Part shown: positions 1 to 64,000 of the stretch, piece by piece
How positions within the stretch are numbered: the stretch's first letter is position 1
Layout: every line of letters begins with the position of its first letter
Source of the DNA: Clostridia bacterium
GTDB lineage: Bacteria > Bacillota > Clostridia > Christensenellales > UBA3700
Assembly (NCBI GenBank): GCA_029061605.1
Contig: JAIDRT010000012.1
Location: 66,239-130,238 of the forward strand
Direction: 5' to 3'
DNA: 64,000 bases
Notes under the pieces: model-generated
The model's input: only the letters and a program-made list of their open reading frames with translations
What the model was told of the DNA's origin: nothing
Databases searched by the model: none
Made by a program: the position numbers and the translations under genes

Positions 1-1154
1 TGGTTTTGTCCTACGTCGGTTGCAACAATTACATCGTCAAACAGCGTATTTAGTTGTTCAATAATCATTTGCGGATTGAGTTTATCGTTTGCTATCTTTA
101 TCGGATATGCTGATTTTAATTCGTCCAACTCTTTTATCCACGCAGATAATCTCAGCGGTTTTGCGCTTTCCGTCAATATTTTTAATATGGCTTTTGCATC
201 GCCCAATATCGGCACATCCGCTTGAATGTTTTTGGATATAGTCGAAGGATCTATATCAATATGAATTATCTTCGCATATTTAGCAAAATTCTCCTTGCTA
301 CCTGCGATTCTATCATTAAATCTTGTTCCTATGGATAGCAATAAATCACATTTTTCTATAGCGCTATTTGCTCCAAAACTTCCGTGTATACCCACGTTTC
401 CGTAATACAATGGAGCATCACTTGTAATTGCGCCCTTGCCCATAATCGTAGTTACTACTGGTATGCCTGTCATCTCAACAAACTTGCTCAACTCCCTTTC
501 CGCTTTTGCAATCCTTACTCCGCCGCCTGCCAACAATAATGGACGCTTTGCGCTTTGGAGTGATTGAATTGCTTTATTTATTTGTTTGCTTTGTTGTTCT
601 AAATTTGGCAAGGTATCACAAATCTGTATGTCAGACGGATATTCTTCGCTTCCAAGTTGCTGTTGAATATCTTTTGGTATATCAACGAGGACTGCTCCTG
701 GCTTTCCCGATTGCGCAATAATGAACGCCCTTTTAATTATTGCGCCCAAATCTTCTCTTTTACGTACTGTAATTGCATACTTTGTAACGCTCTTTACCAT
801 ATCGACAATGTCCGCTTCCTGAAACGCGTCCTTGCCAATAAGCGAAGTTACGACTTGCCCTGTAAAACATACAAGCGGAACGGCATCATAATTCGCCGTC
901 GCTATCGCCGTAACTAAGTTCGTGGCTCCCGGTCCGCTTGTAACTAAACATACACCTGGCTTGCCACTTGATCTCGCATAGCCGTCGGCTGCGTGCGCTA
1001 GTCCTTGTTCGTGTCTAGGCAATATCATATTTATTGAATTGTCATTGTACAATTCGTCTAATATATCAATAATTTGTCCGCCTGGATAAGCAAATAAGAT
1101 TTCTACGTTTTCTTCTTTTAATGCTTTTACAAATAACTGCGCTCCAGTAATCAT
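1..1154 (-). CDS. ilvB: acetolactate synthase (ThDP-dependent) large subunit, N-terminal ~384 aa; gene continues beyond window start
   Basis: Own translation of minus strand from ATG at 1154: MITGAQLFVKALKEENVEILFAYPGGQIIDILDEL...SGPGATNLVTAIATANYDAVPLVCFTGQV...GAVLVDIPKDIQ. The frame stays open to position 1. It is absent from the ORF track because it runs off the edge. ATGA overlap with the upstream TetR stop. Confidence 0.8.
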   Translation of the reverse strand, partial: MITGAQLFVKALKEENVEILFAYPGGQIIDILDELYNDNSINMILPRHEQGLAHAADGYARSSGKPGVCLVTSGPGATNLVTAIATANYDAVPLVCFTGQVVTSLIGKDAFQEADIVDMVKSVTKYAITVRKREDLGAIIKRAFIIAQSGKPGAVLVDIPKDIQQQLGSEEYPSDIQICDTLPNLEQQSKQINKAIQSLQSAKRPLLLAGGGVRIAKAERELSKFVEMTGIPVVTTIMGKGAITSDAPLYYGNVGIHGSFGANSAIEKCDLLLSIGTRFNDRIAGSKENFAKYAKIIHIDIDPSTISKNIQADVPILGDAKAILKILTESAKPLRLSAWIKELDELKSAYPIKIANDKLNPQMIIEQLNTLFDDVIVATDVGQN

Positions 1155-1726
1155 AATGCAATCCCTCCAATAATTGATTTGACCGTTGAATTGATATATT
1201 TCACTCGCTCTAAATCAAATAAATCATTGCCAAAGGATGCAGAAAGGAAAGTAAATCCGAAAGTAGCGGATAATACCGTTGCCGCCACTGCGTCGCAATC
1301 TATATCTCTTATTTTGCCTTTATTCTTCATTTTGGTTAAATAGTCTGTCAATGCGCGCAGAAATGTTTGAGGTATGTCCATAATCAAAGGCGCAGTTTGC
1401 GGATAAATTTGTGGCGAACGCAACCCAATTGACAAGCGAACGAATTGTGGCGTAACTTCTTTCATATAGTTTTCCATAAACATTTTCAAATCGCTTTCAA
1501 TATCCCATTTTATATCTGCAAACGTTTCCGACGTGATATTAGGACGGTATTGAGGCAATTCCATTCCTGCAATAACTATTTCTTTTTTCTCTTTAAACTT
1601 GCGAAATATCGTACATTCATTTATGCCCGCTCTTTCAGCAATATCCTTTGTCGTTGCGCCGGTATATCCTCTTTCAAGAATAATTTCCATCATTGCGTCG
1701 ATAATCTTTTTGCTTGTCTTATCCAT
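1151..1726 (-). CDS. TetR/AcrR family transcriptional regulator
   Basis: ORF 1151..1759. N-terminal HTH pattern KKIIDAMMEIILERGYTGATTKDIAERAGINECTIFRKFKEKKE. ATG at 1726 is preferred because GGAGAA lies upstream and the first 11 codons of the long ORF overlie a perfect palindrome. Confidence 0.8.
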   Translation of the reverse strand: MDKTSKKIIDAMMEIILERGYTGATTKDIAERAGINECTIFRKFKEKKEIVIAGMELPQYRPNITSETFADIKWDIESDLKMFMENYMKEVTPQFVRLSIGLRSPQIYPQTAPLIMDIPQTFLRALTDYLTKMKNKGKIRDIDCDAVAATVLSATFGFTFLSASFGNDLFDLERVKYINSTVKSIIGGIAL

Positions 1727-1738
1727 AACATTCTCCAA

Positions 1739-1790
1739 AATGCAAGTGTTCACTTGCATTTATTGTAACAAGAATAATATGACTTGTCAA
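1739..1790 (-). promoter_or_regulatory. sigma-A type promoter plus palindromic operator of the TetR-ilvB operon
   Basis: Minus strand reads TTGACA (1785-1790), 17 nt, TACAAT (1762-1767). It is followed by the perfect inverted repeat AATGCAAGTG-aa-CACTTGCATT (1739-1760), just upstream of the RBS and ATG at 1726. Confidence 0.5.
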
Positions 1791-1893
1791 GTGCTAAAAT
1801 AAACAAATGATAAAAAATGAGGCTATGGTTTTGCCAGTAGCTTTGCTCTTCACTATATTTTCGTGCTTTGAAAACTAAATTGAAATTATTTTA

Positions 1894-2283
1894 TCAGCCT
1901 AAAGGTAATAAACATCTAATAACTCTGTTTGCCGCAAACCAAACACGCTCATTATTTTTAAAATTAATTAAGTTTTGACCGTGTACCACATATTCATTAG
2001 CAATATTTATATATTCTCTGCACGCAATAATATCTTCATTATCTTGAGATAAATTAATTAATTCTTCAATTCCTTTACAAAGCAATTCAAAGTCTGCAGA
2101 CAAATATTCTTCTTCTAACATACCTAACACAATAGCCATCCTTAAATTATCATATTTTTCAGGTTTTCTGGAACTCCTTGCTTTACTGAAAAACGCATCC
2201 CACTCTTCATCGTTAGATGGAGCAATTTTACTTAAATGTAGACTGTGTAACACTTCTACCCATTTGCTTTTATCAAATGCCAT
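1894..2283 (-). CDS. hypothetical protein (129 aa)
   Basis: Clean ORF with upstream GGAGGAGGG-like RBS (revcomp of 2290-2300). No family recognised. Confidence 0.5.
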   Translation of the reverse strand: MAFDKSKWVEVLHSLHLSKIAPSNDEEWDAFFSKARSSRKPEKYDNLRMAIVLGMLEEEYLSADFELLCKGIEELINLSQDNEDIIACREYINIANEYVVHGQNLINFKNNERVWFAANRVIRCLLPLG

Positions 2284-2451
2284 TTTATTTACCCTCCTCC
2301 ACGTAAATTACTGTTTATCATACAACCATTATAGCAAAACGATAATCAAATAGCAAGGACTACGATTTTATTCGTAGTAGCCCAATCATCTAATTGTTAC
2401 TCTTATCCTAAGGTTAAAGTCCCGACTTCTGGTTTTCTCCATCCAAAAAAA

Positions 2452-3237
2452 TTAATGTTTTTTAAGTTCGGCTATAGCGCCATAGTGGAGAATATCAAAT
2501 TCTTTAAGCGCAATACGTTCAAGAAGCGCTCTATGTTCCTGCTCCCACTCCATTATTTCTTTCTTAGTAAGCGAAGCGCCGATTCCACGACAGGCCTTCA
2601 TTCTGCCATTCCAACTTTCACGAGTAAACGGTACTCTTAAAGTAAATTCCTCGTGATAAGCGAGTTCAAAGTTTTCTTTGTAACAATCAGGTATGTCTAT
2701 CGGACGTATCGTCTCTCCTGCGCCACTCCAATTTGGATTATATTTTAATACGAGGTTTTCACTCGCACCTGCTATCTTATCTTCAAAAGGCAGCCACGCC
2801 ATATATAAAACGAGAATTCTCCCACCTCGTTTGAGCATACGATAAAGTTTAGGCATAACGGTTTTATGGTCAAAATACCAAAAACATTGACAGGCTGTAA
2901 TTACGTCAAAAGAATTATCTGGGAAACTTAGGTTTTCCGTTGCTACGGTGTAATAATCTATATCCATACCCTTTGAAAGGGCTTTGGCTTGCTTGATTTG
3001 ATTTTCTGAAATATCCGTTGCCGTCCACTTTGCTCCATATTGATACATATTTCTAGGAAGCACCCCTGTACCCGTTCCAATATCAAGGACAGATTGCCCG
3101 CTCACGCATAACTTTTGTTCAATGATTTTTTGATAAAACTCTTTTGGATAGATATCGCGAAACTTAGCATAATCTGATGATGTCCGCCCCCAATCAAACG
3201 GCTTGCCGCCGTCAATATCTTTATTCGTTATCTTCAT
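2452..3237 (-). CDS. class I SAM-dependent methyltransferase
   Basis: 261-aa ORF with motif I VLDIGTGTGVL and a typical Rossmann-fold layout. Confidence 0.8.
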   Translation of the reverse strand: MKITNKDIDGGKPFDWGRTSSDYAKFRDIYPKEFYQKIIEQKLCVSGQSVLDIGTGTGVLPRNMYQYGAKWTATDISENQIKQAKALSKGMDIDYYTVATENLSFPDNSFDVITACQCFWYFDHKTVMPKLYRMLKRGGRILVLYMAWLPFEDKIAGASENLVLKYNPNWSGAGETIRPIDIPDCYKENFELAYHEEFTLRVPFTRESWNGRMKACRGIGASLTKKEIMEWEQEHRALLERIALKEFDILHYGAIAELKKH

Positions 3238-3278
3238 ACCAATTCTCTATATTCTTCATTTAGCCCCAATTTGCGCTA

Positions 3279-4370
3279 TTATCTTCTTTCATTTATAAAT
3301 ACTCGAAACAGCGGCAGGCAAGCACTGAAAAATTGTTTATAAGCCTGACAGTAGTCGCGGTCTTCTTTTGACCTTTTGCAGCCTCCGCCGCGACATACGC
3401 GGAAGTAAGGACAATTGCGACATTGAGTTGAGATATTAAGCGAGCCGCGAGTAAATTCTTCGGCTTTTTGCTTTGACGCCAACTGTTCGAAGTCTTCGCT
3501 GTTGACGTTGCCGAGCAACCATTCGTCGAGGCAATAAAAATCGCAAGGATAGACGTTGCCGTTGCCCTCAACGACAAATTGGCGGGAACAAAATCCGTTC
3601 ATACCGCACTGCTCGGCGTGTCCGCCCAAAAACAACTTGACGTAATTGTCAAACTGTCTGATACTGACGTACTCGCCCTTTACGTAGTCTTTTACGTAAA
3701 GATTAAACAATTTGATCAAAAACGAAGAATATTGATTGACGGTCATATACAAATCACTCTCGCTCTTGTCTCCAAATGGACGCAAACAAGGAATGAATTG
3801 CAAAAATTTAATGCCTTGACTCTTAAAATACTTATATACCGACTCAATATGGTCTGCCGTATAGCCTGTGGCAACAATCAAAATGTTAAAGTCTACGCCG
3901 CGCGCTTTGAGCAAATCCATAGCGGCTTTGACTTTGGGAAAAGTATAATTCAACTCTCCGTCCAATCTAAAGCGATTGGCGTCTTGGTCGCCGTCAAGGC
4001 TCAATCCAAGCAAGAAGTTATTCTTGGCGAAAAAGTCCGCCCACTCTTCATCAATCAACGTGCCATTGGTCTGCAAATTATAATATACTTTGCAATTTTT
4101 CGTGTTGTACTTATTGACTGTCGCTATAAAATCTGCAAAATACTCTTTTCCGGCGAACAACGGCTCTCCGCCTTGAAAGGCGAAATAAATACTGCCGCCG
4201 TCGCTGAAATCAAGGGCTTTTTTTATCAAATTTTCCGACGTACTTTGCGTCATAATTCCATATGACGCAGCCTCTCTTGACTGCGCCAAAGAATGATAGA
4301 AACAATACTTGCATCGCATATTACATATGCTTGACGCCGGCTTGATCATTATAGACAAGTCTTTTTTCAT
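3279..4370 (-). CDS. anaerobic sulfatase-maturating radical SAM/SPASM enzyme (anSME)
   Basis: CNMRCKYCFY (CX3CX2C) near the N-terminus. C-terminal Cys-rich SPASM region (CGMNGFC...CDFYC...CRNCPYFRVCRGGC). It starts 7 nt downstream of a Cys-type sulfatase gene. Confidence 0.85.
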   Translation of the reverse strand: MKKDLSIMIKPASSICNMRCKYCFYHSLAQSREAASYGIMTQSTSENLIKKALDFSDGGSIYFAFQGGEPLFAGKEYFADFIATVNKYNTKNCKVYYNLQTNGTLIDEEWADFFAKNNFLLGLSLDGDQDANRFRLDGELNYTFPKVKAAMDLLKARGVDFNILIVATGYTADHIESVYKYFKSQGIKFLQFIPCLRPFGDKSESDLYMTVNQYSSFLIKLFNLYVKDYVKGEYVSIRQFDNYVKLFLGGHAEQCGMNGFCSRQFVVEGNGNVYPCDFYCLDEWLLGNVNSEDFEQLASKQKAEEFTRGSLNISTQCRNCPYFRVCRGGGCKRSKEDRDYCQAYKQFFSACLPLFRVFINERR

Positions 4371-4377
4371 AAAACCA

Positions 4378-6696
4378 TCAACCGCGTTTCTCTGCGTTCA
4401 GCGTAGTATAATACAACGCATAATCCTTCGTGCCGTTGCTGTAATAAGCGTTGTTTATTCCTCTGCGGTTTTGAGAGAATTTTTTCTCCCACTGCGACAT
4501 AGTATTGTTCAAGTCTTTTGCTATCAGCGGGAACATATCGGCGCGCTGGTAGTTCTCTCCCCAATCGTCGCTCAAACAGATAAGCCAATTCTTTCTGCTC
4601 TTATCTGGGAATGCAGGATTATCGTTTTGCATTTGTTTGAAATATTTCCAGACAGTATAGGATTGCGATTGAATGAAATCATACTCTTCCGCCATCTCTT
4701 GAGTGACGGTATAAGTCTCGGTCTTGCCCAAAGAATTGATTATCTTGACTTCGCTGCCAACAATCATATCCAGCGCCTCGTTCTTAGATATGGAGTAAGA
4801 CACTGACTTGATTTTCTCTCTTTTCATATAGAGTATAGGTCTGCTCTGTCCGTGAATAAACTCTGCAAAGTTGCCTTGTTCGTCAGGCATATAGAGCGAA
4901 TTCATTGACACGCCGTCTATATCTCTGTCAAAAGGCATCATATTGTCATATACTACGTCATTTACCAAGCCTTTGATTCCGCAAAGTTCGACCAATGTCG
5001 GGAAAAGGTCAACGTTGGTGGCTTGAGCGGAAACTGTCGTACCTGAGTTCATATATTGATTGTTGCCGTATCTAATGTAATAAGGTACTTTTTGTCCGCC
5101 CTCGTATGCGGTATACTTACCGCCTCGCAAATCGTCAGTTGAGCCTTGCAAAGCCGGACCGTTGTCGGACGTAAACACGATTACCGTGTCGTCCAATATA
5201 CCCAATTCTTGCATATTATAGAAAAGTTCGCTGAGATAATAATCAAATTCCGTAACGCAATCGGCGTATATACCTGCGCCTGTAGCGCCTTGACCTACTG
5301 ACACTTCATTGCCTGTCTTTTCCCATTTATGGCTGCTGTAATTGTACTTATACTCCGGCTTTTTAGCAGGACTGCCTGCATAGATAGGAGCGTGTGGCCA
5401 CGGCGTAGCATAGTACGCAAAGAACGGAGTGCCCTCTCCATAGTTATCGTTACTCTTCGTAGTTTCGCCTTTGACAACGTCGCCAATCCATTCATTAATA
5501 GACTCGTGACAATATTGCGTCAACATAGTCTGGTCAATCTTGGTTCCGCCGTTGACAATCTCATATCTGCCGTCGCTTTCTTCAACATAATAGAAAGGCG
5601 TCATATCGTTTACGTAGTGAGAGCCGTAGAAGTAATCAAAGCCCTGATTGGTTGGGAGATATTCGCCGTAATCGCCCAAATGCCACTTGCCGAAACCGCC
5701 TGTAGCGTACCCTGCGCTCTGGAATACTTCCGCAAGCGTAATCTCATCTCCCAACATACCGTCTGCGTTGCCGCCCATTTCAAACGAGTTGAAAAGTCTT
5801 GTGAAACATACCGGCATTGAAGTTGTGACCGTAGGATAGATTACGTTGTCGGCATAACCTCTGTATGGGTATCTACCTGTGAGAGTAGCAAATCTAGACG
5901 GCGAGCAAACTGAATAACTTGCATAGAAATTGTCAAAAGCCACGCCCTCTTGTCCGACGTAATCCATAGCCGGCGTACTGTATACCGTATTACCGTTGTA
6001 AGACGTATCGCCGTAACCCATATCGTCCATCAATATGACCAATACGTTGGGCGACTCAGAATTTACGCCGTTCTTTTTATAATAATCGTTAAGGGCTTTC
6101 ATATAATCGTCTTCGCCGCCCGACATATCCACAGCAATTGGCTTAGCGCGCAAATTACAGGTAAATATCAACGCTACCGACGCAAGTATCATCGATACGG
6201 ACAATACGGACGCAATAGGACGCACGCACTTCTTATCGTGCAATTTTTTGCATATCAAAAACAATACTGACGCAAGCGCCACACAAGGCGACACGATCAA
6301 GATATTTCCCACAAGTCTAGTGAAGAAGTTGCCCTCTCCCTGCCAAAGATAATGATCGGTGTTGACAAATCCGTCTTTACCGCTAGACAATGCGCCCCAA
6401 CCACTGTCTGCGCCTGCAACTATGTAAAAAGTCGCAATTGCAAATATCGGCAAAGCGTAAGCCAGCAACAGCCATTTGTTGAGTCTTGCCTTGAATACCA
6501 CGTTGATGCAAATCGTCACAGATACGATAAACAAAAATATCAAATTTATCAGCGTGATTAAATTGAGACCCACAATCCATTGCGTCAACATCAACGCTAC
6601 CGCAATAATTACTAAGGCAATGGAAAACTTGTTCTTAGAACTTTGAAATTCAAACTTGCGACTTTGCTTTTTCTCTTTTTTCAATCTCGTCACCAT
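4378..6696 (-). CDS. membrane-anchored formylglycine (Cys-type) sulfatase
   Basis: 772 aa. About 180 aa of N-terminal hydrophobic helices, then a sulfatase domain with LMDDMGYGD and the FGly motif CSPSRFATLTGR. Confidence 0.85.
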   Translation of the reverse strand: MVTRLKKEKKQSRKFEFQSSKNKFSIALVIIAVALMLTQWIVGLNLITLINLIFLFIVSVTICINVVFKARLNKWLLLAYALPIFAIATFYIVAGADSGWGALSSGKDGFVNTDHYLWQGEGNFFTRLVGNILIVSPCVALASVLFLICKKLHDKKCVRPIASVLSVSMILASVALIFTCNLRAKPIAVDMSGGEDDYMKALNDYYKKNGVNSESPNVLVILMDDMGYGDTSYNGNTVYSTPAMDYVGQEGVAFDNFYASYSVCSPSRFATLTGRYPYRGYADNVIYPTVTTSMPVCFTRLFNSFEMGGNADGMLGDEITLAEVFQSAGYATGGFGKWHLGDYGEYLPTNQGFDYFYGSHYVNDMTPFYYVEESDGRYEIVNGGTKIDQTMLTQYCHESINEWIGDVVKGETTKSNDNYGEGTPFFAYYATPWPHAPIYAGSPAKKPEYKYNYSSHKWEKTGNEVSVGQGATGAGIYADCVTEFDYYLSELFYNMQELGILDDTVIVFTSDNGPALQGSTDDLRGGKYTAYEGGQKVPYYIRYGNNQYMNSGTTVSAQATNVDLFPTLVELCGIKGLVNDVVYDNMMPFDRDIDGVSMNSLYMPDEQGNFAEFIHGQSRPILYMKREKIKSVSYSISKNEALDMIVGSEVKIINSLGKTETYTVTQEMAEEYDFIQSQSYTVWKYFKQMQNDNPAFPDKSRKNWLICLSDDWGENYQRADMFPLIAKDLNNTMSQWEKKFSQNRRGINNAYYSNGTKDYALYYTTLNAEKRG

Positions 6697-6854
6697 AAAA
6701 GCGACTTAAAACCTATTCAATAAATCTGCCGTCGCTACCTTTATTAAAAATTTATTAAATTCATTATAGCATACGCAATAAGTCGGGCGCAAGGGCTTGC
6801 AAAAATTTTTTTAATTCAATGACAAAGTTATTTTTGACAAGTCCTTGAACTATG

Positions 6855-7541
6855 TCAACCGCGCGTTGGCATCTTAAAATCTTTTAGAGCCTTATTGAGA
6901 TAATCGTTAAAAGGTTTCATTGCTTTGAATATTTCCAATGCTTTTTTGACAAATTTAGCAGTGTCGCCAACCTCTTCGTCTGTCATAAAATACTCCAAAT
7001 ACCAAGACTTGAATTTAAGGTATTCTGCTTGCGGATGTTCTTTATCATATCCTGCCGGCACGTTTTTCAAAGCAGTTCCTTTGACTGTAAAGTATTTTTT
7101 AAATTCCAAATCGTTTATTATTTTTTCCCATTCGTCAGAATGCTGGGCTATATAGTTTCTCACCATTGTCGTTGCGTTGGAGAACATATCCGCAAACAAT
7201 CCTCCGCCCAAAAACGTACCGCCGTTAGGCTTTATCATTATATAATATCCGACAGGTATAGGAAGTTTACCCATTGACGATATATGCGCCCTAAATGATG
7301 GGTTATACGGAGATTTATCGTGGCTGAATCTTGTATCGCGCACGAGTTTGAAAGTCAACTCTTTAGCGACGTTATTCAATACGCTTGGATCAAAGTCTCC
7401 AATGCCGTAGATGAGTTCTTCCACCAACTCTTCAAACTGCGCCGTTGCCTCTTGCCTTTCTTTCTTATGGTCGGCAAACCATTCGCGGTTGTTGTTTTCA
7501 CTTAAATTGCATAAAAATTTCAACATCAATTTCGTATCCAT
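6855..7541 (-). CDS. DUF2461 (TIGR02453) family protein
   Basis: 228 aa. The N-terminus L..NN.REWF..HK..Y and overall length are typical of the family. Assigned from memory of the family pattern. Confidence 0.65.
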   Translation of the reverse strand: MDTKLMLKFLCNLSENNNREWFADHKKERQEATAQFEELVEELIYGIGDFDPSVLNNVAKELTFKLVRDTRFSHDKSPYNPSFRAHISSMGKLPIPVGYYIMIKPNGGTFLGGGLFADMFSNATTMVRNYIAQHSDEWEKIINDLEFKKYFTVKGTALKNVPAGYDKEHPQAEYLKFKSWYLEYFMTDEEVGDTAKFVKKALEIFKAMKPFNDYLNKALKDFKMPTRG

Positions 7542-7585
7542 AATTTTTCTCCTTAAAATTTAATTTGTATAATTTATCTCGCCTT

Positions 7586-8134
7586 TTATGCTTTTATAAA
7601 GGCGTCGTAAGCCTTTTCCAACAAATCGGCGATTTCCTCATCAGATATATTTGCGCTGCTGGTAGCCGTCATAGACGCCACTCCGTGAGTAAATACAATA
7701 AGCATTATATAGACTTCTTTTATTTTCTCTTCAGATAGCGACAGTCTGTCTGCAATTTGCTTAGTAGCCGATTTATCCCCCATCCATTCATAAATGTCGT
7801 CAAAACTATTCAGACCGTTCAACTTTTGAAAGAATAACATCTTGAATAAATTAGTCTCGTATTTTGCAAATGCAACGTTGGCTATTGCCATACTCTCTAA
7901 TATGCGATTGTTATCTATGCGAGAATAAATAAACTCGTTATAAAACTTCATTGCCGCGCCGTAAAGCGCATCTTTGAGCGTCTCCATATTGTTAAAATAA
8001 CTGTATATCGGTTGAACTGAACACCCCATACGTTGCGCCACACTTCTGGCGTTTACGCTTTCAAAGCCATCCTCTCTAGTCATTTGCAATGCTGTCTTCA
8101 ATAATTGCGCTTTGTCTACTGTTTGCTTAGGCAT
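7586..8134 (-). CDS. TetR/AcrR family transcriptional regulator
   Basis: 182 aa. HTH LLKTALQMTREDGFESVNARSVAQRMGCSVQPIYSYFNN. Located immediately downstream of a MATE pump gene. Confidence 0.8.
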   Translation of the reverse strand: MPKQTVDKAQLLKTALQMTREDGFESVNARSVAQRMGCSVQPIYSYFNNMETLKDALYGAAMKFYNEFIYSRIDNNRILESMAIANVAFAKYETNLFKMLFFQKLNGLNSFDDIYEWMGDKSATKQIADRLSLSEEKIKEVYIMLIVFTHGVASMTATSSANISDEEIADLLEKAYDAFIKA

Positions 8135-8256
8135 ATTTTCCTCATTATTACATTTGTTATATAACGCTTGTAATTATACATTGCAAACCTAATCAAGTCA
8201 AGCATTTTGATAAAATAAATACTAAATTTGCGATTGGTATAAGAAATTAAATGAAT

Positions 8257-9594
8257 TTATTTTTTTACAAGTCCGTAAATTATGCCTACCGTATCAGCCA
8301 AAGCCCAACCAATCGGGATAGCCATCCATATCCCCACTTCTCCGATAGCGGTGCAATACGTCAAAATATAAGCAAGCGCAACTCTAACGCCAAGAGAAAT
8401 CACAGTAAGCGCAATAGACATTGACGGCTTGTTAATTGCTCGATAATAGCCGTACAACATAAACAGCAGTCCAATGCCTACGTAACAAGCGCCTTCAATA
8501 CGAAGATATTTTACGCCGATAGCAATCACTTGAATCTCTTCTGCGTCGACGAATACCGTCATTAGTTGCCTTGCCAGCAGGCAGACTGTGAGGCTTATTA
8601 TTGCGCAAAAACATATTACCATAAGTCCGGCAGTCTTCACGCCTTTTTTCACTCGCTCTTTCTTCTCTGCGCCGTAATTTTGCGCAACAAAAGAGGAAAA
8701 AGCATTGCCGAAATCTTGCACAGGAGAATACGCAAGCGTGTCTATCTTTACTCCGGCGGCAAACGCCGCCATAACAGCCGTGCCAAAACTGTTGACCAAG
8801 CCTTGCACCATCAAAATGCCCAAGTTCATAATTGATTGCTGAATACAAGTCAAAGCGGAAAGACGCGAGATATTTTTGAATACTCCTTTGTCCCATTTCA
8901 TATCCGCCTTTTTGACACGAAGATTTCCTCCGCCGATAAAATAATACAGCATTATTCCGATTGCAGACAGATACTGCGCAATGACGGTTGCGGCGGCCAC
9001 GCCAATGACTCCCCACTTGAAATACAGAACAAACAGCAAATCAAGCGCAACGTTGGTCACGGCAGACACTGCAAGGAATATCAAAGGTATCGTTGAGTTG
9101 CCAACCGCGCGTAGCAAATTGGCGAAAATATTATAGAGAAAAGTGGCAAAAATACCTGCAAAAATCACAAGCATATATTGGCGGAACATAGCCTGTATTT
9201 CGATAGGTATATTGAGCAATTTAATCAATGCTCCCAGCAATGCGTAAGCAAGCGCATTGAGTGCGACTGTCACAATAAGAATACCTACGAAAGAGATAAA
9301 GAAAGACTGCCTAATTCCCTGATAATCTTTCTGTCCGAATTTCATTGAGAAAAAAACGCTGCTCCCCATACACAGACCTATGATTATTGAAGTAATCAAA
9401 ATCATTATCGTATATGCGGAGCCAACTGCCGCTAAAGCGTCTTTGCCAATATATTTGCCAACAACGATCGTGTCGACGATATTATAAAACTGCTGCAGAA
9501 TATTGCCTATCATCACAGGCAACGAAAACAAAATGAGTTTTTTGAGTATCGAGCCCTCTGTCAAATCCACCGTTTTCTTAACTGCAATTCTCAA
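8257..9594 (-). CDS. MATE family efflux transporter
   Basis: 445 aa with about 12 hydrophobic segments. The N-terminus ILKKLILFSLPVMIGNILQQFYNIVDTIVVGKYIG is typical of MATE. Confidence 0.85.
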   Translation of the reverse strand: MRIAVKKTVDLTEGSILKKLILFSLPVMIGNILQQFYNIVDTIVVGKYIGKDALAAVGSAYTIMILITSIIIGLCMGSSVFFSMKFGQKDYQGIRQSFFISFVGILIVTVALNALAYALLGALIKLLNIPIEIQAMFRQYMLVIFAGIFATFLYNIFANLLRAVGNSTIPLIFLAVSAVTNVALDLLFVLYFKWGVIGVAAATVIAQYLSAIGIMLYYFIGGGNLRVKKADMKWDKGVFKNISRLSALTCIQQSIMNLGILMVQGLVNSFGTAVMAAFAAGVKIDTLAYSPVQDFGNAFSSFVAQNYGAEKKERVKKGVKTAGLMVICFCAIISLTVCLLARQLMTVFVDAEEIQVIAIGVKYLRIEGACYVGIGLLFMLYGYYRAINKPSMSIALTVISLGVRVALAYILTYCTAIGEVGIWMAIPIGWALADTVGIIYGLVKK

Positions 9595-9618
9595 GTCAAA
9601 CCTCCACAGGAATCAATA

Positions 9619-11277
9619 TCACACGTATTGACCGTTGCGAACGTTGAACTTCAAAGTGACAAGTTTGCCGTCCTCTTCAAAGACCGTCTGCATAATATCT
9701 TCCTGCACAAACTGAGCGGAAATGATTTTTATATCCTTTTGTGCAAAAGTCTCTTTTAGTGCGGCTTTTTGTTCTTCGCCATAACTGCTTACGTCGTCAG
9801 ATATAAACAACAGACTGCCAAAAGTAGAGTTGATTTTAGCGACAAGTTTGCGTTGTTCAAAGGTCATATGCATATTGTAATCTCTCAACATAAATACGTC
9901 AGGATCGTTCATCCAGGCTCTGCCGTTGAGATGACGGCGGAAGATGGTATTGCATATTGTATGCGGTGTAGACACGTCGTCTCTTATCTTGTGTTTTTTG
10001 TTTTTCCAAGACAGTTCCACATCAGAGCCGATACGGCAATAATCCACCTTGCCGAACGCAGGCATAAGCGGTACGCCGCAACCAAGAATCAACTTATCTC
10101 CACAGCACTCTCTCAAGAAGTCCATTGCGTCGCACATAATCTCTCCGCGCGTCTTGTTATGCATAGGCAAAACGCAAGCGCCGTACAAAAAGTCAAGTTT
10201 GACAAGGTCGTATCCCCATTCGTTGAGCACCACGTCAAACACGTGTTTGATATACTCTCTTGCGCCTTCGTTGTAAATATCAAGGGAATAGAATCCTCCC
10301 CAGTTGATACCTGTGTTGTATGCCTTACCTCGTTTGTCCTTGATAAACCAATCGGGGTGCTCTTTGAAAAGCCTCGACCTCTTTACCCCTGCGAAGGGCG
10401 CAAGCCAAAGTCCGGCAATCATACCCTTAGAATGTATATTATCTGCGACTGCTTTCATACCGTCGGGGAACTTGTTCTTATCAGTAATCAGCCAATCGCC
10501 TATATTCTCCTGATAGCCGTCATCAATTTGAAAACAGTCGAACTTGGTGTCTTGAGCGGCGATACTCTCCAAATCACGGACGACAACGTCTTGGTTTATA
10601 TGACCGTAATAATTGTACCAAGAAGTATATCCACAACGCTTTTTTGTCTCGCGGGATTTTACGCCCATTTTATCAAAGTATCTGTCAAAAGCCTCATCAT
10701 ACTTTCCGCATATATGCGCAAGTTCCAACAACTTGTTTTCGCCGACATACTCCACGCCTTCCAACTCTTTGGATATAATTATTTGATTTTCGTTGCAATC
10801 AAAAGTCACTACCGTATATCCGTAGCGCTCTGTCAAAGACCCAAATATCTCCACGTCTTCGCCGTGACGAACGTAGCCGTACGACCAACCGTAGAATATA
10901 CCGCTCTTTCTTGGATAATCCCAAAAGAGAATGTCCCCCGCCTTTGGCAAACCTATTCTTTTCAACACAGTCTTTGTGACAAGGAATTCCGTCAGTCTCG
11001 TCAACTCTTTCATCTGACCGCTTGGCGTATACTCCATACTGTCCGTCCAACTCTGATAGCCGTTGACAAATATCCTGTCGTCTTTGCTAAACTTATATGG
11101 GAATTTTAAATCAAACTTCAAAAAAGATACTTTTGCTTTTGCGTTGAGCGCAACTTTCAACACTCCCTCTTCCAAAGTCGTATCTAAAGAAAAATGCTCG
11201 CAATTGTCTGAGTTGCAGACATACTTCTTGCCGTCTACCTTGTATATTAAATCATATTGAATAGCGTTTAAATCCAT
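9619..11277 (-). CDS. alpha-galactosidase-like glycoside hydrolase (GH36-type)
   Basis: 552 aa with FQIDDGYQ, GLWLAPF, VKLDFLY and NDPDV motifs characteristic of clan-D alpha-galactosidases. Confidence 0.7.
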   Translation of the reverse strand: MDLNAIQYDLIYKVDGKKYVCNSDNCEHFSLDTTLEEGVLKVALNAKAKVSFLKFDLKFPYKFSKDDRIFVNGYQSWTDSMEYTPSGQMKELTRLTEFLVTKTVLKRIGLPKAGDILFWDYPRKSGIFYGWSYGYVRHGEDVEIFGSLTERYGYTVVTFDCNENQIIISKELEGVEYVGENKLLELAHICGKYDEAFDRYFDKMGVKSRETKKRCGYTSWYNYYGHINQDVVVRDLESIAAQDTKFDCFQIDDGYQENIGDWLITDKNKFPDGMKAVADNIHSKGMIAGLWLAPFAGVKRSRLFKEHPDWFIKDKRGKAYNTGINWGGFYSLDIYNEGAREYIKHVFDVVLNEWGYDLVKLDFLYGACVLPMHNKTRGEIMCDAMDFLRECCGDKLILGCGVPLMPAFGKVDYCRIGSDVELSWKNKKHKIRDDVSTPHTICNTIFRRHLNGRAWMNDPDVFMLRDYNMHMTFEQRKLVAKINSTFGSLLFISDDVSSYGEEQKAALKETFAQKDIKIISAQFVQEDIMQTVFEEDGKLVTLKFNVRNGQYV

Positions 11278-11298
11278 AATATCCTCCCATATATCCCT

Positions 11299-11331
11299 GT
11301 CATTCTGAGCGCAGCCGAAGAATCTTAATCC
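11299..11331. repeat. hairpin-module repeat copy (family A)
   Basis: gtcaTTCTgagcgcagccgaAGAAtcttaatcc. Same architecture as the copies at 12538, 12599, 46747, 52872, 56727, 58337 and others. Confidence 0.75.
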
Positions 11332-11441
11332 GATTACACCCTCAACTTTATAAGTATAATATACAGCGCGCCTTCAAGTCAATACCGACAAGTGCGGTTT
11401 TGCGACATTTGCCGTTTATTATCAATTTATTAAAAAAAGGT

Positions 11442-11470
11442 TGTATTTTGGGTCGCATTGTGCTAAAATT
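11442..11470 (+). promoter_or_regulatory. predicted fba promoter
   Basis: TTGTAT (11442-11447), 17 nt including an extended -10 TGc, then TAAAAT (11465-11470). A GGAGG RBS precedes the ATG at 11500. Confidence 0.5.
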
Positions 11471-11499
11471 TATTCGATAAAAAAATTTGGAGGTCATTT

Positions 11500-12453
11500 A
11501 TGCCACTCGTAACATCAAAAGAAATGTTTAAGAAAGCGTATGCAGGACACTATGCAATCGGCGCTTTCAACGTAAACAATATGGAAATTATTCAGGGTAT
11601 CGTAGAAGCCGCTACCGAAGAAAACGCTCCGCTTATTCTTCAGGTATCTTCCGGCGCAAGAAAATACGCTAACCCAACTTATCTTCGCAAAATGGTTGAG
11701 GCTGCTGAAGAAGTAAGCCATCTTCCTATCTGTCTCCACCTCGATCACGGCGACACCTTTGAACTTTGCAAGAGTTGTATTGACGGCGGTTTCAATTCCG
11801 TTATGATCGACGGTAGCCACCACTCTTTCAAGGACAATATCGAATTGACAAAGAGAGTTGTTGAGTACGCTCACGATCACGGCGTAACGGTAGAAGGCGA
11901 ACTCGGACGTCTCGCAGGCGTTGAGGACGACGTAAAGGTATCGGCTGAAGACAGTTCTTATACCCGCCCAGAAGAAGTTGAAGAATTCGTAACCAAGACG
12001 GGCGTAGACTCCCTTGCTATCGCAATTGGCACTTCGCACGGCGCATTCAAGTTCAAGCCGGGCACCAAGCCGCAACTTCGTTTTGATATCCTTGAAGAAG
12101 TAAGCAGAAGACTTCCTGAGTTCCCAATAGTTTTGCACGGCGCATCTTCCGTACCTCAAGAGTTCGTCAAGATCGTCAACGAGAACGGCGGCAAACTCAA
12201 CGACGCTATCGGCGTACCTGAAGATATGCTCCGTCAAGCAGCGTCTATGGCAGTATGTAAAATCAATATCGACTCTGACCTCAGAATGGCTTGCACCGCA
12301 GGTATCCGCAAGCACTTCACAGAGCACCCCGATCACTTCGACCCAAGACAATATCTTGGCGACGCAAGAGCAAATATCAAGTATATCGTTAAGCACAAAC
12401 TTGTCAACGTACTTGGTTGCGCAGGCAAGGCTGACGAAATTCTTGGCAAGTAA
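11500..12453 (+). CDS. fba: class II fructose-1,6-bisphosphate aldolase
   Basis: 317 aa: MPLVTSKEMFKKAYAGHYAIGAFNVNNMEIIQGI...LHLDHG...GELG..AG.ED. Classic class II FBA signature. Confidence 0.9.
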   Translation: MPLVTSKEMFKKAYAGHYAIGAFNVNNMEIIQGIVEAATEENAPLILQVSSGARKYANPTYLRKMVEAAEEVSHLPICLHLDHGDTFELCKSCIDGGFNSVMIDGSHHSFKDNIELTKRVVEYAHDHGVTVEGELGRLAGVEDDVKVSAEDSSYTRPEEVEEFVTKTGVDSLAIAIGTSHGAFKFKPGTKPQLRFDILEEVSRRLPEFPIVLHGASSVPQEFVKIVNENGGKLNDAIGVPEDMLRQAASMAVCKINIDSDLRMACTAGIRKHFTEHPDHFDPRQYLGDARANIKYIVKHKLVNVLGCAGKADEILGK

Positions 12454-12471
12454 TATACAAATTTGCAAATA

Positions 12472-12511
12472 CAAAAGGTATAGACGAGCCGTCTATACCT
12501 TTTATTTATTT
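12472..12511 (+). terminator. rho-independent terminator after fba
   Basis: aaaaggtatagacg-agc-cgtctatacctttt followed by a T-rich run. Confidence 0.65.
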
Positions 12512-12537
12512 TACGTTTTATCTCAACCACTTTTTAC

Positions 12538-13012
12538 GTCATCTCGACCGCAGTGGAGAGATCTAAATCCTTTTCGTCACCTATTCCAACTATTTAATGT
12601 CACCTCGAGCGTAGTCGAGAGGTCTAATCCATACCCTCGCCGTCCCCTTGAGGGGAAGGTGTCACGCAGTGACGGAAGGGGTGTAATTTATGTCACCTCG
12701 AGCATAGTCGAGAGGTCTAATCCATATTCTCGCCGTCCCCTTGAGGGGAAGGTGTCACGTAGTGACGGAAGGGGTGTAGCCTATTCTATAGGCGTTTATA
12801 TAAATAAATATCCTTTTTAAGTCCGACCAAAATCGAGCAACGCCGATATTTTGCGTTTGGTCGGAATAAGGGCGAAGTCCAACCGTACGTCTAGCAATTA
12901 CTTTTTTATACTATTGAGATCTCTCCACTGCGGTCGAGATGACATCTAAAAAGTTATTGCGTATTTACAGGTTGTGGCGCACGCCCTCACCTGAGGAGAA
13001 GGTGTCGCAGTA
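12538..13012. repeat. repeat-dense intergenic mosaic (family A/B hairpin modules)
   Basis: Single module at 12538-12570. A ~92-bp unit occurs twice in tandem (12599-12690, 12691-12780), each made of module A plus module B (ccccttgaggggaaggtgtcacgcagtgacggaagggg). An exact inverted copy of the 12538 module lies at 12916-12945. A module-B variant lies at 12979-13012. A 10-bp stem hairpin tccgaccaaa...tttggtcgga lies at 12821-12866. Confidence 0.8.
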
Positions 13013-13068
13013 AGATATAATGATAAATAAATATATAAGGCAGTCCGGATATTGACTGCCTATCTTAA

Positions 13069-14274
13069 TTATTTTTTATTATTGACGTAATCGTTATAAA
13101 TTTTATATATTTCGCTATGAACTAAGTAAAAATTATTTTCAAGTTGTTTGACCAATGCTTCGACGAGAGGTCTATTCTCCACAATGAGTTCTTTTGCTTT
13201 ATCAAAGTATTTTTGAATTTCTGACTGAACTTTTTTTGCGAGAGTATCATTATAAGCAGGGCTGTTGAGTTCAGTAGAATCAAAATATTCAAAGCCTTGA
13301 CTTGCCAAAATTTTGACGTCGTCTTCTATCAACGTCGACGCCCTCGCCAAATCGGAATAACTCCCGATAGAACTTGTGCCGGTAAAAATCTCTTCGCAAG
13401 CCTTTCCAGCAACGCCTACTATATATCTTCTTTCTTTATCGTGATACGTCTTTGTTACGCAGTCTTTTTCATAAAATACGCCGCCGTAGTCTTCAAACAA
13501 AGCAATAAATGCCGCTTCTCCGCCCAACAGAAGGTCAACCGTAGCGTGTCCGACTTCGTGATATGCCGATACCAAATCAAATTCTTTGGCAAGTTCATCT
13601 TCTTTATACAATAGACCCGCCGTTATTAAATGTCGCATAGCAACGCGCTCGCGCCCTTCGTAAACTGCCAACCGAGAAGCGTCGTTAAAAATTTCTTCTA
13701 CGTCGGAGTAAGTGAGCGTTTGAGCAAAACAACAAAAATCGTTTATATTAAAATCTTTTTCTATCTTCTTCTCGTCAAATATAGGCTTGAATATTTCGCA
13801 AGCCTCTTGGATCTTTGGCGGTTGAAGTTCTATTATCATATTGGAATCAAATTCATCAAAAAAGTATTCTGGGATATCCTTTTTGTCTTCCACGGTTGCA
13901 ATGACGAATACTTCTCCGTTTCGACAACCGTTCATCTCCCTTATAAGTTGTCCGTATATCGCAGAATTTTTATCGCCAATATCGTCAATCAAAACTACAG
14001 AATGAGCGCTTTTTCTTGCGCTTTTGAATATTTTCTTAATCTTTTTTACGCTTATCGTTCTGGTAAAAACGTAAAATATTTCTCTTTCGCAATCAATTGT
14101 CAAAGCCTCTGCCATAAGCGTTTTCCCAACGCCTTCTTCTCCGTATATCAACAACGCTTTTGGCAATTCTACTCCAAACTTAACGTATTTATCAGTATTT
14201 TTCAAAAAATCGCAAATGCTTTTAAGTTTTTCTACTTCTTTTTTATATCCTATTATTTCTTCAATACGCTCCAT
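13069..14274 (-). CDS. cytosolic FtsH-like protein: degenerate AAA+ module plus M41-type HEXXH peptidase domain, no TM segments
   Basis: Walker A GEEGVGKT. Walker B region VVLIDDIGD has no DE pair. The SRH/RPGRFD equivalent reads YFFDEFDSNMII. Peptidase motif YHEVGHA, then GKACEEI and SYSDLARAS, comparable to FtsH. ATG at 14274 is preceded by GAGGT. Confidence 0.7.
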   Translation of the reverse strand: MERIEEIIGYKKEVEKLKSICDFLKNTDKYVKFGVELPKALLIYGEEGVGKTLMAEALTIDCEREIFYVFTRTISVKKIKKIFKSARKSAHSVVLIDDIGDKNSAIYGQLIREMNGCRNGEVFVIATVEDKKDIPEYFFDEFDSNMIIELQPPKIQEACEIFKPIFDEKKIEKDFNINDFCCFAQTLTYSDVEEIFNDASRLAVYEGRERVAMRHLITAGLLYKEDELAKEFDLVSAYHEVGHATVDLLLGGEAAFIALFEDYGGVFYEKDCVTKTYHDKERRYIVGVAGKACEEIFTGTSSIGSYSDLARASTLIEDDVKILASQGFEYFDSTELNSPAYNDTLAKKVQSEIQKYFDKAKELIVENRPLVEALVKQLENNFYLVHSEIYKIYNDYVNNKK

Positions 14275-14487
14275 AATTCTTGACCTCACGCAATATTCCT
14301 ATCAAAACTCAAGTATATCCGCTATGCCTATACATATTTAGTACCTAGCGTTCGGATAGAGACAAAATATACTCCAAATTTTTGATAGTTGACAAACTAC
14401 CTCTTCAAAACTCTATTTATATATTGTAATTAATTATGATATTATCTTAACTGCTCCGTTAAATAACCTTAGGTCGCAATAACAAAA

Positions 14488-15237
14488 TTATTCCTTGTCT
14501 TTTTTGAACAGTCCTGCCAATCTCTCTTTGATTTTTTTAAGATGTCTTTCCAAAAAGCCGTTAGAGCGCTTGTTTTCCCTATACTCTTTGCGAAGAGAGC
14601 CAAGCAACTCTTTTTTGATATTTTTGTTGGCAAAGAATTCTTCCATATTGCTCATCACTTCGACGTAATAATTGGCGACGAACTTAATATACCCCATTAT
14701 GCCCTGCTGAACTTCATTCTCGTCGGCGCCGTTCTCCAACTTGGCATAATAATACAATAGGTCTACCGTCTCGTCGTTCAACTTAAAGAAGTAGTTCTTG
14801 CCGTTGAGATATTCTGCGAGCGCGACGTAAGCCACCATATTTTTGGTATACTCTTTAGTCAACTCCTGTATCTTGGCGTCGACTTTTGCAAAAACTTCTT
14901 TTGGACAATCAAATATATTGTCCCACTCCACTTTATCGACTGCCTGCCCCTCGCCGTCTTTTAAAAGTTGGGTCTTTGCGATCTTCAAAATATCTGCCTT
15001 GTCAGCGACTTTATCAATAAAATCTTGCTCTTTTGGATAAATAGCCTGATTGCTCTTACTTTGATGTAAAAGCAATGATTGCAAAAGCAAGTCAAAATTG
15101 AGCAAATACTCTTGAGTACTCAACTCACCGTCAACGCCTTTAGCAACGTCGCATATCTCCGCCAAGAACTTCGTCAACTTGGCATATTTCTTATCAAGTT
15201 TTTCTTCAGTATCTGCGCTCATTGCTACACCTTCCAC
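14488..15237 (-). CDS. hypothetical protein (249 aa, acidic, helical)
   Basis: Long clean ORF. No family recognised. Confidence 0.5.
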   Translation of the reverse strand: MEGVAMSADTEEKLDKKYAKLTKFLAEICDVAKGVDGELSTQEYLLNFDLLLQSLLLHQSKSNQAIYPKEQDFIDKVADKADILKIAKTQLLKDGEGQAVDKVEWDNIFDCPKEVFAKVDAKIQELTKEYTKNMVAYVALAEYLNGKNYFFKLNDETVDLLYYYAKLENGADENEVQQGIMGYIKFVANYYVEVMSNMEEFFANKNIKKELLGSLRKEYRENKRSNGFLERHLKKIKERLAGLFKKDKE

Positions 15238-15569
15238 AAACTGATTTCTCTACGTTAATATTTTAATACTTTTTGACACGTTAGTCAAGACCAACGACAC
15301 AGTTGGTTATAGAGATTTAAGCAGCCTTAAATTGCCGCGGATTACACGAAGGTATATTTTTAAGATTTACTTACCAAGTTATTCGTTATAAAATTGCGAA
15401 ATTTGTCGATTTTATACGAAATTTAATTATTTTTGTAATTTTGTACAAAAGTTATTTAAAAACGCTTGCCAATTAGCCACATTAACGCTATGATAGTATT
15501 ACAGGAATATAAAGCAAGACTTATTTTGAATTCCCATCTAAATAAAATACTATGCGCGGAGATGATATT

Positions 15570-15947
15570 ATGCCAACGTCTTATGATATTGATTTGCATT
15601 ATTTGGCTAAAAAAGCCAAAAGCCGACTCTCAAGTCACAATGAAGGAAACTCAACCGATTACAACAAGTATATTCAAAGAGCCAACGACACCTATTTGTT
15701 GATACTCAAAATGGTAACTGAAGAACAAACCGTATACAATCCTATATCGCGATTTGTTGGAAAGGATCTCAAGAACGTCCCCGATTCAAGCGAAAAAATC
15801 AGAACTGTCCTAGAAACAAGTCGGCACGTCAGTGAAATAAGACAAAGAGTGAGAACCGACCTCATCAAAAAAGCGCGAAACAACGAAACCGTCTACGTTG
15901 AAGGCAAAGAATACGATCCATTAGATCTCTTACGCAAATTACACTAA
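15570..15947 (+). CDS. hypothetical protein (~125 aa)
   Basis: ORF 15552..15947. ATG at 15570 is preceded by GGAGA. No family recognised. Confidence 0.45.
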   Translation: MPTSYDIDLHYLAKKAKSRLSSHNEGNSTDYNKYIQRANDTYLLILKMVTEEQTVYNPISRFVGKDLKNVPDSSEKIRTVLETSRHVSEIRQRVRTDLIKKARNNETVYVEGKEYDPLDLLRKLH

Positions 15948-15991
15948 TACGCATTTACTAAAATTTTTACACTACTAAACATACACAAGCA

Positions 15992-16025
15992 ACAAGAGCC
16001 TTCGGAATGATCCGAAGGCTCTTGT
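15992..16025. terminator. bidirectional hairpin terminator between convergent genes
   Basis: Perfect 15-bp stem acaagagccttcgga-atga-tccgaaggctcttgt. Confidence 0.7.
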
Positions 16026-16056
16026 CGTAAGTTGTGTGGGATTAGGTTATGGCGAA

Positions 16057-17469
16057 TTAAGATTGCGGCGCCAAACTTTCAAGGCGAGAATTCTTGATTC
16101 TCTGCAAAGTATCCTTTGCCTCCTGCTCGGCTTTGGCAAGCGCTTGATTATATTGTTCCAGCGCTCCGCCAAGTTTTGCGACCGCCTGCTGTTGCGCGTC
16201 GGCAATGTTTTGTTTTTGTTCGTCAGTCAGACTTGCGTCCATCTTCTCCTTCATATCGGCTGCCTTCTTCTCAAGTTCTACGGAGATATCTTTGAGATCT
16301 TCAACCGTAATGCTATCAAAATCAATATCTTTTATCTCTATACTTGCAAGCGCTGCCTGAATTTTATTTACGATATCTTGCGAAAGCGGTTTGTCCTGCA
16401 ATTGCTCCTTACTTTCTTCAAGTTTTTCGACTGCGCCGTCGAGTTTATCTCTCATATCTTGCGTCAATCCGTCCGCGCTGTTTTTAGCGACCTTATCAAC
16501 GTATGCTCCGATACTGTCCACCGTCACGTTGCCTTGGCTATCTTTAAGCGCTTCGACATCGACCCCAAGTTGGGTGGCAATAGCAAGCACGTCGTCTTCA
16601 GCAAGCAACTTATCCGCCGTATCTTGCGCAAATACCACGCTCTTTGCCAAAAGTTCGACGCTCTTTGCGGCAATGGAAAGTCCGCCGTACTGAGCCACGG
16701 CAAGGCCGCCCTCTATCACGCCTTTATATTCCATATACTTTGTAATATACACTGCTTCCTGAGCCGTCACAACTGCGGTTTGATATACCTGCTCTGCCGC
16801 AAGTTTTGCCTCCTCAAAAGCCTTTGTGGAAAAGTCTTCCAAGTTGTTATACGCCTCGTCGACAATCTCCAAAAGTTGTTGGGTGCTCATCTTTACGGCG
16901 TCGTCCATTTTGAGAGAAAAGTCAGCCGCCATTGCGCTGTTGATAAGTCTCAACTTGCCTGCCGTCAAATTCTGATAATACTCGTTATCTGCATTTTGCT
17001 CCTTGAGTTTTGCAAGTTGATAGTTGAGCACAAACGAGCCTTCTTTGTCGTAATTGATTTCAAATGCAAGTTTTTCGTCCGTATTGGTTACTGCCACTCC
17101 GATTTTATCCAAAATGTTGCTCTCAACCTTAGAATCGTCGCTTGACACTGACACCTGCACTCCGCAATTATCTTTTGTCAAATACCCCATTTTTACGGCA
17201 AGGTCCATTATCTTTTGGCTTGCCTCCTGTATATCCATACCTACTATGACTTCTCCGTACAGCAAGACGAGCGCGTCGTCGTTCTCGCAACTGTAAGACA
17301 TAATCTTTTGGTCTTTATCCAGAACAAATCTTATTGACGGATTTATATCCATAGAGACATAACTCGTCGCAACAGGCTCTTTGTCTTTGTTGACGTCGCA
17401 ACCTGCAAAGCAAGCCACTGCGCCAATTACCATAGCCAAAACCATCATTATTGCAACTGCTTTTTTCAT
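16057..17469 (-). CDS. lipoprotein with long coiled-coil / Ala-Glu-Lys-rich C-terminal region
   Basis: Signal peptide with lipobox MKKAVAIMMVLAMVIGAVACFAGC. The N-terminal DINPSIRFVLDKD segment resembles RsgI_N / PepSY-like modules. Confidence 0.7.
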   Translation of the reverse strand: MKKAVAIMMVLAMVIGAVACFAGCDVNKDKEPVATSYVSMDINPSIRFVLDKDQKIMSYSCENDDALVLLYGEVIVGMDIQEASQKIMDLAVKMGYLTKDNCGVQVSVSSDDSKVESNILDKIGVAVTNTDEKLAFEINYDKEGSFVLNYQLAKLKEQNADNEYYQNLTAGKLRLINSAMAADFSLKMDDAVKMSTQQLLEIVDEAYNNLEDFSTKAFEEAKLAAEQVYQTAVVTAQEAVYITKYMEYKGVIEGGLAVAQYGGLSIAAKSVELLAKSVVFAQDTADKLLAEDDVLAIATQLGVDVEALKDSQGNVTVDSIGAYVDKVAKNSADGLTQDMRDKLDGAVEKLEESKEQLQDKPLSQDIVNKIQAALASIEIKDIDFDSITVEDLKDISVELEKKAADMKEKMDASLTDEQKQNIADAQQQAVAKLGGALEQYNQALAKAEQEAKDTLQRIKNSRLESLAPQS

Positions 17470-17604
17470 AATTGATCTCCTTTTTGAGTTGTTTCGATTA
17501 ATAAACTTTTGTCAAAAGCCTTTTATTGGCAATATTTAAAAATATTTTATTTTTTCAACGCTTGACAAATATATATTCTCGACTATACAATATTGAAAAC
17601 GAAT

Positions 17605-17790
17605 AATATTGCAAGGTTGCTTTGGGACATACGTCAAAGAATGTCCCCTGCATTAAAAAGGGAACGGAGTGAAAATCTTCGACAGCCCCCGCTACTGTAA
17701 CGGCTACGAACGTTCGTGAACACTGAATTAAAAATCGGGAAGAGAGCGCTAGGTATGAAGCCGTAAGTCAGGAGACCTGCCTGTAATATA
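17605..17790 (+). promoter_or_regulatory. cobalamin (B12) riboswitch
   Basis: Conserved core aaaagggaacggagtgaaaatc...cagcccccgctactgtaa. The B12 box agtcaggagacctgcc is at 17767-17782. A weak hairpin plus T-run (gccctatttaaagggcattttt, ~17838-17859) follows. Located upstream of the DUF4430 and ECF-S genes. Confidence 0.8.
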
Positions 17791-17995
17791 AAAAGACGGA
17801 TTTCGGTGGGAGATCAAGTCGTGGCATTGCCATTCCCGCCCTATTTAAAGGGCATTTTTCTTTCACGCGATTTTCCGTTGACTCACGATACGATAATAGA
17901 ATAATGAATTTTTGTGAAATCAACTTCTATTCTCTATTCTTTATTATCTATTATCTATTATTTAAATATTGATCTTATAAAAGGAGTATACTCAA

Positions 17996-18460
17996 ATGAA
18001 AAAGTATGCAAAAATTATTACAGCAATTTTAATCGTCTCAATGCTTTCATTAGCGCTCTTTGCCTGCATCAATCCCGACAGTGACAAAGAGGGCAAAATG
18101 ACCCTTGTTCTTCTTGACGGAGACAACGCCCAAGAATACGTCGTAGACCTTTCCAAACTTCCGTCCGGCAACTCTCAAACCGGATTGATAGCAGTCCTCG
18201 ATTATCTTCAAAAAGAAGGAAGACTTACCTACTCTGTTGACGGCACTCTTTTGACCCAGGTAGGCGATCTAAAAAACAACGCCGCCGAAAATACGTGGAT
18301 ATGGCTCTACACAGACGTAGAAGCGGATATAAACGTAACTGAATGGGCAGTGCAAACTACCTACAAAGGTAAGACTTACACCGACAGCGGCGTAGGCGCA
18401 AGCCAAATGAGTATCAAAAACGGTTGCACTATAATCATCACATATATGATCTACAACTGA
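17996..18460 (+). CDS. DUF4430-like lipoprotein (putative extracellular cobalamin-binding protein)
   Basis: Lipobox LSLALFAC. 154 aa. AAAGGAG RBS. B12-riboswitch controlled. The DUF4430 assignment is from the sequence pattern and context only. Confidence 0.6.
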   Translation: MKKYAKIITAILIVSMLSLALFACINPDSDKEGKMTLVLLDGDNAQEYVVDLSKLPSGNSQTGLIAVLDYLQKEGRLTYSVDGTLLTQVGDLKNNAAENTWIWLYTDVEADINVTEWAVQTTYKGKTYTDSGVGASQMSIKNGCTIIITYMIYN

Positions 18461-18461
18461 T

Positions 18462-19019
18462 ATGAAGACGTCCTCTCACCGTGACAGAGCGCTCAAACTT
18501 GCGCTTATAGCAATTATGGCAGCCACGTTAGAGGGCGGCAAATTGGCATTGTCATTTATCCCCAACGTAGAGGTAGTTACACTTCTTTGCGCCATATACG
18601 GATACGTATTCGGATTTTACGGAATCATAGCGACGTATATTTTCGTCGGTATTGAAACTTTGATCTGGGGCGCAAATACTTGGGTCGTTACCTATCTCAT
18701 ACATTGGGGGTGCGTGTCATTCGTCTTTATGCTACTTGGCAAATTCAAGATACGTAGCCGACTTATCGCCACTGCGACCGCAGTAATTCTGACGGTTGCG
18801 TTTGGCGTGCTTAGTTCCCTTGTCGACACCGGACTGCTCACGGGATTTTTTGACAACTTCTGGAAGAGATTTGCCATAATATACACGCGGGGCGTCGCCT
18901 TTTACGTTGCGCAGATCGTATGCAACTTACTGCTCTTTCTCATTGTATTCAAACCCCTCGTCAATCGCATTGAAATGCTACTGCCTGAGAGATTCAAAAG
19001 CGTGAGTATACGCAAATAG
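18462..19019 (+). CDS. ECF transporter S component (CbrT-like by context)
   Basis: 185 aa with ~6 TM segments. The start is 1 nt after the upstream stop. It lies downstream of the B12 riboswitch. Confidence 0.6.
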   Translation: MKTSSHRDRALKLALIAIMAATLEGGKLALSFIPNVEVVTLLCAIYGYVFGFYGIIATYIFVGIETLIWGANTWVVTYLIHWGCVSFVFMLLGKFKIRSRLIATATAVILTVAFGVLSSLVDTGLLTGFFDNFWKRFAIIYTRGVAFYVAQIVCNLLLFLIVFKPLVNRIEMLLPERFKSVSIRK

Positions 19020-19024
19020 AACAC

Positions 19025-19681
19025 TCATTTATCAGTAAGGTGACGTTTGATTACTTTAAACTCTTTTTCCGTAAGTCCGTCTACAAAACAAATAGCAGCA
19101 TTGTAATATTTGCTAGCATTGGTTCTTTTTTTACATTGCAAACTACTTTGAAACAAACCGAATCTGGCGCTCTTTTTGCGCTTGGCAAACTTAATTGCTA
19201 TATTCACAAGTTGTTTTACGTTTGCGGTAAGATCTTCATACTTCTGTGGCAATGCTTGGTCTTTTGACGGCTCTTCTATAGACTCTTCTCTATGCTCTTC
19301 TCTGTAACCGTGCAAATACAGGTTGTCCATAATTTGGATATACGATTTGATTGCCTCTTCCTCTTTGCACAAGATATAAGGCTCATCTTCTTTGATATTA
19401 AAAATCCGCTCAGTTTCTGTATAGTCCGTTTTGTGATTGGCGAAATAACTATAGATATCTCTTTCAAAAGAGTCAAATTTTTCGCTACGGACGGTGATTG
19501 CCTGATATACTATTCCTTCTTTGAATTTCAATTTCTTTTTTTCGACAAGCGTTTCTACTCCCTGTCTTGCCTTGAAATAACTCCAACCAAACTCCTGTTG
19601 TATTTGAGGGATGGTGACTTTATTCTTCTTAGTGACATACTGCATCAATACTAATATTTCGTCGTCGTTTATTTTGCTCAT
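19025..19681 (-). CDS. FtsK-gamma-like winged-helix protein (218 aa)
   Basis: N-terminus DDEILVLMQYVTKKNKVTIPQIQQEFGWSYFKARQGVETLVEKKKL follows the FtsK gamma pattern (..A...V......S.S.LQR...IGY.RAARL.D.LE..G.). This is the last gene of the ClpP / T4CP-like cluster. Confidence 0.45.
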   Translation of the reverse strand: MSKINDDEILVLMQYVTKKNKVTIPQIQQEFGWSYFKARQGVETLVEKKKLKFKEGIVYQAITVRSEKFDSFERDIYSYFANHKTDYTETERIFNIKEDEPYILCKEEEAIKSYIQIMDNLYLHGYREEHREESIEEPSKDQALPQKYEDLTANVKQLVNIAIKFAKRKKSARFGLFQSSLQCKKRTNASKYYNAAICFVDGLTEKEFKVIKRHLTDK

Positions 19682-19744
19682 TTTTACTCCTCCTAAGTTG
19701 GATCTGTGGACGTTATGATTTCCGGTTAAAAACCGTTCTACCCA

Positions 19745-21439
19745 CTAAAATCCAAATGGATTGCGCTTTATTGGCTTAGTGACGTATTGATAGGCGTACT
19801 TCTTGTCTGACGGATTGACTTTAACATCATAATCGTCTATATTTGCCTGCGCCAAACTGCTGAATTCTTTGCACTTATAATATCTTTCCAACTTAGATAG
19901 CAACACGTATCCGCAGTTTGCTTCGGTGATAATACACTCGCCTTGGTCAAAATGCGTAAGTCTGCTCTTAGGAATGAGCGGTATTGTTTCCACAGAATAG
20001 TGATTTATCTCTCTGCCGTCGCCGTTGAGAGCGCTTAGCGGAGATATCCTCGTCATATTGCCGCATTCTTTAGAAATCTCCTCAAGGGTTGAGGGGTTGT
20101 TGCTGCCAAAGAAGACGTGCATATTGAGATTATCCCTTATTATCTTTGCGTTTTCGCCGTATACGCTGTCGAGTTGAGCATAGGATTGAATAATGAGTAT
20201 AAACCATATATTCCTGCCCGCGCACGCCGAGATAGTCGTCTCAAAGTCTTTGATTGCTGGGAAGTTGCCAAATTCGTCAAGTATGAAATAGAACGGAGCG
20301 TCAAGTTTTCCGTTTGGCTTCTTCATAGCCTCTTCGATAAGAAATCTATACGCGTCTTGCACAAACATAGATATGATTTTATAATGCACCTTTAGTTCGT
20401 CTCTATAGTTGATAAACAAAGCCACTGGCTTATCGCCGGTAAGTTCGCTCAAGTCAAATGAGTTGCACGACGTGATAAGACGAATTGCGCTTTCTCTGAA
20501 TATTGCAACCTTTGCGTTAAAACTGCTGACTACGCAACGTCTTGTGGTGTGCGCGTTGTCAAGTATTGCAAACTTTGCCAAAGAGTACGCTCTCGACCCT
20601 GAAGGACGCGACGAAAAATATCCTCCGTCATTATAGGCAGAGCCGCTCGTTCCCTCATCCTTGAAAGTATTCATTATAGACAGCATAGAAGAGAAAGAGA
20701 ACGTATCTTCGGTGATTGGATTCTTCTCAAGTTGAGTATCCTCAAGCATAGCCCAAAGAAAGGCTTTCAACAACTCTCGCGCGGTATCTTCCCAATATGG
20801 GTCTTTCTCGCTCAAAGTTGGAGCAATCACGTTGGCTACCGTATCTATATCGTTGCCTACGTCGTCGAGTTCGTACTTAGTAATTGTGTCGATAGCCTCG
20901 TCGAGTTGCTTTTGGTTTTTATATACTTTGCCTCTAAAAGAGTTGTATAATGCGCCGTCTTTTTCCTTCACCACCTTGATTTCGTCGTCAATATTCATAA
21001 TGGCTATGTACTTTCTATAAATAGGCGTGAGCATATTCCAGCACTCGCTCTTGCGATAGTTGCGGAAGTTGAGCAACTTGATTTCATACCCCTGCTTCTT
21101 CAACTCCTCCGCGGTGTACTTATACACCTCGCCTTTAGGGTCGGAGATTATCAGAGAGCGTTTTACCTTCTGTCTTGCAAATGACAGTATAGTAGGTATC
21201 ACGTAAGACGTCGTCTTACCAAGTCTTGTTGCGGCAATTACTCCCACGTGATTTTCATCACTCGAATACATTTGAATAAGTTTGCCGTCTTTATAAAAAC
21301 ACGCTTTGAGTACGCCGTCAATTGCCTTTCCGCCAATCTCGTCAAAAATATGTGTATTCCTTACGTTTGGCTCAAGTTGGTTATATTGCATCAGCGTAGC
21401 GTTGTCGTATCCGCTTAAAAGATTAACGTTTGTTTTCAT
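19745..21439 (-). CDS. soluble VirD4/TraG/TraD-family (type IV coupling protein-like) ATPase
   Basis: 564 aa. Walker A GVIAATRLGKTTSYVIPT. Walker B FYFILDEFGNFP. No N-terminal hydrophobic helices. ATGA overlap with the upstream gene. Confidence 0.75.
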   Translation of the reverse strand: MKTNVNLLSGYDNATLMQYNQLEPNVRNTHIFDEIGGKAIDGVLKACFYKDGKLIQMYSSDENHVGVIAATRLGKTTSYVIPTILSFARQKVKRSLIISDPKGEVYKYTAEELKKQGYEIKLLNFRNYRKSECWNMLTPIYRKYIAIMNIDDEIKVVKEKDGALYNSFRGKVYKNQKQLDEAIDTITKYELDDVGNDIDTVANVIAPTLSEKDPYWEDTARELLKAFLWAMLEDTQLEKNPITEDTFSFSSMLSIMNTFKDEGTSGSAYNDGGYFSSRPSGSRAYSLAKFAILDNAHTTRRCVVSSFNAKVAIFRESAIRLITSCNSFDLSELTGDKPVALFINYRDELKVHYKIISMFVQDAYRFLIEEAMKKPNGKLDAPFYFILDEFGNFPAIKDFETTISACAGRNIWFILIIQSYAQLDSVYGENAKIIRDNLNMHVFFGSNNPSTLEEISKECGNMTRISPLSALNGDGREINHYSVETIPLIPKSRLTHFDQGECIITEANCGYVLLSKLERYYKCKEFSSLAQANIDDYDVKVNPSDKKYAYQYVTKPIKRNPFGF

Positions 21440-23064
21440 TGTATGCTACCCCCAAATCCATATTTGTTGATTGTCTTAAATTCGTCGATTATATTGTCAA
21501 GCATAGCCCCATCGAGAATTAGTTTGCCCGCCTTGATCCTGTTGGCGAGTATTGCCTTGTCAAGAGCCTTTGATATATTGTCCGTCGACAACTTGGCAAT
21601 TGACGTTTTGACGTCTTTGTCTATTGATATCTCCTCAATGCCATAAAGTTGAGCCTTGCGAGCAAGCATATCGTCAATCATCAGTCCTTTCTCCTCTTGA
21701 CTTACGCTTGCCAAACTTACCACGTTGCACAACTTCTTAAGCGCGCTCTCGTTGGCTTTATCGCATACGCATATTGGCAGAATACTGCTCAAATCTATCT
21801 GTACGCTTGGAAGCGTCAGTCTAAAGTCTTTGCGCTTAGAACTTCTCAAGAAGTTGAGCGCCAGATCCATTGCCTCGGGCTCTATCTCGCCTCTAAAGGA
21901 AACAATATATACGTTGGATCTGTCCTCGTCACACTTGCGAACGAATATATTATTGGTAGTTGCGTCGACGTCGTTTTTGCCAAGATCGCCCACTTCTATG
22001 ACCTCAACTTTTGCATTCTTTGCAAGGCTGACGATTGCGCTTACGTAGTATTGCAACAACACTGCGCTGTCTGCGCACAGACACAAAGGCGTATAGTTGG
22101 ACATATGACGCAAGTCAAAGTTTTGCGCTTCTCTCAAAATACGCTCTTGCTCTTGCCTGCGATCAAGTATAAAGCCGTCAAACGCTTTTGCGTTTATCTC
22201 TATACCTTGCTTTGAATTAAGTTTGAGAGGCAAATCGCATATAGGCGAACGGCGCTGTTTGTCCTCCATAGAATATATCGCGAGTTCCTTGTCTTGATAA
22301 GGCAGTATCTCGCTATAAAGTATCCTTGCTTTTGGCGCCGAGTACTCGTCTCTTGGCAGGACTGACGCGTTGAAAGCCTTTTCTATAAGACAGGCGATAT
22401 TATTACGGCTAAAGCCTTTAGCCTCTTGCGGATAACTTGCCTTTAGCGCCCCTATAAGCGAAGAGTTGTATCTCATTTCCAACGCCGTCAAAAGGCTGTC
22501 AAAACAATTCTGTCTGTCTGCGGCGTTGTAATAAAGATACAGCATTGCGCCGTCTACGTCGTTCCACCTTGCCGCTCTCGTCAAATTCTTGAGCCCTGCG
22601 CTTTCGTCTTTATCGACGCATATTCCGTGTATCTGCATTATGCCCAACGCTTTCAGCGCGCTGATACAGCCCTCGCCCGCCCTGTTGACGAGATTGCTTA
22701 TTATCTTTTCTTTGCCTTCCTCATTAGGATCCATCATTCTGCGGTCTATAGCCTGCGAAAGCGCGCTTCCCTTGATTGCGACGACTTGAGATTGAAGTTC
22801 GTCATCGTCGGCAGGCATATGTAAAAATTCTTTCATATACTGCTGAGTTCTGCAATATCTCAAGTAATCTTTTTCGTCTTCTATCTGCTTCACTTCGTCG
22901 CTTTGTACGATATCCCAAAGCGCTTTGGCGCTCTTATCGTCAATCAAGTACGCCTTGGCTAGAGATAAAAACGCTTGCTTACTCTGCTCAAAGGACATTG
23001 CCTTGACGATAGGCGCGGAAAAGAGAAAATATTGATTCAAAAAACGTTCGTGTAAATCTTTCAT
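21436..23064 (-). CDS. Sel1-repeat protein with C-terminal Lon/Clp-like pseudo-AAA+ module
   Basis: Sel1-like segment ALGIMQIHGICVDKDESAGLKNLTRAARWNDVDGAMLYLYY. The C-terminal half resembles a Lon AAA+ base and lid (FRLTLPSVQIDLSSILPICV...SLASVSQEEKGLMIDDMLARKAQLYGIEEISIDKD). The P-loop position reads PLCLCADSAVLLQYY. ATG at 23064 has AAAGGAG 8 nt upstream, inside the clpP 3' end. Confidence 0.5.
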   Translation of the reverse strand: MKDLHERFLNQYFLFSAPIVKAMSFEQSKQAFLSLAKAYLIDDKSAKALWDIVQSDEVKQIEDEKDYLRYCRTQQYMKEFLHMPADDDELQSQVVAIKGSALSQAIDRRMMDPNEEGKEKIISNLVNRAGEGCISALKALGIMQIHGICVDKDESAGLKNLTRAARWNDVDGAMLYLYYNAADRQNCFDSLLTALEMRYNSSLIGALKASYPQEAKGFSRNNIACLIEKAFNASVLPRDEYSAPKARILYSEILPYQDKELAIYSMEDKQRRSPICDLPLKLNSKQGIEINAKAFDGFILDRRQEQERILREAQNFDLRHMSNYTPLCLCADSAVLLQYYVSAIVSLAKNAKVEVIEVGDLGKNDVDATTNNIFVRKCDEDRSNVYIVSFRGEIEPEAMDLALNFLRSSKRKDFRLTLPSVQIDLSSILPICVCDKANESALKKLCNVVSLASVSQEEKGLMIDDMLARKAQLYGIEEISIDKDVKTSIAKLSTDNISKALDKAILANRIKAGKLILDGAMLDNIIDEFKTINKYGFGGSIQ

Positions 23065-23069
23065 AGCCT

Positions 23070-23657
23070 TCACTCCTTTGCATTTATTTGATACTTGCTT
23101 GGAATTACGTAGTCGATAATACCGTATTCCAAGGCTTGCGCCGCGCTAAGCACGTTGTCTCTGTCAGTGTCGCGAGCGATTTCCTCTACCGAACGCCCTG
23201 TAAAACTTGACAGCATTGCGTTGATATTTCCCCTCGTGCGCTCTATATGCTGAGCGGCGAGAATGATATCCGACGCCTGTCCGCTTGCTCCGCCCAAAGG
23301 CTGGTGCAAAAGCACTTCGGCGTTTTGCGTAGCCGCTCTCATACCCTTCGTGCCCGCTCCCAAGATCACCGCCGCCATAGACGCCGCCTGACCTAGCGCA
23401 ACCGTCATTATCTTAGCGTCAATAAAGTGCATTGTATCTATTATAGCCAGTCCGTCGGTTATCACGCCTCCGGGGCTGTTGATTTGCAACGTGATTACTC
23501 TCTCCTCAAGCGGTACGCTTGCTATCTTGAACTGGTGGTCAAGATATTGAAGTTTGTCTATCACGCAAAGCGCCATATTATTATCTATCTCGCCAAATAT
23601 GTTGATGGTCTTGTACTGTAGCGAGTAATCAGGTCCAAAACCGTTTCTAGTTTCCAT
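23070..23657 (-). CDS. clpP: ATP-dependent Clp protease proteolytic subunit
   Basis: INSPGGVITDGLAIIDTM, GQAASMAAVILGAG (Ser), LLHQPLGGASGQASDI (His), IARDTDRDNVLSAAQALEYGIID (Asp). The N-terminus is shorter than in canonical ClpP. Confidence 0.9.
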   Translation of the reverse strand: METRNGFGPDYSLQYKTINIFGEIDNNMALCVIDKLQYLDHQFKIASVPLEERVITLQINSPGGVITDGLAIIDTMHFIDAKIMTVALGQAASMAAVILGAGTKGMRAATQNAEVLLHQPLGGASGQASDIILAAQHIERTRGNINAMLSSFTGRSVEEIARDTDRDNVLSAAQALEYGIIDYVIPSKYQINAKE

Positions 23658-23659
23658 TG

Positions 23660-23977
23660 TTATTTCTTCCTCCTCTTTATGTTTTCTTCTATTAATTCGT
23701 AATATTTGTCAAAAATCTTCAATGCTAGATCCTTATCTTCGACTACTGATAACTTATCGTCGTCCGTGCATTCAAACACGACTGCTTCGTCATCTGCAAT
23801 GCCTTCAATCTTCGTGATAGGATGCAATATGCAAAATAGCCTTCCGTCATTGGGGATGACCGCCACTTGCTCAAATTCATAAGCATTGCCCTCTTCGTCC
23901 TTCAATGTGATACTATCTAAATTGTCTTGATCCAAAAGTTTTTCGATCAAACTTATTTCTTGTTCTTTATTATTCAT
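23660..23977 (-). CDS. DUF1292 family protein
   Basis: 105 aa, acidic. ITLKDEEGNAYEFEQVAVIPNDGRLFCILHPI...DEAVVFE pattern. Stop lies 2 nt before the clpP ATG. Confidence 0.7.
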   Translation of the reverse strand: MNNKEQEISLIEKLLDQDNLDSITLKDEEGNAYEFEQVAVIPNDGRLFCILHPITKIEGIADDEAVVFECTDDDKLSVVEDKDLALKIFDKYYELIEENIKRRKK

Positions 23978-24045
23978 AATTTTTGTCCTCTTTATTTTTT
24001 AATTTTTGTTGCCCGCAGTTATACTGCGGGAGCGGCGAGATAGGA

Positions 24046-24387
24046 TTATCTATCCAAATCTTCGCCATTGCTGTGAGAAGGCATATTGTCTGCAAGACAC
24101 TTACAATGCGCAAAGTAATAAATGTACACTTCTTCGAGTATATTTTCGTCGTTCTCTATTAAAAGAACTTCTTTGCCATCGCGCTTTCCTACGCTGTAGC
24201 ACTCGCCGAAGTCATAATCGTTTTTTTCTCTTATGACGCATCTGATCTTGTCCTTAAGCATCAACGCCACAACTTGAAAGTATTGTCTTACGTTGCCGTA
24301 GCAGTCCGTAAGCGCAAGACTTTCGCAGTTGGATTTGTATGCCAACTTACTCACATCTTTGCCAAATAGTACGATACTGTACTCCAT
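24046..24387 (-). CDS. DUF1292-like protein (divergent paralog)
   Basis: 113 aa. LALTDCYGNVRQYFQVVALMLKDKIRCVI...EVLLIENDENILEEV follows the same pattern. GAGGAGGG RBS. Confidence 0.5.
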   Translation of the reverse strand: MEYSIVLFGKDVSKLAYKSNCESLALTDCYGNVRQYFQVVALMLKDKIRCVIREKNDYDFGECYSVGKRDGKEVLLIENDENILEEVYIYYFAHCKCLADNMPSHSNGEDLDR

Positions 24388-24626
24388 TTTGCCCTCCTCA
24401 TAATAATTTTTATATTTTATAGTAAATGGTCTATATTTTGACTTTTTTGCAGAATTTGCCTTGCAAAAGCGTGCAAAAAGGACGCGTTATTCAATTGTCA
24501 ATTTGATTTTGCCGCCGACTAACGGCACGATTGCGCTCTTCTCCTAAAAAATAAGAGTTGCGAATTTACGTCCCCAAACTTTTATTGGGTACGTCAAACA
24601 AATTTTGCATCAAAAGCAGTTTGGGA

Positions 24627-24737
24627 TTATTTGATAGTACCTAAACTTAAAAGACCGACACCGGCGTCAAAGCCGTTAGGGAATAAGATAAAAACTATTC
24701 TATAAATATAAATTGCCATAATTCGTGTGAACGCCAT
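24627..24737 (-). CDS. possible 36-aa hydrophobic peptide
   Basis: Hand-called: AAGGAG, 7 nt, ATG, then MAFTRIMAIYIYRIVFILFPNGFDAGVGLLSLGTIK and stop. It lies in an otherwise ORF-poor 900-bp region. Confidence 0.3.
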   Translation of the reverse strand: MAFTRIMAIYIYRIVFILFPNGFDAGVGLLSLGTIK

Positions 24738-25292
24738 TGCCTGTCTCCTTAAAGATTTTTTGTTTTTCTTTTGACGTTTTCATTATAAACCACGATACGT
24801 CAAAAGGTCGAGATTATTTTAATGTAACATCTACATAATAAATGTTGATTTCTTGATAAATTTTGTTATACTTAGGCTTTTGCCCAGTCTTTGCCTCGCC
24901 GACAACCTCCAATACTTCTACCTCATTCTTACTCTTCCCAACAAAAAGGCGAAAATTCCCCTTGTGTCTTTGCCAGCGTTTTTTTGCTTGCAGCGGTAGT
25001 GTCTAGTATTGAGTTGTTTCTGTGCGATATTAAGTTTTAACTTGGGTATTCGCAAATACGGCTTGCGAAATACTTTGATTTTGAACGATAAAATTCTCAA
25101 TAGATTTTAACGACTAATCTTGATTATTTTTATCTAAACCTCTTTGAGGTGATATCAATATAACATCTCCAAAAATTATTGTCAACAGTTTTTTTACAAA
25201 TTTTTCCAAAATTTTTTTAGCAAATTTTCTGTTAAAAATCAACGTTAAAAGTAATATTTTATACTAATATTATAATAAAAATAAAGACGTTT

Positions 25293-25607
25293 TTACTCTT
25301 CGTTTCGCATTGATTTAAGCAAGGTGATTAGCGCCTCCTGTTGAATTGAAGTAAGAGAGGCAAATTCGTCAAGCAATATCTTTTGCGTCGGCGTAAGTTG
25401 ACACAGTTCGCCGTCTTCTGCAAAGAACTGCGACATTGTGATTCCGCACGCATTGCAAATCGCCTGCAGCGACGCGACGGACGGCTGGACGTTCTTTCTA
25501 AACCAAGAAGATATCGTCGTCTGCGGTATGTTGGACTCAACGCTCAACTTATATTCCGTCCATCCCTTTTGATTGCGCAGTTGTATAATTTTTGCCAGAA
25601 TATCCAT
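25293..25607 (-). CDS. XRE-family HTH transcriptional regulator
   Basis: MDILAKIIQLRNQKGWTEYKLSVESNIPQTTISSWF. ATG at 25607 with an AGGAAAGGG RBS. Confidence 0.75.
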   Translation of the reverse strand: MDILAKIIQLRNQKGWTEYKLSVESNIPQTTISSWFRKNVQPSVASLQAICNACGITMSQFFAEDGELCQLTPTQKILLDEFASLTSIQQEALITLLKSMRNEE

Positions 25608-25626
25608 ACCCTTTCCTATAATTGTC

Positions 25627-25683
25627 TTTTTCGTATATTTTATACGAAAAAATATTGACAAACAATATTGTGTATCGTATAAT
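25627..25683. promoter_or_regulatory. divergent control region: 25-bp perfect palindrome plus promoter for the TM2 gene
   Basis: tttttcgtata-ttt-tatacgaaaaa (25627-25651). TTGACA (25655-25660), 17 nt, TATAAT (25678-25683). Additional CGTATA/TACGAT half-sites at 25675-25701. Confidence 0.5.
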
Positions 25684-25725
25684 TATTACGATATTTCGTA
25701 TATCAATTACGTGTTTTAAAGGAGA

Positions 25726-26067
25726 ATGATTATGGAACAACAAAAGATTGCAAATTTTATGTCTACTTACGGAAAATATTTTCCTGCTGACAAAATGGCG
25801 TATATCGAAGAAGGTTTATCAAAATGCCCCGACGAAAAATACAATATTCTTTCGACGATCAATTTCAAAAATCCAACTACGATAACTGTCTTGTCGATAT
25901 TCTTCGGCGGATTGGGCGTAGATAGATTTATGCTGGGACAAACCGGTATGGGAATACTCAAATTTCTCACCGGCGGACTTTGTGGAATATTGACTCTTAT
26001 AGATTGGTTTACCGTAGGCAAAAAAGCCAAAGAGTGGAACTATCAGGAGATAGCAAAAAGACTTTAA
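25726..26067 (+). CDS. TM2 domain-containing membrane protein
   Basis: 113 aa. VLSIFFGGLGVDRFMLGQTGMGILKFLTGG is the TM2 signature. AAAGGAG RBS. Confidence 0.75.
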   Translation: MIMEQQKIANFMSTYGKYFPADKMAYIEEGLSKCPDEKYNILSTINFKNPTTITVLSIFFGGLGVDRFMLGQTGMGILKFLTGGLCGILTLIDWFTVGKKAKEWNYQEIAKRL

Positions 26068-26091
26068 TCAGGCGAAAACTTTTATACCCCT

Positions 26092-26128
26092 ATAGACGAT
26101 ACCCCTATGCTTTGGGGGTATCGTCTAT
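26092..26128. terminator. 14-bp perfect-stem hairpin between convergent genes, overlapping the MATE stop
   Basis: atagacgatacccc-tatgctttg-ggggtatcgtctat. The flanking U-runs are weak, so terminator function is uncertain. Confidence 0.45.
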
Positions 26129-27592
26129 TATTTCGCGCGTTGCTACGCTGTTGAATACGTCTTGCGCTTCTTGCGCGGCGTCACGCTCAACGACATCTTC
26201 GCCGCCTTCCAACGTATCAGGCGGTGGGTCTGCCTTAACTTTAAACTCCCTTCGGCTTATCACGTAATAAGAGATAAGCATTGCGGCGCCTGTCGCAACC
26301 CAAGTGATTGGATAAATTATCATAAGTACGTAGAAGTTTTGCGGATAAAGTTTAAATATCGTATACACCCACACTATGCGAAGTATGCACGAGCCTACGA
26401 CGGTGATAAGCGCAGGCAAAAGCGAATGCCCTATGCCTCTCAACGCTCCTCCGGCAATTTCGTACGTGCAAGGCAGCATTTCTCCCGACAGCACGCAAGT
26501 CATTCTTATCAGCGCAAATTTGATGGCTTCTTCGTCCGAAGTGTATATACGGATAAACAATTTTCCACCCAGCGCAAACGTAAGGCTCATTACAGTAGTG
26601 ATCACCAGAGCCGCCAACATATTGACGCGGAAGATCTTTTTGCAACGCGCATAGTTCCCCGCCGCAAAATTTTGACTGATAAAAGTCACTGCGGCTTGAG
26701 CAAACGCGCTGACGAAATAATATACGTAATACTCAAAATACAGCGCGTCTCCGCTGCCAGCCATAGCCTTGTCTCCAAAACCGTTGATGGCAGTCTGAAT
26801 ACACACGTTGGAAAGCGAAAAGACTATGCCCTGCAATCCGGCGGGCAGACCAATGGCAAATATGCGTTTGAGATACCTTTTTTTCATTCTAGACTTTTTG
26901 AAGCGTATTCTCAAAGTCTCGTTTTTCATAATAAAATACACCACGCAACCTGCGCTGACTGCATCGGCGACCACCGTCGCGACAGCCACGCCCACAACGC
27001 TCATTTTGAATACTGCGACAAACAATAGATTGAGACCTATATTCAACACGCCTGCGACTATAAGACTGTAAAGCGGTCTGCGGGTATCTCCCACGCTTCT
27101 CAAAATTGCCGAGCCAAAATTATAGATCATTAAGAATGGCATACCTATAAAATACACTTGAAGGTACTTGGTGGCAAGCGGAAGCACCTGCGCAGGCACG
27201 TCCATTGCTTTCAATACAGGAGAGGCAATGGCAATACCTACGACGAGAAGCAATACTCCGCTCGCAATGGCTATTACGGCGGCTGTCAACACCATACTGT
27301 GTATATCGTCTTTCTCATTCCTGCCTATATGCTCCGATATGACGACGGTAACACCTACCGAAAGTCCGGTAAAAAGATTGATGAGCAAGTTTATCAAAGA
27401 GCCGTTGCTATTTACAGCCGCCTGAGCGTTGCTGTCTTCAAACCAACCTATGACGGCTACGTCCGCAGAGTTGAATAGTTGTTGCAAGATACCGCCGAGC
27501 GCAAGCGGGAGCGCAAAAAGCAAGATCTTCTTTAGAAGAGGACCGTGCAGCATATCCATTTGTTTTCGTTTGGTTTCCATTACTTTGTTCAT
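26105..27592 (-). CDS. MATE family efflux transporter with C-terminal cytoplasmic tail
   Basis: 495 aa. LLKKILLFALPLALGGILQQLFNSADVAVIG. About 12 TM segments. The ~50-aa acidic tail is not typical of the family. Confidence 0.85.
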   Translation of the reverse strand: MNKVMETKRKQMDMLHGPLLKKILLFALPLALGGILQQLFNSADVAVIGWFEDSNAQAAVNSNGSLINLLINLFTGLSVGVTVVISEHIGRNEKDDIHSMVLTAAVIAIASGVLLLVVGIAIASPVLKAMDVPAQVLPLATKYLQVYFIGMPFLMIYNFGSAILRSVGDTRRPLYSLIVAGVLNIGLNLLFVAVFKMSVVGVAVATVVADAVSAGCVVYFIMKNETLRIRFKKSRMKKRYLKRIFAIGLPAGLQGIVFSLSNVCIQTAINGFGDKAMAGSGDALYFEYYVYYFVSAFAQAAVTFISQNFAAGNYARCKKIFRVNMLAALVITTVMSLTFALGGKLFIRIYTSDEEAIKFALIRMTCVLSGEMLPCTYEIAGGALRGIGHSLLPALITVVGSCILRIVWVYTIFKLYPQNFYVLMIIYPITWVATGAAMLISYYVISRREFKVKADPPPDTLEGGEDVVERDAAQEAQDVFNSVATREIIDDTPKA

Positions 27593-27661
27593 CTTTTGAT
27601 TGCCTCAATCATATTCACTGATTATACTATTATACCTAAGATAAATCAAGCAAAAATGTAT

Positions 27662-27690
27662 AAAAAATACCCCCATTTCTGAGGGTATTC
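27662..27690 (-). terminator. rho-independent terminator after ftsH
   Basis: Minus-strand RNA aataccc-tcagaaatgg-gggtatt followed by ttttt. Confidence 0.6.
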
Positions 27691-27705
27691 TTATTGAGTT
27701 TTTTA

Positions 27706-29913
27706 CTAATCATTTTTGTCTTCCGACTTATTCTGCTCGCCTTCTTGAGTTTCCTGCGATTGCTCTGCGTCCGTGTCAACAACAGGTTGTTCCTCGGCGT
27801 TGCCGTCAGCAGTATCAATTGCTTCATTCTCTTCGCTCTTATCTTCTTGAGCCGAAGTCTCCTGTTTCTCCTCAAAGACTTGTTCTTCGACGATATTTAT
27901 CTTAGGAGTTTCCGTCTTCTTATACGAATCTTTCTTTGCCTGTCTCTCGTCGATATACGCGATTACCTCGTCTGCCGTCTTGCCGTCAAAGAGCATATTG
28001 ACTTCTTCGGTATATATCGTCTCTTTCTCAAAGAGCACTTTTACCATATTGTCCATTATCGTACGGTTGGCTTGCAAAATCTCAAGCGCTCTTGCATAAC
28101 AACTGTCAAGGATAGACTTGATTTCATTGTCAATGATACCGCCCAAATCGTCGCTATAGGAGTGCGTCGTGCCGTAATCTCTGCCAAGGAATACTTCTTT
28201 GTCCCCGCCAAGATACATATTGCCGATTGCCTTTGACATACCCCACTGCGTGACCATCTTCTTGGCGATATTGCTTGCTCTTTCAATGTCGTTAGACGCT
28301 CCGGTAGATATATCCTTGATGACGATTTCTTCCGCCGCTCTTCCGCCGAGCATCATAGTTACCATATCTATGAGTTTGTTGCGCGTAACGTGCGAGTCGT
28401 CGTTTTCCGGTCTCGTCAACGTATAGCCTGCCGCCATACCTCTCGGGATAATGCTCACTTCTTGCACGTCGTCGCAATTTTCAAGCAACTTGCCAATAAT
28501 CGCGTGACCCGACTCGTGGTACGCCGTAATTCTCTTGTCGCTGTCTGTGACGATTCTCGACTTCTTCTGCGGGCCTGCGATAACTTTGTTGATACCCTCG
28601 AGGATATCTTCCATCACAATGACTTTTCTGTTGGCTCTCGCCGCAAGAATAGCCGCCTCGTTGAGAAGATTTTCAAGGTCTGCGCCGCTGAATCCGCTCG
28701 TCATTCTCGCAAGTATCTTAAAGGATACGTCTTGCGCCAAAGGTTTGTTACGCGAGTGAACTTTGAGGATTTCCTCTCTGCCCTTGACGTCAGGTACGTT
28801 GACGTATATCTGTCTGTCAAATCTGCCCGGACGCAACAACGCAGGGTCAAGAATATCCGCTCTGTTGGTCGCCGCCATAATTATGATACCTTCGTTTTTC
28901 TCAAAGCCGTCCATCTGCACGAGAAGTTGGTTGAGCGTCTGCTCTCTCTCGTCGTGACCGCCGCCAAGACCCGAGCCTCTCTGTCTGCCGACAGCGTCGA
29001 TTTCGTCTATAAATATAATACACGGCATATTCTTCTTTGCCTGATTAAACAAGTCTCTTACTCTCGCCGCGCCGGTACCTACGAACATTTCCACAAAGTC
29101 ACTGCCGCTTATTGAGAAGAAAGGCACGTTGGATTCGCCGGCTACTGCTTTTGCAAACAATGTCTTACCCGTGCCCGGAGGACCTACGAGCAACACGCCC
29201 TTTGGTATTCTTGCGCCAAGTTGCAAGAACTTCTGAGGGTCTTTTAAGAATTCTACGATTTCTTGAAGTTCTTCTTTTTCCTCTTCTGCGCCGGCAACGT
29301 CGGTGAAACGTACTGACACGTTCATATTAAGTCTTGCTTTTGTTTTGCCAAAGTCCATAGCCTGACGGTTTGAACTTGCGCTCTGTCTAAATATAATGAA
29401 TATGACAACGCCGCAAATTATCAACGCAAGCAATGGGAATATAATCGACGAAATATTGACTCCCGAATTGGGATCGTTGAATACGTATTGCGGAACGGTA
29501 ATCTTTGTCTTGTCTTCGTCGTCCTTAACCTCGTTTTCCGCTTTTAATTCATCAAGATACGTCTTGAAATTCGTGCGATAATCAATCGTTGCCACGTAAG
29601 TAGCCCTCTTCGTCGGGTTTTTATAAAACGCCTCGACTTCTTTACTCGTTGCGCTTGACTTCAGCGCATACGCCTTATACGATTCGATATACAGCGCGCC
29701 TATCTTATCCGACTCGATCATTTGCACCAAGCCTTGATTGTCTTCGGTACTGGTCACGTCGCCTTTGCTATACGCAATCTCCGTAGGCTTGACGTCAAAG
29801 AACCTAAAATATAAGAATACAATAATTACTACAACCAAAATCACGAGTATCGCAATCTTGCCGTACATTGCTTTTTTGTTCACCTTTTCCTCCAAGCGAA
29901 TTTTATCCGCCAA
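27706..29913 (-). CDS. ftsH: ATP-dependent zinc metalloprotease FtsH
   Basis: [50 protein letters not shown]-terminal TM helices and an acidic C-terminal tail. The true start may be the GTG at 29883, which is preceded by GGAGG. Confidence 0.95.
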
Positions 29914-30004
29914 CTATATATATTTATAAATTGCCAACATTATTATATATTATAACAAAACAATTAGTCAATAATGTAAACTATAACTTTTGTAAAGATT
30001 GTCT

Positions 30005-30250
30005 ATATTCGGCGAAAAGAGAGGCTAGGCAATTCCAAAATGTATCTTTTCCGCCAATACGGCATTTGTCTCAAGACGACGTACAGCAAGTACGACGTCT
30101 CTCGCCAAACGCCATCTTGACAAAAAATCTAACATTTTACCTCTTGCCTATCTCTCTTCTCTCCGAATAGCAACGTTCTAGTTGAGGAATCTTAAAACAT
30201 TCTTACACGTGAAAATATTACGCCACTCCATTCTCACCGAATAAGCGAAC
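30005..30250. repeat. intergenic motif cluster related to 59114-59288
   Basis: Repeated CTC(G/T/A)CC(G/A)AA(T/A)A motifs in both orientations. A 33-nt segment (revcomp of 30196-30230, ggagtggcgtaatattttcacgtgtaagaatg) is nearly identical to 59137-59168. Confidence 0.6.
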
Positions 30251-30280
30251 CATTTATTTGCTTGCGGAAAATTCAATAAA

Positions 30281-30415
30281 TAGTCATTTTGACTGAAGCA
30301 AAGCGCAATGGAGAAATCTAATCCAATTACTTGGCTTCCCCTTGAGGGGAGGCTCCGCCATAGGCGGTGGTGAGGTGGTTTTTGTCACCTCGACCAAAGT
30401 GGAGAGGTCTCTATC
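30281..30415. repeat. hairpin-module repeats (family A and B)
   Basis: gtcattttgactgaagcaaagcgcaatggagaaatctaatcc, then ttccccttgaggggagg / ctccgccataggcggtgg, then gtcaCCTCgaccaaagtggaGAGGtctc. Confidence 0.75.
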
Positions 30416-30435
30416 CGTATTCTTAGCAATTACTT

Positions 30436-30903
30436 TTACCCTTGCGCTGCCCCAAGACTAACTGCTTTAAAAAGCAGACCGCCCACAAATTCCACAACCT
30501 TGTCGACGAGATGACCTACAAAAGTCTCGTCTCTGTCTTTGAGTTCTTGCATACGGTTGCCGTCTGCGTCGCCCACTACCGCAAGTATACCTATATCGCC
30601 TATCCTCTCCTTATTTTTATCAAAGGCGCCGCCTGGCTTTATGCCGTTGCGAGTTACCTTTATCGCGCCTATATCTTTGAGTTTGCCAAGCGCGGAATCA
30701 ATGACGACCACTATATCGTCTTTATGCCTTTGAGCGATCATCTTTGCGTAATCGTCGACGTTGATAGCAGTGACTTGCCTTTGCGTGTTGCCGTAGACGT
30801 AAGCGTTGACGCCTTTTTCTTTGAGCCTGTCGCCCACTTTGGGACCTATGCTGTCCCCAATGATTTTAGTTGTTCCAATACATAAAAATACCAAGTTTTT
30901 CAT
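30436..30903 (-). CDS. yyaC: spore protease YyaC-like protein
   Basis: 155 aa. LVFLCIGTTKIIGDSIGPKVGDRL...VVIDSALG matches the YyaC/GPR-like pattern. In B. subtilis yyaC also lies in the parB-side origin region. Confidence 0.7.
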   Translation of the reverse strand: MKNLVFLCIGTTKIIGDSIGPKVGDRLKEKGVNAYVYGNTQRQVTAINVDDYAKMIAQRHKDDIVVVIDSALGKLKDIGAIKVTRNGIKPGGAFDKNKERIGDIGILAVVGDADGNRMQELKDRDETFVGHLVDKVVEFVGGLLFKAVSLGAAQG

Positions 30904-31106
30904 ATGGGTAATTGTTTACACACACCAGGCATTTTATACTCCCAAATTGCAATTAACATAAAATATTCTTCAAGCAATTTTGTAAAATCTACATATTATC
31001 TGCAATACTTAAGAGTTATTTAAATTGACAAAAATATAATGACGGCATTATAATGACAGTGTAATCAAAAGCAAGTATTTTGGATATAATACAAAAGGAG
31101 AATTTT

Positions 31107-31733
31107 ATGTCAGTTATATCTATTATATCAATTATAGTCTTGGCGATATGCTTTGTCGTCGGTATAGTGAGAGGTATTGTCAAAACTTTGCTTAGACTTT
31201 TGACAATCGTAGGTACGTCGTTGCTTACGGTATTTGTTACGCCGTATCTCGCAAAAGCGCTTACTTCATCCCACGTGTTACAAAACGTTCACGCAGGCGT
31301 ACTATCGGGTATCAGCGCTTTGATAATTGCAATCGTATCGTTTGTGATATTTGCGCTAATATCTTTTATCATCAACAAAAGAGTTGGAGACTCCCCTGTG
31401 AGCGGAATCAATAGATTTCTCGGCGGACTTTTCTACGCATTCGTAGGTTTTGTCTTCCTGATCCTTATGGGCTACGTAATCAATATCTTCAGAGACGCAG
31501 GCTTTATGCAAAAAGTAATTGCCGATTCTCAAAAAGACGTCTTTGCAAATTGGCTCGTAACCAACAACCTCTTCAACAAATTTATGGAAGCGGTAGCAAA
31601 AGAAGGCGGCATCTTCTGGCAATTTATCAACGGCTTTAAACAAGTTTCGTCCGGCGGCGATTTGCCAAGCGGAGACGCCACTGCAAGCGGCGAAGCAGTA
31701 AAAGCCTTGATAGGAGCATTCGCAAGTATTTAA
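31107..31733 (+). CDS. CvpA-family-like membrane protein
   Basis: ATG at 31107 after AAAGGAG. 4-5 TM helices. The N-terminus IISIIVLAICFVVGIVRGIVKTLLRLL resembles CvpA. Confidence 0.45.
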   Translation: MSVISIISIIVLAICFVVGIVRGIVKTLLRLLTIVGTSLLTVFVTPYLAKALTSSHVLQNVHAGVLSGISALIIAIVSFVIFALISFIINKRVGDSPVSGINRFLGGLFYAFVGFVFLILMGYVINIFRDAGFMQKVIADSQKDVFANWLVTNNLFNKFMEAVAKEGGIFWQFINGFKQVSSGGDLPSGDATASGEAVKALIGAFASI

Positions 31734-31800
31734 TCAAATCATTTGCAATATAAATTCGGGCGTGTCAAAAGATACGCCCTTTTCATTTATAAAATTCTTT

Positions 31801-32043
31801 TCAAAAAAACAATCTATACACGCTAAACAAAAAATTAAATATAACTCCCCCCACGCCGCTTAAGAATACGGAATAAGTGTTACTACCCCAAAGCAAATGG
31901 CAAAACACGCAAGCCATTCCGCCCAAAAGAATATTGAATACGACATACGGCGAAGACTTTCTGCGATAGCCCATTATATATCTTACGGTCACGCCCAATC
32001 CCGCGCCGACAAGAAAGATGATGATCAATTCATAAGTTTGCAT
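31801..32043 (-). CDS. small membrane protein, GlsB/YeaQ/YmgE-like
   Basis: LIIIFLVGAGLGVTVRYIMG...VVFNILLGGMACVF resembles the family pattern. Start chosen at the internal ATG at 32043. Confidence 0.4.
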   Translation of the reverse strand: MQTYELIIIFLVGAGLGVTVRYIMGYRRKSSPYVVFNILLGGMACVFCHLLWGSNTYSVFLSGVGGVIFNFLFSVYRLFF

Positions 32044-32192
32044 AGTATATATTACAAAACGCAATATGGTTTTATGCAAAACACGCCCGATACAATTTGC
32101 GATATTGACATTTGCGACGCAAATTTATATAATATTCGTATATAGACCAACGCCCTTTTAACGACGTATGATCAAAGGAGAATATATAAACT

Positions 32193-32723
32193 ATGATAGA
32201 ATTCAAAACTCAAATTGATTTAAATTCGCAAAAAGTTCTCAACAAATACGCAATCAAAAAGTTGATTATTATATTCAGTATATTTTCTTTGATATTGATA
32301 GGTATCGGAGTTATAGGCATAGTATTTGCAGAAGACAGCGCAGACGTTTCGACAGGAATATTTTTGATTGTCATCGGCGTAATAATCACGCCTATGTTGT
32401 TAATTTTCAACGCTTTGGGGCAAAGAAGTATCGCAAAAACAAATCCGTTTTTAAGCGGAGAAACAAAAGAGATATACAGATTTACTCAAGACGGCATTGA
32501 GCATCTGCAAAAGAAAGGCGAAAGTTTTTTCTCTCACACCAAAGCAGATTACACGTATTTTTATAAGATTATCTCCACCCCGACGCACTACTTAATGTAT
32601 ATAACAGACCGTCGTTGTCACGTCATAGACAAGACGCATATCACGCAAGGGACGTGCGAAGAACTTGACGAAATTTTGACGAGCAAAATGCCAGTGGGAA
32701 AATTCAAAAAGACCAAGAGATAA
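32193..32723 (+). CDS. hypothetical membrane protein (two TM helices plus C-terminal domain, YcxB-like layout)
   Basis: 176-aa ORF with AAAGGAG RBS. Confidence 0.5.
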   Translation: MIEFKTQIDLNSQKVLNKYAIKKLIIIFSIFSLILIGIGVIGIVFAEDSADVSTGIFLIVIGVIITPMLLIFNALGQRSIAKTNPFLSGETKEIYRFTQDGIEHLQKKGESFFSHTKADYTYFYKIISTPTHYLMYITDRRCHVIDKTHITQGTCEELDEILTSKMPVGKFKKTKR

Positions 32724-32833
32724 TACTATTATCTAAATTTTATGTAATATCGTATAGAGCAAGCAATGTGGGTTGCCAAAACGAATATATTATGATATAC
32801 TGTCTATAATTAAAAAAGATTTAAAGGAACCAC

Positions 32834-34138
32834 GTGGCAAAATCTCTAGAGACTTGGAGCAAGTTGGATAATTCGGCAAAGATATATCCTATGCTGGTAA
32901 ACAAAAAAAGCCAAAATATATTCCGCTTGAGTGTCAGTCTCAAAGAAGAGATTGACTCTGCCGTCTTGCAAGAAGCGCTATCGCTGACGATAGGACGTTT
33001 TCCGGTGTACCAAGTCAGACTTATGAAAGGAGTGTTTTGGTATTATTTTGATCACAACTATTCCAAACTGACGGTATACCCTCTGGACCCCACCTCAATC
33101 AAAAAAATCACTGACAAAAATTGCAACGGATATTGCTTTAGAGTAAGTTATTTCAAGAATCAAATCGTATGCGACTTTTTCCACGCTATTTGCGACGCAA
33201 CAGGCGCTGCGGAGTTTGTCAAATCATTGGTATACACTTATCTCAATTTATTGGGGCACGACGTATTCTCCGACCAAAAAGTACTCACTGTCGGCTCTCC
33301 CGTTACCCCCGAAGAACTTGAGGATTCTTTCCTCAAAAATTATAAGCGCGTCCCCCTTTCCAAACTCAAAATCAAGGACTTGCAAGGAAAGAAAGCCTAT
33401 CATATCAATGGCATTTTGTTTGACAATCCTGGCAATGGAATTATCCATATGTATTGCGACGTCAAACAGTTGCTTGACGTATGTCACGCGAAAGGCTGCA
33501 CAATGACGGAATATCTCGGCGCGCTATTTATGCTTTCGATATACGAAAGTCAGATCAAAGACAAGTTGCAAGACGCCAACGACATTCAACTTTTCGTACC
33601 AATAAATCTACGCAAGATATTCCCTTCAAAGACGTTGCGCAACTTTTCTCTTTTTTCTCGCATAGGCGCAAATCCATATGAAGATATGGACGTAGACAAA
33701 CTCATTGAGATAATGCATACCAATCTCAAAAGGGATATGAACAAGGACAATCTCAAAGACAAGATTTCCACAACGGTATGGGCGGAAAAGTTCTTCTTGG
33801 TACGCTTTATCCCGCTGTTTTTAAAAAGGATATTCTTCAACTTTTCAAATATGTTTTTTGGAAAGTCCAAGAAGACTGCGACGTTGTCCAACTTTGGAGT
33901 GTTGAACTTGCCTGACAGTATGAAAGAACACGTTGACAGCGCAAGTTTTGCAATCACGTCAAATACGACCACTCCGCTTTCGCTGTCTGTAATATCCTGC
34001 AACGACAAAGTCTGCATCACTTTCACAAGACGTATTACTGACACGGATATAGAAAGGATTTTTGCCAAGCATCTATCTGACGACGGCATAGACTTACAAG
34101 TTACGTCAAATTTTTGGGAGGTGGACAATGCGTTGTAA
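32834..34138 (+). CDS. HxxxD-motif acyltransferase (condensation / alcohol-acetyltransferase-like)
   Basis: 434 aa with a GTG start after AAAGGA. FFHAICDATGAAEF matches the HHxxxDG catalytic motif of condensation-fold acyltransferases. Confidence 0.6.
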   Translation: MAKSLETWSKLDNSAKIYPMLVNKKSQNIFRLSVSLKEEIDSAVLQEALSLTIGRFPVYQVRLMKGVFWYYFDHNYSKLTVYPLDPTSIKKITDKNCNGYCFRVSYFKNQIVCDFFHAICDATGAAEFVKSLVYTYLNLLGHDVFSDQKVLTVGSPVTPEELEDSFLKNYKRVPLSKLKIKDLQGKKAYHINGILFDNPGNGIIHMYCDVKQLLDVCHAKGCTMTEYLGALFMLSIYESQIKDKLQDANDIQLFVPINLRKIFPSKTLRNFSLFSRIGANPYEDMDVDKLIEIMHTNLKRDMNKDNLKDKISTTVWAEKFFLVRFIPLFLKRIFFNFSNMFFGKSKKTATLSNFGVLNLPDSMKEHVDSASFAITSNTTTPLSLSVISCNDKVCITFTRRITDTDIERIFAKHLSDDGIDLQVTSNFWEVDNAL

Positions 34139-34832
34139 ATATTGCAATATAGAAGTATCGTGCGACAGCAAAATATGTCCGCTCTGCCACGAAAAACTTG
34201 TCATACCCGACAATCTCGATTTGTCCTACGAAACTCCAAAGGCGTATCCCGACAAGCAAAAAACCGTGCGCAAAGCAAAGAAAAAACTCTCAGTAACCAG
34301 ACTTTATATCAGTATTGCTTTGACGGTATTTCTTTTGAGCGTACCCATCAACTTGCTGACGACGCCCAATTTATATTGGTTTGCTATCGTTGCGGTATTA
34401 GGCATATACGGCTTGATTCTTGTAGCCAACACTATACTTTCCAACAACGGCATTGGCATCAAAATCTTTTGGCAAGGCGTAGGCATACTCGCCGTGCTTT
34501 TGACGATAAACTATCTTCTTGACAAGCAAGCCCCTGAATATTCCCCCACTTGGGTGTGGGACTACGGTCTGCCTGCAATACTGATAATCGCGTCGATTAC
34601 AACAGGTATATACACGGCTATTGCGCTCAAGTATTGGAGCAGCGTCGTAATAGACACGCTGATAATTTCTGCGCTCGGCTATCTTCCTATTATACTGTAC
34701 GCCTGCAAAGTTATCGTCCACCCCGCGCTTGCGATTACTGCAACTTGCGTATCCACGATTATAATAATCTTCGTCTGCATACTCGGCAGAAAAACGCTGA
34801 TTTCTGAATTAAAGAAAAAATTCCACGTGTAA
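34128..34832 (+). CDS. zinc-ribbon membrane protein (DUF6320-like)
   Basis: N-terminal CKYCN...CPLCH zinc ribbon, then ~5 TM helices. 11-nt overlap with the upstream acyltransferase. GGAGGTGG RBS. Confidence 0.6.
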   Translation: MRCKYCNIEVSCDSKICPLCHEKLVIPDNLDLSYETPKAYPDKQKTVRKAKKKLSVTRLYISIALTVFLLSVPINLLTTPNLYWFAIVAVLGIYGLILVANTILSNNGIGIKIFWQGVGILAVLLTINYLLDKQAPEYSPTWVWDYGLPAILIIASITTGIYTAIALKYWSSVVIDTLIISALGYLPIILYACKVIVHPALAITATCVSTIIIIFVCILGRKTLISELKKKFHV

Positions 34833-34916
34833 TGTCAATATAAATCAGTTTTATCTCCTTTACTGTTTTGAAGAGAAATGTTATTATATATATGAGTAAC
34901 AATCTAAGGTTGATTT

Positions 34917-35957
34917 ATGAATTACATTGGTTCAAAATATTCTTTGATAGATTTTATAAAATCCTCCATCGCAAAAACTTTGGAGACAAATTGTGAAAAG
35001 CGCCTTCCCTCTGAAATGGTGCTGGCGGATTTATTTGCCGGCACAGGCGTGGTAAGCGGCTCTTTCAAAAAAGATGGATATTCTATAATTGCAAACGATA
35101 TTCAATATTACAGTTATGTTGTTACTAAGCATATGATAGAAAACAACGGCAATCTTAATAAAGACAAATGCGATGCTCTTATTGCCGAGTTGAACGATAT
35201 TGAAGGCGTAGAAGGATTTATTTATAAAAATTATTGTTTTGAAGGCACGGAAGGTCAAGAGTTTCGGCGTATGTATTTTTCAGAATACAATGCAAAAAAA
35301 TGTGATGCTATTAGAATTGCAATTGAAGAGAAATTTAATAAAAACGCCATTTCAGAAAATGAATATTTCTTTTTACTTGGATCGCTACTAAATAGTATTG
35401 ATAAATACGCTAACACCGCATCCGTTTATGGAGCATACCTAAAAAATTTAAAAAGGTCTGCGCTTAAAAAAATGACACTTGAGCCTCTTCCTATTATGCA
35501 AGGTCAAGTGAAGTGTAAAGTTTATAATGAGGATATATGCGAACTTATAAAACATGTTTCGGGCGATATTCTATACCTAGATCCTCCTTATAATGCAAGA
35601 CAATACTGTACAAATTACCATATGCTTGAAACAATTGCAAGATATGATAATCCTGTTATTCACGGCAAAACCGGACTAAGAGAATACTCCAAACAAAAAA
35701 GTGTTTTTTGCATTAAAAGCAAGGTGGAAGACGCCTTTGACGAACTAATTAAAAACGCCAAGTTCAAATATATATTCCTAAGTTACAACAATGAAGGCTT
35801 GATGTCTCGTGAAATGATAGAAAGAATTATGAAGAAATACGGCAAATATGAGTTATTCATTCAAACTTATCGACGTTTTAAAGCGGATAGCGCAAGAAAT
35901 ACAAAAGCAAATGCTACTATCGAATATTTGCATTGTTTGGTAAAAAACGATTTCTAA
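34917..35957 (+). CDS. N6-adenine DNA methyltransferase (D12/Dam class)
   Basis: MNYIGSKYSLIDFI, motif I LADLFAGTGVVS, motif IV LYLDPPYNARQY. Confidence 0.8.
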   Translation: MNYIGSKYSLIDFIKSSIAKTLETNCEKRLPSEMVLADLFAGTGVVSGSFKKDGYSIIANDIQYYSYVVTKHMIENNGNLNKDKCDALIAELNDIEGVEGFIYKNYCFEGTEGQEFRRMYFSEYNAKKCDAIRIAIEEKFNKNAISENEYFFLLGSLLNSIDKYANTASVYGAYLKNLKRSALKKMTLEPLPIMQGQVKCKVYNEDICELIKHVSGDILYLDPPYNARQYCTNYHMLETIARYDNPVIHGKTGLREYSKQKSVFCIKSKVEDAFDELIKNAKFKYIFLSYNNEGLMSREMIERIMKKYGKYELFIQTYRRFKADSARNTKANATIEYLHCLVKNDF

Positions 35958-35987
35958 TATTAATACTGCGCGTTCAAATTAAATCAT

Positions 35988-36608
35988 TTATATGATATAG
36001 ATGACGTCACTAAAAAGATTATAACCGCAATCCCCATCTTTAATTTGAATTCGATTGATTCCTTTTTTCAATGAATATTCCATAAATGCTTTAACACGTT
36101 TTCTTATGGTAGAAAAATCGCTCTTCATCTTCAAACTTTCCTCTTGATTTCCGCCATCACAAACAACGTACAATCTATTCAGCATTTGTTTTCTTGCTTG
36201 TTGTGATTGATTAGCATAAAACCATTCAATCATTTTATTTTTCCCTGTGCGAGTTTTTAAATTATAGGGTCTATCTGATAATTTCGCCGGATAAATTGTA
36301 AGTTTTACGTCAAAAGGAATGTCATTAATATAGATGTCTATATCGTGCTTATAAATATCCTCTTCATGAACTGCTCCGTAATCGCAAAAAAAGTATTCGC
36401 AAGAAGTAGAAGTCTTATAATTATACCAACGGTGAAGCGCATAGTCTTTATCGACTTTATTTTCCGATATTTGATTTAAACATTCTTCAAGAGTGTCACA
36501 TTTATAGATAAAATTAGTACTTTCATCAGATTGGTTATTTTGCATTTCCCAATTGGCATCTATTAATTTTAGACATTCTTTCAAATCATTTTCTAAATTC
36601 TGAGACAT
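35988..36608 (-). CDS. putative PD-(D/E)xK-type nuclease (second endonuclease gene of the R-M operon)
   Basis: 206 aa. The candidate motif E(x)n D-IDIYINDIPF-DVK is assigned by eye only. The TAATG junction overlaps the upstream HNH gene. Confidence 0.35.
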   Translation of the reverse strand: MSQNLENDLKECLKLIDANWEMQNNQSDESTNFIYKCDTLEECLNQISENKVDKDYALHRWYNYKTSTSCEYFFCDYGAVHEEDIYKHDIDIYINDIPFDVKLTIYPAKLSDRPYNLKTRTGKNKMIEWFYANQSQQARKQMLNRLYVVCDGGNQEESLKMKSDFSTIRKRVKAFMEYSLKKGINRIQIKDGDCGYNLFSDVIYII

Positions 36609-37207
36609 TATTTTTTCTCCATCAAATGTTTCTTAAACTCCAAAGGGTCATACCAATAACAACCCTCACAAGCATTTTCTTCAAAGTTATGCGTTGCTCC
36701 GCCACAGTAAAAAGAAATTGGATATCCCAGCCGTTTGGCATCATACCGCACACGCGTTTGTCTGCATTCCTTGCAAAATTGTCTTTTTGCGTCATTTGCG
36801 GCTTTACTTAAAGGTTGAAAATCTTCCAATCGTTGGTCTTCATTTCGCATTACCCTACCTTCGTTTTTCATTCCGTTTTTATGATCTACTTCGGGATTTG
36901 AAGTACCAAGAACAACACAACGTCTCGCCTTAATTGCCTTTTTTATATCAGCGCGAATGTACTGCGAAAAATCTCCATTATTAAATCCATTTAGTCTTAT
37001 TCTGTCAATACCGTTTCCTCTTGTTTGCTCCTTATCAAATTCAATAATATATTTTTTAGCAAGAATTGACTCTTTTCTTGCCCAAGACGCTCCGTTTCCA
37101 AAAGTTAAACAAGCGTATTCTCCTTTAAACTCAGATATTTCTACCCAACGACTTACTCCACTTTCATTAGGTTGCGCCAACTGAATAAACAATTCTGTTT
37201 TTGTCAT
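36608..37207 (-). CDS. HNH (beta-beta-alpha-Me) restriction endonuclease, IceA/NlaIII-like (tentative)
   Basis: EVDHKNG...N, plus Cys clusters CKECRQT and CEGCYWYD. ATG at 37207 is preceded by AAAGGAGAG. Confidence 0.5.
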   Translation of the reverse strand: MTKTELFIQLAQPNESGVSRWVEISEFKGEYACLTFGNGASWARKESILAKKYIIEFDKEQTRGNGIDRIRLNGFNNGDFSQYIRADIKKAIKARRCVVLGTSNPEVDHKNGMKNEGRVMRNEDQRLEDFQPLSKAANDAKRQFCKECRQTRVRYDAKRLGYPISFYCGGATHNFEENACEGCYWYDPLEFKKHLMEKK

Positions 37208-37224
37208 TAGTAACTCTCCTTTTA

Positions 37225-37428
37225 TCAAAAATCAAAAAATTCACTAAATTTGACTTCTAGAGCATTTACTATTTTTTCTAATGTTGCAATGGATATATTT
37301 CGTTTGCCAACTTCAAGGCTTGCTATATAAGTCCTATGTACGCCTGAACGAAATGCCAATTCTTCTTGACTAATCCCAAGTTTATTACGCAATTCTTTTA
37401 TTCGTATCCCTACTCTTTCTTCAATCAT
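37225..37428 (-). CDS. R-M controller (C) protein, XRE HTH
   Basis: 67 aa. IKELRNKLGISQEELAFRSGVHRTYIASLEVGKRNISIATLEKIVNAL matches the C-protein pattern (RTYIS.IE.G.RN.S...L.KI..AL). First gene of the nuclease operon. Confidence 0.75.
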   Translation of the reverse strand: MIEERVGIRIKELRNKLGISQEELAFRSGVHRTYIASLEVGKRNISIATLEKIVNALEVKFSEFFDF

Positions 37429-37464
37429 TTTTCAACTCCTAAAATACTCTTAAATTATAAAAAA

Positions 37465-37499
37465 TTGTTACTTATTTATCAACATTCAATAAGTAACAA
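37465..37499. promoter_or_regulatory. candidate C-box operator
   Basis: Perfect 11-bp inverted repeat ttgttacttat-N13-ataagtaacaa, about 40-70 nt upstream of the C gene. Confidence 0.45.
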
Positions 37500-37650
37500 T
37501 TTAAATATATTTTTACTATCACCGCTTTATATTAAAGTAATTCCTTAACTGCAATCATCTAATAAAGTATAATTAAAATTACATAGCACAATATCATTCA
37601 ACACTCTATCATATTTTTGCAAAACATATGTAAATTAACATTACAAAATA

Positions 37651-37679
37651 TTGCAAAATTTCCGCTCGTATTGTATAAT
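37651..37679 (+). promoter_or_regulatory. consensus-like promoter reading into the tandem repeats and glk
   Basis: TTGCAA (37651-37656), 17 nt, TATAAT (37674-37679). Confidence 0.45.
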
Positions 37680-37707
37680 AATTAAAGTATACAATAGCAT
37701 ACTAAAT

Positions 37708-38094
37708 TAAGAGACAAGACTTGAGTGACGCAGATAAAATTGCTAGCAAGATTGCCGCAAGGACTTTGACACAATACCATTTAAGAGGCGAGGGTTAAGT
37801 GACGCGGATAAGATTGTTCAAGCGATTTTTGTGATAAGCAGGATAGGCATTGCGAGCGTAGCAGAGTTACGTGCGTAATGCGTAGACGAACTTAGCGCAT
37901 AAATCGATAGCAAGATTGCCGCAGGAACTTTGACACAATACCATTTAAGAGGCGAGGGTTAAGTGACGCGGATAAGATTGCGCAAACGATTTTTGTGATA
38001 AGCAGGATAGGCATTGCAAGCGTAGCAGAGTTACGCGCGTGATGCGTAGACGAACTTAGCACATAAATCGATAGCAAGATTGCCGCAGGAACTT
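37708..38094 (+). repeat. 164-bp tandem repeat (family C), about 2.1 copies plus a partial leading sub-repeat
   Basis: gcaagattgccgca... restarts at 37746, 37910 and 38074, giving a period of 164. The copies differ at roughly ten positions by eye. Confidence 0.85.
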
Positions 38095-38127
38095 AAGCCG
38101 AGACTCTTCAACAAAAAGGAGAGAATT

Positions 38128-39081
38128 ATGTATTTAATAGGAATAGACGTAGGCGGAATGAGCATCAAAGGCGGAGTCGTCACGCAAGAGGGCGAAATTA
38201 TCTTCAAGACTGCCATACCCACGACAGAAAAGTATACCGCAGATTACAGCATCAGCGAAGATATCAAAAAGGTCATTGATTTGGTCGTTGAGGGCGCAAA
38301 AATCAATCTCAAAGACGTCAAGGGAATTGGCATTGGACAACCCGGCTCAATTGATTCCAAAAAAGGTATTATCAGATACAGCAACAACATTGCCCTAGAG
38401 AGAGTGCCTGTCGTGGACGAACTCAAAAAGTATTACGATCTTCCAATATACATAAACAATGATGCCAACTGCGCGGCTTTAGGCGAGCACGTGTTTGGCG
38501 CAGGCAAAGGATATAACGACGTGATATTCGTCACGCTCGGCACAGGAGTAGGCACCGGATTTATTATTGACGGAAAACTCTTTGAAGGCAGAGAGTGCGC
38601 AGGTACTGAAGGCGGACATATGGTCATCAATATGTCAAAAGACGCTCCCCTTTGCAACTGCGGACAAAGAGGCTGCTGGGAGACTTATGCGTCTGCGACA
38701 GCGCTTATGAGACAGACCAAAGAGGCTATGGACCAACATCCTCAAAGCCTTATGCACAAGTTTGCTGAGGAAGAAGGCAAAGTATCAGGCAAAACGGCTT
38801 TTATGGCTGCTAAGCAAGGCGACAAAGCCGGTCAAGAAGTCGTAGACAACTATATGAGTTATATCACTTGCGGACTTGTCAACCTTGTCAATATCTTCTG
38901 CCCTGACGCAATACTTATCGGCGGCGGTATAAGCAACGAAAAAGAATATCTGACCGCTCCCATCAAAAAGGCTGTCAACGAAGGAAGATTTGGAGCCAAA
39001 TTCAATCCGTCTATCGAAGTCAAGACCGCAAGTCTCAAAAACGACGCGGGAATACTTGGCGCAGCGGCATTGGTTTTATAA
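38128..39081 (+). CDS. glk: ROK family glucokinase
   Basis: MYLIGIDVGGMSIKGGVV, NDANCAALGE, and the ROK Cys motif CNCGQRGCWETYAS. AAAGGAGAG RBS. Confidence 0.85.
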   Translation: MYLIGIDVGGMSIKGGVVTQEGEIIFKTAIPTTEKYTADYSISEDIKKVIDLVVEGAKINLKDVKGIGIGQPGSIDSKKGIIRYSNNIALERVPVVDELKKYYDLPIYINNDANCAALGEHVFGAGKGYNDVIFVTLGTGVGTGFIIDGKLFEGRECAGTEGGHMVINMSKDAPLCNCGQRGCWETYASATALMRQTKEAMDQHPQSLMHKFAEEEGKVSGKTAFMAAKQGDKAGQEVVDNYMSYITCGLVNLVNIFCPDAILIGGGISNEKEYLTAPIKKAVNEGRFGAKFNPSIEVKTASLKNDAGILGAAALVL

Positions 39082-39107
39082 AAGACTTTAATTAAGTTCA
39101 TACGCCA

Positions 39108-39260
39108 TCTTGCTACCGATTTACGAGTTAAGTTCGTCTACGCATCTTGACGTACATATAGTACGACTGCAATGCGTATCCTGCTTATCTCAAAAATCGC
39201 CAACGCAATATAGTCGCATCACTCAATTCAAGTCTTTTGAAATTTGTGACACTTTGTTAA
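39108..39260 (-). repeat. family C repeat, inverted copy downstream of glk
   Basis: cttgctaccgatttacgagttaagttcgtctacgcatc...cctgcttatc.caaaaatcg... is the reverse complement of the 37746-38073 units, with divergence. Confidence 0.75.
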
Positions 39261-39281
39261 AACTTGTTATAGGAGATAATT

Positions 39282-39629
39282 ATGAAAAAGATAAAAGCAT
39301 ATGACGAATTCGGAGAACAATTTGAACTTGGACTTGTGCCGGCAACTGAAGAAGAACAGCAAGCCTGCGAAGAAAAGTTCAAAAGTATTGGCGCCCTGCC
39401 TGAGGGCTTTGTCAAGACTGGCAACGATATCAAAGGATTTAAGTATTACAAACTCGTCAAACTTGACGATAGACAACTTGAACTTAAAATCAAAACGGAA
39501 AACGTACGTCGTCTGCGCCAAATTGACAGACACTCTGTCACGCAAATTATTCTTCAAAGCATTACGCTTGGTTTCACTGCTCTGATTTCGCTTTGCGCAA
39601 TAGTCGCATTGTTCTTGCTTAATAAATAA
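39282..39629 (+). CDS. hypothetical protein with C-terminal TM anchor
   Basis: 115 aa with a TAGGAG RBS. The C-terminus is ITLGFTALISLCAIVALFLL. Confidence 0.5.
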   Translation: MKKIKAYDEFGEQFELGLVPATEEEQQACEEKFKSIGALPEGFVKTGNDIKGFKYYKLVKLDDRQLELKIKTENVRRLRQIDRHSVTQIILQSITLGFTALISLCAIVALFLLNK

Positions 39630-39656
39630 TCGCGCATATTTTCAATATAATTACAA

Positions 39657-39690
39657 ACGGAGTTGGATTTCAACTCCGTTTTCTTTTTTA
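39657..39690. terminator. bidirectional terminator
   Basis: aacggagttg-gattt-caactccgtt followed by ttctttttt. Confidence 0.65.
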
Positions 39691-41079
39691 CCTTCTTGCC
39701 GCTATGGCTTCGCTTATTGCGCCGTAAAGCGACAACTCACTGTCTGACGTATCGCAAGAATAATGCCATATCATTACTCCGCCCAAGCCTAGATCCAATG
39801 CGTAGCAAGTCTTGTCATAGATCATTTGTCTGCCGTTGTAATAACACGTCTGCTGATAGACTTTGCCGTCAATGTTGATTTCTTCGATAAGACAGTTGCC
39901 CCACACGCCAAGTTTTTTGGACGCTTGCGCATAATCGCCCCAATACGCCGCCTTATCGGCAGGTCGGGAATAAAACGGCAGACCGAGATGTACTTTGCTC
40001 ATATCCACGCCTTTTCTTTTCAACTGATATATAGCGTCTGCGCACATTTCATAAAAAGAAGAGTGATTGCCTCTTTCGTCAAAGCCGTCGTACGTCATAA
40101 ATTCTATACTGTCCAGACAACTTAGTTTCTTTACAGGAAAACCGTTAAATCCTGAGATATTCCACAGGCTAAACGCAGCGCTAAGTTTTTTCCCATCCGG
40201 CATTGCCGCCTTTAACTTTTCCAAAAAATTGCCGTATATTTGATTTGGCTTGCGCGTATATGGGTATTCGTAATCAAACGATATCCCATCAAAACCATAT
40301 TCCTCCATCACGTCAAGACATTCTTTGATAAGCGTATCGGCATTGTCGCCCATTGCCTTGCTGTGCCTATCCTCAGTATCAAGTTCGTCTCCCATAATAT
40401 CCAAGTTGCCCAATATAGTATACGTAATCTTTGCGCTTGGATTATATTTGCGTACGGTTTCCGCCGCCTTGCGAAGTACTTCCTTGCCCTCTACGCTTTT
40501 TCCGTCAAAGAGATAATCTTGGAAATGCAAATGCCCGTCTTTGTCAAGATACACGCTGCCAAACAAATTAAACTCTGTAGTATGGCTCATCAACGCTGCC
40601 GACTCTTCAGTAAGCGTATATGCCCTGTCAACCAGCAGATAGGACATAACCTCAAAGTCTTCTGTCGCAGTGCCGACTATATTATACGCCTCAATATCGC
40701 TTATCGTCCATTGACCGTCACAAGCGACGACTTTGAGCGTAACGCTACTTGCCGTAACAGTTTTGTGCGAACAGTATTTATATTTGCCAATAAAATCACT
40801 TTTATAAAGCATTTCGCCGTTGACGTACAACTCATAATTTGTAATATTATTGTCTTTTTCTTTTAGTACGATTGAATTAAAAGTCTTAGCCTCTTCAAAC
40901 GAAAACGTAATGCTATCTCCCTCTCCGCCTTTTTTTGAATCGACAGTATACCCATTTGCGACGTTCTCATAATTTTTTGAGATTTCATCGGGCGTCGAAG
41001 ACATTGAACATCCCGACATAGCCAACAACGGACAAACCGCTAAGCAGCAAATCAAAAGCACTACCAAAAATCTTTTCAT
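39688..41079 (-). CDS. GH18 glycoside hydrolase lipoprotein with N-terminal discoidin-like domain
   Basis: Lipobox LLAMSGC. Catalytic motif FDGISFDYEYP (DxxDxDxE). ATG at 41079 is preceded by AGGGGGA. Confidence 0.75.
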   Translation of the reverse strand: MKRFLVVLLICCLAVCPLLAMSGCSMSSTPDEISKNYENVANGYTVDSKKGGEGDSITFSFEEAKTFNSIVLKEKDNNITNYELYVNGEMLYKSDFIGKYKYCSHKTVTASSVTLKVVACDGQWTISDIEAYNIVGTATEDFEVMSYLLVDRAYTLTEESAALMSHTTEFNLFGSVYLDKDGHLHFQDYLFDGKSVEGKEVLRKAAETVRKYNPSAKITYTILGNLDIMGDELDTEDRHSKAMGDNADTLIKECLDVMEEYGFDGISFDYEYPYTRKPNQIYGNFLEKLKAAMPDGKKLSAAFSLWNISGFNGFPVKKLSCLDSIEFMTYDGFDERGNHSSFYEMCADAIYQLKRKGVDMSKVHLGLPFYSRPADKAAYWGDYAQASKKLGVWGNCLIEEINIDGKVYQQTCYYNGRQMIYDKTCYALDLGLGGVMIWHYSCDTSDSELSLYGAISEAIAARR

Positions 41080-41120
41080 AATTTCCCCCTGCATTATTAT
41101 ATATTAAACAAACAAAGTCG

Positions 41121-41198
41121 TCAATATTCCTTTATGTATTCCTTGCTTGGCATATTTTCTTTCTCTTCTATTACTTCTACATAATCATACTTTTTCAT
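41121..41198 (-). pseudogene. truncated, frameshifted copy of the 5' end of the 41271-41657 gene
   Basis: atgaaaaagtatgattatgtagaagtaatagaagagaaagaaaatatgccaagcaagg parallels atgaaagaatatgatattgtagaagtaatagtagagaaagaaatatatgccaagcaggg, with a 1-nt difference in the A/T run and an early stop. Confidence 0.4.
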
Positions 41199-41270
41199 TC
41201 TACTGTTCCCACATACGGTGTTATCAATCTTATAATTCCGTACGGATATACCATCCACTTGTCAAAAATT

Positions 41271-41657
41271 TTACTGTTTTGCATAATCTCCTACGATTTT
41301 AAACTCTTCTCTTTTTAGCCATATTTTTTTGCCGTCAAAATCTGTTTCCCACTTGCTATCAACACCTATTACGTCTCGAATTATGCCTACTGCGCCAATT
41401 CGAATGCCTTCATTTGCATAATTGTCGTTTAAAATCTCAACCTCAACTCTAATTTCCTTATTTGTTGGACTGTCATAGATAAGTTTTAAATCTACCTCTT
41501 TAATTGCCGTTCCAAATGGGTCATCCTCAAAAAATACTAACCAACAGCCGTCAATTTTGCGCGGGTCTAATATTGTCCCCTGCATACCTTTATGCACGCC
41601 CTGCTTGGCATATATTTCTTTCTCTACTATTACTTCTACAATATCATATTCTTTCAT
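41271..41657 (-). CDS. hypothetical protein with internal two-fold repeat
   Basis: 128 aa. The two halves share the pattern V.V..E.YA..G...G..G.I.D. Confidence 0.55.
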   Translation of the reverse strand: MKEYDIVEVIVEKEIYAKQGVHKGMQGTILDPRKIDGCWLVFFEDDPFGTAIKEVDLKLIYDSPTNKEIRVEVEILNDNYANEGIRIGAVGIIRDVIGVDSKWETDFDGKKIWLKREEFKIVGDYAKQ

Positions 41658-41873
41658 TTCACCGTTCCCTTTTCGTCTTTAATTTTATCATATATTAAAC
41701 TTGCAAAGCAATAGCAATTTTGATTTTCCCCCTCTCATAAAAAAAGTTCCGCCCAAGCGAAACTTTTCTTTATACTTTTATTCTACGATACCGTGTCAAT
41801 ACCCGTAACAAATCTTTATGACAGACTTTATGACGAAAGCGGAAGAAAATTTCTTCCGCTTTACATTTCAAGT

Positions 41874-44453
41874 TTATTCAGTGGGATTGCTATCTTGATT
41901 GTCGTTAGCAACGCTTTCGGCGTTAGTCTCCGCAGTTTCCGCCGCTGTACTGCCGTCCGTTGGGGTATTCTCTTCCGCAGGTTGTTCTTCGTCCTCTTGG
42001 TGCGGCACGATTGTAAACGCAACGACTTTTGAATTGCCGTCTTTCATTCTCATTACCTTGACGCCTTGAGTATTTCTGCCAATCTTAGAGATTTCGTCGG
42101 CTTTAATTCTGATGATAATACCATTGTCGGAGATAATCATTACGTCGTCCTCAAGCGGATGAACAAGTTTGAGGTTGACTACGTTACCGGTTTTGTCGTT
42201 AAGTACGCCGACTTTGATACCGCTACCCGCTCTGCCTTGCAGTCTGTATTCGCTGATATCCGTACGCTTGCCGTAGCCGTTTTCCGTAATAGTCAGCACT
42301 TCGCAGTCCTCTTTGACTTTGGTCATATCCACGACTACTTCGCCCTTGTCGAGTTTGATAGACTTGACGCCCATACTCGTTCTGCCGGTAGGTCTGATAT
42401 CTTCTTCGCTGAATCTAATACACTTACCGCCGCTTGACGCCATAATAATTTCGTCCTGACCGCTTGTGAGTTGCACGCCGATAAGTTCGTCGTCTTCGTT
42501 TGCAAACGTAATAGCCTTCTTACCGTTGTTGTTGATGCGCACGTATTCGTCCAAAGTCGTCTTCTTGATAAGGCCTTGCTTGGTCGCAAGCATCAAGAAA
42601 CCTTGACTGTCCTTAGGCACAGGCACATAAGCGTTTATGACTTCTCCCGGCTCGAGATTGAGAAGGTTGACGATTGCTCTGCCCTTTGAAGTTCTGCTTG
42701 CCTCAGGCACTTGGTATCCTTTGGTGCGATATACCTTACCCTTGTTGGAGAAGAAAAGTATATTGTCGTGAGTGGACGTAGTTATTACGTTCTCCACAAA
42801 GTCCTCTTCTTTAGTCTTATGTGCGGATATGCCAACTCCACCTCGGCGTTGAGCCTTGTATTCGTCGACAGGCATACGCTTGATATAACCGTTGTGAGTA
42901 ATGGAAAGAATTACGTCCTCTACGTCTATCAAATCTTCGATATCTATGTCGGAATAGTCATAAGTAATTTCCGAGCGGCGTTTGTCGTTGTACTTGTCCT
43001 TGATTTCCAGAAGTTCCGTCTTGATGATTTCGATTACTCTCTCTGGTTTTGCAAGTATATCTCTCAAGTCTGCAATCGTCTTCTCAAGTTCTGCAAGTTC
43101 TTCCTGAATCTTCTCCACTTCCAAAGCGGTAAGTCTTTGCAATCTCATCTCAAGGATAGCAATGGCTTGCTTGTCGCTCAATTCGAAATTGTTCATAAGA
43201 TTTTCGATAGCCGACTGTCTGTCTTTTGACTTCTTGATAGTCTCTATTACTTCGTCAATGTTGGTCAGCGCCTTGACGAGACCCAGCAATATGTGTTCTC
43301 TTTCCAAAGCCTTGTCGAGGTCAAATTGAGTTCTTCTGACAATGACTGACTTTTGGTGCTTGATATATTCTTCAAGTATCTGCTTGAGATTGAGCACTCT
43401 CGGAGTACCGTCCACAAGCGCAAGCATAATCATAGAGAAAGAAGTCTGCAACTGCGTATGCTTATAGAGCATATTGAGCACGACTTGCGGATTGGCGTCC
43501 TTCTTGACGTCAACGACGATTCTCATACCGTCCTTATCTGAAAGTTCGTGAATGTCGGAAATACCCTCAATTCTCTTTTGCTTGACAAGGTCAGCCATAT
43601 TCTCAATGAGTTTTGCCTTATTTACTTGATAAGGAATCTCGGATATAACTATCTTGGCTTTTCCGCTGCGGTCGCTTTCTTCTATTTCGGCTTTGGCTCT
43701 TATTATGCAATTACCTCTACCGGTGCGATAGGCTTTCTTTATTCCGCTGCCGCCCATAATATACGCGCCTGTCGGGAAGTCCGGAGCAGGTATATAGTCC
43801 ATAAGAGCGTCAATTTCCAAATCGGGATTTTCAAGCAAAGCGACAGTGCCGTCAATTACTTCTCCAAGATTATGCGGCGGAATAGACGTAGCCATACCAA
43901 CTGCTATACCGTCAGATCCGTTTACCAACAAGTTGGGGTATCTCGACGGCAACACGACAGGCTGTTCTCTCGTGTCGTCGAAGTTGGGATAAAAGTCGAC
44001 AGTCTTTTTGTCAATGCCTCTTATCATTTCGTCTGCTATCTTGCTAAGTCTCGCCTCCGTATAACGGTAAGCCGCCGCAGGGTCGCCGTCTACGGAGCCG
44101 AAGTTACCGTGACCGTCGACGAGCGTACATCTTATAGAAAAGTCTTGCGCAAGTCTTACCAATGCGTCATATACTGAACTATCGCCGTGCGGATGGTATT
44201 TACCAAGCACGTCTCCAACAATAAGAGCGCACTTACGGAAAGGCTTGTCGGACGTAAGACCGAGTTCGTTCATTGCAAAGAGTATTCTTCTGTGCACCGG
44301 CTTGAGACCGTCTCTAACGTCAGGAATTGCTCTTGACACGTTGACCGCCATTGCATACGCAATAAAGGAAGTCTTCATTTCGTTTACTGCGTCGACTTCA
44401 ACGACGTTGGTCTTGTCGAGCATTTCCAAAATATTATCTTTCTTCTCTTCCAT
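41874..44453 (-). CDS. gyrA: DNA gyrase subunit A
   Basis: 859 aa. [47 protein letters not shown], active-site [10 protein letters not shown]. Confidence 0.97.
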
Positions 44454-44463
44454 TTCAGCCTCC

Positions 44464-46374
44464 TTATACGTCCAAATCTTTTACGAGATTTGCGTTTTCT
44501 TCAATGAAGGTGCGGCGTTTTTCCGGCTCGTCGCCCATAAGTACTGTAAATATCTCATCAGCCTCTTCAGCGTCCTTGAGATTAACTCTGAGCAGCGTAC
44601 GCGTCTCAGGATTCATTGTTGTATCCCAAAGTTGCTCTGCGTCCATTTCGCCAAGACCTTTGTATCTTTGGATTTCGCCCTTTCTGCCTATGCTGACGAG
44701 GAACTCTTCCAATGATATATCGTCATAAAAATAATTCTCTTTCTTACTGCCCTTTTGCGTGACCTTATAGAGCGGCGGTTGAGCGATATACACGTGACCT
44801 TGCTCCACGATTGGTTTCATAAAGCGATAGAAGAACGTCAAGAGCAAAATTCTGATATGGCTGCCGTCTACGTCGGCATCTGTCATACAGATTATTCTGT
44901 CATACTTGAGTTTGCTCACGTCGCAATCGTCGTTGATACCGCAACCAAACGTCGTGATCATATTCTTTATTTCTTCGCTCTCAAGCACTCTGTTGAGCCT
45001 TGCCTTTTCCACGTTGAGAATCTTACCTCTGAGCGGCAAAATCGCCTGGAAACGTCTGTCTCTGCCTTGCTTAGCCGTACCGCCTGCGCTGTCGCCCTCT
45101 ACGAGATATATCTCGCACTTTTTGGGGTCTTTGTCCGAGCAGTCTGCAAGTTTGCCGGGCAACGTAGTAGATTCCAGCACGCTCTTACGTCTTGTGAGGT
45201 CTCTTGCGCTTCTCGCTGCGTCTCTTGCCTTTTTAGCGTTGACGGCTTTGAGTATCAACTCCTTAGCCTCTTTGGGGTTTTCTTCAAGGTATTCGCCAAA
45301 TTTCTCCGTCAAAACCTTAGATACAACGCCTCTCATAAAACTGTTGCCAAGTTTGGTCTTGGTCTGACCTTCAAATTGCGGGTCAATAAGTTTTACGCTT
45401 ACGATAGCCACCAAACCTTCTCTGCAGTCTTCGCCCGACAACTTCTCGTCATTCTTGAGCATCTTGAAGTTGTTGGCGTAATCGTTGAACAATTTCGTCA
45501 GCACCGCTTTGAATCCGTCAAGATGAGTTCCGCCCTCGTGCGTATTTATATTGTTGGCGTAAGAGAAAATATTTTCGCTATAACTGTCGTTGTATTGCAT
45601 TGCAATTTCCACTTGATACTCGTCCGTCTCTGCGTGGATATAGAATGGCTTTTCGAGTACGCCGTTGCCGCCGTTGAGCACGTCGACGTATTCTACGATA
45701 CCGCCTTCATAATAAAATTCTTCTTGCTGTTCTTTCAAAGGTCTGCTGTCTTTGAGGACGATTCTCAATCCTTTGTTGAGATACGCAAGTTCCTGTATAC
45801 GGTGCTTTAACGTAGCGTAATTAAAATCAGTGGTCTCAAAAATATCTCCGTCCGGGAAGAATGTAATCGTAGTACCTCTGTTGTTGGTATTTCCCACCAC
45901 TGCGAGCGGTCTTTGAGCAACGCCTCTGTTGAAAGTCATCTTGTGAAGTTTGCCATTTTGAGCGACCTCTACGTCAAGCCATTCCGAAAGCGCGTTTACG
46001 CACGACACGCCCACGCCGTGAAGACCGCCGGAGAACTTATATCCGCCGCCGCCAAACTTTCCGCCTGCGTGCAACTTGGTAAGCACGACTTCGACTGCCG
46101 ACTTTCCTTCTTTTGGGATTATACCGGTAGGAATACCTCTTCCGTTGTCAATAACTCTGACAGCGCCGTCTTGCATAATCTCAATTATTACTTTGTCGCA
46201 AAAGCCTGCCATAGCCTCGTCGATTGCGTTGTCCACGACCTCATATACGAGATGGTGCAATCCTCTTTCGTCGGTTGAGCCTATATACATTCCGGGACGT
46301 TTTCTGACAGGCTCGAGACCTTCGAGCACCTGAATATTATCCTGGGTATACGCTTGATTCTTTTCGTTACTCAT
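44464..46374 (-). CDS. gyrB: DNA gyrase subunit B
   Basis: 636 aa. [34 protein letters not shown], Toprim [12 protein letters not shown], and [12 protein letters not shown]. Confidence 0.97.
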
Positions 46375-46426
46375 TTTTACCTCCGTTGATTTTTATGAGC
46401 CTATTCGCAAGTTCTCACAACCAACC

Positions 46427-46560
46427 TTGCTACCGATTTATGCGCTAAGTTCGTCTAACCAACACGCTCGTAACTCTGCTACGAGCGCAACGCTTATCCT
46501 CCTTATCGCAAAAATCGCTTACGCAATTTTGCTTGCGTCACTTGTTCATAGTCTCATCTC
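46427..46560 (-). repeat. family C repeat copy upstream of gyrB
   Basis: ccttgctaccgatttatgcgctaagttcgtct...cgtaactctgctacg...atcctccttatcgcaaaaatcg. Same orientation as the copy at 39108. Confidence 0.7.
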
Positions 46561-46613
46561 GCATACACACATACACATACACGCACACACGTGCGTGCGT
46601 ACACGCATACGCA
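46560..46613. repeat. 54-nt perfectly alternating pyrimidine-purine tract (Z-DNA-prone)
   Basis: cgcatacacacatacacatacacgcacacacgtgcgtgcgtacacgcatacgca. Every step alternates Y-R when read base by base. Confidence 0.85.
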
Positions 46614-46696
46614 AGATTATAATATTATAATAAAATTATTATATCATATTAAATATATATATTCAAGTGATTTTATTAAATTTTAACTAACTTAAC

Positions 46697-46909
46697 GTCA
46701 TTTCGACTGGAACGTAGCGTAATGGAGAAATCTCTATATATTTCTGTCATCTCGACCGAAGTGGAGAGATCTAATCCTATTAATAAATAAAAAATAATAG
46801 TGAGTGTCGGATATTTTATTGTCATTTACTTTTGCTACATCCTCTCACCACGCCTCTCTCGCTATACCGTTGCTCCGCTCCTTACGACCAAAGTGGATAT
46901 ATCTAATCC
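46697..46909. repeat. hairpin-module repeats (family A), three copies
   Basis: Copies at 46697-46735 (long-loop variant), 46747-46776 (gtcaTCTCgaccgaagtggaGAGAtctaatcc) and 46878-46909 (degenerate). Confidence 0.75.
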
Positions 46910-46922
46910 TTTTAATTTTTAA

Positions 46923-47510
46923 TTATTTATCTTCATTATTATCGTTAGGTTGAATAAATATAGGCGACAAATTTTGTTTTTTCAATTTTCTTTTCTTTTG
47001 AATTTTGTTTATTTGCTTTAATAGCAGAGGCCAAAATAGCATTGGATAAAACAATACCACTACAAAAATAGTTAAACCTATTAAAATAGAGGTGTTAGGC
47101 TTGCCGCCCACTGCTATACTATGCCCCTTACCGTCGATATAAATATTTATTTTCCTACCCAAATATTTTTCAGCATTTTCTCTACCTCTTATACCTACTA
47201 ATCCCGTTCCTTCATATTTTATATCTCCATCTTGATATTCATATACTACGTAACACTGTACATGTGACGGATCATGATAACGAACGTCTCCTCCTCTAAA
47301 ATATACTTCAACTCGAGTAAGTTCGGCTTCAACTATTATCCCTGCTTTAATAGCGGCGTATCCATAATGAACCTCATAACACGCTTTACCCCACCCCCAT
47401 AACAATACTCCGTACGTAGTACCGAATATTGCGTATAGTATCAAAGTCACTAATAATGACCCAACGCTTACGTTATGTATTTTCTTTTTCTTATTTCTTT
47501 TTTCTTCCAT
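46923..47510 (-). CDS. DUF3592-like membrane protein
   Basis: TM, beta-rich core, TM layout. Paralog of 48072-48623 (shared ...IYIDGKG(H/N)SIA.G.K.N...). The start is uncertain: GTG at 47528 or ATG at 47510. Confidence 0.6.
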   Translation of the reverse strand: MEEKRNKKKKIHNVSVGSLLVTLILYAIFGTTYGVLLWGWGKACYEVHYGYAAIKAGIIVEAELTRVEVYFRGGDVRYHDPSHVQCYVVYEYQDGDIKYEGTGLVGIRGRENAEKYLGRKINIYIDGKGHSIAVGGKPNTSILIGLTIFVVVLFYPMLFWPLLLKQINKIQKKRKLKKQNLSPIFIQPNDNNEDK

Positions 47511-47514
47511 ACTT

Positions 47515-48066
47515 TTAATTTCTATCACTCTTCAAGATAGCATAATACGCGCAATCTACGATACCTTGATTATTTATATCGGCTTTTCTCATAGTGCCCT
47601 CGTATTTCATACCGCATTTTTTCATAACTCTACCTGAATTTACGTTGACAGGGTCGTGGCGTGATTCTATTCTTTCAAATCCCACTTTGTCAAACAAAAA
47701 GTCAATTACTGCGCTCAAAGCCTCTGAAGTGATGCCCTTATGCCACCACTTTTTGCCAATGCAATAACCTATATGCGCAGCCTTTATATGTTCTTTTAAA
47801 TCAACTACGCCGATAGTACCGATAGGCTCGTCAATTTCTTTCAACACTATTGCCCAATCATAAAAATTATCGTTGACATAGTTTTTCTTTAGATACTCTA
47901 TCCTCTCTTTTGCTTGGCTCATATCCGTATAAGTCTGCCACATAAGATATTTAGTAACTTCGTCGTCCGACGCCCAATTTTCATAGATATAATGAGCCTC
48001 TTCGTCTTTGAATCTTCTCAATATCAATCTTTCCGTCTCTATCGTTTGCGTGCCTATATGTTTCAT
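47515..48066 (-). CDS. GNAT family N-acetyltransferase (RimJ/RimL-like)
   Basis: TERLILRRFKDEEAHYIYENWASDDEVTKYL...GYCIGKKWWHKGITSEA. Confidence 0.8.
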   Translation of the reverse strand: MKHIGTQTIETERLILRRFKDEEAHYIYENWASDDEVTKYLMWQTYTDMSQAKERIEYLKKNYVNDNFYDWAIVLKEIDEPIGTIGVVDLKEHIKAAHIGYCIGKKWWHKGITSEALSAVIDFLFDKVGFERIESRHDPVNVNSGRVMKKCGMKYEGTMRKADINNQGIVDCAYYAILKSDRN

Positions 48067-48071
48067 AATAA

Positions 48072-48623
48072 TCAATCTCTTTTATTTTCTTCGTATTCAA
48101 TTATAATTTCTTCATAACTGTTATTATCTTTATGACGATATGGAATCTTTGACCATATCACAAATGCAATAATTGCTACGTCTATAATAAAAAATATTAT
48201 AGCAACAATAATATACTGCGTAGGATTTGTTTTATTTCCTTTTGCTATACTGTTTCCTTTTCCATCAATATAAATTTCTATTTTTTCGCCAATATGCTGT
48301 TTTGCCTCTTTTTCTGTGTTATATCCTGCTTTGGCGGTTCCGCTATAAATTGTTCCGTCAACGTCAATATAATTATAAATTGTTTCAAAACTTTTATCTC
48401 CTCTAGTCCGAAATTCTCCAATCATACCGCTTGACCCATAGGACCTCACATTGACAATAGTTGCTTCAACTATCACACCGCCATTTTGAGCATTTTGCAT
48501 TTTTACCTCTACTACACATTTACATATGCTTATTACAACTATTACTCCAATTGCCACTATGATAAATATAGGTGCGATGTATGTTTTTATATCATCCCAA
48601 AAATTTTTTAATTTCTCTTTCAT
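48072..48623 (-). CDS. DUF3592-like membrane protein
   Basis: 183 aa with the same layout as 46923-47510. Its ATG overlaps the recF stop (TAATG). Confidence 0.6.
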   Translation of the reverse strand: MKEKLKNFWDDIKTYIAPIFIIVAIGVIVVISICKCVVEVKMQNAQNGGVIVEATIVNVRSYGSSGMIGEFRTRGDKSFETIYNYIDVDGTIYSGTAKAGYNTEKEAKQHIGEKIEIYIDGKGNSIAKGNKTNPTQYIIVAIIFFIIDVAIIAFVIWSKIPYRHKDNNSYEEIIIEYEENKRD

Positions 48624-49702
48624 TATTTCTTTTCTTTTTCTATGACTATCCTGTTGTGTTCTATATCCATATCAAAATCAGTGCAAGTAATAAGCGTCTG
48701 TAATCCGCTTGAGAGTTCCATAAGTTTTCTGCGACGGCTTGGATCGAGTTCGGAAAGCACGTCGTCGAGAAGTAAAACAGGTTTTTCCCCCACTTCGCTT
48801 TCAAATAGATATATCTCCGCCAATTTAAGAGACAGCGCCACGCTACGCTGTTGTCCTTGAGATCCAAATTTGCGTACGTCTATATTGTTGATTTTTATGC
48901 CTATATCGTCTCTGTGGGCGCCGAAAGAAGTATACAAAAGATTGAGGTCTTTTTCAAAGTCTCCTCTCAATCTCTCAAAAAATGATTCTTTCATTTTATT
49001 GTATTCTCCGTATTCCACACGGCTTTCATACTCAAGCGTCAAATCTTCAAGATCGCTTGTCAATTCGCTATGCATCTTCTTGGCAAATACTTGTATCTTT
49101 TCTACAAATTCATATCTTTTTTGTACGATATATGCGCCGTGTTCTGCAAGTTGAATATCCCAACCGTACAGCATTTCGGGAAGAGCCTTGACGTCTCTGT
49201 GTTCTTTTAGTAGTTTGTTTCGTTGAGCAAGTATATTATTATATTTAGAGAGAGAATAAAAATATTTTTTGTTTTGCTGTGACAAACTTATATCTGCAAA
49301 TCTTCTTCGCTCTTGCGGACTTTCTTTTATAAGTTTCATTTCGTCAGGCGAAAAGAAAACAATATTGAGTATACCTATTATTTCTCCCAATTTGACAAGC
49401 GGTATTCCGTCGACGGCAATTCTCTTTTTATCTTGATTGTCTATAGAAAACTCTATAGTATGTGTAGTTTTATTTTTTCTCAAGACTACTTTTATATAAG
49501 CAATATCACTGCCCCACTTAATCATTTCTTTATATTTGTTTGTACGAGGAGATTTGCCAATACCCGAGCAATAGATACTTTCCAAAAGATTGGTCTTACC
49601 ACTGGCATTTTGTCCAACGATAATATTGAGACCTTCTTTAAAAGTCACTTGTTTTTGCTCATAACTGCGAAAATTCTTAAGTTGGACACTCTCTATATAC
49701 AT
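48623..49702 (-). CDS. recF: DNA replication and repair protein RecF
   Basis: MYIESVQLKNFRSYEQ...VGQNASGKTNLLESIY...LLLDDVLSELD. Confidence 0.9.
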   Translation of the reverse strand: MYIESVQLKNFRSYEQKQVTFKEGLNIIVGQNASGKTNLLESIYCSGIGKSPRTNKYKEMIKWGSDIAYIKVVLRKNKTTHTIEFSIDNQDKKRIAVDGIPLVKLGEIIGILNIVFFSPDEMKLIKESPQERRRFADISLSQQNKKYFYSLSKYNNILAQRNKLLKEHRDVKALPEMLYGWDIQLAEHGAYIVQKRYEFVEKIQVFAKKMHSELTSDLEDLTLEYESRVEYGEYNKMKESFFERLRGDFEKDLNLLYTSFGAHRDDIGIKINNIDVRKFGSQGQQRSVALSLKLAEIYLFESEVGEKPVLLLDDVLSELDPSRRRKLMELSSGLQTLITCTDFDMDIEHNRIVIEKEKK

Positions 49703-49708
49703 AATTTT

Positions 49709-49737
49709 ATTTTACAATAATTTATATTTTTTCTCAA
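49709..49737 (-). promoter_or_regulatory. predicted recF promoter positioned for a leaderless transcript
   Basis: Minus strand reads TTGAGA (49732-49737), 17 nt, TAAAAT (49709-49714), 6 nt, ATG (49702). No SD-like sequence. Confidence 0.45.
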
Positions 49738-49757
49738 CTAAATATCTTATCAATTTT

Positions 49758-49845
49758 CTCGCCTTCCCCTATAAGGGAAGATGTCACACAGTGACGAAAG
49801 GGGTGTTCTATTCGTCATTTCGAGCGTAGTTGAGAAATCTCAATC
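49758..49845. repeat. hairpin-module repeats (family B then A) between recF and dnaA
   Basis: cttcccctataagggaag-atgtcacacagtgacg-aaagggg, followed by gtcaTTTCgagcgtagttgaGAAAtctcaatc. Confidence 0.75.
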
Positions 49846-49872
49846 ATCTTAAAAAAATAATGTATTCTTTTA

Positions 49873-49901
49873 TTGAAAATTTTTTCTTTTTATATTATAA
49901 T
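49873..49901 (+). promoter_or_regulatory. predicted dnaA promoter positioned for a leaderless transcript
   Basis: TTGAAA (49873-49878), 17 nt, TATAAT (49896-49901), 6 nt, ATG (49908). No SD-like sequence. Confidence 0.45.
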
Positions 49902-49907
49902 ATACGT

Positions 49908-51263
49908 ATGGAAGATTGCAAGAAGATTTGGAACGAATTATCAATAGGAATATCAAATAATATATCTACAATAAGTTACGATATGTGGTTTACTTCTCTA
50001 GAGCCTCTTACCGTTGCTTATAACAAACTTATTATTGTTGCAAAACTCAAATCTACCAAACAGGCTATCAACAACAATTACAGAGATCTCATTCTCAGCG
50101 AGATCAAAAAACTCAATTATTCTTACATCACTGACTTTGTCATCATCACGCCTGACGAAATATCGGTATATGAAAGTCAAATTCAAGAAGACAAAGAAGA
50201 ATTGATAAAAGATAATATCGACAGCAAGAGTTTTTTCAATTCTGACTTCACTTTTGACAAATTTGTCGTAGGTCAAAGCAACCAGATAGTATATGCTGCG
50301 GCAAAAGCAATATCCACTCAACCCGGCACGTTGCACAACCCTTTGTTTATCTACGGCGGCGTAGGTCTTGGAAAAACCCACATAATGCACGCTATCGGCA
50401 ACGAGATCTTAAAAAACAACAAAAAAGCCAAGATAATCTATTGCACGACAGAACAATTTGTCAACGACTTTATTGACAGCATCAAAAACAATAAAGACAA
50501 CGAACAAAACAGACGTTTTAGAGAAAAATATCGCAACGTAGATATTCTTATGCTTGACGATATTCAATTTCTTGCAGGAAAGACAGGTACGCAAGAGGCT
50601 TTATTCCACACTTTCAACGACTTGTATCAATTCAAAAAGCAAATAATACTCTCTTCTGATCGTCATCCAAAAGAATTGACTTTCCTTGAAGAGAGATTGC
50701 AGTCGAGATTTGCAAGCGGACTTACGGTAGACATATCCACTCCTGACTTGGAGACGAGAATTGCCATACTTCAAAAGAAGGCTTTTTATAAAAACGTAAA
50801 TCTTCCGATAGAAGTAGTATACTTCATTGCCGAAAAGATAGACAGCAATATAAGAGAACTTGAAGGCGCTCTTCAAAAGGTCGTATTTTACTGTCAGTTG
50901 CTTGGCAAAGAGCCTGACAATATTGACATAATCAAAGAGGCTCTCAAAGACGATATTGACGTCACTACTCATATTCTGTCAATGGATACCATAGTAGACG
51001 CAACTTGCTCTTATTTCAACGTCAAAAAACAAGATATAATCGGCAAGAAAAAACTCAAACAAATAGTTATGGCAAGACAGATTGCAATATATCTCATATA
51101 CGATATGATGGGCGTTCCCCTTGCGACAATAGGAAGTTATTTTGGCGGAAAGGACCACACCACTATCATATATGCGCGCGATAAGATAGAAGAACTTATC
51201 AAAAGCGACAACTTGGTCAACAGCCAAATCAAAGATATACGCAATATGATACAAAAAAGATAA
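49908..51263 (+). CDS. dnaA: chromosomal replication initiator protein DnaA
   Basis: MEDCKKIWNELS...FDKFVVGQSNQIVYAAA...NPLFIYGGVGLGKTHIMHAIGN...LMLDDIQFLAGK...GGKDHTTIIYA. The upstream TTG at 49830 is rejected because it lies inside a repeat element. Confidence 0.95.
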   Translation: MEDCKKIWNELSIGISNNISTISYDMWFTSLEPLTVAYNKLIIVAKLKSTKQAINNNYRDLILSEIKKLNYSYITDFVIITPDEISVYESQIQEDKEELIKDNIDSKSFFNSDFTFDKFVVGQSNQIVYAAAKAISTQPGTLHNPLFIYGGVGLGKTHIMHAIGNEILKNNKKAKIIYCTTEQFVNDFIDSIKNNKDNEQNRRFREKYRNVDILMLDDIQFLAGKTGTQEALFHTFNDLYQFKKQIILSSDRHPKELTFLEERLQSRFASGLTVDISTPDLETRIAILQKKAFYKNVNLPIEVVYFIAEKIDSNIRELEGALQKVVFYCQLLGKEPDNIDIIKEALKDDIDVTTHILSMDTIVDATCSYFNVKKQDIIGKKKLKQIVMARQIAIYLIYDMMGVPLATIGSYFGGKDHTTIIYARDKIEELIKSDNLVNSQIKDIRNMIQKR

Positions 51264-51308
51264 AAACGCATAACCAATTGACATAATAGATATAAAAGAA
51301 TATCTTTT

Positions 51309-51408
51309 TGTGGATAATGTGGAAATCTTATAAATTTTATCAACATACTTATATACATAAAATATCTCAATTTTATTGAAAATATGTCGATAAAAACACT
51401 TATCAACA
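51309..51408. promoter_or_regulatory. DnaA-box cluster in the dnaA-dnaN spacer
   Basis: TGTGGATAA (51309-51317, perfect). Adjacent TGTGGAAAT (51318-51326, 2 mismatches). TTATCAACA at 51337-51345 and 51400-51408 (1 mismatch each). An A/T-rich stretch at 51440-51466 follows. Confidence 0.6.
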
Positions 51409-51481
51409 TTTCCCTATCCCTTATTGATATTATGATTATCTAACAAATATAAAAAAATATATAATTTACAGAGGTGTATAA

Positions 51482-52588
51482 ATGAAGTTTATTTGCAACG
51501 GAACAGATTTGTCAGACGCTTTGTCAAAAGTAATGAAGGCTCTTCCTTCAAAAAAAAGTATGCCTATTCTTGAAGGTATCAAGTTTAGCGCTTTCGGCGA
51601 CACTTTGACGATAATGGCAACGGATATAGAGTTTGTAATAGTAATGAAAATAAAAGCCGATATAATTATGGAAGGAGAAGTACTTGTACCGGGCAGAACT
51701 ATCTGCGAATATATAAGAAAGATAAGCAAGGAAAATATAATTGAGTTTGATTCTCAAATAGAGGCGGACAAGTTGTATATTTCTCACTGCGACAGTTTTA
51801 TATATCTTGCTACTATGAACATAAGCGAATACCCTTCTATAGAGGATCAAGAATATACGACAGGGCTTACTATTAAGCAAAAGGATTTCAAAGACCTTGT
51901 CAATAAGACTATATTTGCAACTTCTACTGAAGATATAAGACAACAACTCAAAGGTTGTTTGTTGGATATAAAAGGCAATAGAATAAGAAGTGTCGGTCTT
52001 GACGGTTATAGACTTGCAATTTGCAATAAAGAACTTGAGAATGAGCATCAAGACAGCAATATAATAGTTCCGGCAAAGAGTCTTAGCGAGATTGCAAAAC
52101 TTCTTGAGAATGACGACGAATTAGTCAATATTCAATTCAACGAAAAGAAAATGATGGTTGAATTTGAAAACAGCAAGATAATAACTTCCCTAATTGGAGG
52201 AACTTTCATTAAATATGAATCCACTATTCCAAAGAATTTTGAGACTGAAGTAACTGTAGACAGAGCAAGTCTTGAATACAGTATGGATAAAGTAGACGTA
52301 ATTGCCAAGCAAGATAAGAGCAATTATATAAAGATAGATATAAAAGAAGGAAAGATGTCTATCTATTGCAACACCAGCACCAGCAATATAAAAGAAGTAA
52401 TAAATACCTTTACAAAAGGTAAAGACGTGACTATAAGTCTAAGCGCAAAATACCTCACTGACTGTATCAAAAACAGCAGTGACGAATACCTCTCTATCAA
52501 GATTTCCAACAGCAGTAATCCTGTGGTTATTACTCCAATAGAGAGCGAAGAATATTTGTATTTGATATTGCCTATTCGTACGAGATAA
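51482..52588 (+). CDS. dnaN: DNA polymerase III beta sliding clamp
   Basis: 368 aa. MKFICNGTDLSDALSKVMKALPSKKSMPILEGIKF is a typical DnaN N-terminus. Located directly after dnaA. Confidence 0.95.
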   Translation: MKFICNGTDLSDALSKVMKALPSKKSMPILEGIKFSAFGDTLTIMATDIEFVIVMKIKADIIMEGEVLVPGRTICEYIRKISKENIIEFDSQIEADKLYISHCDSFIYLATMNISEYPSIEDQEYTTGLTIKQKDFKDLVNKTIFATSTEDIRQQLKGCLLDIKGNRIRSVGLDGYRLAICNKELENEHQDSNIIVPAKSLSEIAKLLENDDELVNIQFNEKKMMVEFENSKIITSLIGGTFIKYESTIPKNFETEVTVDRASLEYSMDKVDVIAKQDKSNYIKIDIKEGKMSIYCNTSTSNIKEVINTFTKGKDVTISLSAKYLTDCIKNSSDEYLSIKISNSSNPVVITPIESEEYLYLILPIRTR

Positions 52589-52690
52589 ATTTTATTTAAC
52601 GTTTGGCAAATTAAATAGTTATATTGTCACTTAAAGACAGTGATATTTGCTTAAAAATAGTATATTGTTGCTAAAGAATAAGTTATATTA

Positions 52691-52725
52691 AAAAGTTAGG
52701 TACTTTATTGTACCTAACTTTTTTG
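52691..52725 (+). terminator. rho-independent terminator after dnaN
   Basis: aaaagttaggta-ctttattg-tacctaactttttt. Confidence 0.65.
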
Positions 52726-52761
52726 TTAAGGACAAAAATATATACGGATAAATATACATAA

Positions 52762-53000
52762 CGTCATTTTGACTTTATTATTTTGTCATTTCGACCGAAA
52801 CGAAGTGTAGTCGTAAGGATCATAGCGAGCAAGCAGGTACGTTTTGTACGTGCGTCAGAATCTAATATGATGTCATTTCGAGCGTAGTCGAGAAATCTAA
52901 TCAGTATAATACACTATCTCTATACTCAGAAAGACCTTTTTAAAGTGTAAACACCTTGAACGAGTAATTCTGAGTGGAGCAAAGCGAAATCGAAGAATCT
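52762..53000. repeat. hairpin-module repeats (family A variants), at least four modules
   Basis: Modules at 52762-52775 (partial), 52785-52860 (long-loop variant), 52872-52902 (gtcaTTTCgagcgtagtcgaGAAAtctaatc) and 52964-53000 (aattctgag...cgaagaatcta). Confidence 0.75.
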
Positions 53001-53027
53001 AAAAAAAGAGGCATTTAAGCCTCTCTT
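53001..53027 (-). terminator. rho-independent terminator after parB
   Basis: Minus-strand RNA agaggc-ttaaat-gcctct followed by ttttttt. Confidence 0.6.
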
Positions 53028-53031
53028 TTAA

Positions 53032-53910
53032 TTACTTAATTTTCTCTAATATCTCAAATATTCTATCAAGATCTGCAGTCGAATAATAATCTATATATAT
53101 TCTACCCTTGTTGTTATTACCTACGGCATTTACTTTTGTACCAAATTTTCTTTGCATTATATTAGCCAAATCTTTAAGTTCGATAGTGAGTTCCGGTATT
53201 GCTTTTTTCTTACGCTCTTCGTCGTTTGGATCTGTCTTAAGATAATTTCTTACCATAAGTTCCAATTGTCTTACGCTCAATTGCTTATCGCAACAAGCCA
53301 AAGCATAGGTGTGCTGCACGACGTAATCTTTAATTGAAGTAAGGCATCTTGCGTGGCCTGCGGATATTCTTCCGTTTGTTACCATATCAATTACGACAGG
53401 ATTGAGAGTAAGAAGTCTCAAAGAATTGGTTATTACAGGACGTGATTTGCCGAGTTTATCAGCGAGTTGTTCTTGCGTAAAATCAAATTCGTCTATCAAT
53501 GCTTTATATGCTTGAGCCTCTTCTATTGGATTTAAGTCTTGACGTTGAAGATTTTCTATAAGAGAAATTTCTTTGATTTCTTTGCTAGTATAGTATTTTT
53601 TTATTACCGGTATGGTGTTTATACCTGCGAGTTTGCTTGCTCTGTATCTTCTCTCGCCTGCAACTATCTGATATTTACCGCTTCCAATAGGACAAACTAT
53701 GATAGGCTGAATAATTCCGTAGTTTTTAATAGAAATAGCAAGTTCTTCAAGCAAATTTTCGTCAAATTTTTTTCTTGGCTGATTGGGATTGGCAACAATA
53801 CTTTCCAAAGGCAAAATTTCTACGCCTTCGTTGAGATTACCGTTTTTATCGTAGGTAGTGAATTCACTGTCGTTACCCAAATTTCTATCCATATTATTGT
53901 CTTTTTTCAT
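53032..53910 (-). CDS. parB: ParB/Spo0J family partition protein
   Basis: IVANPNQPRKKFDENLLEELAISIKNYGIIQPIIV...YQIVAGERRYRASKLAG. AGGAGA RBS. Confidence 0.85.
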   Translation of the reverse strand: MKKDNNMDRNLGNDSEFTTYDKNGNLNEGVEILPLESIVANPNQPRKKFDENLLEELAISIKNYGIIQPIIVCPIGSGKYQIVAGERRYRASKLAGINTIPVIKKYYTSKEIKEISLIENLQRQDLNPIEEAQAYKALIDEFDFTQEQLADKLGKSRPVITNSLRLLTLNPVVIDMVTNGRISAGHARCLTSIKDYVVQHTYALACCDKQLSVRQLELMVRNYLKTDPNDEERKKKAIPELTIELKDLANIMQRKFGTKVNAVGNNNKGRIYIDYYSTADLDRIFEILEKIK

Positions 53911-54073
53911 AATTTCTCCTAGTTAAAGAGTCTCTTGTTAATATTTTTCTCTTTATAGCGAAAATTTTTATCGTTTGCTATTTCTTTTAGTTTCAGCCCA
54001 CAATAAAAAAATTATATTTTTTTATTGTTTATTCTATTATAACAAAGAAAATTTAGATATGCAACATAAATTT

Positions 54074-54823
54074 TTATCCTAAAATAGGTTGAAGTCTCGG
54101 TTTGTTGCCAATTCTGGGATATTTTTTTGGACAATCGCCTATTTTCTTAATGATAAGAACGTATCTTTTTTCTTCGTCAGTCAAATCGTATTGTTTTACC
54201 TCTTGTAATTTTCCTTTCAAAATATCAAGTATTTTTGAACACTGTTTCAATTCTTCTTGATAATTTATACCTTTATACGCCAATAAAATACCGTCTTTTT
54301 TTATAAGAGGCAAAGTATATTCCACAAGAGTAGGCATACTTGCCAACGCTCTTGCAACGCAAGCGTCAAAAGATTGAAAATTTTCTCTTGCAAAATCCTC
54401 TACTCTAGAATGTATTGCAGTTACGTTTTGCAAATCAAGAATTTCTATGATATAATTTATGAAAGATATCTTTTTGTTTACGCTGTCCACGAGAGTAAAC
54501 TTTTTATCGGGATTGAGAATTGCCAATGGGATGCTCGGAAAGCCTGCGCCGCAACCGATGTCGCATATGCTCTGACTTTTGCCTAATAAATCGTTGGGCA
54601 AAATGCTGTCGATAAAGTGTTTTATCTGCACGTCTTGGGGCTGTGTAATCGCCGTCAAATTGAATTTTGAGTTCCACTCTATCAATTTATCGTAATAAAG
54701 TGAAAATTTAGTCAAGTAAAGTAAAACTTTATCGTGATAAAGTGAATTTTCATCATCATTGCAGGTGTTTTTATAAACGTTATTTATTAAATAATCTTTA
54801 AGAATATCCAATTGCATTTTCAT
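54074..54823 (-). CDS. rsmG: 16S rRNA (guanine527-N7)-methyltransferase RsmG
   Basis: KFNLTAIT...ICDIGCGAGFPSIPLAI...VDSVNKK..F. Located directly downstream of mnmG. Confidence 0.85.
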   Translation of the reverse strand: MKMQLDILKDYLINNVYKNTCNDDENSLYHDKVLLYLTKFSLYYDKLIEWNSKFNLTAITQPQDVQIKHFIDSILPNDLLGKSQSICDIGCGAGFPSIPLAILNPDKKFTLVDSVNKKISFINYIIEILDLQNVTAIHSRVEDFARENFQSFDACVARALASMPTLVEYTLPLIKKDGILLAYKGINYQEELKQCSKILDILKGKLQEVKQYDLTDEEKRYVLIIKKIGDCPKKYPRIGNKPRLQPILG

Positions 54824-56688
54824 TTACCCGCCTTTGATAGATAAACTAAAAGCACAGTTATATCCGCAGGTGATACTCCGCTTATTCTTGACGCCTGCCC
54901 TAAATTGAGAGGTTTGACTTTGTCAAGTTTTTGTCTTGCCTCAATTCTAAGTCCTTTGATTTGGCTATAATCTATATCTTGCGGAAGAGTTTTGTTCTCA
55001 AGTTTATTTATATCGGCAATTATAGATTGCTGTTTGTTGAGATATCCCTCGTATTTTACTGCAGTAGAGACTTCTTCAAAACATCTCTTGTCAAGGTCTT
55101 TAAGTTCCTCAAAATTCTGCATAAGCATATCAAAAGTTATAGCCGCTCTCTTCAGCATATCCTTATAAGAAAGCGCATTATTAGGCACAGGTTCGCCAAT
55201 ATTTTCAAAAAATTCTTTATATTCTTTTGGCGGCAAAGTCTTGTCAAGAATATGAGATATATCATCTATAGTCTGCATTTTTTTGGTATATTCTTGCCAT
55301 CTTTCGTCGTCTACTAGCCCTACTTCTCTGCCGATTTTAGTAAGTCTTCTGTCGGCGTTTTCTTGGCGTAGCAATAATCTATGCTCTGCTCTTGCCGTCA
55401 TCATTCTATAAGGCTCATTGGTGCCTTTTGTGACCAAATCATCAATAAGTACGCCTATATATGAAGAATCTCTAGTCAATACAAGCGGTTGTTTTTCTTT
55501 GAGATACAATGACGCATTAATCCCGGCAATAAGTCCTTGCGCAGCAGCCTCTTCATATCCGCTGCTGCCGTTGAGTTGTCCTGCAAGGAAAAGACCTTTG
55601 ATATGCTTGACCATTAGATATGGAGTGAGACAAAGCGAATCTATACAGTCGTATTCTATTGCGTAAGCAAAACGCATTATCTTGACTTTTTCCAATCCAA
55701 TTACTGATTTATACATCTCAAGTTGGACGTCAAAAGGCATTGAAGAACTCATACCCTGCACGTACATTTCATTAGTCAAGGAACTCTCAGGCTCTATAAA
55801 AATCTGGTGGCGTTCTTTGTCGGCAAAACGCATTACTTTGTCTTCGATTGACGGACAATATCTTGGTCCAATGCTGTGAATAGAGCCGTTGTATAGCGGA
55901 GATCTGTCAATATTCGCCATTATGATATCTTTTGTCTTTTGAGTAGTATAAGTGAGATAGCATACCTCTTTGTTAGGTATATATCCTTTTGTCATAAAAG
56001 AAAACGGATATATATTATCGTCGCCATTCTGCACTTGCATAGCGTCAAAATTAATGCTGTTTTTATCCACTCTGGCAGGCGTGCCTGTCTTAAATCTGCG
56101 AGTAGGTACGTCAAGATTAATAAGGCTGTCTGTGAGTTTTGTTGCTCTGGAAAAACCGTTGGGACCAGTCTTAGTCACGTTGTCGCCAATTATGATATGA
56201 GCGTTGAGATAGACGCCTGTGGCAACTACTATACTGTCGGCGTAAAAAGTCTGTCCCAAATTCGTAGTTATGCCGTATACAGCGCCATTTTTAGTTAGTA
56301 TTTCAGCGACTTCGCCTTGCAATATATCTAAGTTGGGCGTAGTCTCCATTATATTCTTCATATAATGATGATACAGCGTTTTGTCGGCTTGTCCTCTAAG
56401 CGACTGCACCGCCGCTCCCTTGCCCATATTAAGCATACGTATCTGAAGTAAATTATTGTCGGCAGAAAGTCCCATCTGACCGCCAAGTGCGTCAATTTCT
56501 CTCACTAGATGACCTTTTGCCGTGCCGCCGATCGCAGGATTGCACGCCATAAATGCTATGGCGTCAAGAGAAAGAGTAACTGCCAAAGTCTTATGCCCAA
56601 GACGCGCCAAAGCAAGACACGCCTCAACTCCTGCGTGTCCGCAACCTATAACTATTGCGTCATAATTCTTTTGATAGCCGTCTAGCAT
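54820..56688 (-). CDS. mnmG: tRNA uridine 5-carboxymethylaminomethyl modification enzyme MnmG
   Basis: YDAIVIGCGHAGVEACLALARLG...GPRYCPSIEDKV...AGQLNGSSGYEEAAAQGL. Confidence 0.95.
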   Translation of the reverse strand: MLDGYQKNYDAIVIGCGHAGVEACLALARLGHKTLAVTLSLDAIAFMACNPAIGGTAKGHLVREIDALGGQMGLSADNNLLQIRMLNMGKGAAVQSLRGQADKTLYHHYMKNIMETTPNLDILQGEVAEILTKNGAVYGITTNLGQTFYADSIVVATGVYLNAHIIIGDNVTKTGPNGFSRATKLTDSLINLDVPTRRFKTGTPARVDKNSINFDAMQVQNGDDNIYPFSFMTKGYIPNKEVCYLTYTTQKTKDIIMANIDRSPLYNGSIHSIGPRYCPSIEDKVMRFADKERHQIFIEPESSLTNEMYVQGMSSSMPFDVQLEMYKSVIGLEKVKIMRFAYAIEYDCIDSLCLTPYLMVKHIKGLFLAGQLNGSSGYEEAAAQGLIAGINASLYLKEKQPLVLTRDSSYIGVLIDDLVTKGTNEPYRMMTARAEHRLLLRQENADRRLTKIGREVGLVDDERWQEYTKKMQTIDDISHILDKTLPPKEYKEFFENIGEPVPNNALSYKDMLKRAAITFDMLMQNFEELKDLDKRCFEEVSTAVKYEGYLNKQQSIIADINKLENKTLPQDIDYSQIKGLRIEARQKLDKVKPLNLGQASRISGVSPADITVLLVYLSKAGK

Positions 56689-56726
56689 TTTTATTTTCCT
56701 TTATGTTTTCAAAGTTACAACTCAAC

Positions 56727-56757
56727 GTCATTTCGAGCGTAGTCGAGAAATCTAAAT
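56727..56757. repeat. hairpin-module repeat copy (family A)
   Basis: gtcaTTTCgagcgtagtcgaGAAAtctaaatc, essentially identical to 52872-52902. Confidence 0.8.
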
Positions 56758-56823
56758 CATTTTCGTTTTGGTAGAAATGACATTTATATTTACTTTCAAA
56801 TTATACCATAATACTTATTGCAT

Positions 56824-56852
56824 TTGCAAATATAACGCGCTTATGATATAAT
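56824..56852 (+). promoter_or_regulatory. predicted mnmE promoter positioned for a leaderless transcript
   Basis: TTGCAA (56824-56829), 17 nt, TATAAT (56847-56852), 6 nt, ATG (56859). No SD-like sequence. Confidence 0.45.
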
Positions 56853-56858
56853 TTAATT

Positions 56859-58187
56859 ATGAAAACTATAGCCACTATATCCACCCCTATAGGTCGCGGA
56901 GCAATAGCCATTGTGCGTATGAGCGGAGACAAAGCGTTGGAGATTGCCTCTTCAATTTTTACTTGCAAAAAACTTGCAAGTTTTAAGGACGCAATGCCCA
57001 ATTATATGTATTACGGCAGTATTGATGTAGGCGCTTTTAAGGACAGTATATTGGCGGTTTATTTCAAAGCGCCGCATTCATATACCGGCGAAGATATAGT
57101 GGAATTTCAGTGTCACGGTGGCGTGAGACTTATTGACGAAGTACTCAAGGCTTGCCTCAAAAACGGTTGTGAAATTGCTGACAAGGGAGAATTCACTAAA
57201 CGCGCTTTTCTCAACGGCAAGATTGCTTTGAGCGACGCAGAAGGCATAATTGATATGATAAATAGCGAAAGCGTGGCGTCATTAAATGCAAGTTACAGAC
57301 TATCTACAGGAGATATAGCAGATCAAATAAGATCTCTGCAAACTACTCTACTTGATTGCGTATCTGAGCTTGAGGCAAGTCTTGATTATCCTGAAGAGAT
57401 GGAAGAAGAGGCAAAATCAAACGCCGATAAGACGACAGATCATTTGATATATGAATTGGAAAAACTCAATTCTACGGCAAAAGTAGGCGGATATATCCGT
57501 CAAGGCATCAACGTTGCGATAGTAGGTCAAGCCAACGTCGGCAAGTCTTCGCTCCTCAATGTATTCGTGGGCAAGGATAGGGCTATTGTGACGAATATCG
57601 CAGGAACTACTAGAGACAGTCTCGAAGAATACGTTGAAGTCGACGGAGTTATGCTCAAACTAATTGATACCGCAGGTATAAGAGATACCAGCGATATAGT
57701 CGAGGCTATGGGCGTAGAGCGAAGTATGCAGGCGGCAAAAGGCAGCGATATAGTCTTGTTTGTCACAGAGGCAGGTCGAGAATTAAATCAATATGAAAAT
57801 GACTTGATAAAAAGTCTTGACGGCAACAACAAAATACTACTGGTAATAAATAAATGCGATACGGCAAAAGACGATCGCAAAGGCATAAAAATAAGCGCAA
57901 AAAACAACGTAGGTATTGAGGAACTTAAAAAAGCAATAATCAACACTTTTATAGATTCAAGTGTGGATACCAATGGCAATATAATTACCAACGAACGCCA
58001 CGCGCAAGCCATCAGACAGGCTATATCAAGTCTTAAGAACGCAAAAGCAAGTTACGCTACTCTGCCGACAGAATGCAGTCTAATTGATTTGAGAGACGCA
58101 TATTTTGCGCTGGGCGCAATTACCGGCAATACTGCAAGCGAGGATATTATTGATACTATTTTTAGTAAATTCTGTTTGGGTAAGTGA
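56859..58187 (+). CDS. mnmE: tRNA modification GTPase MnmE
   Basis: MKTIATISTPIGRGAIAIVRMSG...GQANVGKSSLLN...DTAGIR...C-terminal FCLGK. Confidence 0.95.
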   Translation: MKTIATISTPIGRGAIAIVRMSGDKALEIASSIFTCKKLASFKDAMPNYMYYGSIDVGAFKDSILAVYFKAPHSYTGEDIVEFQCHGGVRLIDEVLKACLKNGCEIADKGEFTKRAFLNGKIALSDAEGIIDMINSESVASLNASYRLSTGDIADQIRSLQTTLLDCVSELEASLDYPEEMEEEAKSNADKTTDHLIYELEKLNSTAKVGGYIRQGINVAIVGQANVGKSSLLNVFVGKDRAIVTNIAGTTRDSLEEYVEVDGVMLKLIDTAGIRDTSDIVEAMGVERSMQAAKGSDIVLFVTEAGRELNQYENDLIKSLDGNNKILLVINKCDTAKDDRKGIKISAKNNVGIEELKKAIINTFIDSSVDTNGNIITNERHAQAIRQAISSLKNAKASYATLPTECSLIDLRDAYFALGAITGNTASEDIIDTIFSKFCLGK

Positions 58188-58336
58188 ATTGGGTATACTT
58201 AGGTAACCGAGCGCGTATAGCGCCGCGCCTTTTGCCGTAGGCGTCAGGTCTCAAGAAGTCGACGTGTAAGGCAGGACAAAAATCACAGCACTCTCCACGC
58301 TCAAGACAAGCATTCTAATTGAATTGACTATAGGAT

Positions 58337-58462
58337 GTCATTTCGACCGAAGTGGAGAAATCTCTGTCAATTTATATTATATATACTGTAGAGACCTCTC
58401 GACTTCGCTCGAGGTGACAAAGTCGCTATGCTCCTTATGAGCGTAGTTGAGAAATCTCAATT
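58337..58462. repeat. hairpin-module repeats (family A), three modules in + - + orientation
   Basis: 58337-58366 gtcaTTTCgaccgaagtggaGAAAtctctgtc. 58389-58418 is the reverse complement of gtcaCCTCgagcgaagtcgaGAGGtctc. 58437-58462 is a partial module. Confidence 0.75.
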
Positions 58463-58489
58463 GATATGAAGATATATCTCAAAAAGGCT

Positions 58490-58681
58490 CTATACATTTA
58501 AAAAAGATAAGCCCACAATTTCAACTATTTTTGATATAGATGCAAATCGGATATCTTTTCCTTTCATAATGTTATAATATGTTACTCTACTTATTTCGCA
58601 TAGTTCGCAAAATTCCGTTATTGTAATTCTATTTAAATTTATATATTTTTTTATTGCGTCTGTGTTAAATAGTTTATCCAT
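58490..58681 (-). CDS. small XRE-family HTH protein (63 aa)
   Basis: ITITEFCELCEISRVTYYNIMKG. AGGGGGA RBS. Confidence 0.6.
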   Translation of the reverse strand: MDKLFNTDAIKKYINLNRITITEFCELCEISRVTYYNIMKGKDIRFASISKIVEIVGLSFLNV

Positions 58682-58700
58682 TAGTTAATCCCCCTAATAA

Positions 58701-58778
58701 TATAAGGCTAAAAGCCATATATTATTATATAAGGCAGTTAGCCATATGTCAAGTATTATAAGGCTGAAAGCCGTATAT
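58701..58778. promoter_or_regulatory. three operator-like palindromes in a divergent promoter region
   Basis: TATAAGGC-N5-GCC(A/G)TATA at 58701-58721, 58728-58748 and 58757-58777, with spacing of 27 and 29 bp. TATAAT boxes for both divergent genes overlap the operators (minus-strand box at 58724-58729, plus-strand box at 58776-58781). Confidence 0.55.
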
Positions 58779-58787
58779 AATAGAAAT

Positions 58788-58991
58788 ATGAATAAATTTA
58801 AAGATCGTCTCAAAGAAGTTTTAGCAGAAAATAAGATATCACAAAGAGCACTTGCAAAAAGATTATATTTGTCGCAGACTATAGTAAATAATTATTGCAC
58901 AGGCAAAAGAGAGCCGACTTTGGACGTATTGATTTCTATTTGCAAAGAATTAGACGTCAGCGCAGATTATTTATTAGGATTAACTGATTAA
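58788..58991 (+). CDS. small XRE-family HTH protein (67 aa)
   Basis: MNKFKDRLKEVLAENKISQRALAKRLYLSQTIVNNYCTGKREPTLDVLISICKELDVSADYLLGL. TATAAT ends 6 nt before the ATG, giving a leaderless geometry. Confidence 0.65.
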   Translation: MNKFKDRLKEVLAENKISQRALAKRLYLSQTIVNNYCTGKREPTLDVLISICKELDVSADYLLGLTD

Positions 58992-59000
58992 AAAATACGG

Positions 59001-59031
59001 ATAGAGATTTCTCCGCTATGGTCGAAATGAC
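59001..59031. repeat. hairpin-module repeat copy (family A, inverted)
   Basis: Reverse complement reads gtcaTTTCgaccatagcggaGAAAtctctatc. Confidence 0.75.
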
Positions 59032-59113
59032 AGACAGTGGTGGTTGAGGTGCTTTAAAAATACCATTAACATAATTAAAAATAGACCAAGTTGGCAGTTT
59101 TGATAGAATAGAA

Positions 59114-59288
59114 ACGCCACTCCTGTTTGGCGAAAAGGGAGTGGCGTAATATTTTCACGAGTAAGAATGATTTTCTATACGATGAAAACGACGCAGGCGT
59201 ACTTTATGTACGTCAAGTGAGTTTGAAGAAGTAGAGGAAACATAATTGCCGTGTAAAATTACGACACCTCTCTTCTCGCCAAACTACC
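59114..59288. repeat. intergenic motif cluster related to 30005-30250
   Basis: 9-bp stem cgccactcc...ggagtggcg. The shared segment ggagtggcgtaatattttcacgagtaagaatg lies at 59137-59168. A ctcttctcgccaaac motif occurs near 59270. Confidence 0.6.
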
Positions 59289-60083
59289 TTAAAAGAACTT
59301 TTTCATATCTCCGCCATAAGTTTTCATTCTTGTTACGCCAGTCTTGTTGAAGTTGCGACTTTCTTGCGGTTGTCTTTCTGTTTGTTGACTTTCGGTTCTT
59401 GGCTTGGAAGTACGGTTGTTATCCCTTCTGTCTCTTGGGCCTCTGTCGTTGCGTCTATCGCCTCTTTCTCTGTCGTAAGCAGGCTTTTTAGGAGAGATTA
59501 CGACATATCTGTTAGGCTCTTCTCCGTGACTTTCTGTGGTAACAAATCTGTCGTCGTGCAAAGCCGAATGGATTATTCTTCTCTCAAATGGATTCATAGG
59601 CTCGAGAGATTCTGATTTGTGGGATTTTGCCACTCTGAAAGCAATCTTTTTGGCAAGTTTTGAGAGAGTTGCAATTCTCTTTTCTCTGTAATTTTCGCCG
59701 TCAATAACCAATCTCTTGTTGTCAGGATTGTTTTTGTTGACTACAAGAAGTGAAAGATATTGAAGAGCGTCAAGTACGTCGCCTCTGTATCCGATAAGCA
59801 CGCCTGTATCGTCGCCGGTAAGGTTGATATAAAAAGCGTCTTCCTTTTCTTCTACTTCGGCAACGCAGTTGATATTCATTCTCTGAATTATACCGTTGAT
59901 AAAGTCGCTTACGAGAGTTGCGCCAGTTACTTTTTGCGTAACTCTTACGGTAATTTTTTTGCGGATAAGTCCCGTTTCTTTTACTTTTTCTGCATCAACT
60001 TGGCTTTCGTCAAGACCAAGTTCCTCAAGAGCCTGCTTGAGAGCCTCTTCATAACTGTTTGCAGTAATTTCTATACTTTTCAT
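59289..60083 (-). CDS. jag: Jag/KhpB (EloR) RNA-binding protein with Arg/Asp-rich C-terminal extension
   Basis: Jag_N start MKSIEITANSYEEALKQALEELG. KH-like middle region. R3H motif ESLEPMNPFERRIIHSAL. The tail reads RERGDRRNDRGPRDRRDNNRTSKPRTESQQ. Confidence 0.85.
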   Translation of the reverse strand: MKSIEITANSYEEALKQALEELGLDESQVDAEKVKETGLIRKKITVRVTQKVTGATLVSDFINGIIQRMNINCVAEVEEKEDAFYINLTGDDTGVLIGYRGDVLDALQYLSLLVVNKNNPDNKRLVIDGENYREKRIATLSKLAKKIAFRVAKSHKSESLEPMNPFERRIIHSALHDDRFVTTESHGEEPNRYVVISPKKPAYDRERGDRRNDRGPRDRRDNNRTSKPRTESQQTERQPQESRNFNKTGVTRMKTYGGDMKKFF

Positions 60084-60182
60084 ATATATCTCCTCAAAGA
60101 TAGCGCGCTATCTTTTATCTAATAATCCGTATTATTATGTGCAATACCTCATTTTTGAGGCGTTTATCAATACCCTTTAGTC

Positions 60183-61337
60183 TTATCTTTTTGCCTTATT
60201 AGACTTTTTGGAATTTTTAGTCTCTACATTCTTTACCGGCTGGATAATGATAGGCTGACTTTGTTTTTTCTTCTCCACGTTCTTCACTATAAGGTTGAAA
60301 GAAATGGATGTGATCATTGTCATAAAGTTGCTGACAAAGTAGTAAATCGCAAACGCTGCGCTGTACATAATTGCAAAGAAACCAAGTACAACAGGCATAA
60401 GATACGTCATTGTCTTGTTCATTATGCGTTGTTGTTTTTGTTGAGCCGCGTCGCCTGTCATTTGCACTGGTTGCATCTTTTGTTGCAACATTGTTGACAG
60501 AAAACTCGTTGCAATTGATAGCACTGGAAGTATGAAATAACCGTTCCATCTGCTTATATTCCAAAAACTTGTCTTATTATAATTGTTGATTATAGGCGTC
60601 ATAAGTTGATCGTAAGATACGCCAGCCATCTCCGGAAGAGTTGCGCCTATACCGCCTATTCTAGTCGAAGTGAAGTTGGAAAAACTGGGGATTACGTTTG
60701 CCCAAGTGTCGGACATAAACACGTTTTTGACCCAAAGCCAACTCTCCGGCTTGTAGCCAGTGACCAAAGTTTCGTTGAGTTTTTCAATAAGCCCGGCTTG
60801 ACGGATATAGTCGTAGGAAGGAATAAAGCCTTCAACAAAGTCATTGCCATTCATAAACTGAATTCCGCACGCCTGCGAGATTGCCTCGGCGTTGTCTTTG
60901 AAAAACTGCAAATATACGTCGTTGTAAAGATTGCTTACAATCGTTTGATTGTAGTTGACAATATACTCTCTGAAGCCTTGGAATACCAAGCCGAATATCA
61001 CAAGTGTGAAAATCATTGGCAAACAGGAAGTGAAGATATTCATTGAGCCTTTCTGAAGTTCGTATTGCTTTTGTCGGAGAATGTCGGGGCGGTTGGCGTA
61101 CTGCTTTTGAAGTTTTTCCAATTGCGGACGTATTGCGTCCATCTTGGCTTTTTGCTTGCGCATAATCAACTTTTGCCAGATATCAAGCGGCAAAATCAAC
61201 AAACGCAACAAAATAGAAAACACCACTACCGTCCAACCGAAGTTGCCGATACCGCTGTTCATCCAATCTAGCAGGCTGATGATAGGTTTCCAAATCGCAT
61301 TCACAGCCGCTAGCAAACTATAACTCATAATAGCCAT
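60183..61337 (-). CDS. yidC: membrane protein insertase YidC
   Basis: GNFGWTVVVFSILLRLLILPL...P.L.KLQKQY. Multiple TM segments and a basic C-terminal tail. Located between yidD and jag. Confidence 0.9.
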   Translation of the reverse strand: MAIMSYSLLAAVNAIWKPIISLLDWMNSGIGNFGWTVVVFSILLRLLILPLDIWQKLIMRKQKAKMDAIRPQLEKLQKQYANRPDILRQKQYELQKGSMNIFTSCLPMIFTLVIFGLVFQGFREYIVNYNQTIVSNLYNDVYLQFFKDNAEAISQACGIQFMNGNDFVEGFIPSYDYIRQAGLIEKLNETLVTGYKPESWLWVKNVFMSDTWANVIPSFSNFTSTRIGGIGATLPEMAGVSYDQLMTPIINNYNKTSFWNISRWNGYFILPVLSIATSFLSTMLQQKMQPVQMTGDAAQQKQQRIMNKTMTYLMPVVLGFFAIMYSAAFAIYYFVSNFMTMITSISFNLIVKNVEKKKQSQPIIIQPVKNVETKNSKKSNKAKR

Positions 61338-61564
61338 TTTGCATTTCCTTTTAGATCGTCTTTCACGGGATCAAATCCGCCTTTTGAAAAGGGATTGCAC
61401 CTCAATATCCTAGCCGCGCCCATTGCAGAGCCTTTTAAATATCCTTTTTTGGCTATGGCTTGTCCCATATACGCCGAACACGACGGAATATGTTTGCACT
61501 TGCCACCCACTACCGGATTGATAAATTGCTTGTAATATTGAATAAAAAAATTTCCGCTTTTCAT
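61325..61564 (-). CDS. yidD: membrane protein insertion efficiency factor YidD
   Basis: CKHIPSCSAYMGQAIAKKGYLKGSAMGAARILRCNPF. Confidence 0.85.
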   Translation of the reverse strand: MKSGNFFIQYYKQFINPVVGGKCKHIPSCSAYMGQAIAKKGYLKGSAMGAARILRCNPFSKGGFDPVKDDLKGNAKWLL

Positions 61565-61580
61565 TTATCGTCCGTACGCC

Positions 61581-61988
61581 TCAATCAAACTTTGCTTTGT
61601 CCAATATGCTCTGTTTGATTTTTAGTCTTTGCGCTACGTCATCGTCGATTTTTTTCGCAAGCAAATTGCTTTTGATCATCAAATGCAAAAGACTGTTGGC
61701 AAGTTCTTCAAAACTCGCATTGCCGCAAGCCTCTCTTGCTATAACGATATAATTCTCGTCGTTCTTGAGATATGGTATAAGCGCTCTAAACGCTTCTCTC
61801 AAACGTCTTCTGACTTTGTTGCGAATTACTGCCCTGTTGTCGACTCTCTTGCTTACGATAAAGCCCACCTTCAATGAATACTTGGAAGGGGCGTGGACAA
61901 GTACAAGCATCTTGTTGGCGCTGCTTTCGCCTTTTCTGTGCAGATAACTAAATACTCTGCCATTCTTAAGCCTGTACTTTTTTTGCAT
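61581..61988 (-). CDS. rnpA: ribonuclease P protein component
   Basis: KYRLKNGRVFSYLHRKG...VGFIVSKRVDNRAVIRNKVRRRLREAF. Immediately downstream of rpmH. Confidence 0.85.
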   Translation of the reverse strand: MQKKYRLKNGRVFSYLHRKGESSANKMLVLVHAPSKYSLKVGFIVSKRVDNRAVIRNKVRRRLREAFRALIPYLKNDENYIVIAREACGNASFEELANSLLHLMIKSNLLAKKIDDDVAQRLKIKQSILDKAKFD

Positions 61989-61995
61989 ACCAAAA

Positions 61996-62130
61996 TTAAG
62001 CAGTAAGTTGCTTTCTGCCCTTATTGCGACGTCTCTTTATAACGTTTCTACCGCTCTTGCTACGCATTCTCTCACGAAAACCGTGAACCTTTGATCTTTG
62101 TCTTTTTTTTGGTTGATACGTCTGTTTCAT
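61996..62130 (-). CDS. rpmH: 50S ribosomal protein L34
   Basis: Hand-translated and below the ORF-track cutoff: [54 protein letters not shown]. Confidence 0.9.
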
Positions 62131-62174
62131 ATCGTATTGTCTCCTTTTTATATAAAAAATAATTATGCTATATT

Positions 62175-62202
62175 ATTATAAAGAAAATGCAGGGTACTGT
62201 CA
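62175..62202 (-). promoter_or_regulatory. rpmH operon promoter
   Basis: Minus strand reads TTGACA (62197-62202), 16 nt, TATAAT (62175-62180). Confidence 0.6.
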
Positions 62203-64000
62203 AGTAAAATTGCATTGCTTGGAAAATATAAAGAAAAATCACAAGACGAAGCATTCTTAACGGTTTGCAGTGACAGTCTTTGTAGAAATTGTTTTTGATA
62301 TAAAGTATTAAAAACAATCTGGAAAAGCATAGCAATATTGGAAGTCTGCATAATTTAATATCCGTAATTTTAAAATTTAATTATTATATTTTATATAATA
62401 ATTAAAAATTTTCATTTGTGTTTTAATACTTATTCACGTAAAACATTTTGATTGACAAATTATATAGATAATGATTAATCCAATTTGCTTTTTAAACTAT
62501 TTTTTATCAATGCATAATGAATTTGAGGTCTGTTTATACTGTCCCTGTGTGAATGATCTATTTGTTTAACGTGAAAACAACGTACTGCTTCTAATTTTGC
62601 GTTGTATATAGAATATAGAGGGAATTGAAAATTGTGAATAATAAATGACCGCTTGGTTTAATTGGTTGCTGTGTCGTAATCGTTTAATGTGAAAAATTAG
62701 TATTAAGATAAAATTTAGGGAAAGAGATACAGATGGCTATGTTGATGCTACGCTAATATAATCGGATTTGATTTGAAAGTTAAGTCTATGCAAGTAATAA
62801 AAGTAAATTTGTGACATTTATATGATGAAGTATCAAAATTCTTATTGATACATCACCGGTGGACATAAGTGTGCTGATAGTGCCCCAAATAAGACTGTGA
62901 TTTGTTGATTATGTGACAATTAAGTCTAAAATTTAGAAACAAGTCCAATTTTGATGTATTGAAATTGTTGCAATGTTTCACGTGTAACGTTGCAGTTATG
63001 TCTTTGGGTATTAGAATTTGATTATAAGATTATGCAATTTAAGCGGTGCTGTAGAATTGATATTCTTAATCAACAATATACGGTTTGCATCAATTTAACT
63101 TGATCAAAAAAGCCTTTGGCAAGTTATTGTGTGCTGCGATTATCAGAGTGCTAGGGTTTATAAAGCGAAGAATGTGAAAAAAACGCAACATAGTTGTATG
63201 ATAGGCAATACTAAAACGTAAACAATTAGATTTGCTGCGGCAATGCGGCTTGCTATAAATTCAGTACAGTTTCACTACTCTTTTGCTCTTTGTTAAAGCA
63301 AGTTGCCAAACAATCGTTGGAGATTGTTAAATGCTATCTGCCTGTTGAGTTAAAGTCTGTCTGGGGCCTCTAAATTAACATTAAACAAAATATATAAATG
63401 TGTTGCGTTAATACATAAGTTCACGTAAAACATAGTTTTGATAAATCTATTTTGCTGTTCTAAAGATTATTTTGTATCAGTTTGCATCAGTATCAAATAT
63501 TTGAGCGATGTGGTGGGATAACGATATGCTTGGCGTAGGCTTAAAAATTTTACAAGGCAATCATAAGCAAGTTATAGATGTTGACTTATAAGGCCGTATT
63601 TTTGTTGCTACGTGTTTGTAAATAGTTGAGAATTGAAAGGGCGATCTGTTTAGTATATAAATCTGCTTATGATAATTTAATAATTGGCTGGCATTATATC
63701 ACTAAAAGGAATAAGGGTTAAATGATTTATCCATAAATAAAATGATAGCGCAAGATTTCGGAGCAAATTATAGATGTTTAGGTAAAAACGGAATTAAAGT
63801 TGTGTAAAACGTGTTTTCACGTGTTGTGTGATTTTAATATTAGTATATCGCAAATATAAGAATTGCATTAAGTGTTGTTGACTATTTGCAATAATTGTGT
63901 TTTGGCTAGTAAAGTGTGTTTGCTATAATGATGTCAATGCGGTAATTAAGGATGGCATAAATGTTGATCTGACGCACAGAAAGTTTATAAGTGTCTCAAC
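62203..64000. other. extended ORF-free region flanking rpmH, candidate oriC / centromere-like region or long non-coding locus; continues past window end
   Basis: The only ORF of at least 60 aa on either strand in 62203-64000 is a 62-aa ORF at 62163-62351 that overlaps the rpmH promoter. The plus strand is visibly G>C. The region carries repeated A(C/T)GTGAAAA(C/A) / parS-like motifs. Confidence 0.5.
62365..62412. other. 48-nt pure A/T tract (candidate DNA-unwinding element)
   Basis: taattttaaaatttaattattatattttatataataattaaaaatttt contains no G or C when read base by base. Confidence 0.5.

Follow-up and report, generated by a model that had tools for sequence, protein, structure and literature searches.

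FtsK/HerA-superfamily hexameric ATPases are operon-coupled to destructive effectors in HerA-scaffolded defence systems such as Sir2-HerA and DUF4297-HerA, which show a patchy distribution, and we know of no T4CPs that feed proteases. The Clp ATPases dock on ClpP through a (L/I/V)-G-(F/L) consensus (PMC8745299). The gate loop of ClpP is required for recognition by ClpX (gate loop and pocket are treated in PMC7112952 and PMC9823225), and ClpP paralogues that lack these N-terminal loops are known to contribute one ring to mixed ClpP1P2 barrels (PMC9823225). On the chromosome of a gut Clostridia bacterium lies a conserved and so far undescribed module that combines a variant ClpP with a dead Lon-type ATPase, a conjugation-type motor, and an FtsK-gamma protein.

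Organisation and conservation of the cluster

The window (the whole stretch of 64,000 nucleotides analysed) holds six tightly packed minus-strand ORFs, and an ORF check returned all of them at the coordinates of an earlier note on this DNA (Table 1). The junctions were re-read, and they are those that the note had described. The stop codon of the DUF1292 gene lies 2 nt before the clpP ATG, a Shine-Dalgarno-like AAGGAG lies within the 3' end of clpP, 5 nt 5' of the ATG of the pseudo-AAA+ gene (F0), and the F0 and ATPase genes overlap by ATGA; a 63-nt gap precedes the last gene. As read from these junctions, the genes are translationally coupled. The six motifs quoted for ClpP, F0, and the ATPase (GQAASMAAV, HQPLGG, RDTDRD, PLCLCADSAVLLQYY, AATRLGKTT, and FILDEFGNF) were likewise all found in the window translations.

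Table 1. Features of the cluster and its upstream region, in order of transcription
Feature	Coordinates	Strand	Basis or remarks
XRE-family HTH protein	25293..25661	-	Pfam HTH_3, E 4.6e-10; ~900 nt upstream, co-directional
Promoter-like site	25185-25157	-	
Promoter-like site	24811-24782	-	
113-aa small protein, first gene of the cluster	24046..24387	-	ORF; lineage-specific, distant DUF1292-like paralogue
105-aa DUF1292-family protein	23660..23977	-	Pfam DUF1292 (PF06949), 27.4 bits, cutoff 24
Variant ClpP, 195 aa	23070..23657	-	Pfam CLP_protease (PF00574, MEROPS S14), 185 bits
Pseudo-AAA+ protein F0, 542 aa	21436..23064	-	Sel1-like helical N-terminal region, Lon-type AAA+ module, disordered C-terminal tail
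YGFGG, F0 residues 535-539, candidate ClpP-docking motif	21448..21462	-	Disordered tail
Soluble T4CP-like ATPase (VirD4/TraG, FtsK/HerA superfamily), 564 aa	19745..21439	-	Pfam and NCBIfam profiles
218-aa protein, N-terminal FtsK-gamma-type winged helix (~residues 8-60)	19025..19681	-	Orthologue profile

A domain scan of 46 window ORFs found no relaxase, T4SS, integrase, or phage structural domain, in agreement with the claim that the window lacks conjugation and phage genes. None of the six proteins matched PADLOC-DB 2.0 at E <= 0.01, and no published description of such a module was found in the literature.

The cluster recurs in 38 other loci in many genomic contexts, with F0 identities of 30-96%, a recurrence far beyond chance. 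This linkage is observed directly: F0 and the T4CP sit side by side in 37/37 related loci and form the sole invariant pair, ClpP lies directly upstream in 35/38, and the winged-helix (wHTH) protein comes next in most. In a reciprocal look-up, three of three distant variant ClpPs, one of them from Erysipelotrichales, were each followed by F0 and the T4CP. Co-occurrence of clpP with these two genes across genomes, raised as a question in the earlier note, is thereby affirmed, and the conjugative module that was looked for in relatives was present in none of the loci examined. Between clades the enzymes are 51-57% identical, F0 is 36% identical, and the wHTH protein less than 25%; such rate asymmetry is typical of adaptor or specificity subunits. 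The F0 family comprises 613 representatives at 50% clustering.

Upstream of ClpP, the 105-aa protein is a frequent and not a universal accessory, since its homologues adjoin the core in ~15/32 loci (tblastn), mostly directly upstream of ClpP, downstream in two loci (L021 and L029), and as a weak match in L004. The 113-aa protein has no match in Pfam, PHROG, PADLOC, or NCBIfam and is weakly similar to the 105-aa protein (BLASTP E 6e-5, 27% identity over 41 aa). Therefore, of the two DUF1292 genes that had been claimed, the first passes the Pfam cutoff and the second is not established as a family member. Homologues of the 113-aa protein are confined to L004, L010, and L011, and the same three loci have an XRE HTH protein of the same family upstream of the cluster. 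A link of this protein to the cluster as its regulator is possible and weak.

Anatomy of the encoded proteins

The variant ClpP is ~50% identical to solved ClpPs and falls below every NCBIfam ClpP cutoff (e.g. 168 vs 308.6 bits). Cluster ClpPs (24 sequences) were aligned with two ClpPs from the PDB. The catalytic Ser-His-Asp contexts GQAASM, HQPLGG, and DTDRD are kept in 25/25 cluster ClpPs, as the earlier note had read them in the window. The remodelling of the rest of the protein is a direct observation: the N-terminus is ~15 residues shorter and lacks the axial gate loop, and all cluster ClpPs have I[IT]xQINSPGG instead of DIYLYINSPGG, so that the canonical pocket Tyr-x-Tyr is absent. Gln replaces Tyr before INSPGG in 116 of the 120 closest relatives. 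Judged by their sequences, the variant ClpPs form a dedicated clade that has derived changes at the pocket and the N-terminus in common. Since the pocket tyrosines are gone, canonical IGF-type binding is not to be assumed.

The F0 ORF (21436-23073) would give 545 aa from a GTG; homologues start at the ATG at 23064. The protein belongs to no family in Pfam, PHROG, PADLOC, or NCBIfam and lies outside characterised families and PADLOC defence models. The AF2 model (pLDDT 90) has the AAA+ alpha/beta base plus lid fold of the Lon clade, and its top 44 PDB matches in Foldseek are all Lon AAA+ modules (E ~1e-7, probability 1.0); the profile match to Lon is weak (E 0.06). Walker A (GxxGxGK[ST]) and Walker B (hhhhDE) are both absent from the alignment and the model. 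A 3-residue turn (ADS) stands for the P-loop between beta1 (327-330) and alpha1 (334-347), where the family consensus is PLCLCSDS, and the beta3 strand NVYIVSF has no acidic pair after it. On this model F0 is a pseudo-ATPase with a Lon-type AAA+ base and lid that lacks the P-loop, as had been proposed from the window alone. No S16 Ser-Lys protease domain and no Lon_C match were found in F0, whose chain ends ~10 residues past the AAA+ lid. The Sel1 repeat held up in part: a Sel1-like segment matches a PDB Sel1 protein at the profile level (E 7.6e-5), whereas Pfam Sel1 is weak in the family (3/31 members).

The F0 tail is predicted to be disordered (pLDDT 33-42), and its motif is read directly. 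Three glycines (G536, G538, and G539) do not vary among 31 sequences, and 175/178 family members have a Phi-G-[FY] motif, i.e. [YFIL]-G-[FY](GG), within their final 25 residues, compared with 2.5% of control windows. A search for an IGF/LGF-like docking motif on the cluster proteins had been proposed, and at the motif level a candidate is present here. It fits the (L/I/V)-G-(F/L) consensus of the Clp ATPases, by analogy with which the tail may dock on the variant ClpP. Three loci from two lineages lack ClpP and still carry the motif.

The ATPase matches Pfam T4SS-DNA_transf (PF02534, 187 bits), TraG-D_C (PF12696, 89 bits), and TrwB_AAD_bind (PF10412, 57 bits), and barely passes the NCBIfam CD1115 family cutoff (253 vs 250 bits). 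Its live motifs, Walker A AATR[LQV]GKT and Walker B F[IVM]LDEF, were read in 30/30 ATPase loci. TM helices are absent, with a 19-residue hydropathy that peaks at 1.21 in the window and does not exceed 1.55 in any locus, compared with two TM segments above 2.0 in a plasmid T4CP of the CD1115 family; the description of a soluble T4CP with intact motifs is upheld. The C-terminus has a conserved basic stretch and then an aromatic-D/G-aromatic end motif (PFGF).

The 218-aa protein has no direct Pfam match. An N-terminal profile of 17 positional orthologues has FtsK gamma (PDB code: 2j5p) as its best PDB match (E 2.4e-5), Pfam FtsK_gamma (PF09397) is found in 9/17 orthologues, and one orthologue contains a whole FtsK_SpoIIIE ATPase. 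The last gene thus encodes, as had been suggested, an FtsK-gamma-like winged helix. Its C-terminal region is short and divergent, and across the orthologues this part is fast-evolving, variable, and often acidic.

A possible DNA-linked ClpP protease and other readings

The genes may form one dedicated, self-contained, DNA-linked, ATP-dependent ClpP protease, perhaps of a new kind; the whole explanation, conflict role included, is given a rough probability of 0.4. Its first four steps draw on anatomy and conservation. The variant ClpP would be the proteolytic chamber. F0 would be a Lon-derived AAA+ ring that lost ATP binding and hydrolysis and serves as a docking collar, and its flexible Phi-G-F-G-G tails may enter the remodelled apical pockets of the variant ClpP in the way that ClpX, ClpA, and ClpC use their IGF/LGF loops. 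The soluble T4CP-type hexamer would be the only active motor, driving the substrate towards ClpP, and would bind F0, perhaps through its own basic and aromatic C-terminal tail and the Sel1-like repeats of F0. The FtsK-gamma wHTH protein would bring the machine to its target, either DNA itself or a protein bound or linked to DNA. Finally, the machine may degrade proteins arriving with foreign DNA, such as conjugative relaxase-DNA complexes and DNA-bound proteins of phages, or alternatively carry out DNA-triggered self-proteolysis.

Conflict is probably the most likely biological role, as the distribution suggests. The cluster is patchily distributed, and the modules upstream of it are of conflict type and vary between loci; in relatives they include a PADLOC PDC-S37/Hhe-like helicase with a kinase and PP2C, an AAA protein plus trypsin, a type IIG R-M system, and Fic. 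In the lineage of the window, however, the cluster occupies a stable housekeeping region close to oriC, where synteny persists down to 45% F0 identity, and this location is unusual for a defence system and counts against the conflict role. The lost pocket tyrosines, the three ClpP-less loci, the lack of any known T4CP that feeds a protease, the lack of a PADLOC match, and the near-oriC site all weigh against the proposed machine. Since loop-less ClpP paralogues form mixed barrels, the partner surface could also differ from the one proposed.

A more specific form of the proposal is doubtful: a RecA-fold T4CP-type motor would drive ClpP through a dead Lon-derived ring as an immune decoy coupling protein, and foreign-DNA proteins captured by the wHTH protein would be destroyed. 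If true, the captured substrates would be conjugative relaxase-ssDNA and phage DNA-end proteins, and the module would be a new class of ATP-dependent protease with a non-AAA+ motor for ClpP.

It is rather unlikely, though consistent with the near-oriC location, its conserved synteny, and the lack of a PADLOC match, that the same machine has a housekeeping function, in which a DNA-tracking T4CP and the gamma wHTH protein hand proteins stuck on or crosslinked to the chromosome to ClpP. Clearance of DNA-protein crosslinks or roadblocks, or regulated turnover of one DNA-bound factor, e.g. in sporulation, would be variants of this function, and the genes for a SprT/WLM-like YgjP metalloprotease and a Macro-ASCH protein, which recurrently adjoin the cluster in several relatives, point the same way. 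The patchy distribution with highly variable contexts, the very fast evolution of the targeting subunit, and the locus-specific conflict-type modules argue against it, as does the finding of F0 relatives in 23 species of a representative-genome scan, a lower bound because the scan used a single degenerate peptide pattern.

Another reading, to which we give similarly little credence, takes F0, the T4CP, and the wHTH protein as a DNA-handling module (translocation, segregation, or uptake) with ClpP as an accessory only. ClpP would then mature or regulate a component, or work with ordinary ClpX or ClpC or in a mixed barrel, and the F0 tail motif would serve another purpose. The F0-T4CP pair alone is invariant, three loci are without ClpP, a complete FtsK/SpoIIIE ATPase that includes a gamma domain is also present in some loci, and paralogues of ClpP without the gate loop do work in mixed barrels. 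Set against these points, ClpP belongs to a dedicated clade with derived changes, the variant was found with F0 and the T4CP in all three independent look-ups, nearly all F0 tails fit the consensus for docking on ClpP, and the genes are translationally coupled.

That the cluster is a decayed integrative conjugative element, with the T4CP-like gene as a relic and the adjacency of ClpP incidental, is very improbable. The ATPase scores 3 bits above the cutoff of the NCBIfam 'VirD4-like, CD1115 family', and plasmid T4CPs, the true CD1115 family, are its nearest annotated relatives; yet it is 27-29% identical to them, and those proteins have TM helices and are encoded in pLS20-type T4SS operons. 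The cluster T4CPs are at least 50% identical to one another with invariant motifs, no T4SS, relaxase, or integrase domain and no such partner genes were found in the window or in the Pfam-annotated related loci, and the ClpP/F0/T4CP trio is conserved across the 38 loci, so this reading is largely refuted by the divergent TM-less T4CP, the lack of conjugation genes, and the conserved trio. A fragment of phage or prophage morphogenesis, with a ClpP-like prohead protease and an FtsK/HerA-type packaging ATPase, has hardly any chance of being right and is likewise largely refuted, since ClpP matches PHROG head-maturation protease families at 112 bits but cellular ClpP at 185-187 bits, no capsid, portal, or terminase genes are present, and searches of 50,697 phage records, 72,556 plasmids, and IMG/VR contigs gave no match to F0.

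Comparison with known systems

Like ClpXP, ClpAP, and ClpCP, the module has a ClpP-fold serine protease with an intact triad and a partner of AAA+ fold from the same HCLR clade that carries a flexible [YFIL]-G-[FY], comparable to the (L/I/V)-G-(F/L) docking tripeptide. It differs from them in that F0 lacks the P-loop and Walker B and has its motif on a C-terminal tail and not on an internal loop, ClpP lacks the N-terminal gate loops and pocket tyrosines, and the sole live ATPase is a RecA-fold T4CP of the FtsK/HerA superfamily and not an AAA+ protein. F0 resembles Lon (LonA/LONP1) in its C-terminal half, which shows the Lon AAA+ fold of base and lid; unlike Lon, F0 has neither an S16 protease domain nor ATP-binding motifs, its N-terminal domain consists of Sel1-like helical repeats, and the identity is 12-15%. 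The second ClpP of ClpP1P2-type pairs (Chlamydia ClpP1, Pseudomonas ClpP2) also lacks the axial loop, has an altered hydrophobic pocket, and is not expected to bind ClpX, but the cluster ClpP is operon-linked to its own non-Clp partners.

The ATPase shares the nucleotide-binding and all-alpha domains, Walker A and B, and the TraG-D_C region with T4CPs (VirD4/TraG/TrwB; CD1115 in Bacillota plasmids). Unlike the CD1115 proteins, to which it is 27-29% identical, it lacks the N-terminal TM anchor and T4SS or relaxase partner genes and is obligately paired with F0. As in FtsK/SpoIIIE, a motor of the FtsK/HerA superfamily goes together with a winged helix of the gamma type, and some relatives additionally encode a bona fide FtsK_SpoIIIE ATPase that has a gamma domain; here, in contrast, the motor and wHTH are on separate polypeptides, the motor is of the T4CP branch, and there is no membrane domain. 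The Sir2-HerA and DUF4297-HerA systems differ in that the module matches no PADLOC model and has a T4CP-branch ATPase, a ClpP effector, and an extra pseudo-AAA+ adaptor, and they resemble it in the operon coupling of an ATPase to a destructive effector enzyme and in their patchy distribution.

Gene order and genomic setting

Six co-directional minus-strand ORFs were found at exactly the places claimed in the earlier note, and inspection of the sequence bore out the tight junctions described there. The stop of the DUF1292 gene lies 2 nt before the clpP ATG; an AAGGAG within the last clpP codons lies 5 nt upstream of the ATG at 23064, which comparison with homologues identifies as the true start of the 542-aa protein (F0); and the genes of F0 and the VirD4/TraG-like ATPase have an ATGA in common. 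Each peptide motif quoted in that note was recovered as well. No convincing minus-strand terminator was seen inside the cluster, and two promoter-like sites are present upstream of it. A stem-loop without a U-tract (CCCGCAG-TATAA-CTGCGGG) lies between the genes of the 113-aa and DUF1292 proteins, and the ~900 nt from the XRE-family HTH gene to the first cluster gene contain no convincing ORF or Rfam match.

The window is the chromosome origin region of an uncultured Christensenella-like bacterium, with dnaA, dnaN, recF, gyrB/A, parB, rsmG, mnmG, mnmE, yidC, and ftsH. A cobalamin riboswitch (Rfam RF00174, 95.8 bits) stands upstream of a two-gene unit. The products of this unit, a putative lipoprotein and a membrane protein of 185 aa, have no Pfam match. 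The unit (stop at 19019) converges on the last cluster gene (stop at 19025), and with only 5 nt between the stops there is no room for terminators. The window also encodes a second FtsH-like protein, short at 406 aa, which our clustering places in the FtsH family; it has an AAA domain and matches Peptidase_M41 weakly, and the N-terminal membrane/extracellular part of the full FtsH is apparently absent from it. A probable type II restriction-modification system lies ~10 kb away from the cluster.

Positions of the cluster genes and of other features in the window and in related loci (L numbers)
Feature	Location	Coordinates	Strand
113-aa protein gene	window	24046-24387	-
105-aa DUF1292 protein gene	window	23660-23977	-
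ClpP gene (195 aa)	window	23070-23657	-
F0 gene (542 aa)	window	21436-23064	-
T4CP-like ATPase gene (564 aa)	window	19745-21439	-
C-terminal tail of the ATPase	window	19745-19790	-
wHTH protein gene (218 aa)	window	19025-19681	-
Promoter-like sites	window	25185-25157; 24811-24782	
Interval without convincing ORF or Rfam match	window	24388-25292	
Stem-loop	window	~24015-24033	-
Cobalamin riboswitch	window	17596-17798	+
Two-gene unit downstream of riboswitch	window	17996-19019	
Short FtsH-like protein gene	window	13069-14289	-
Full FtsH gene	window	27706-29913	
Probable type II restriction-modification system	window	34917-37228	
D12-class N6-adenine methyltransferase (part of system)	window	34917-35957	+
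Unannotated 206-aa gene (between the two enzymes)	window	35988-36608	-
IceA/NlaIII-like endonuclease (part of system)	window	36608-37228	-
Upstream gene set	L001	1-8900	
Upstream gene set	L002	950-8900	
Upstream gene set	L005	1000-8950	
Upstream gene set	L034	690-9200	
Upstream gene set	L036	500-9000	
F0 gene of ClpP-less loci	L012, L014, L022	~10001-11600	
Stretch with YgjP/WLM-type metalloprotease and Macro-ASCH genes	L001	14493-16133	
Stretch with YgjP/WLM-type metalloprotease and Macro-ASCH genes	L005	14494-16131	
YgjP/WLM-type metalloprotease gene	L038	7971-8696	
FtsK_SpoIIIE ATPase gene with gamma domain	L017	13236-14864	
FtsK_SpoIIIE ATPase gene with gamma domain	L038	14305-15369	

Component proteins

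F0 has no match in Pfam, PHROGs, PADLOC, or NCBIfam. It is a new protein family of several hundred 50%-identity clusters, absent from Pfam: 613 representatives were collected at 50% clustering, 261 of them at E <= 1e-30, and nearly all are 525-550 aa long. An AlphaFold2 model based on 31 family members (pLDDT 90, pTM 0.81) retrieved Lon AAA+ modules as its top 44 Foldseek matches in the PDB (E ~1e-7, probability 1.0), and Lon and AAA proteins also led among viral models. The family profile matches Lon weakly (E 0.06, residues 397-519) and a PDB Sel1-repeat protein more strongly (E 7.6e-5, residues 114-189); the Sel1 assignment rests on this profile match since Pfam Sel1 is weak (3 of 31 members, best E 0.029). 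Throughout the family just three residues connect beta1 to alpha1 at the position of the P-loop, and no acidic pair follows beta3; therefore, F0 is predicted to be a dead ATPase. The final ten residues are disordered in the model (pLDDT 33-42) and contain an invariant G-x-G-G. The pattern [YFILMVC]-G-[FY] occurs within the last 25 residues of 175 of 178 full-length representatives, compared with 2.5% of control windows, the most frequent forms being YGFGG, FGFGG, FGYGG, IGFGG, and LGFGG. These tails are similar to the IGFGA of E. coli ClpX. As a candidate docking motif, the tail fits the ClpP-docking tripeptide consensus (L/I/V)-G-(F/L) (PMC8745299).

The ClpP scores 185 bits against Pfam CLP_protease and is ~50% identical to ClpPs of solved structure, and it falls under every cutoff of the NCBIfam ClpP families. 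The Ser, His, and Asp contexts are kept, as an alignment of the window's protein to two PDB ClpPs and to 24 orthologues of the related loci shows. The variant begins ~15 residues later, so that the axial gate loop is missing; it also has I-[IT]-x-Q-INSPGG in place of the canonical DIYLYINSPGG and R-[A/R]-A-T in place of KRFALPN, and about half of the variants, the window's included, carry an 8-residue insertion ahead of the latter strand. The short N-terminus together with Gln for Tyr before INSPGG was found in 116 of the 120 closest ClpPs in a collection of 5.8 billion proteins. Since we take Y60, Y62, F112, and L114 to be the pocket residues of E. coli ClpP, and the residue directly before INSPGG is probably equivalent to Phe63 of ctClpP2, the replaced residues would line the docking pocket. 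That Phe63 is named in PMC9823225. According to published work, the N-terminal loops of ClpP gate the pore and are required for recognition of ClpX, and IGF/LGF loops bind the apical hydrophobic pocket (PMC8745299, PMC7112952, PMC9823225).

The 564-aa ATPase is a T4CP by Pfam (187, 89, and 57 bits) and lies barely above the NCBIfam CD1115-family cutoff (253 vs 250 bits). Across 30 loci Walker A (AATR[LQV]GKT) and Walker B (F[IVM]LDEF) are invariant, and none of these ATPases has a TM segment. In ~24 of 30 loci (L001-L032) the ATPase has a basic stretch and then aromatic-[D/G]-aromatic (FDF, YDF, or FDY; PFGF in the window) at its C-terminus or close to it. This might serve as another docking tail, to which the Sel1-like repeats of F0, for example, could bind.

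The 218-aa protein has no direct Pfam match and none in PHROGs, PADLOC, or NCBIfam. Its positional orthologues have in common an N-terminal module of ~55 residues, whose profile has its best PDB match (E 2.4e-5) in 2j5p, an FtsK gamma domain. Pfam FtsK_gamma is present in 9 of 17 orthologues, often through additional canonical gamma copies, and one of the 17 contains a complete FtsK_SpoIIIE ATPase; past the wHTH there are poly-acidic linkers and then highly variable C-terminal parts. The earlier note had counted two DUF1292 genes. The 105-aa protein does exceed the DUF1292 threshold, whereas the 113-aa protein falls below it, is only faintly similar to the 105-aa protein, and found nothing in PHROGs, PADLOC, or NCBIfam. 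A suspected link of DUF1292 to ReoM was dropped, as DUF1292 is not ReoM.

Related loci and their neighbourhoods

Thirty-eight related loci were gathered by three routes: F0 homologues, a scan in which each species was represented by one genome, and, as an independent route, variant ClpPs. The neighbourhood comparison proposed in the earlier note came out in favour of a conserved unit: the T4CP gene lies 3' of F0 in 37 of 37 loci that extend far enough, and the variant ClpP lies upstream of F0 in 35 of 38. Three look-ups anchored on ClpP, one of them an Erysipelotrichales contig, all gave F0 and T4CP, the F0s being 30-33% identical and ending in YGF tails. Roughly two-thirds to three-quarters of loci have a gamma-type wHTH gene after the T4CP, about half have a DUF1292-like gene adjoining the core (mostly directly upstream of ClpP), and the 113-aa gene is confined to the window's own lineage. 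The exceptions without ClpP, L012 and L014 (one lineage) and L022, all keep F0 and T4CP, and most of them keep the wHTH gene as well. In place of the usual aromatic-GFGG, the F0 tails of these three have IGFGG or CGFGG, a hint that these loci may use the housekeeping ClpP. Between the window and the L001 clade, identity is 57% for ClpP, 51% for T4CP, 36% for F0, and <25% for the wHTH protein.

The hosts are gut Bacillota MAGs (Christensenellales, other Clostridia, Erysipelotrichales, and Anaeroplasmataceae). The window, L004, L010 (96% identical), and L011 have a housekeeping neighbourhood in common (ftsH, TM2, and an XRE-family HTH gene). Other loci have long, packed, co-directional upstream gene sets that are mutually unrelated. 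In one, a DO-GTPase2-like protein stands beside a 1664-aa protein; in another, an SF1 helicase is accompanied by a kinase, PP2C, and a transglutaminase-like protein; further sets combine AAA, trypsin, and a RuvB-like AAA, or include an Hsp70-like protein. The helicase, similar to PDC-S37/Hhe, was the sole PADLOC match among these upstream genes. At least seven loci encode, immediately 5' of the DUF1292-like gene, a ~235-aa protein for which a PDB sequence search gave no match. A type IIG R-M system, Fic, and YgjP/WLM with Macro-ASCH are neighbours elsewhere.

YgjP/WLM-type metalloprotease genes adjoin the cluster in several clades. A Macro-ASCH gene is next to them in two loci, L001 and L005, and Metallophos genes lie at a distance of a few kb in L001, L005, and L038. 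The association may be fortuitous, or it may point to processing of ADP-ribose or DNA-protein adducts. L017 and L038 have, 3' of the T4CP, an additional gene for a genuine FtsK_SpoIIIE ATPase that carries a gamma domain, and therefore two FtsK/HerA-superfamily motors.

Proposed machine, role, and relation to known systems

The observation in the earlier note is confirmed and its overall interpretation is supported; we put the probability that the cluster proteins work together as one system at about 0.85. A stacked machine is suggested because F0 and T4CP are obligately linked and the private ClpP clade nearly so, because one live and one dead ring-type ATPase are accompanied by a gamma-type wHTH subunit, and because a ClpX-like motif sits on a flexible F0 tail while the docking surface and gate of ClpP are remodelled. 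A T4CP hexamer would be the motor, an F0 ring the collar that fits it to ClpP through its tails, and ClpP the chamber, and the wHTH protein would direct the machine to DNA or DNA-linked proteins. Two observations would fit co-evolved private docking, although this is speculative: smaller ClpP pocket residues (Tyr to Thr/Ile/Gln, Phe to Ala/Arg) go together with a bulkier, aromatic residue (Y/F rather than I/L) at the first position of the motif, and the tails of the ClpP-less loci are IGFGG or CGFGG.

Three features favour a role against foreign DNA: the distribution is patchy, the specificity subunit evolves fast, and the neighbours are of conflict type. In an attractive version, a decoy coupling protein would capture relaxase-DNA or phage DNA-end proteins and degrade them. 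The full mechanism, conflict role included, is put forward tentatively, at somewhat below even odds. The cluster may instead have a housekeeping role, such as clearing DNA-bound or crosslinked proteins; the lack of PADLOC matches and, in the window's lineage, a stable locus close to oriC would speak for it.

The nearest annotated relatives of the ATPase are plasmid CD1115-family T4CPs, as a remnant of an ICE might have; however, they are only 27-29% identical, whereas the cluster ATPases share at least 50% identity among themselves, and the one inspected (729 aa) has two N-terminal TM helices and lies within a pLS20-type conjugation operon. T4SS, relaxase, integrase, and capsid domains are absent from every annotated related locus, and, as the earlier note had it, none of 46 scanned window ORFs has a conjugation, integrase, or phage structural domain. 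Identity, TM content, and gene context together led us to reject the remnant reading. Phage or plasmid cargo is rejected since F0 has no match in phages or plasmids (tblastn) or in IMG/VR contigs (pattern scan).

Known folds supply the parts of the proposed machine (ClpP, Lon-type AAA+, T4CP, and FtsK gamma), and none of the parts shows every defining feature of its canonical family. No description of a system combining the four was found in open-access papers or bioRxiv; we rate the architecture as categorically new and its function as only proposed. To our knowledge, the partners of ClpP so far are Clp/Hsp100 AAA+ unfoldases. A remodelled ClpP with a motif-bearing pseudo-ATPase and a conjugation-type motor would extend this rule, and the docking of tail to pocket is a directly testable hypothesis. 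The module would show that ClpP docking surfaces and their partners are able to co-evolve into private pairs, and would tie compartmental proteolysis to DNA-recognising machinery, in a candidate new conflict system of human and animal gut Clostridia (Christensenellales and relatives), which are abundant yet little studied.
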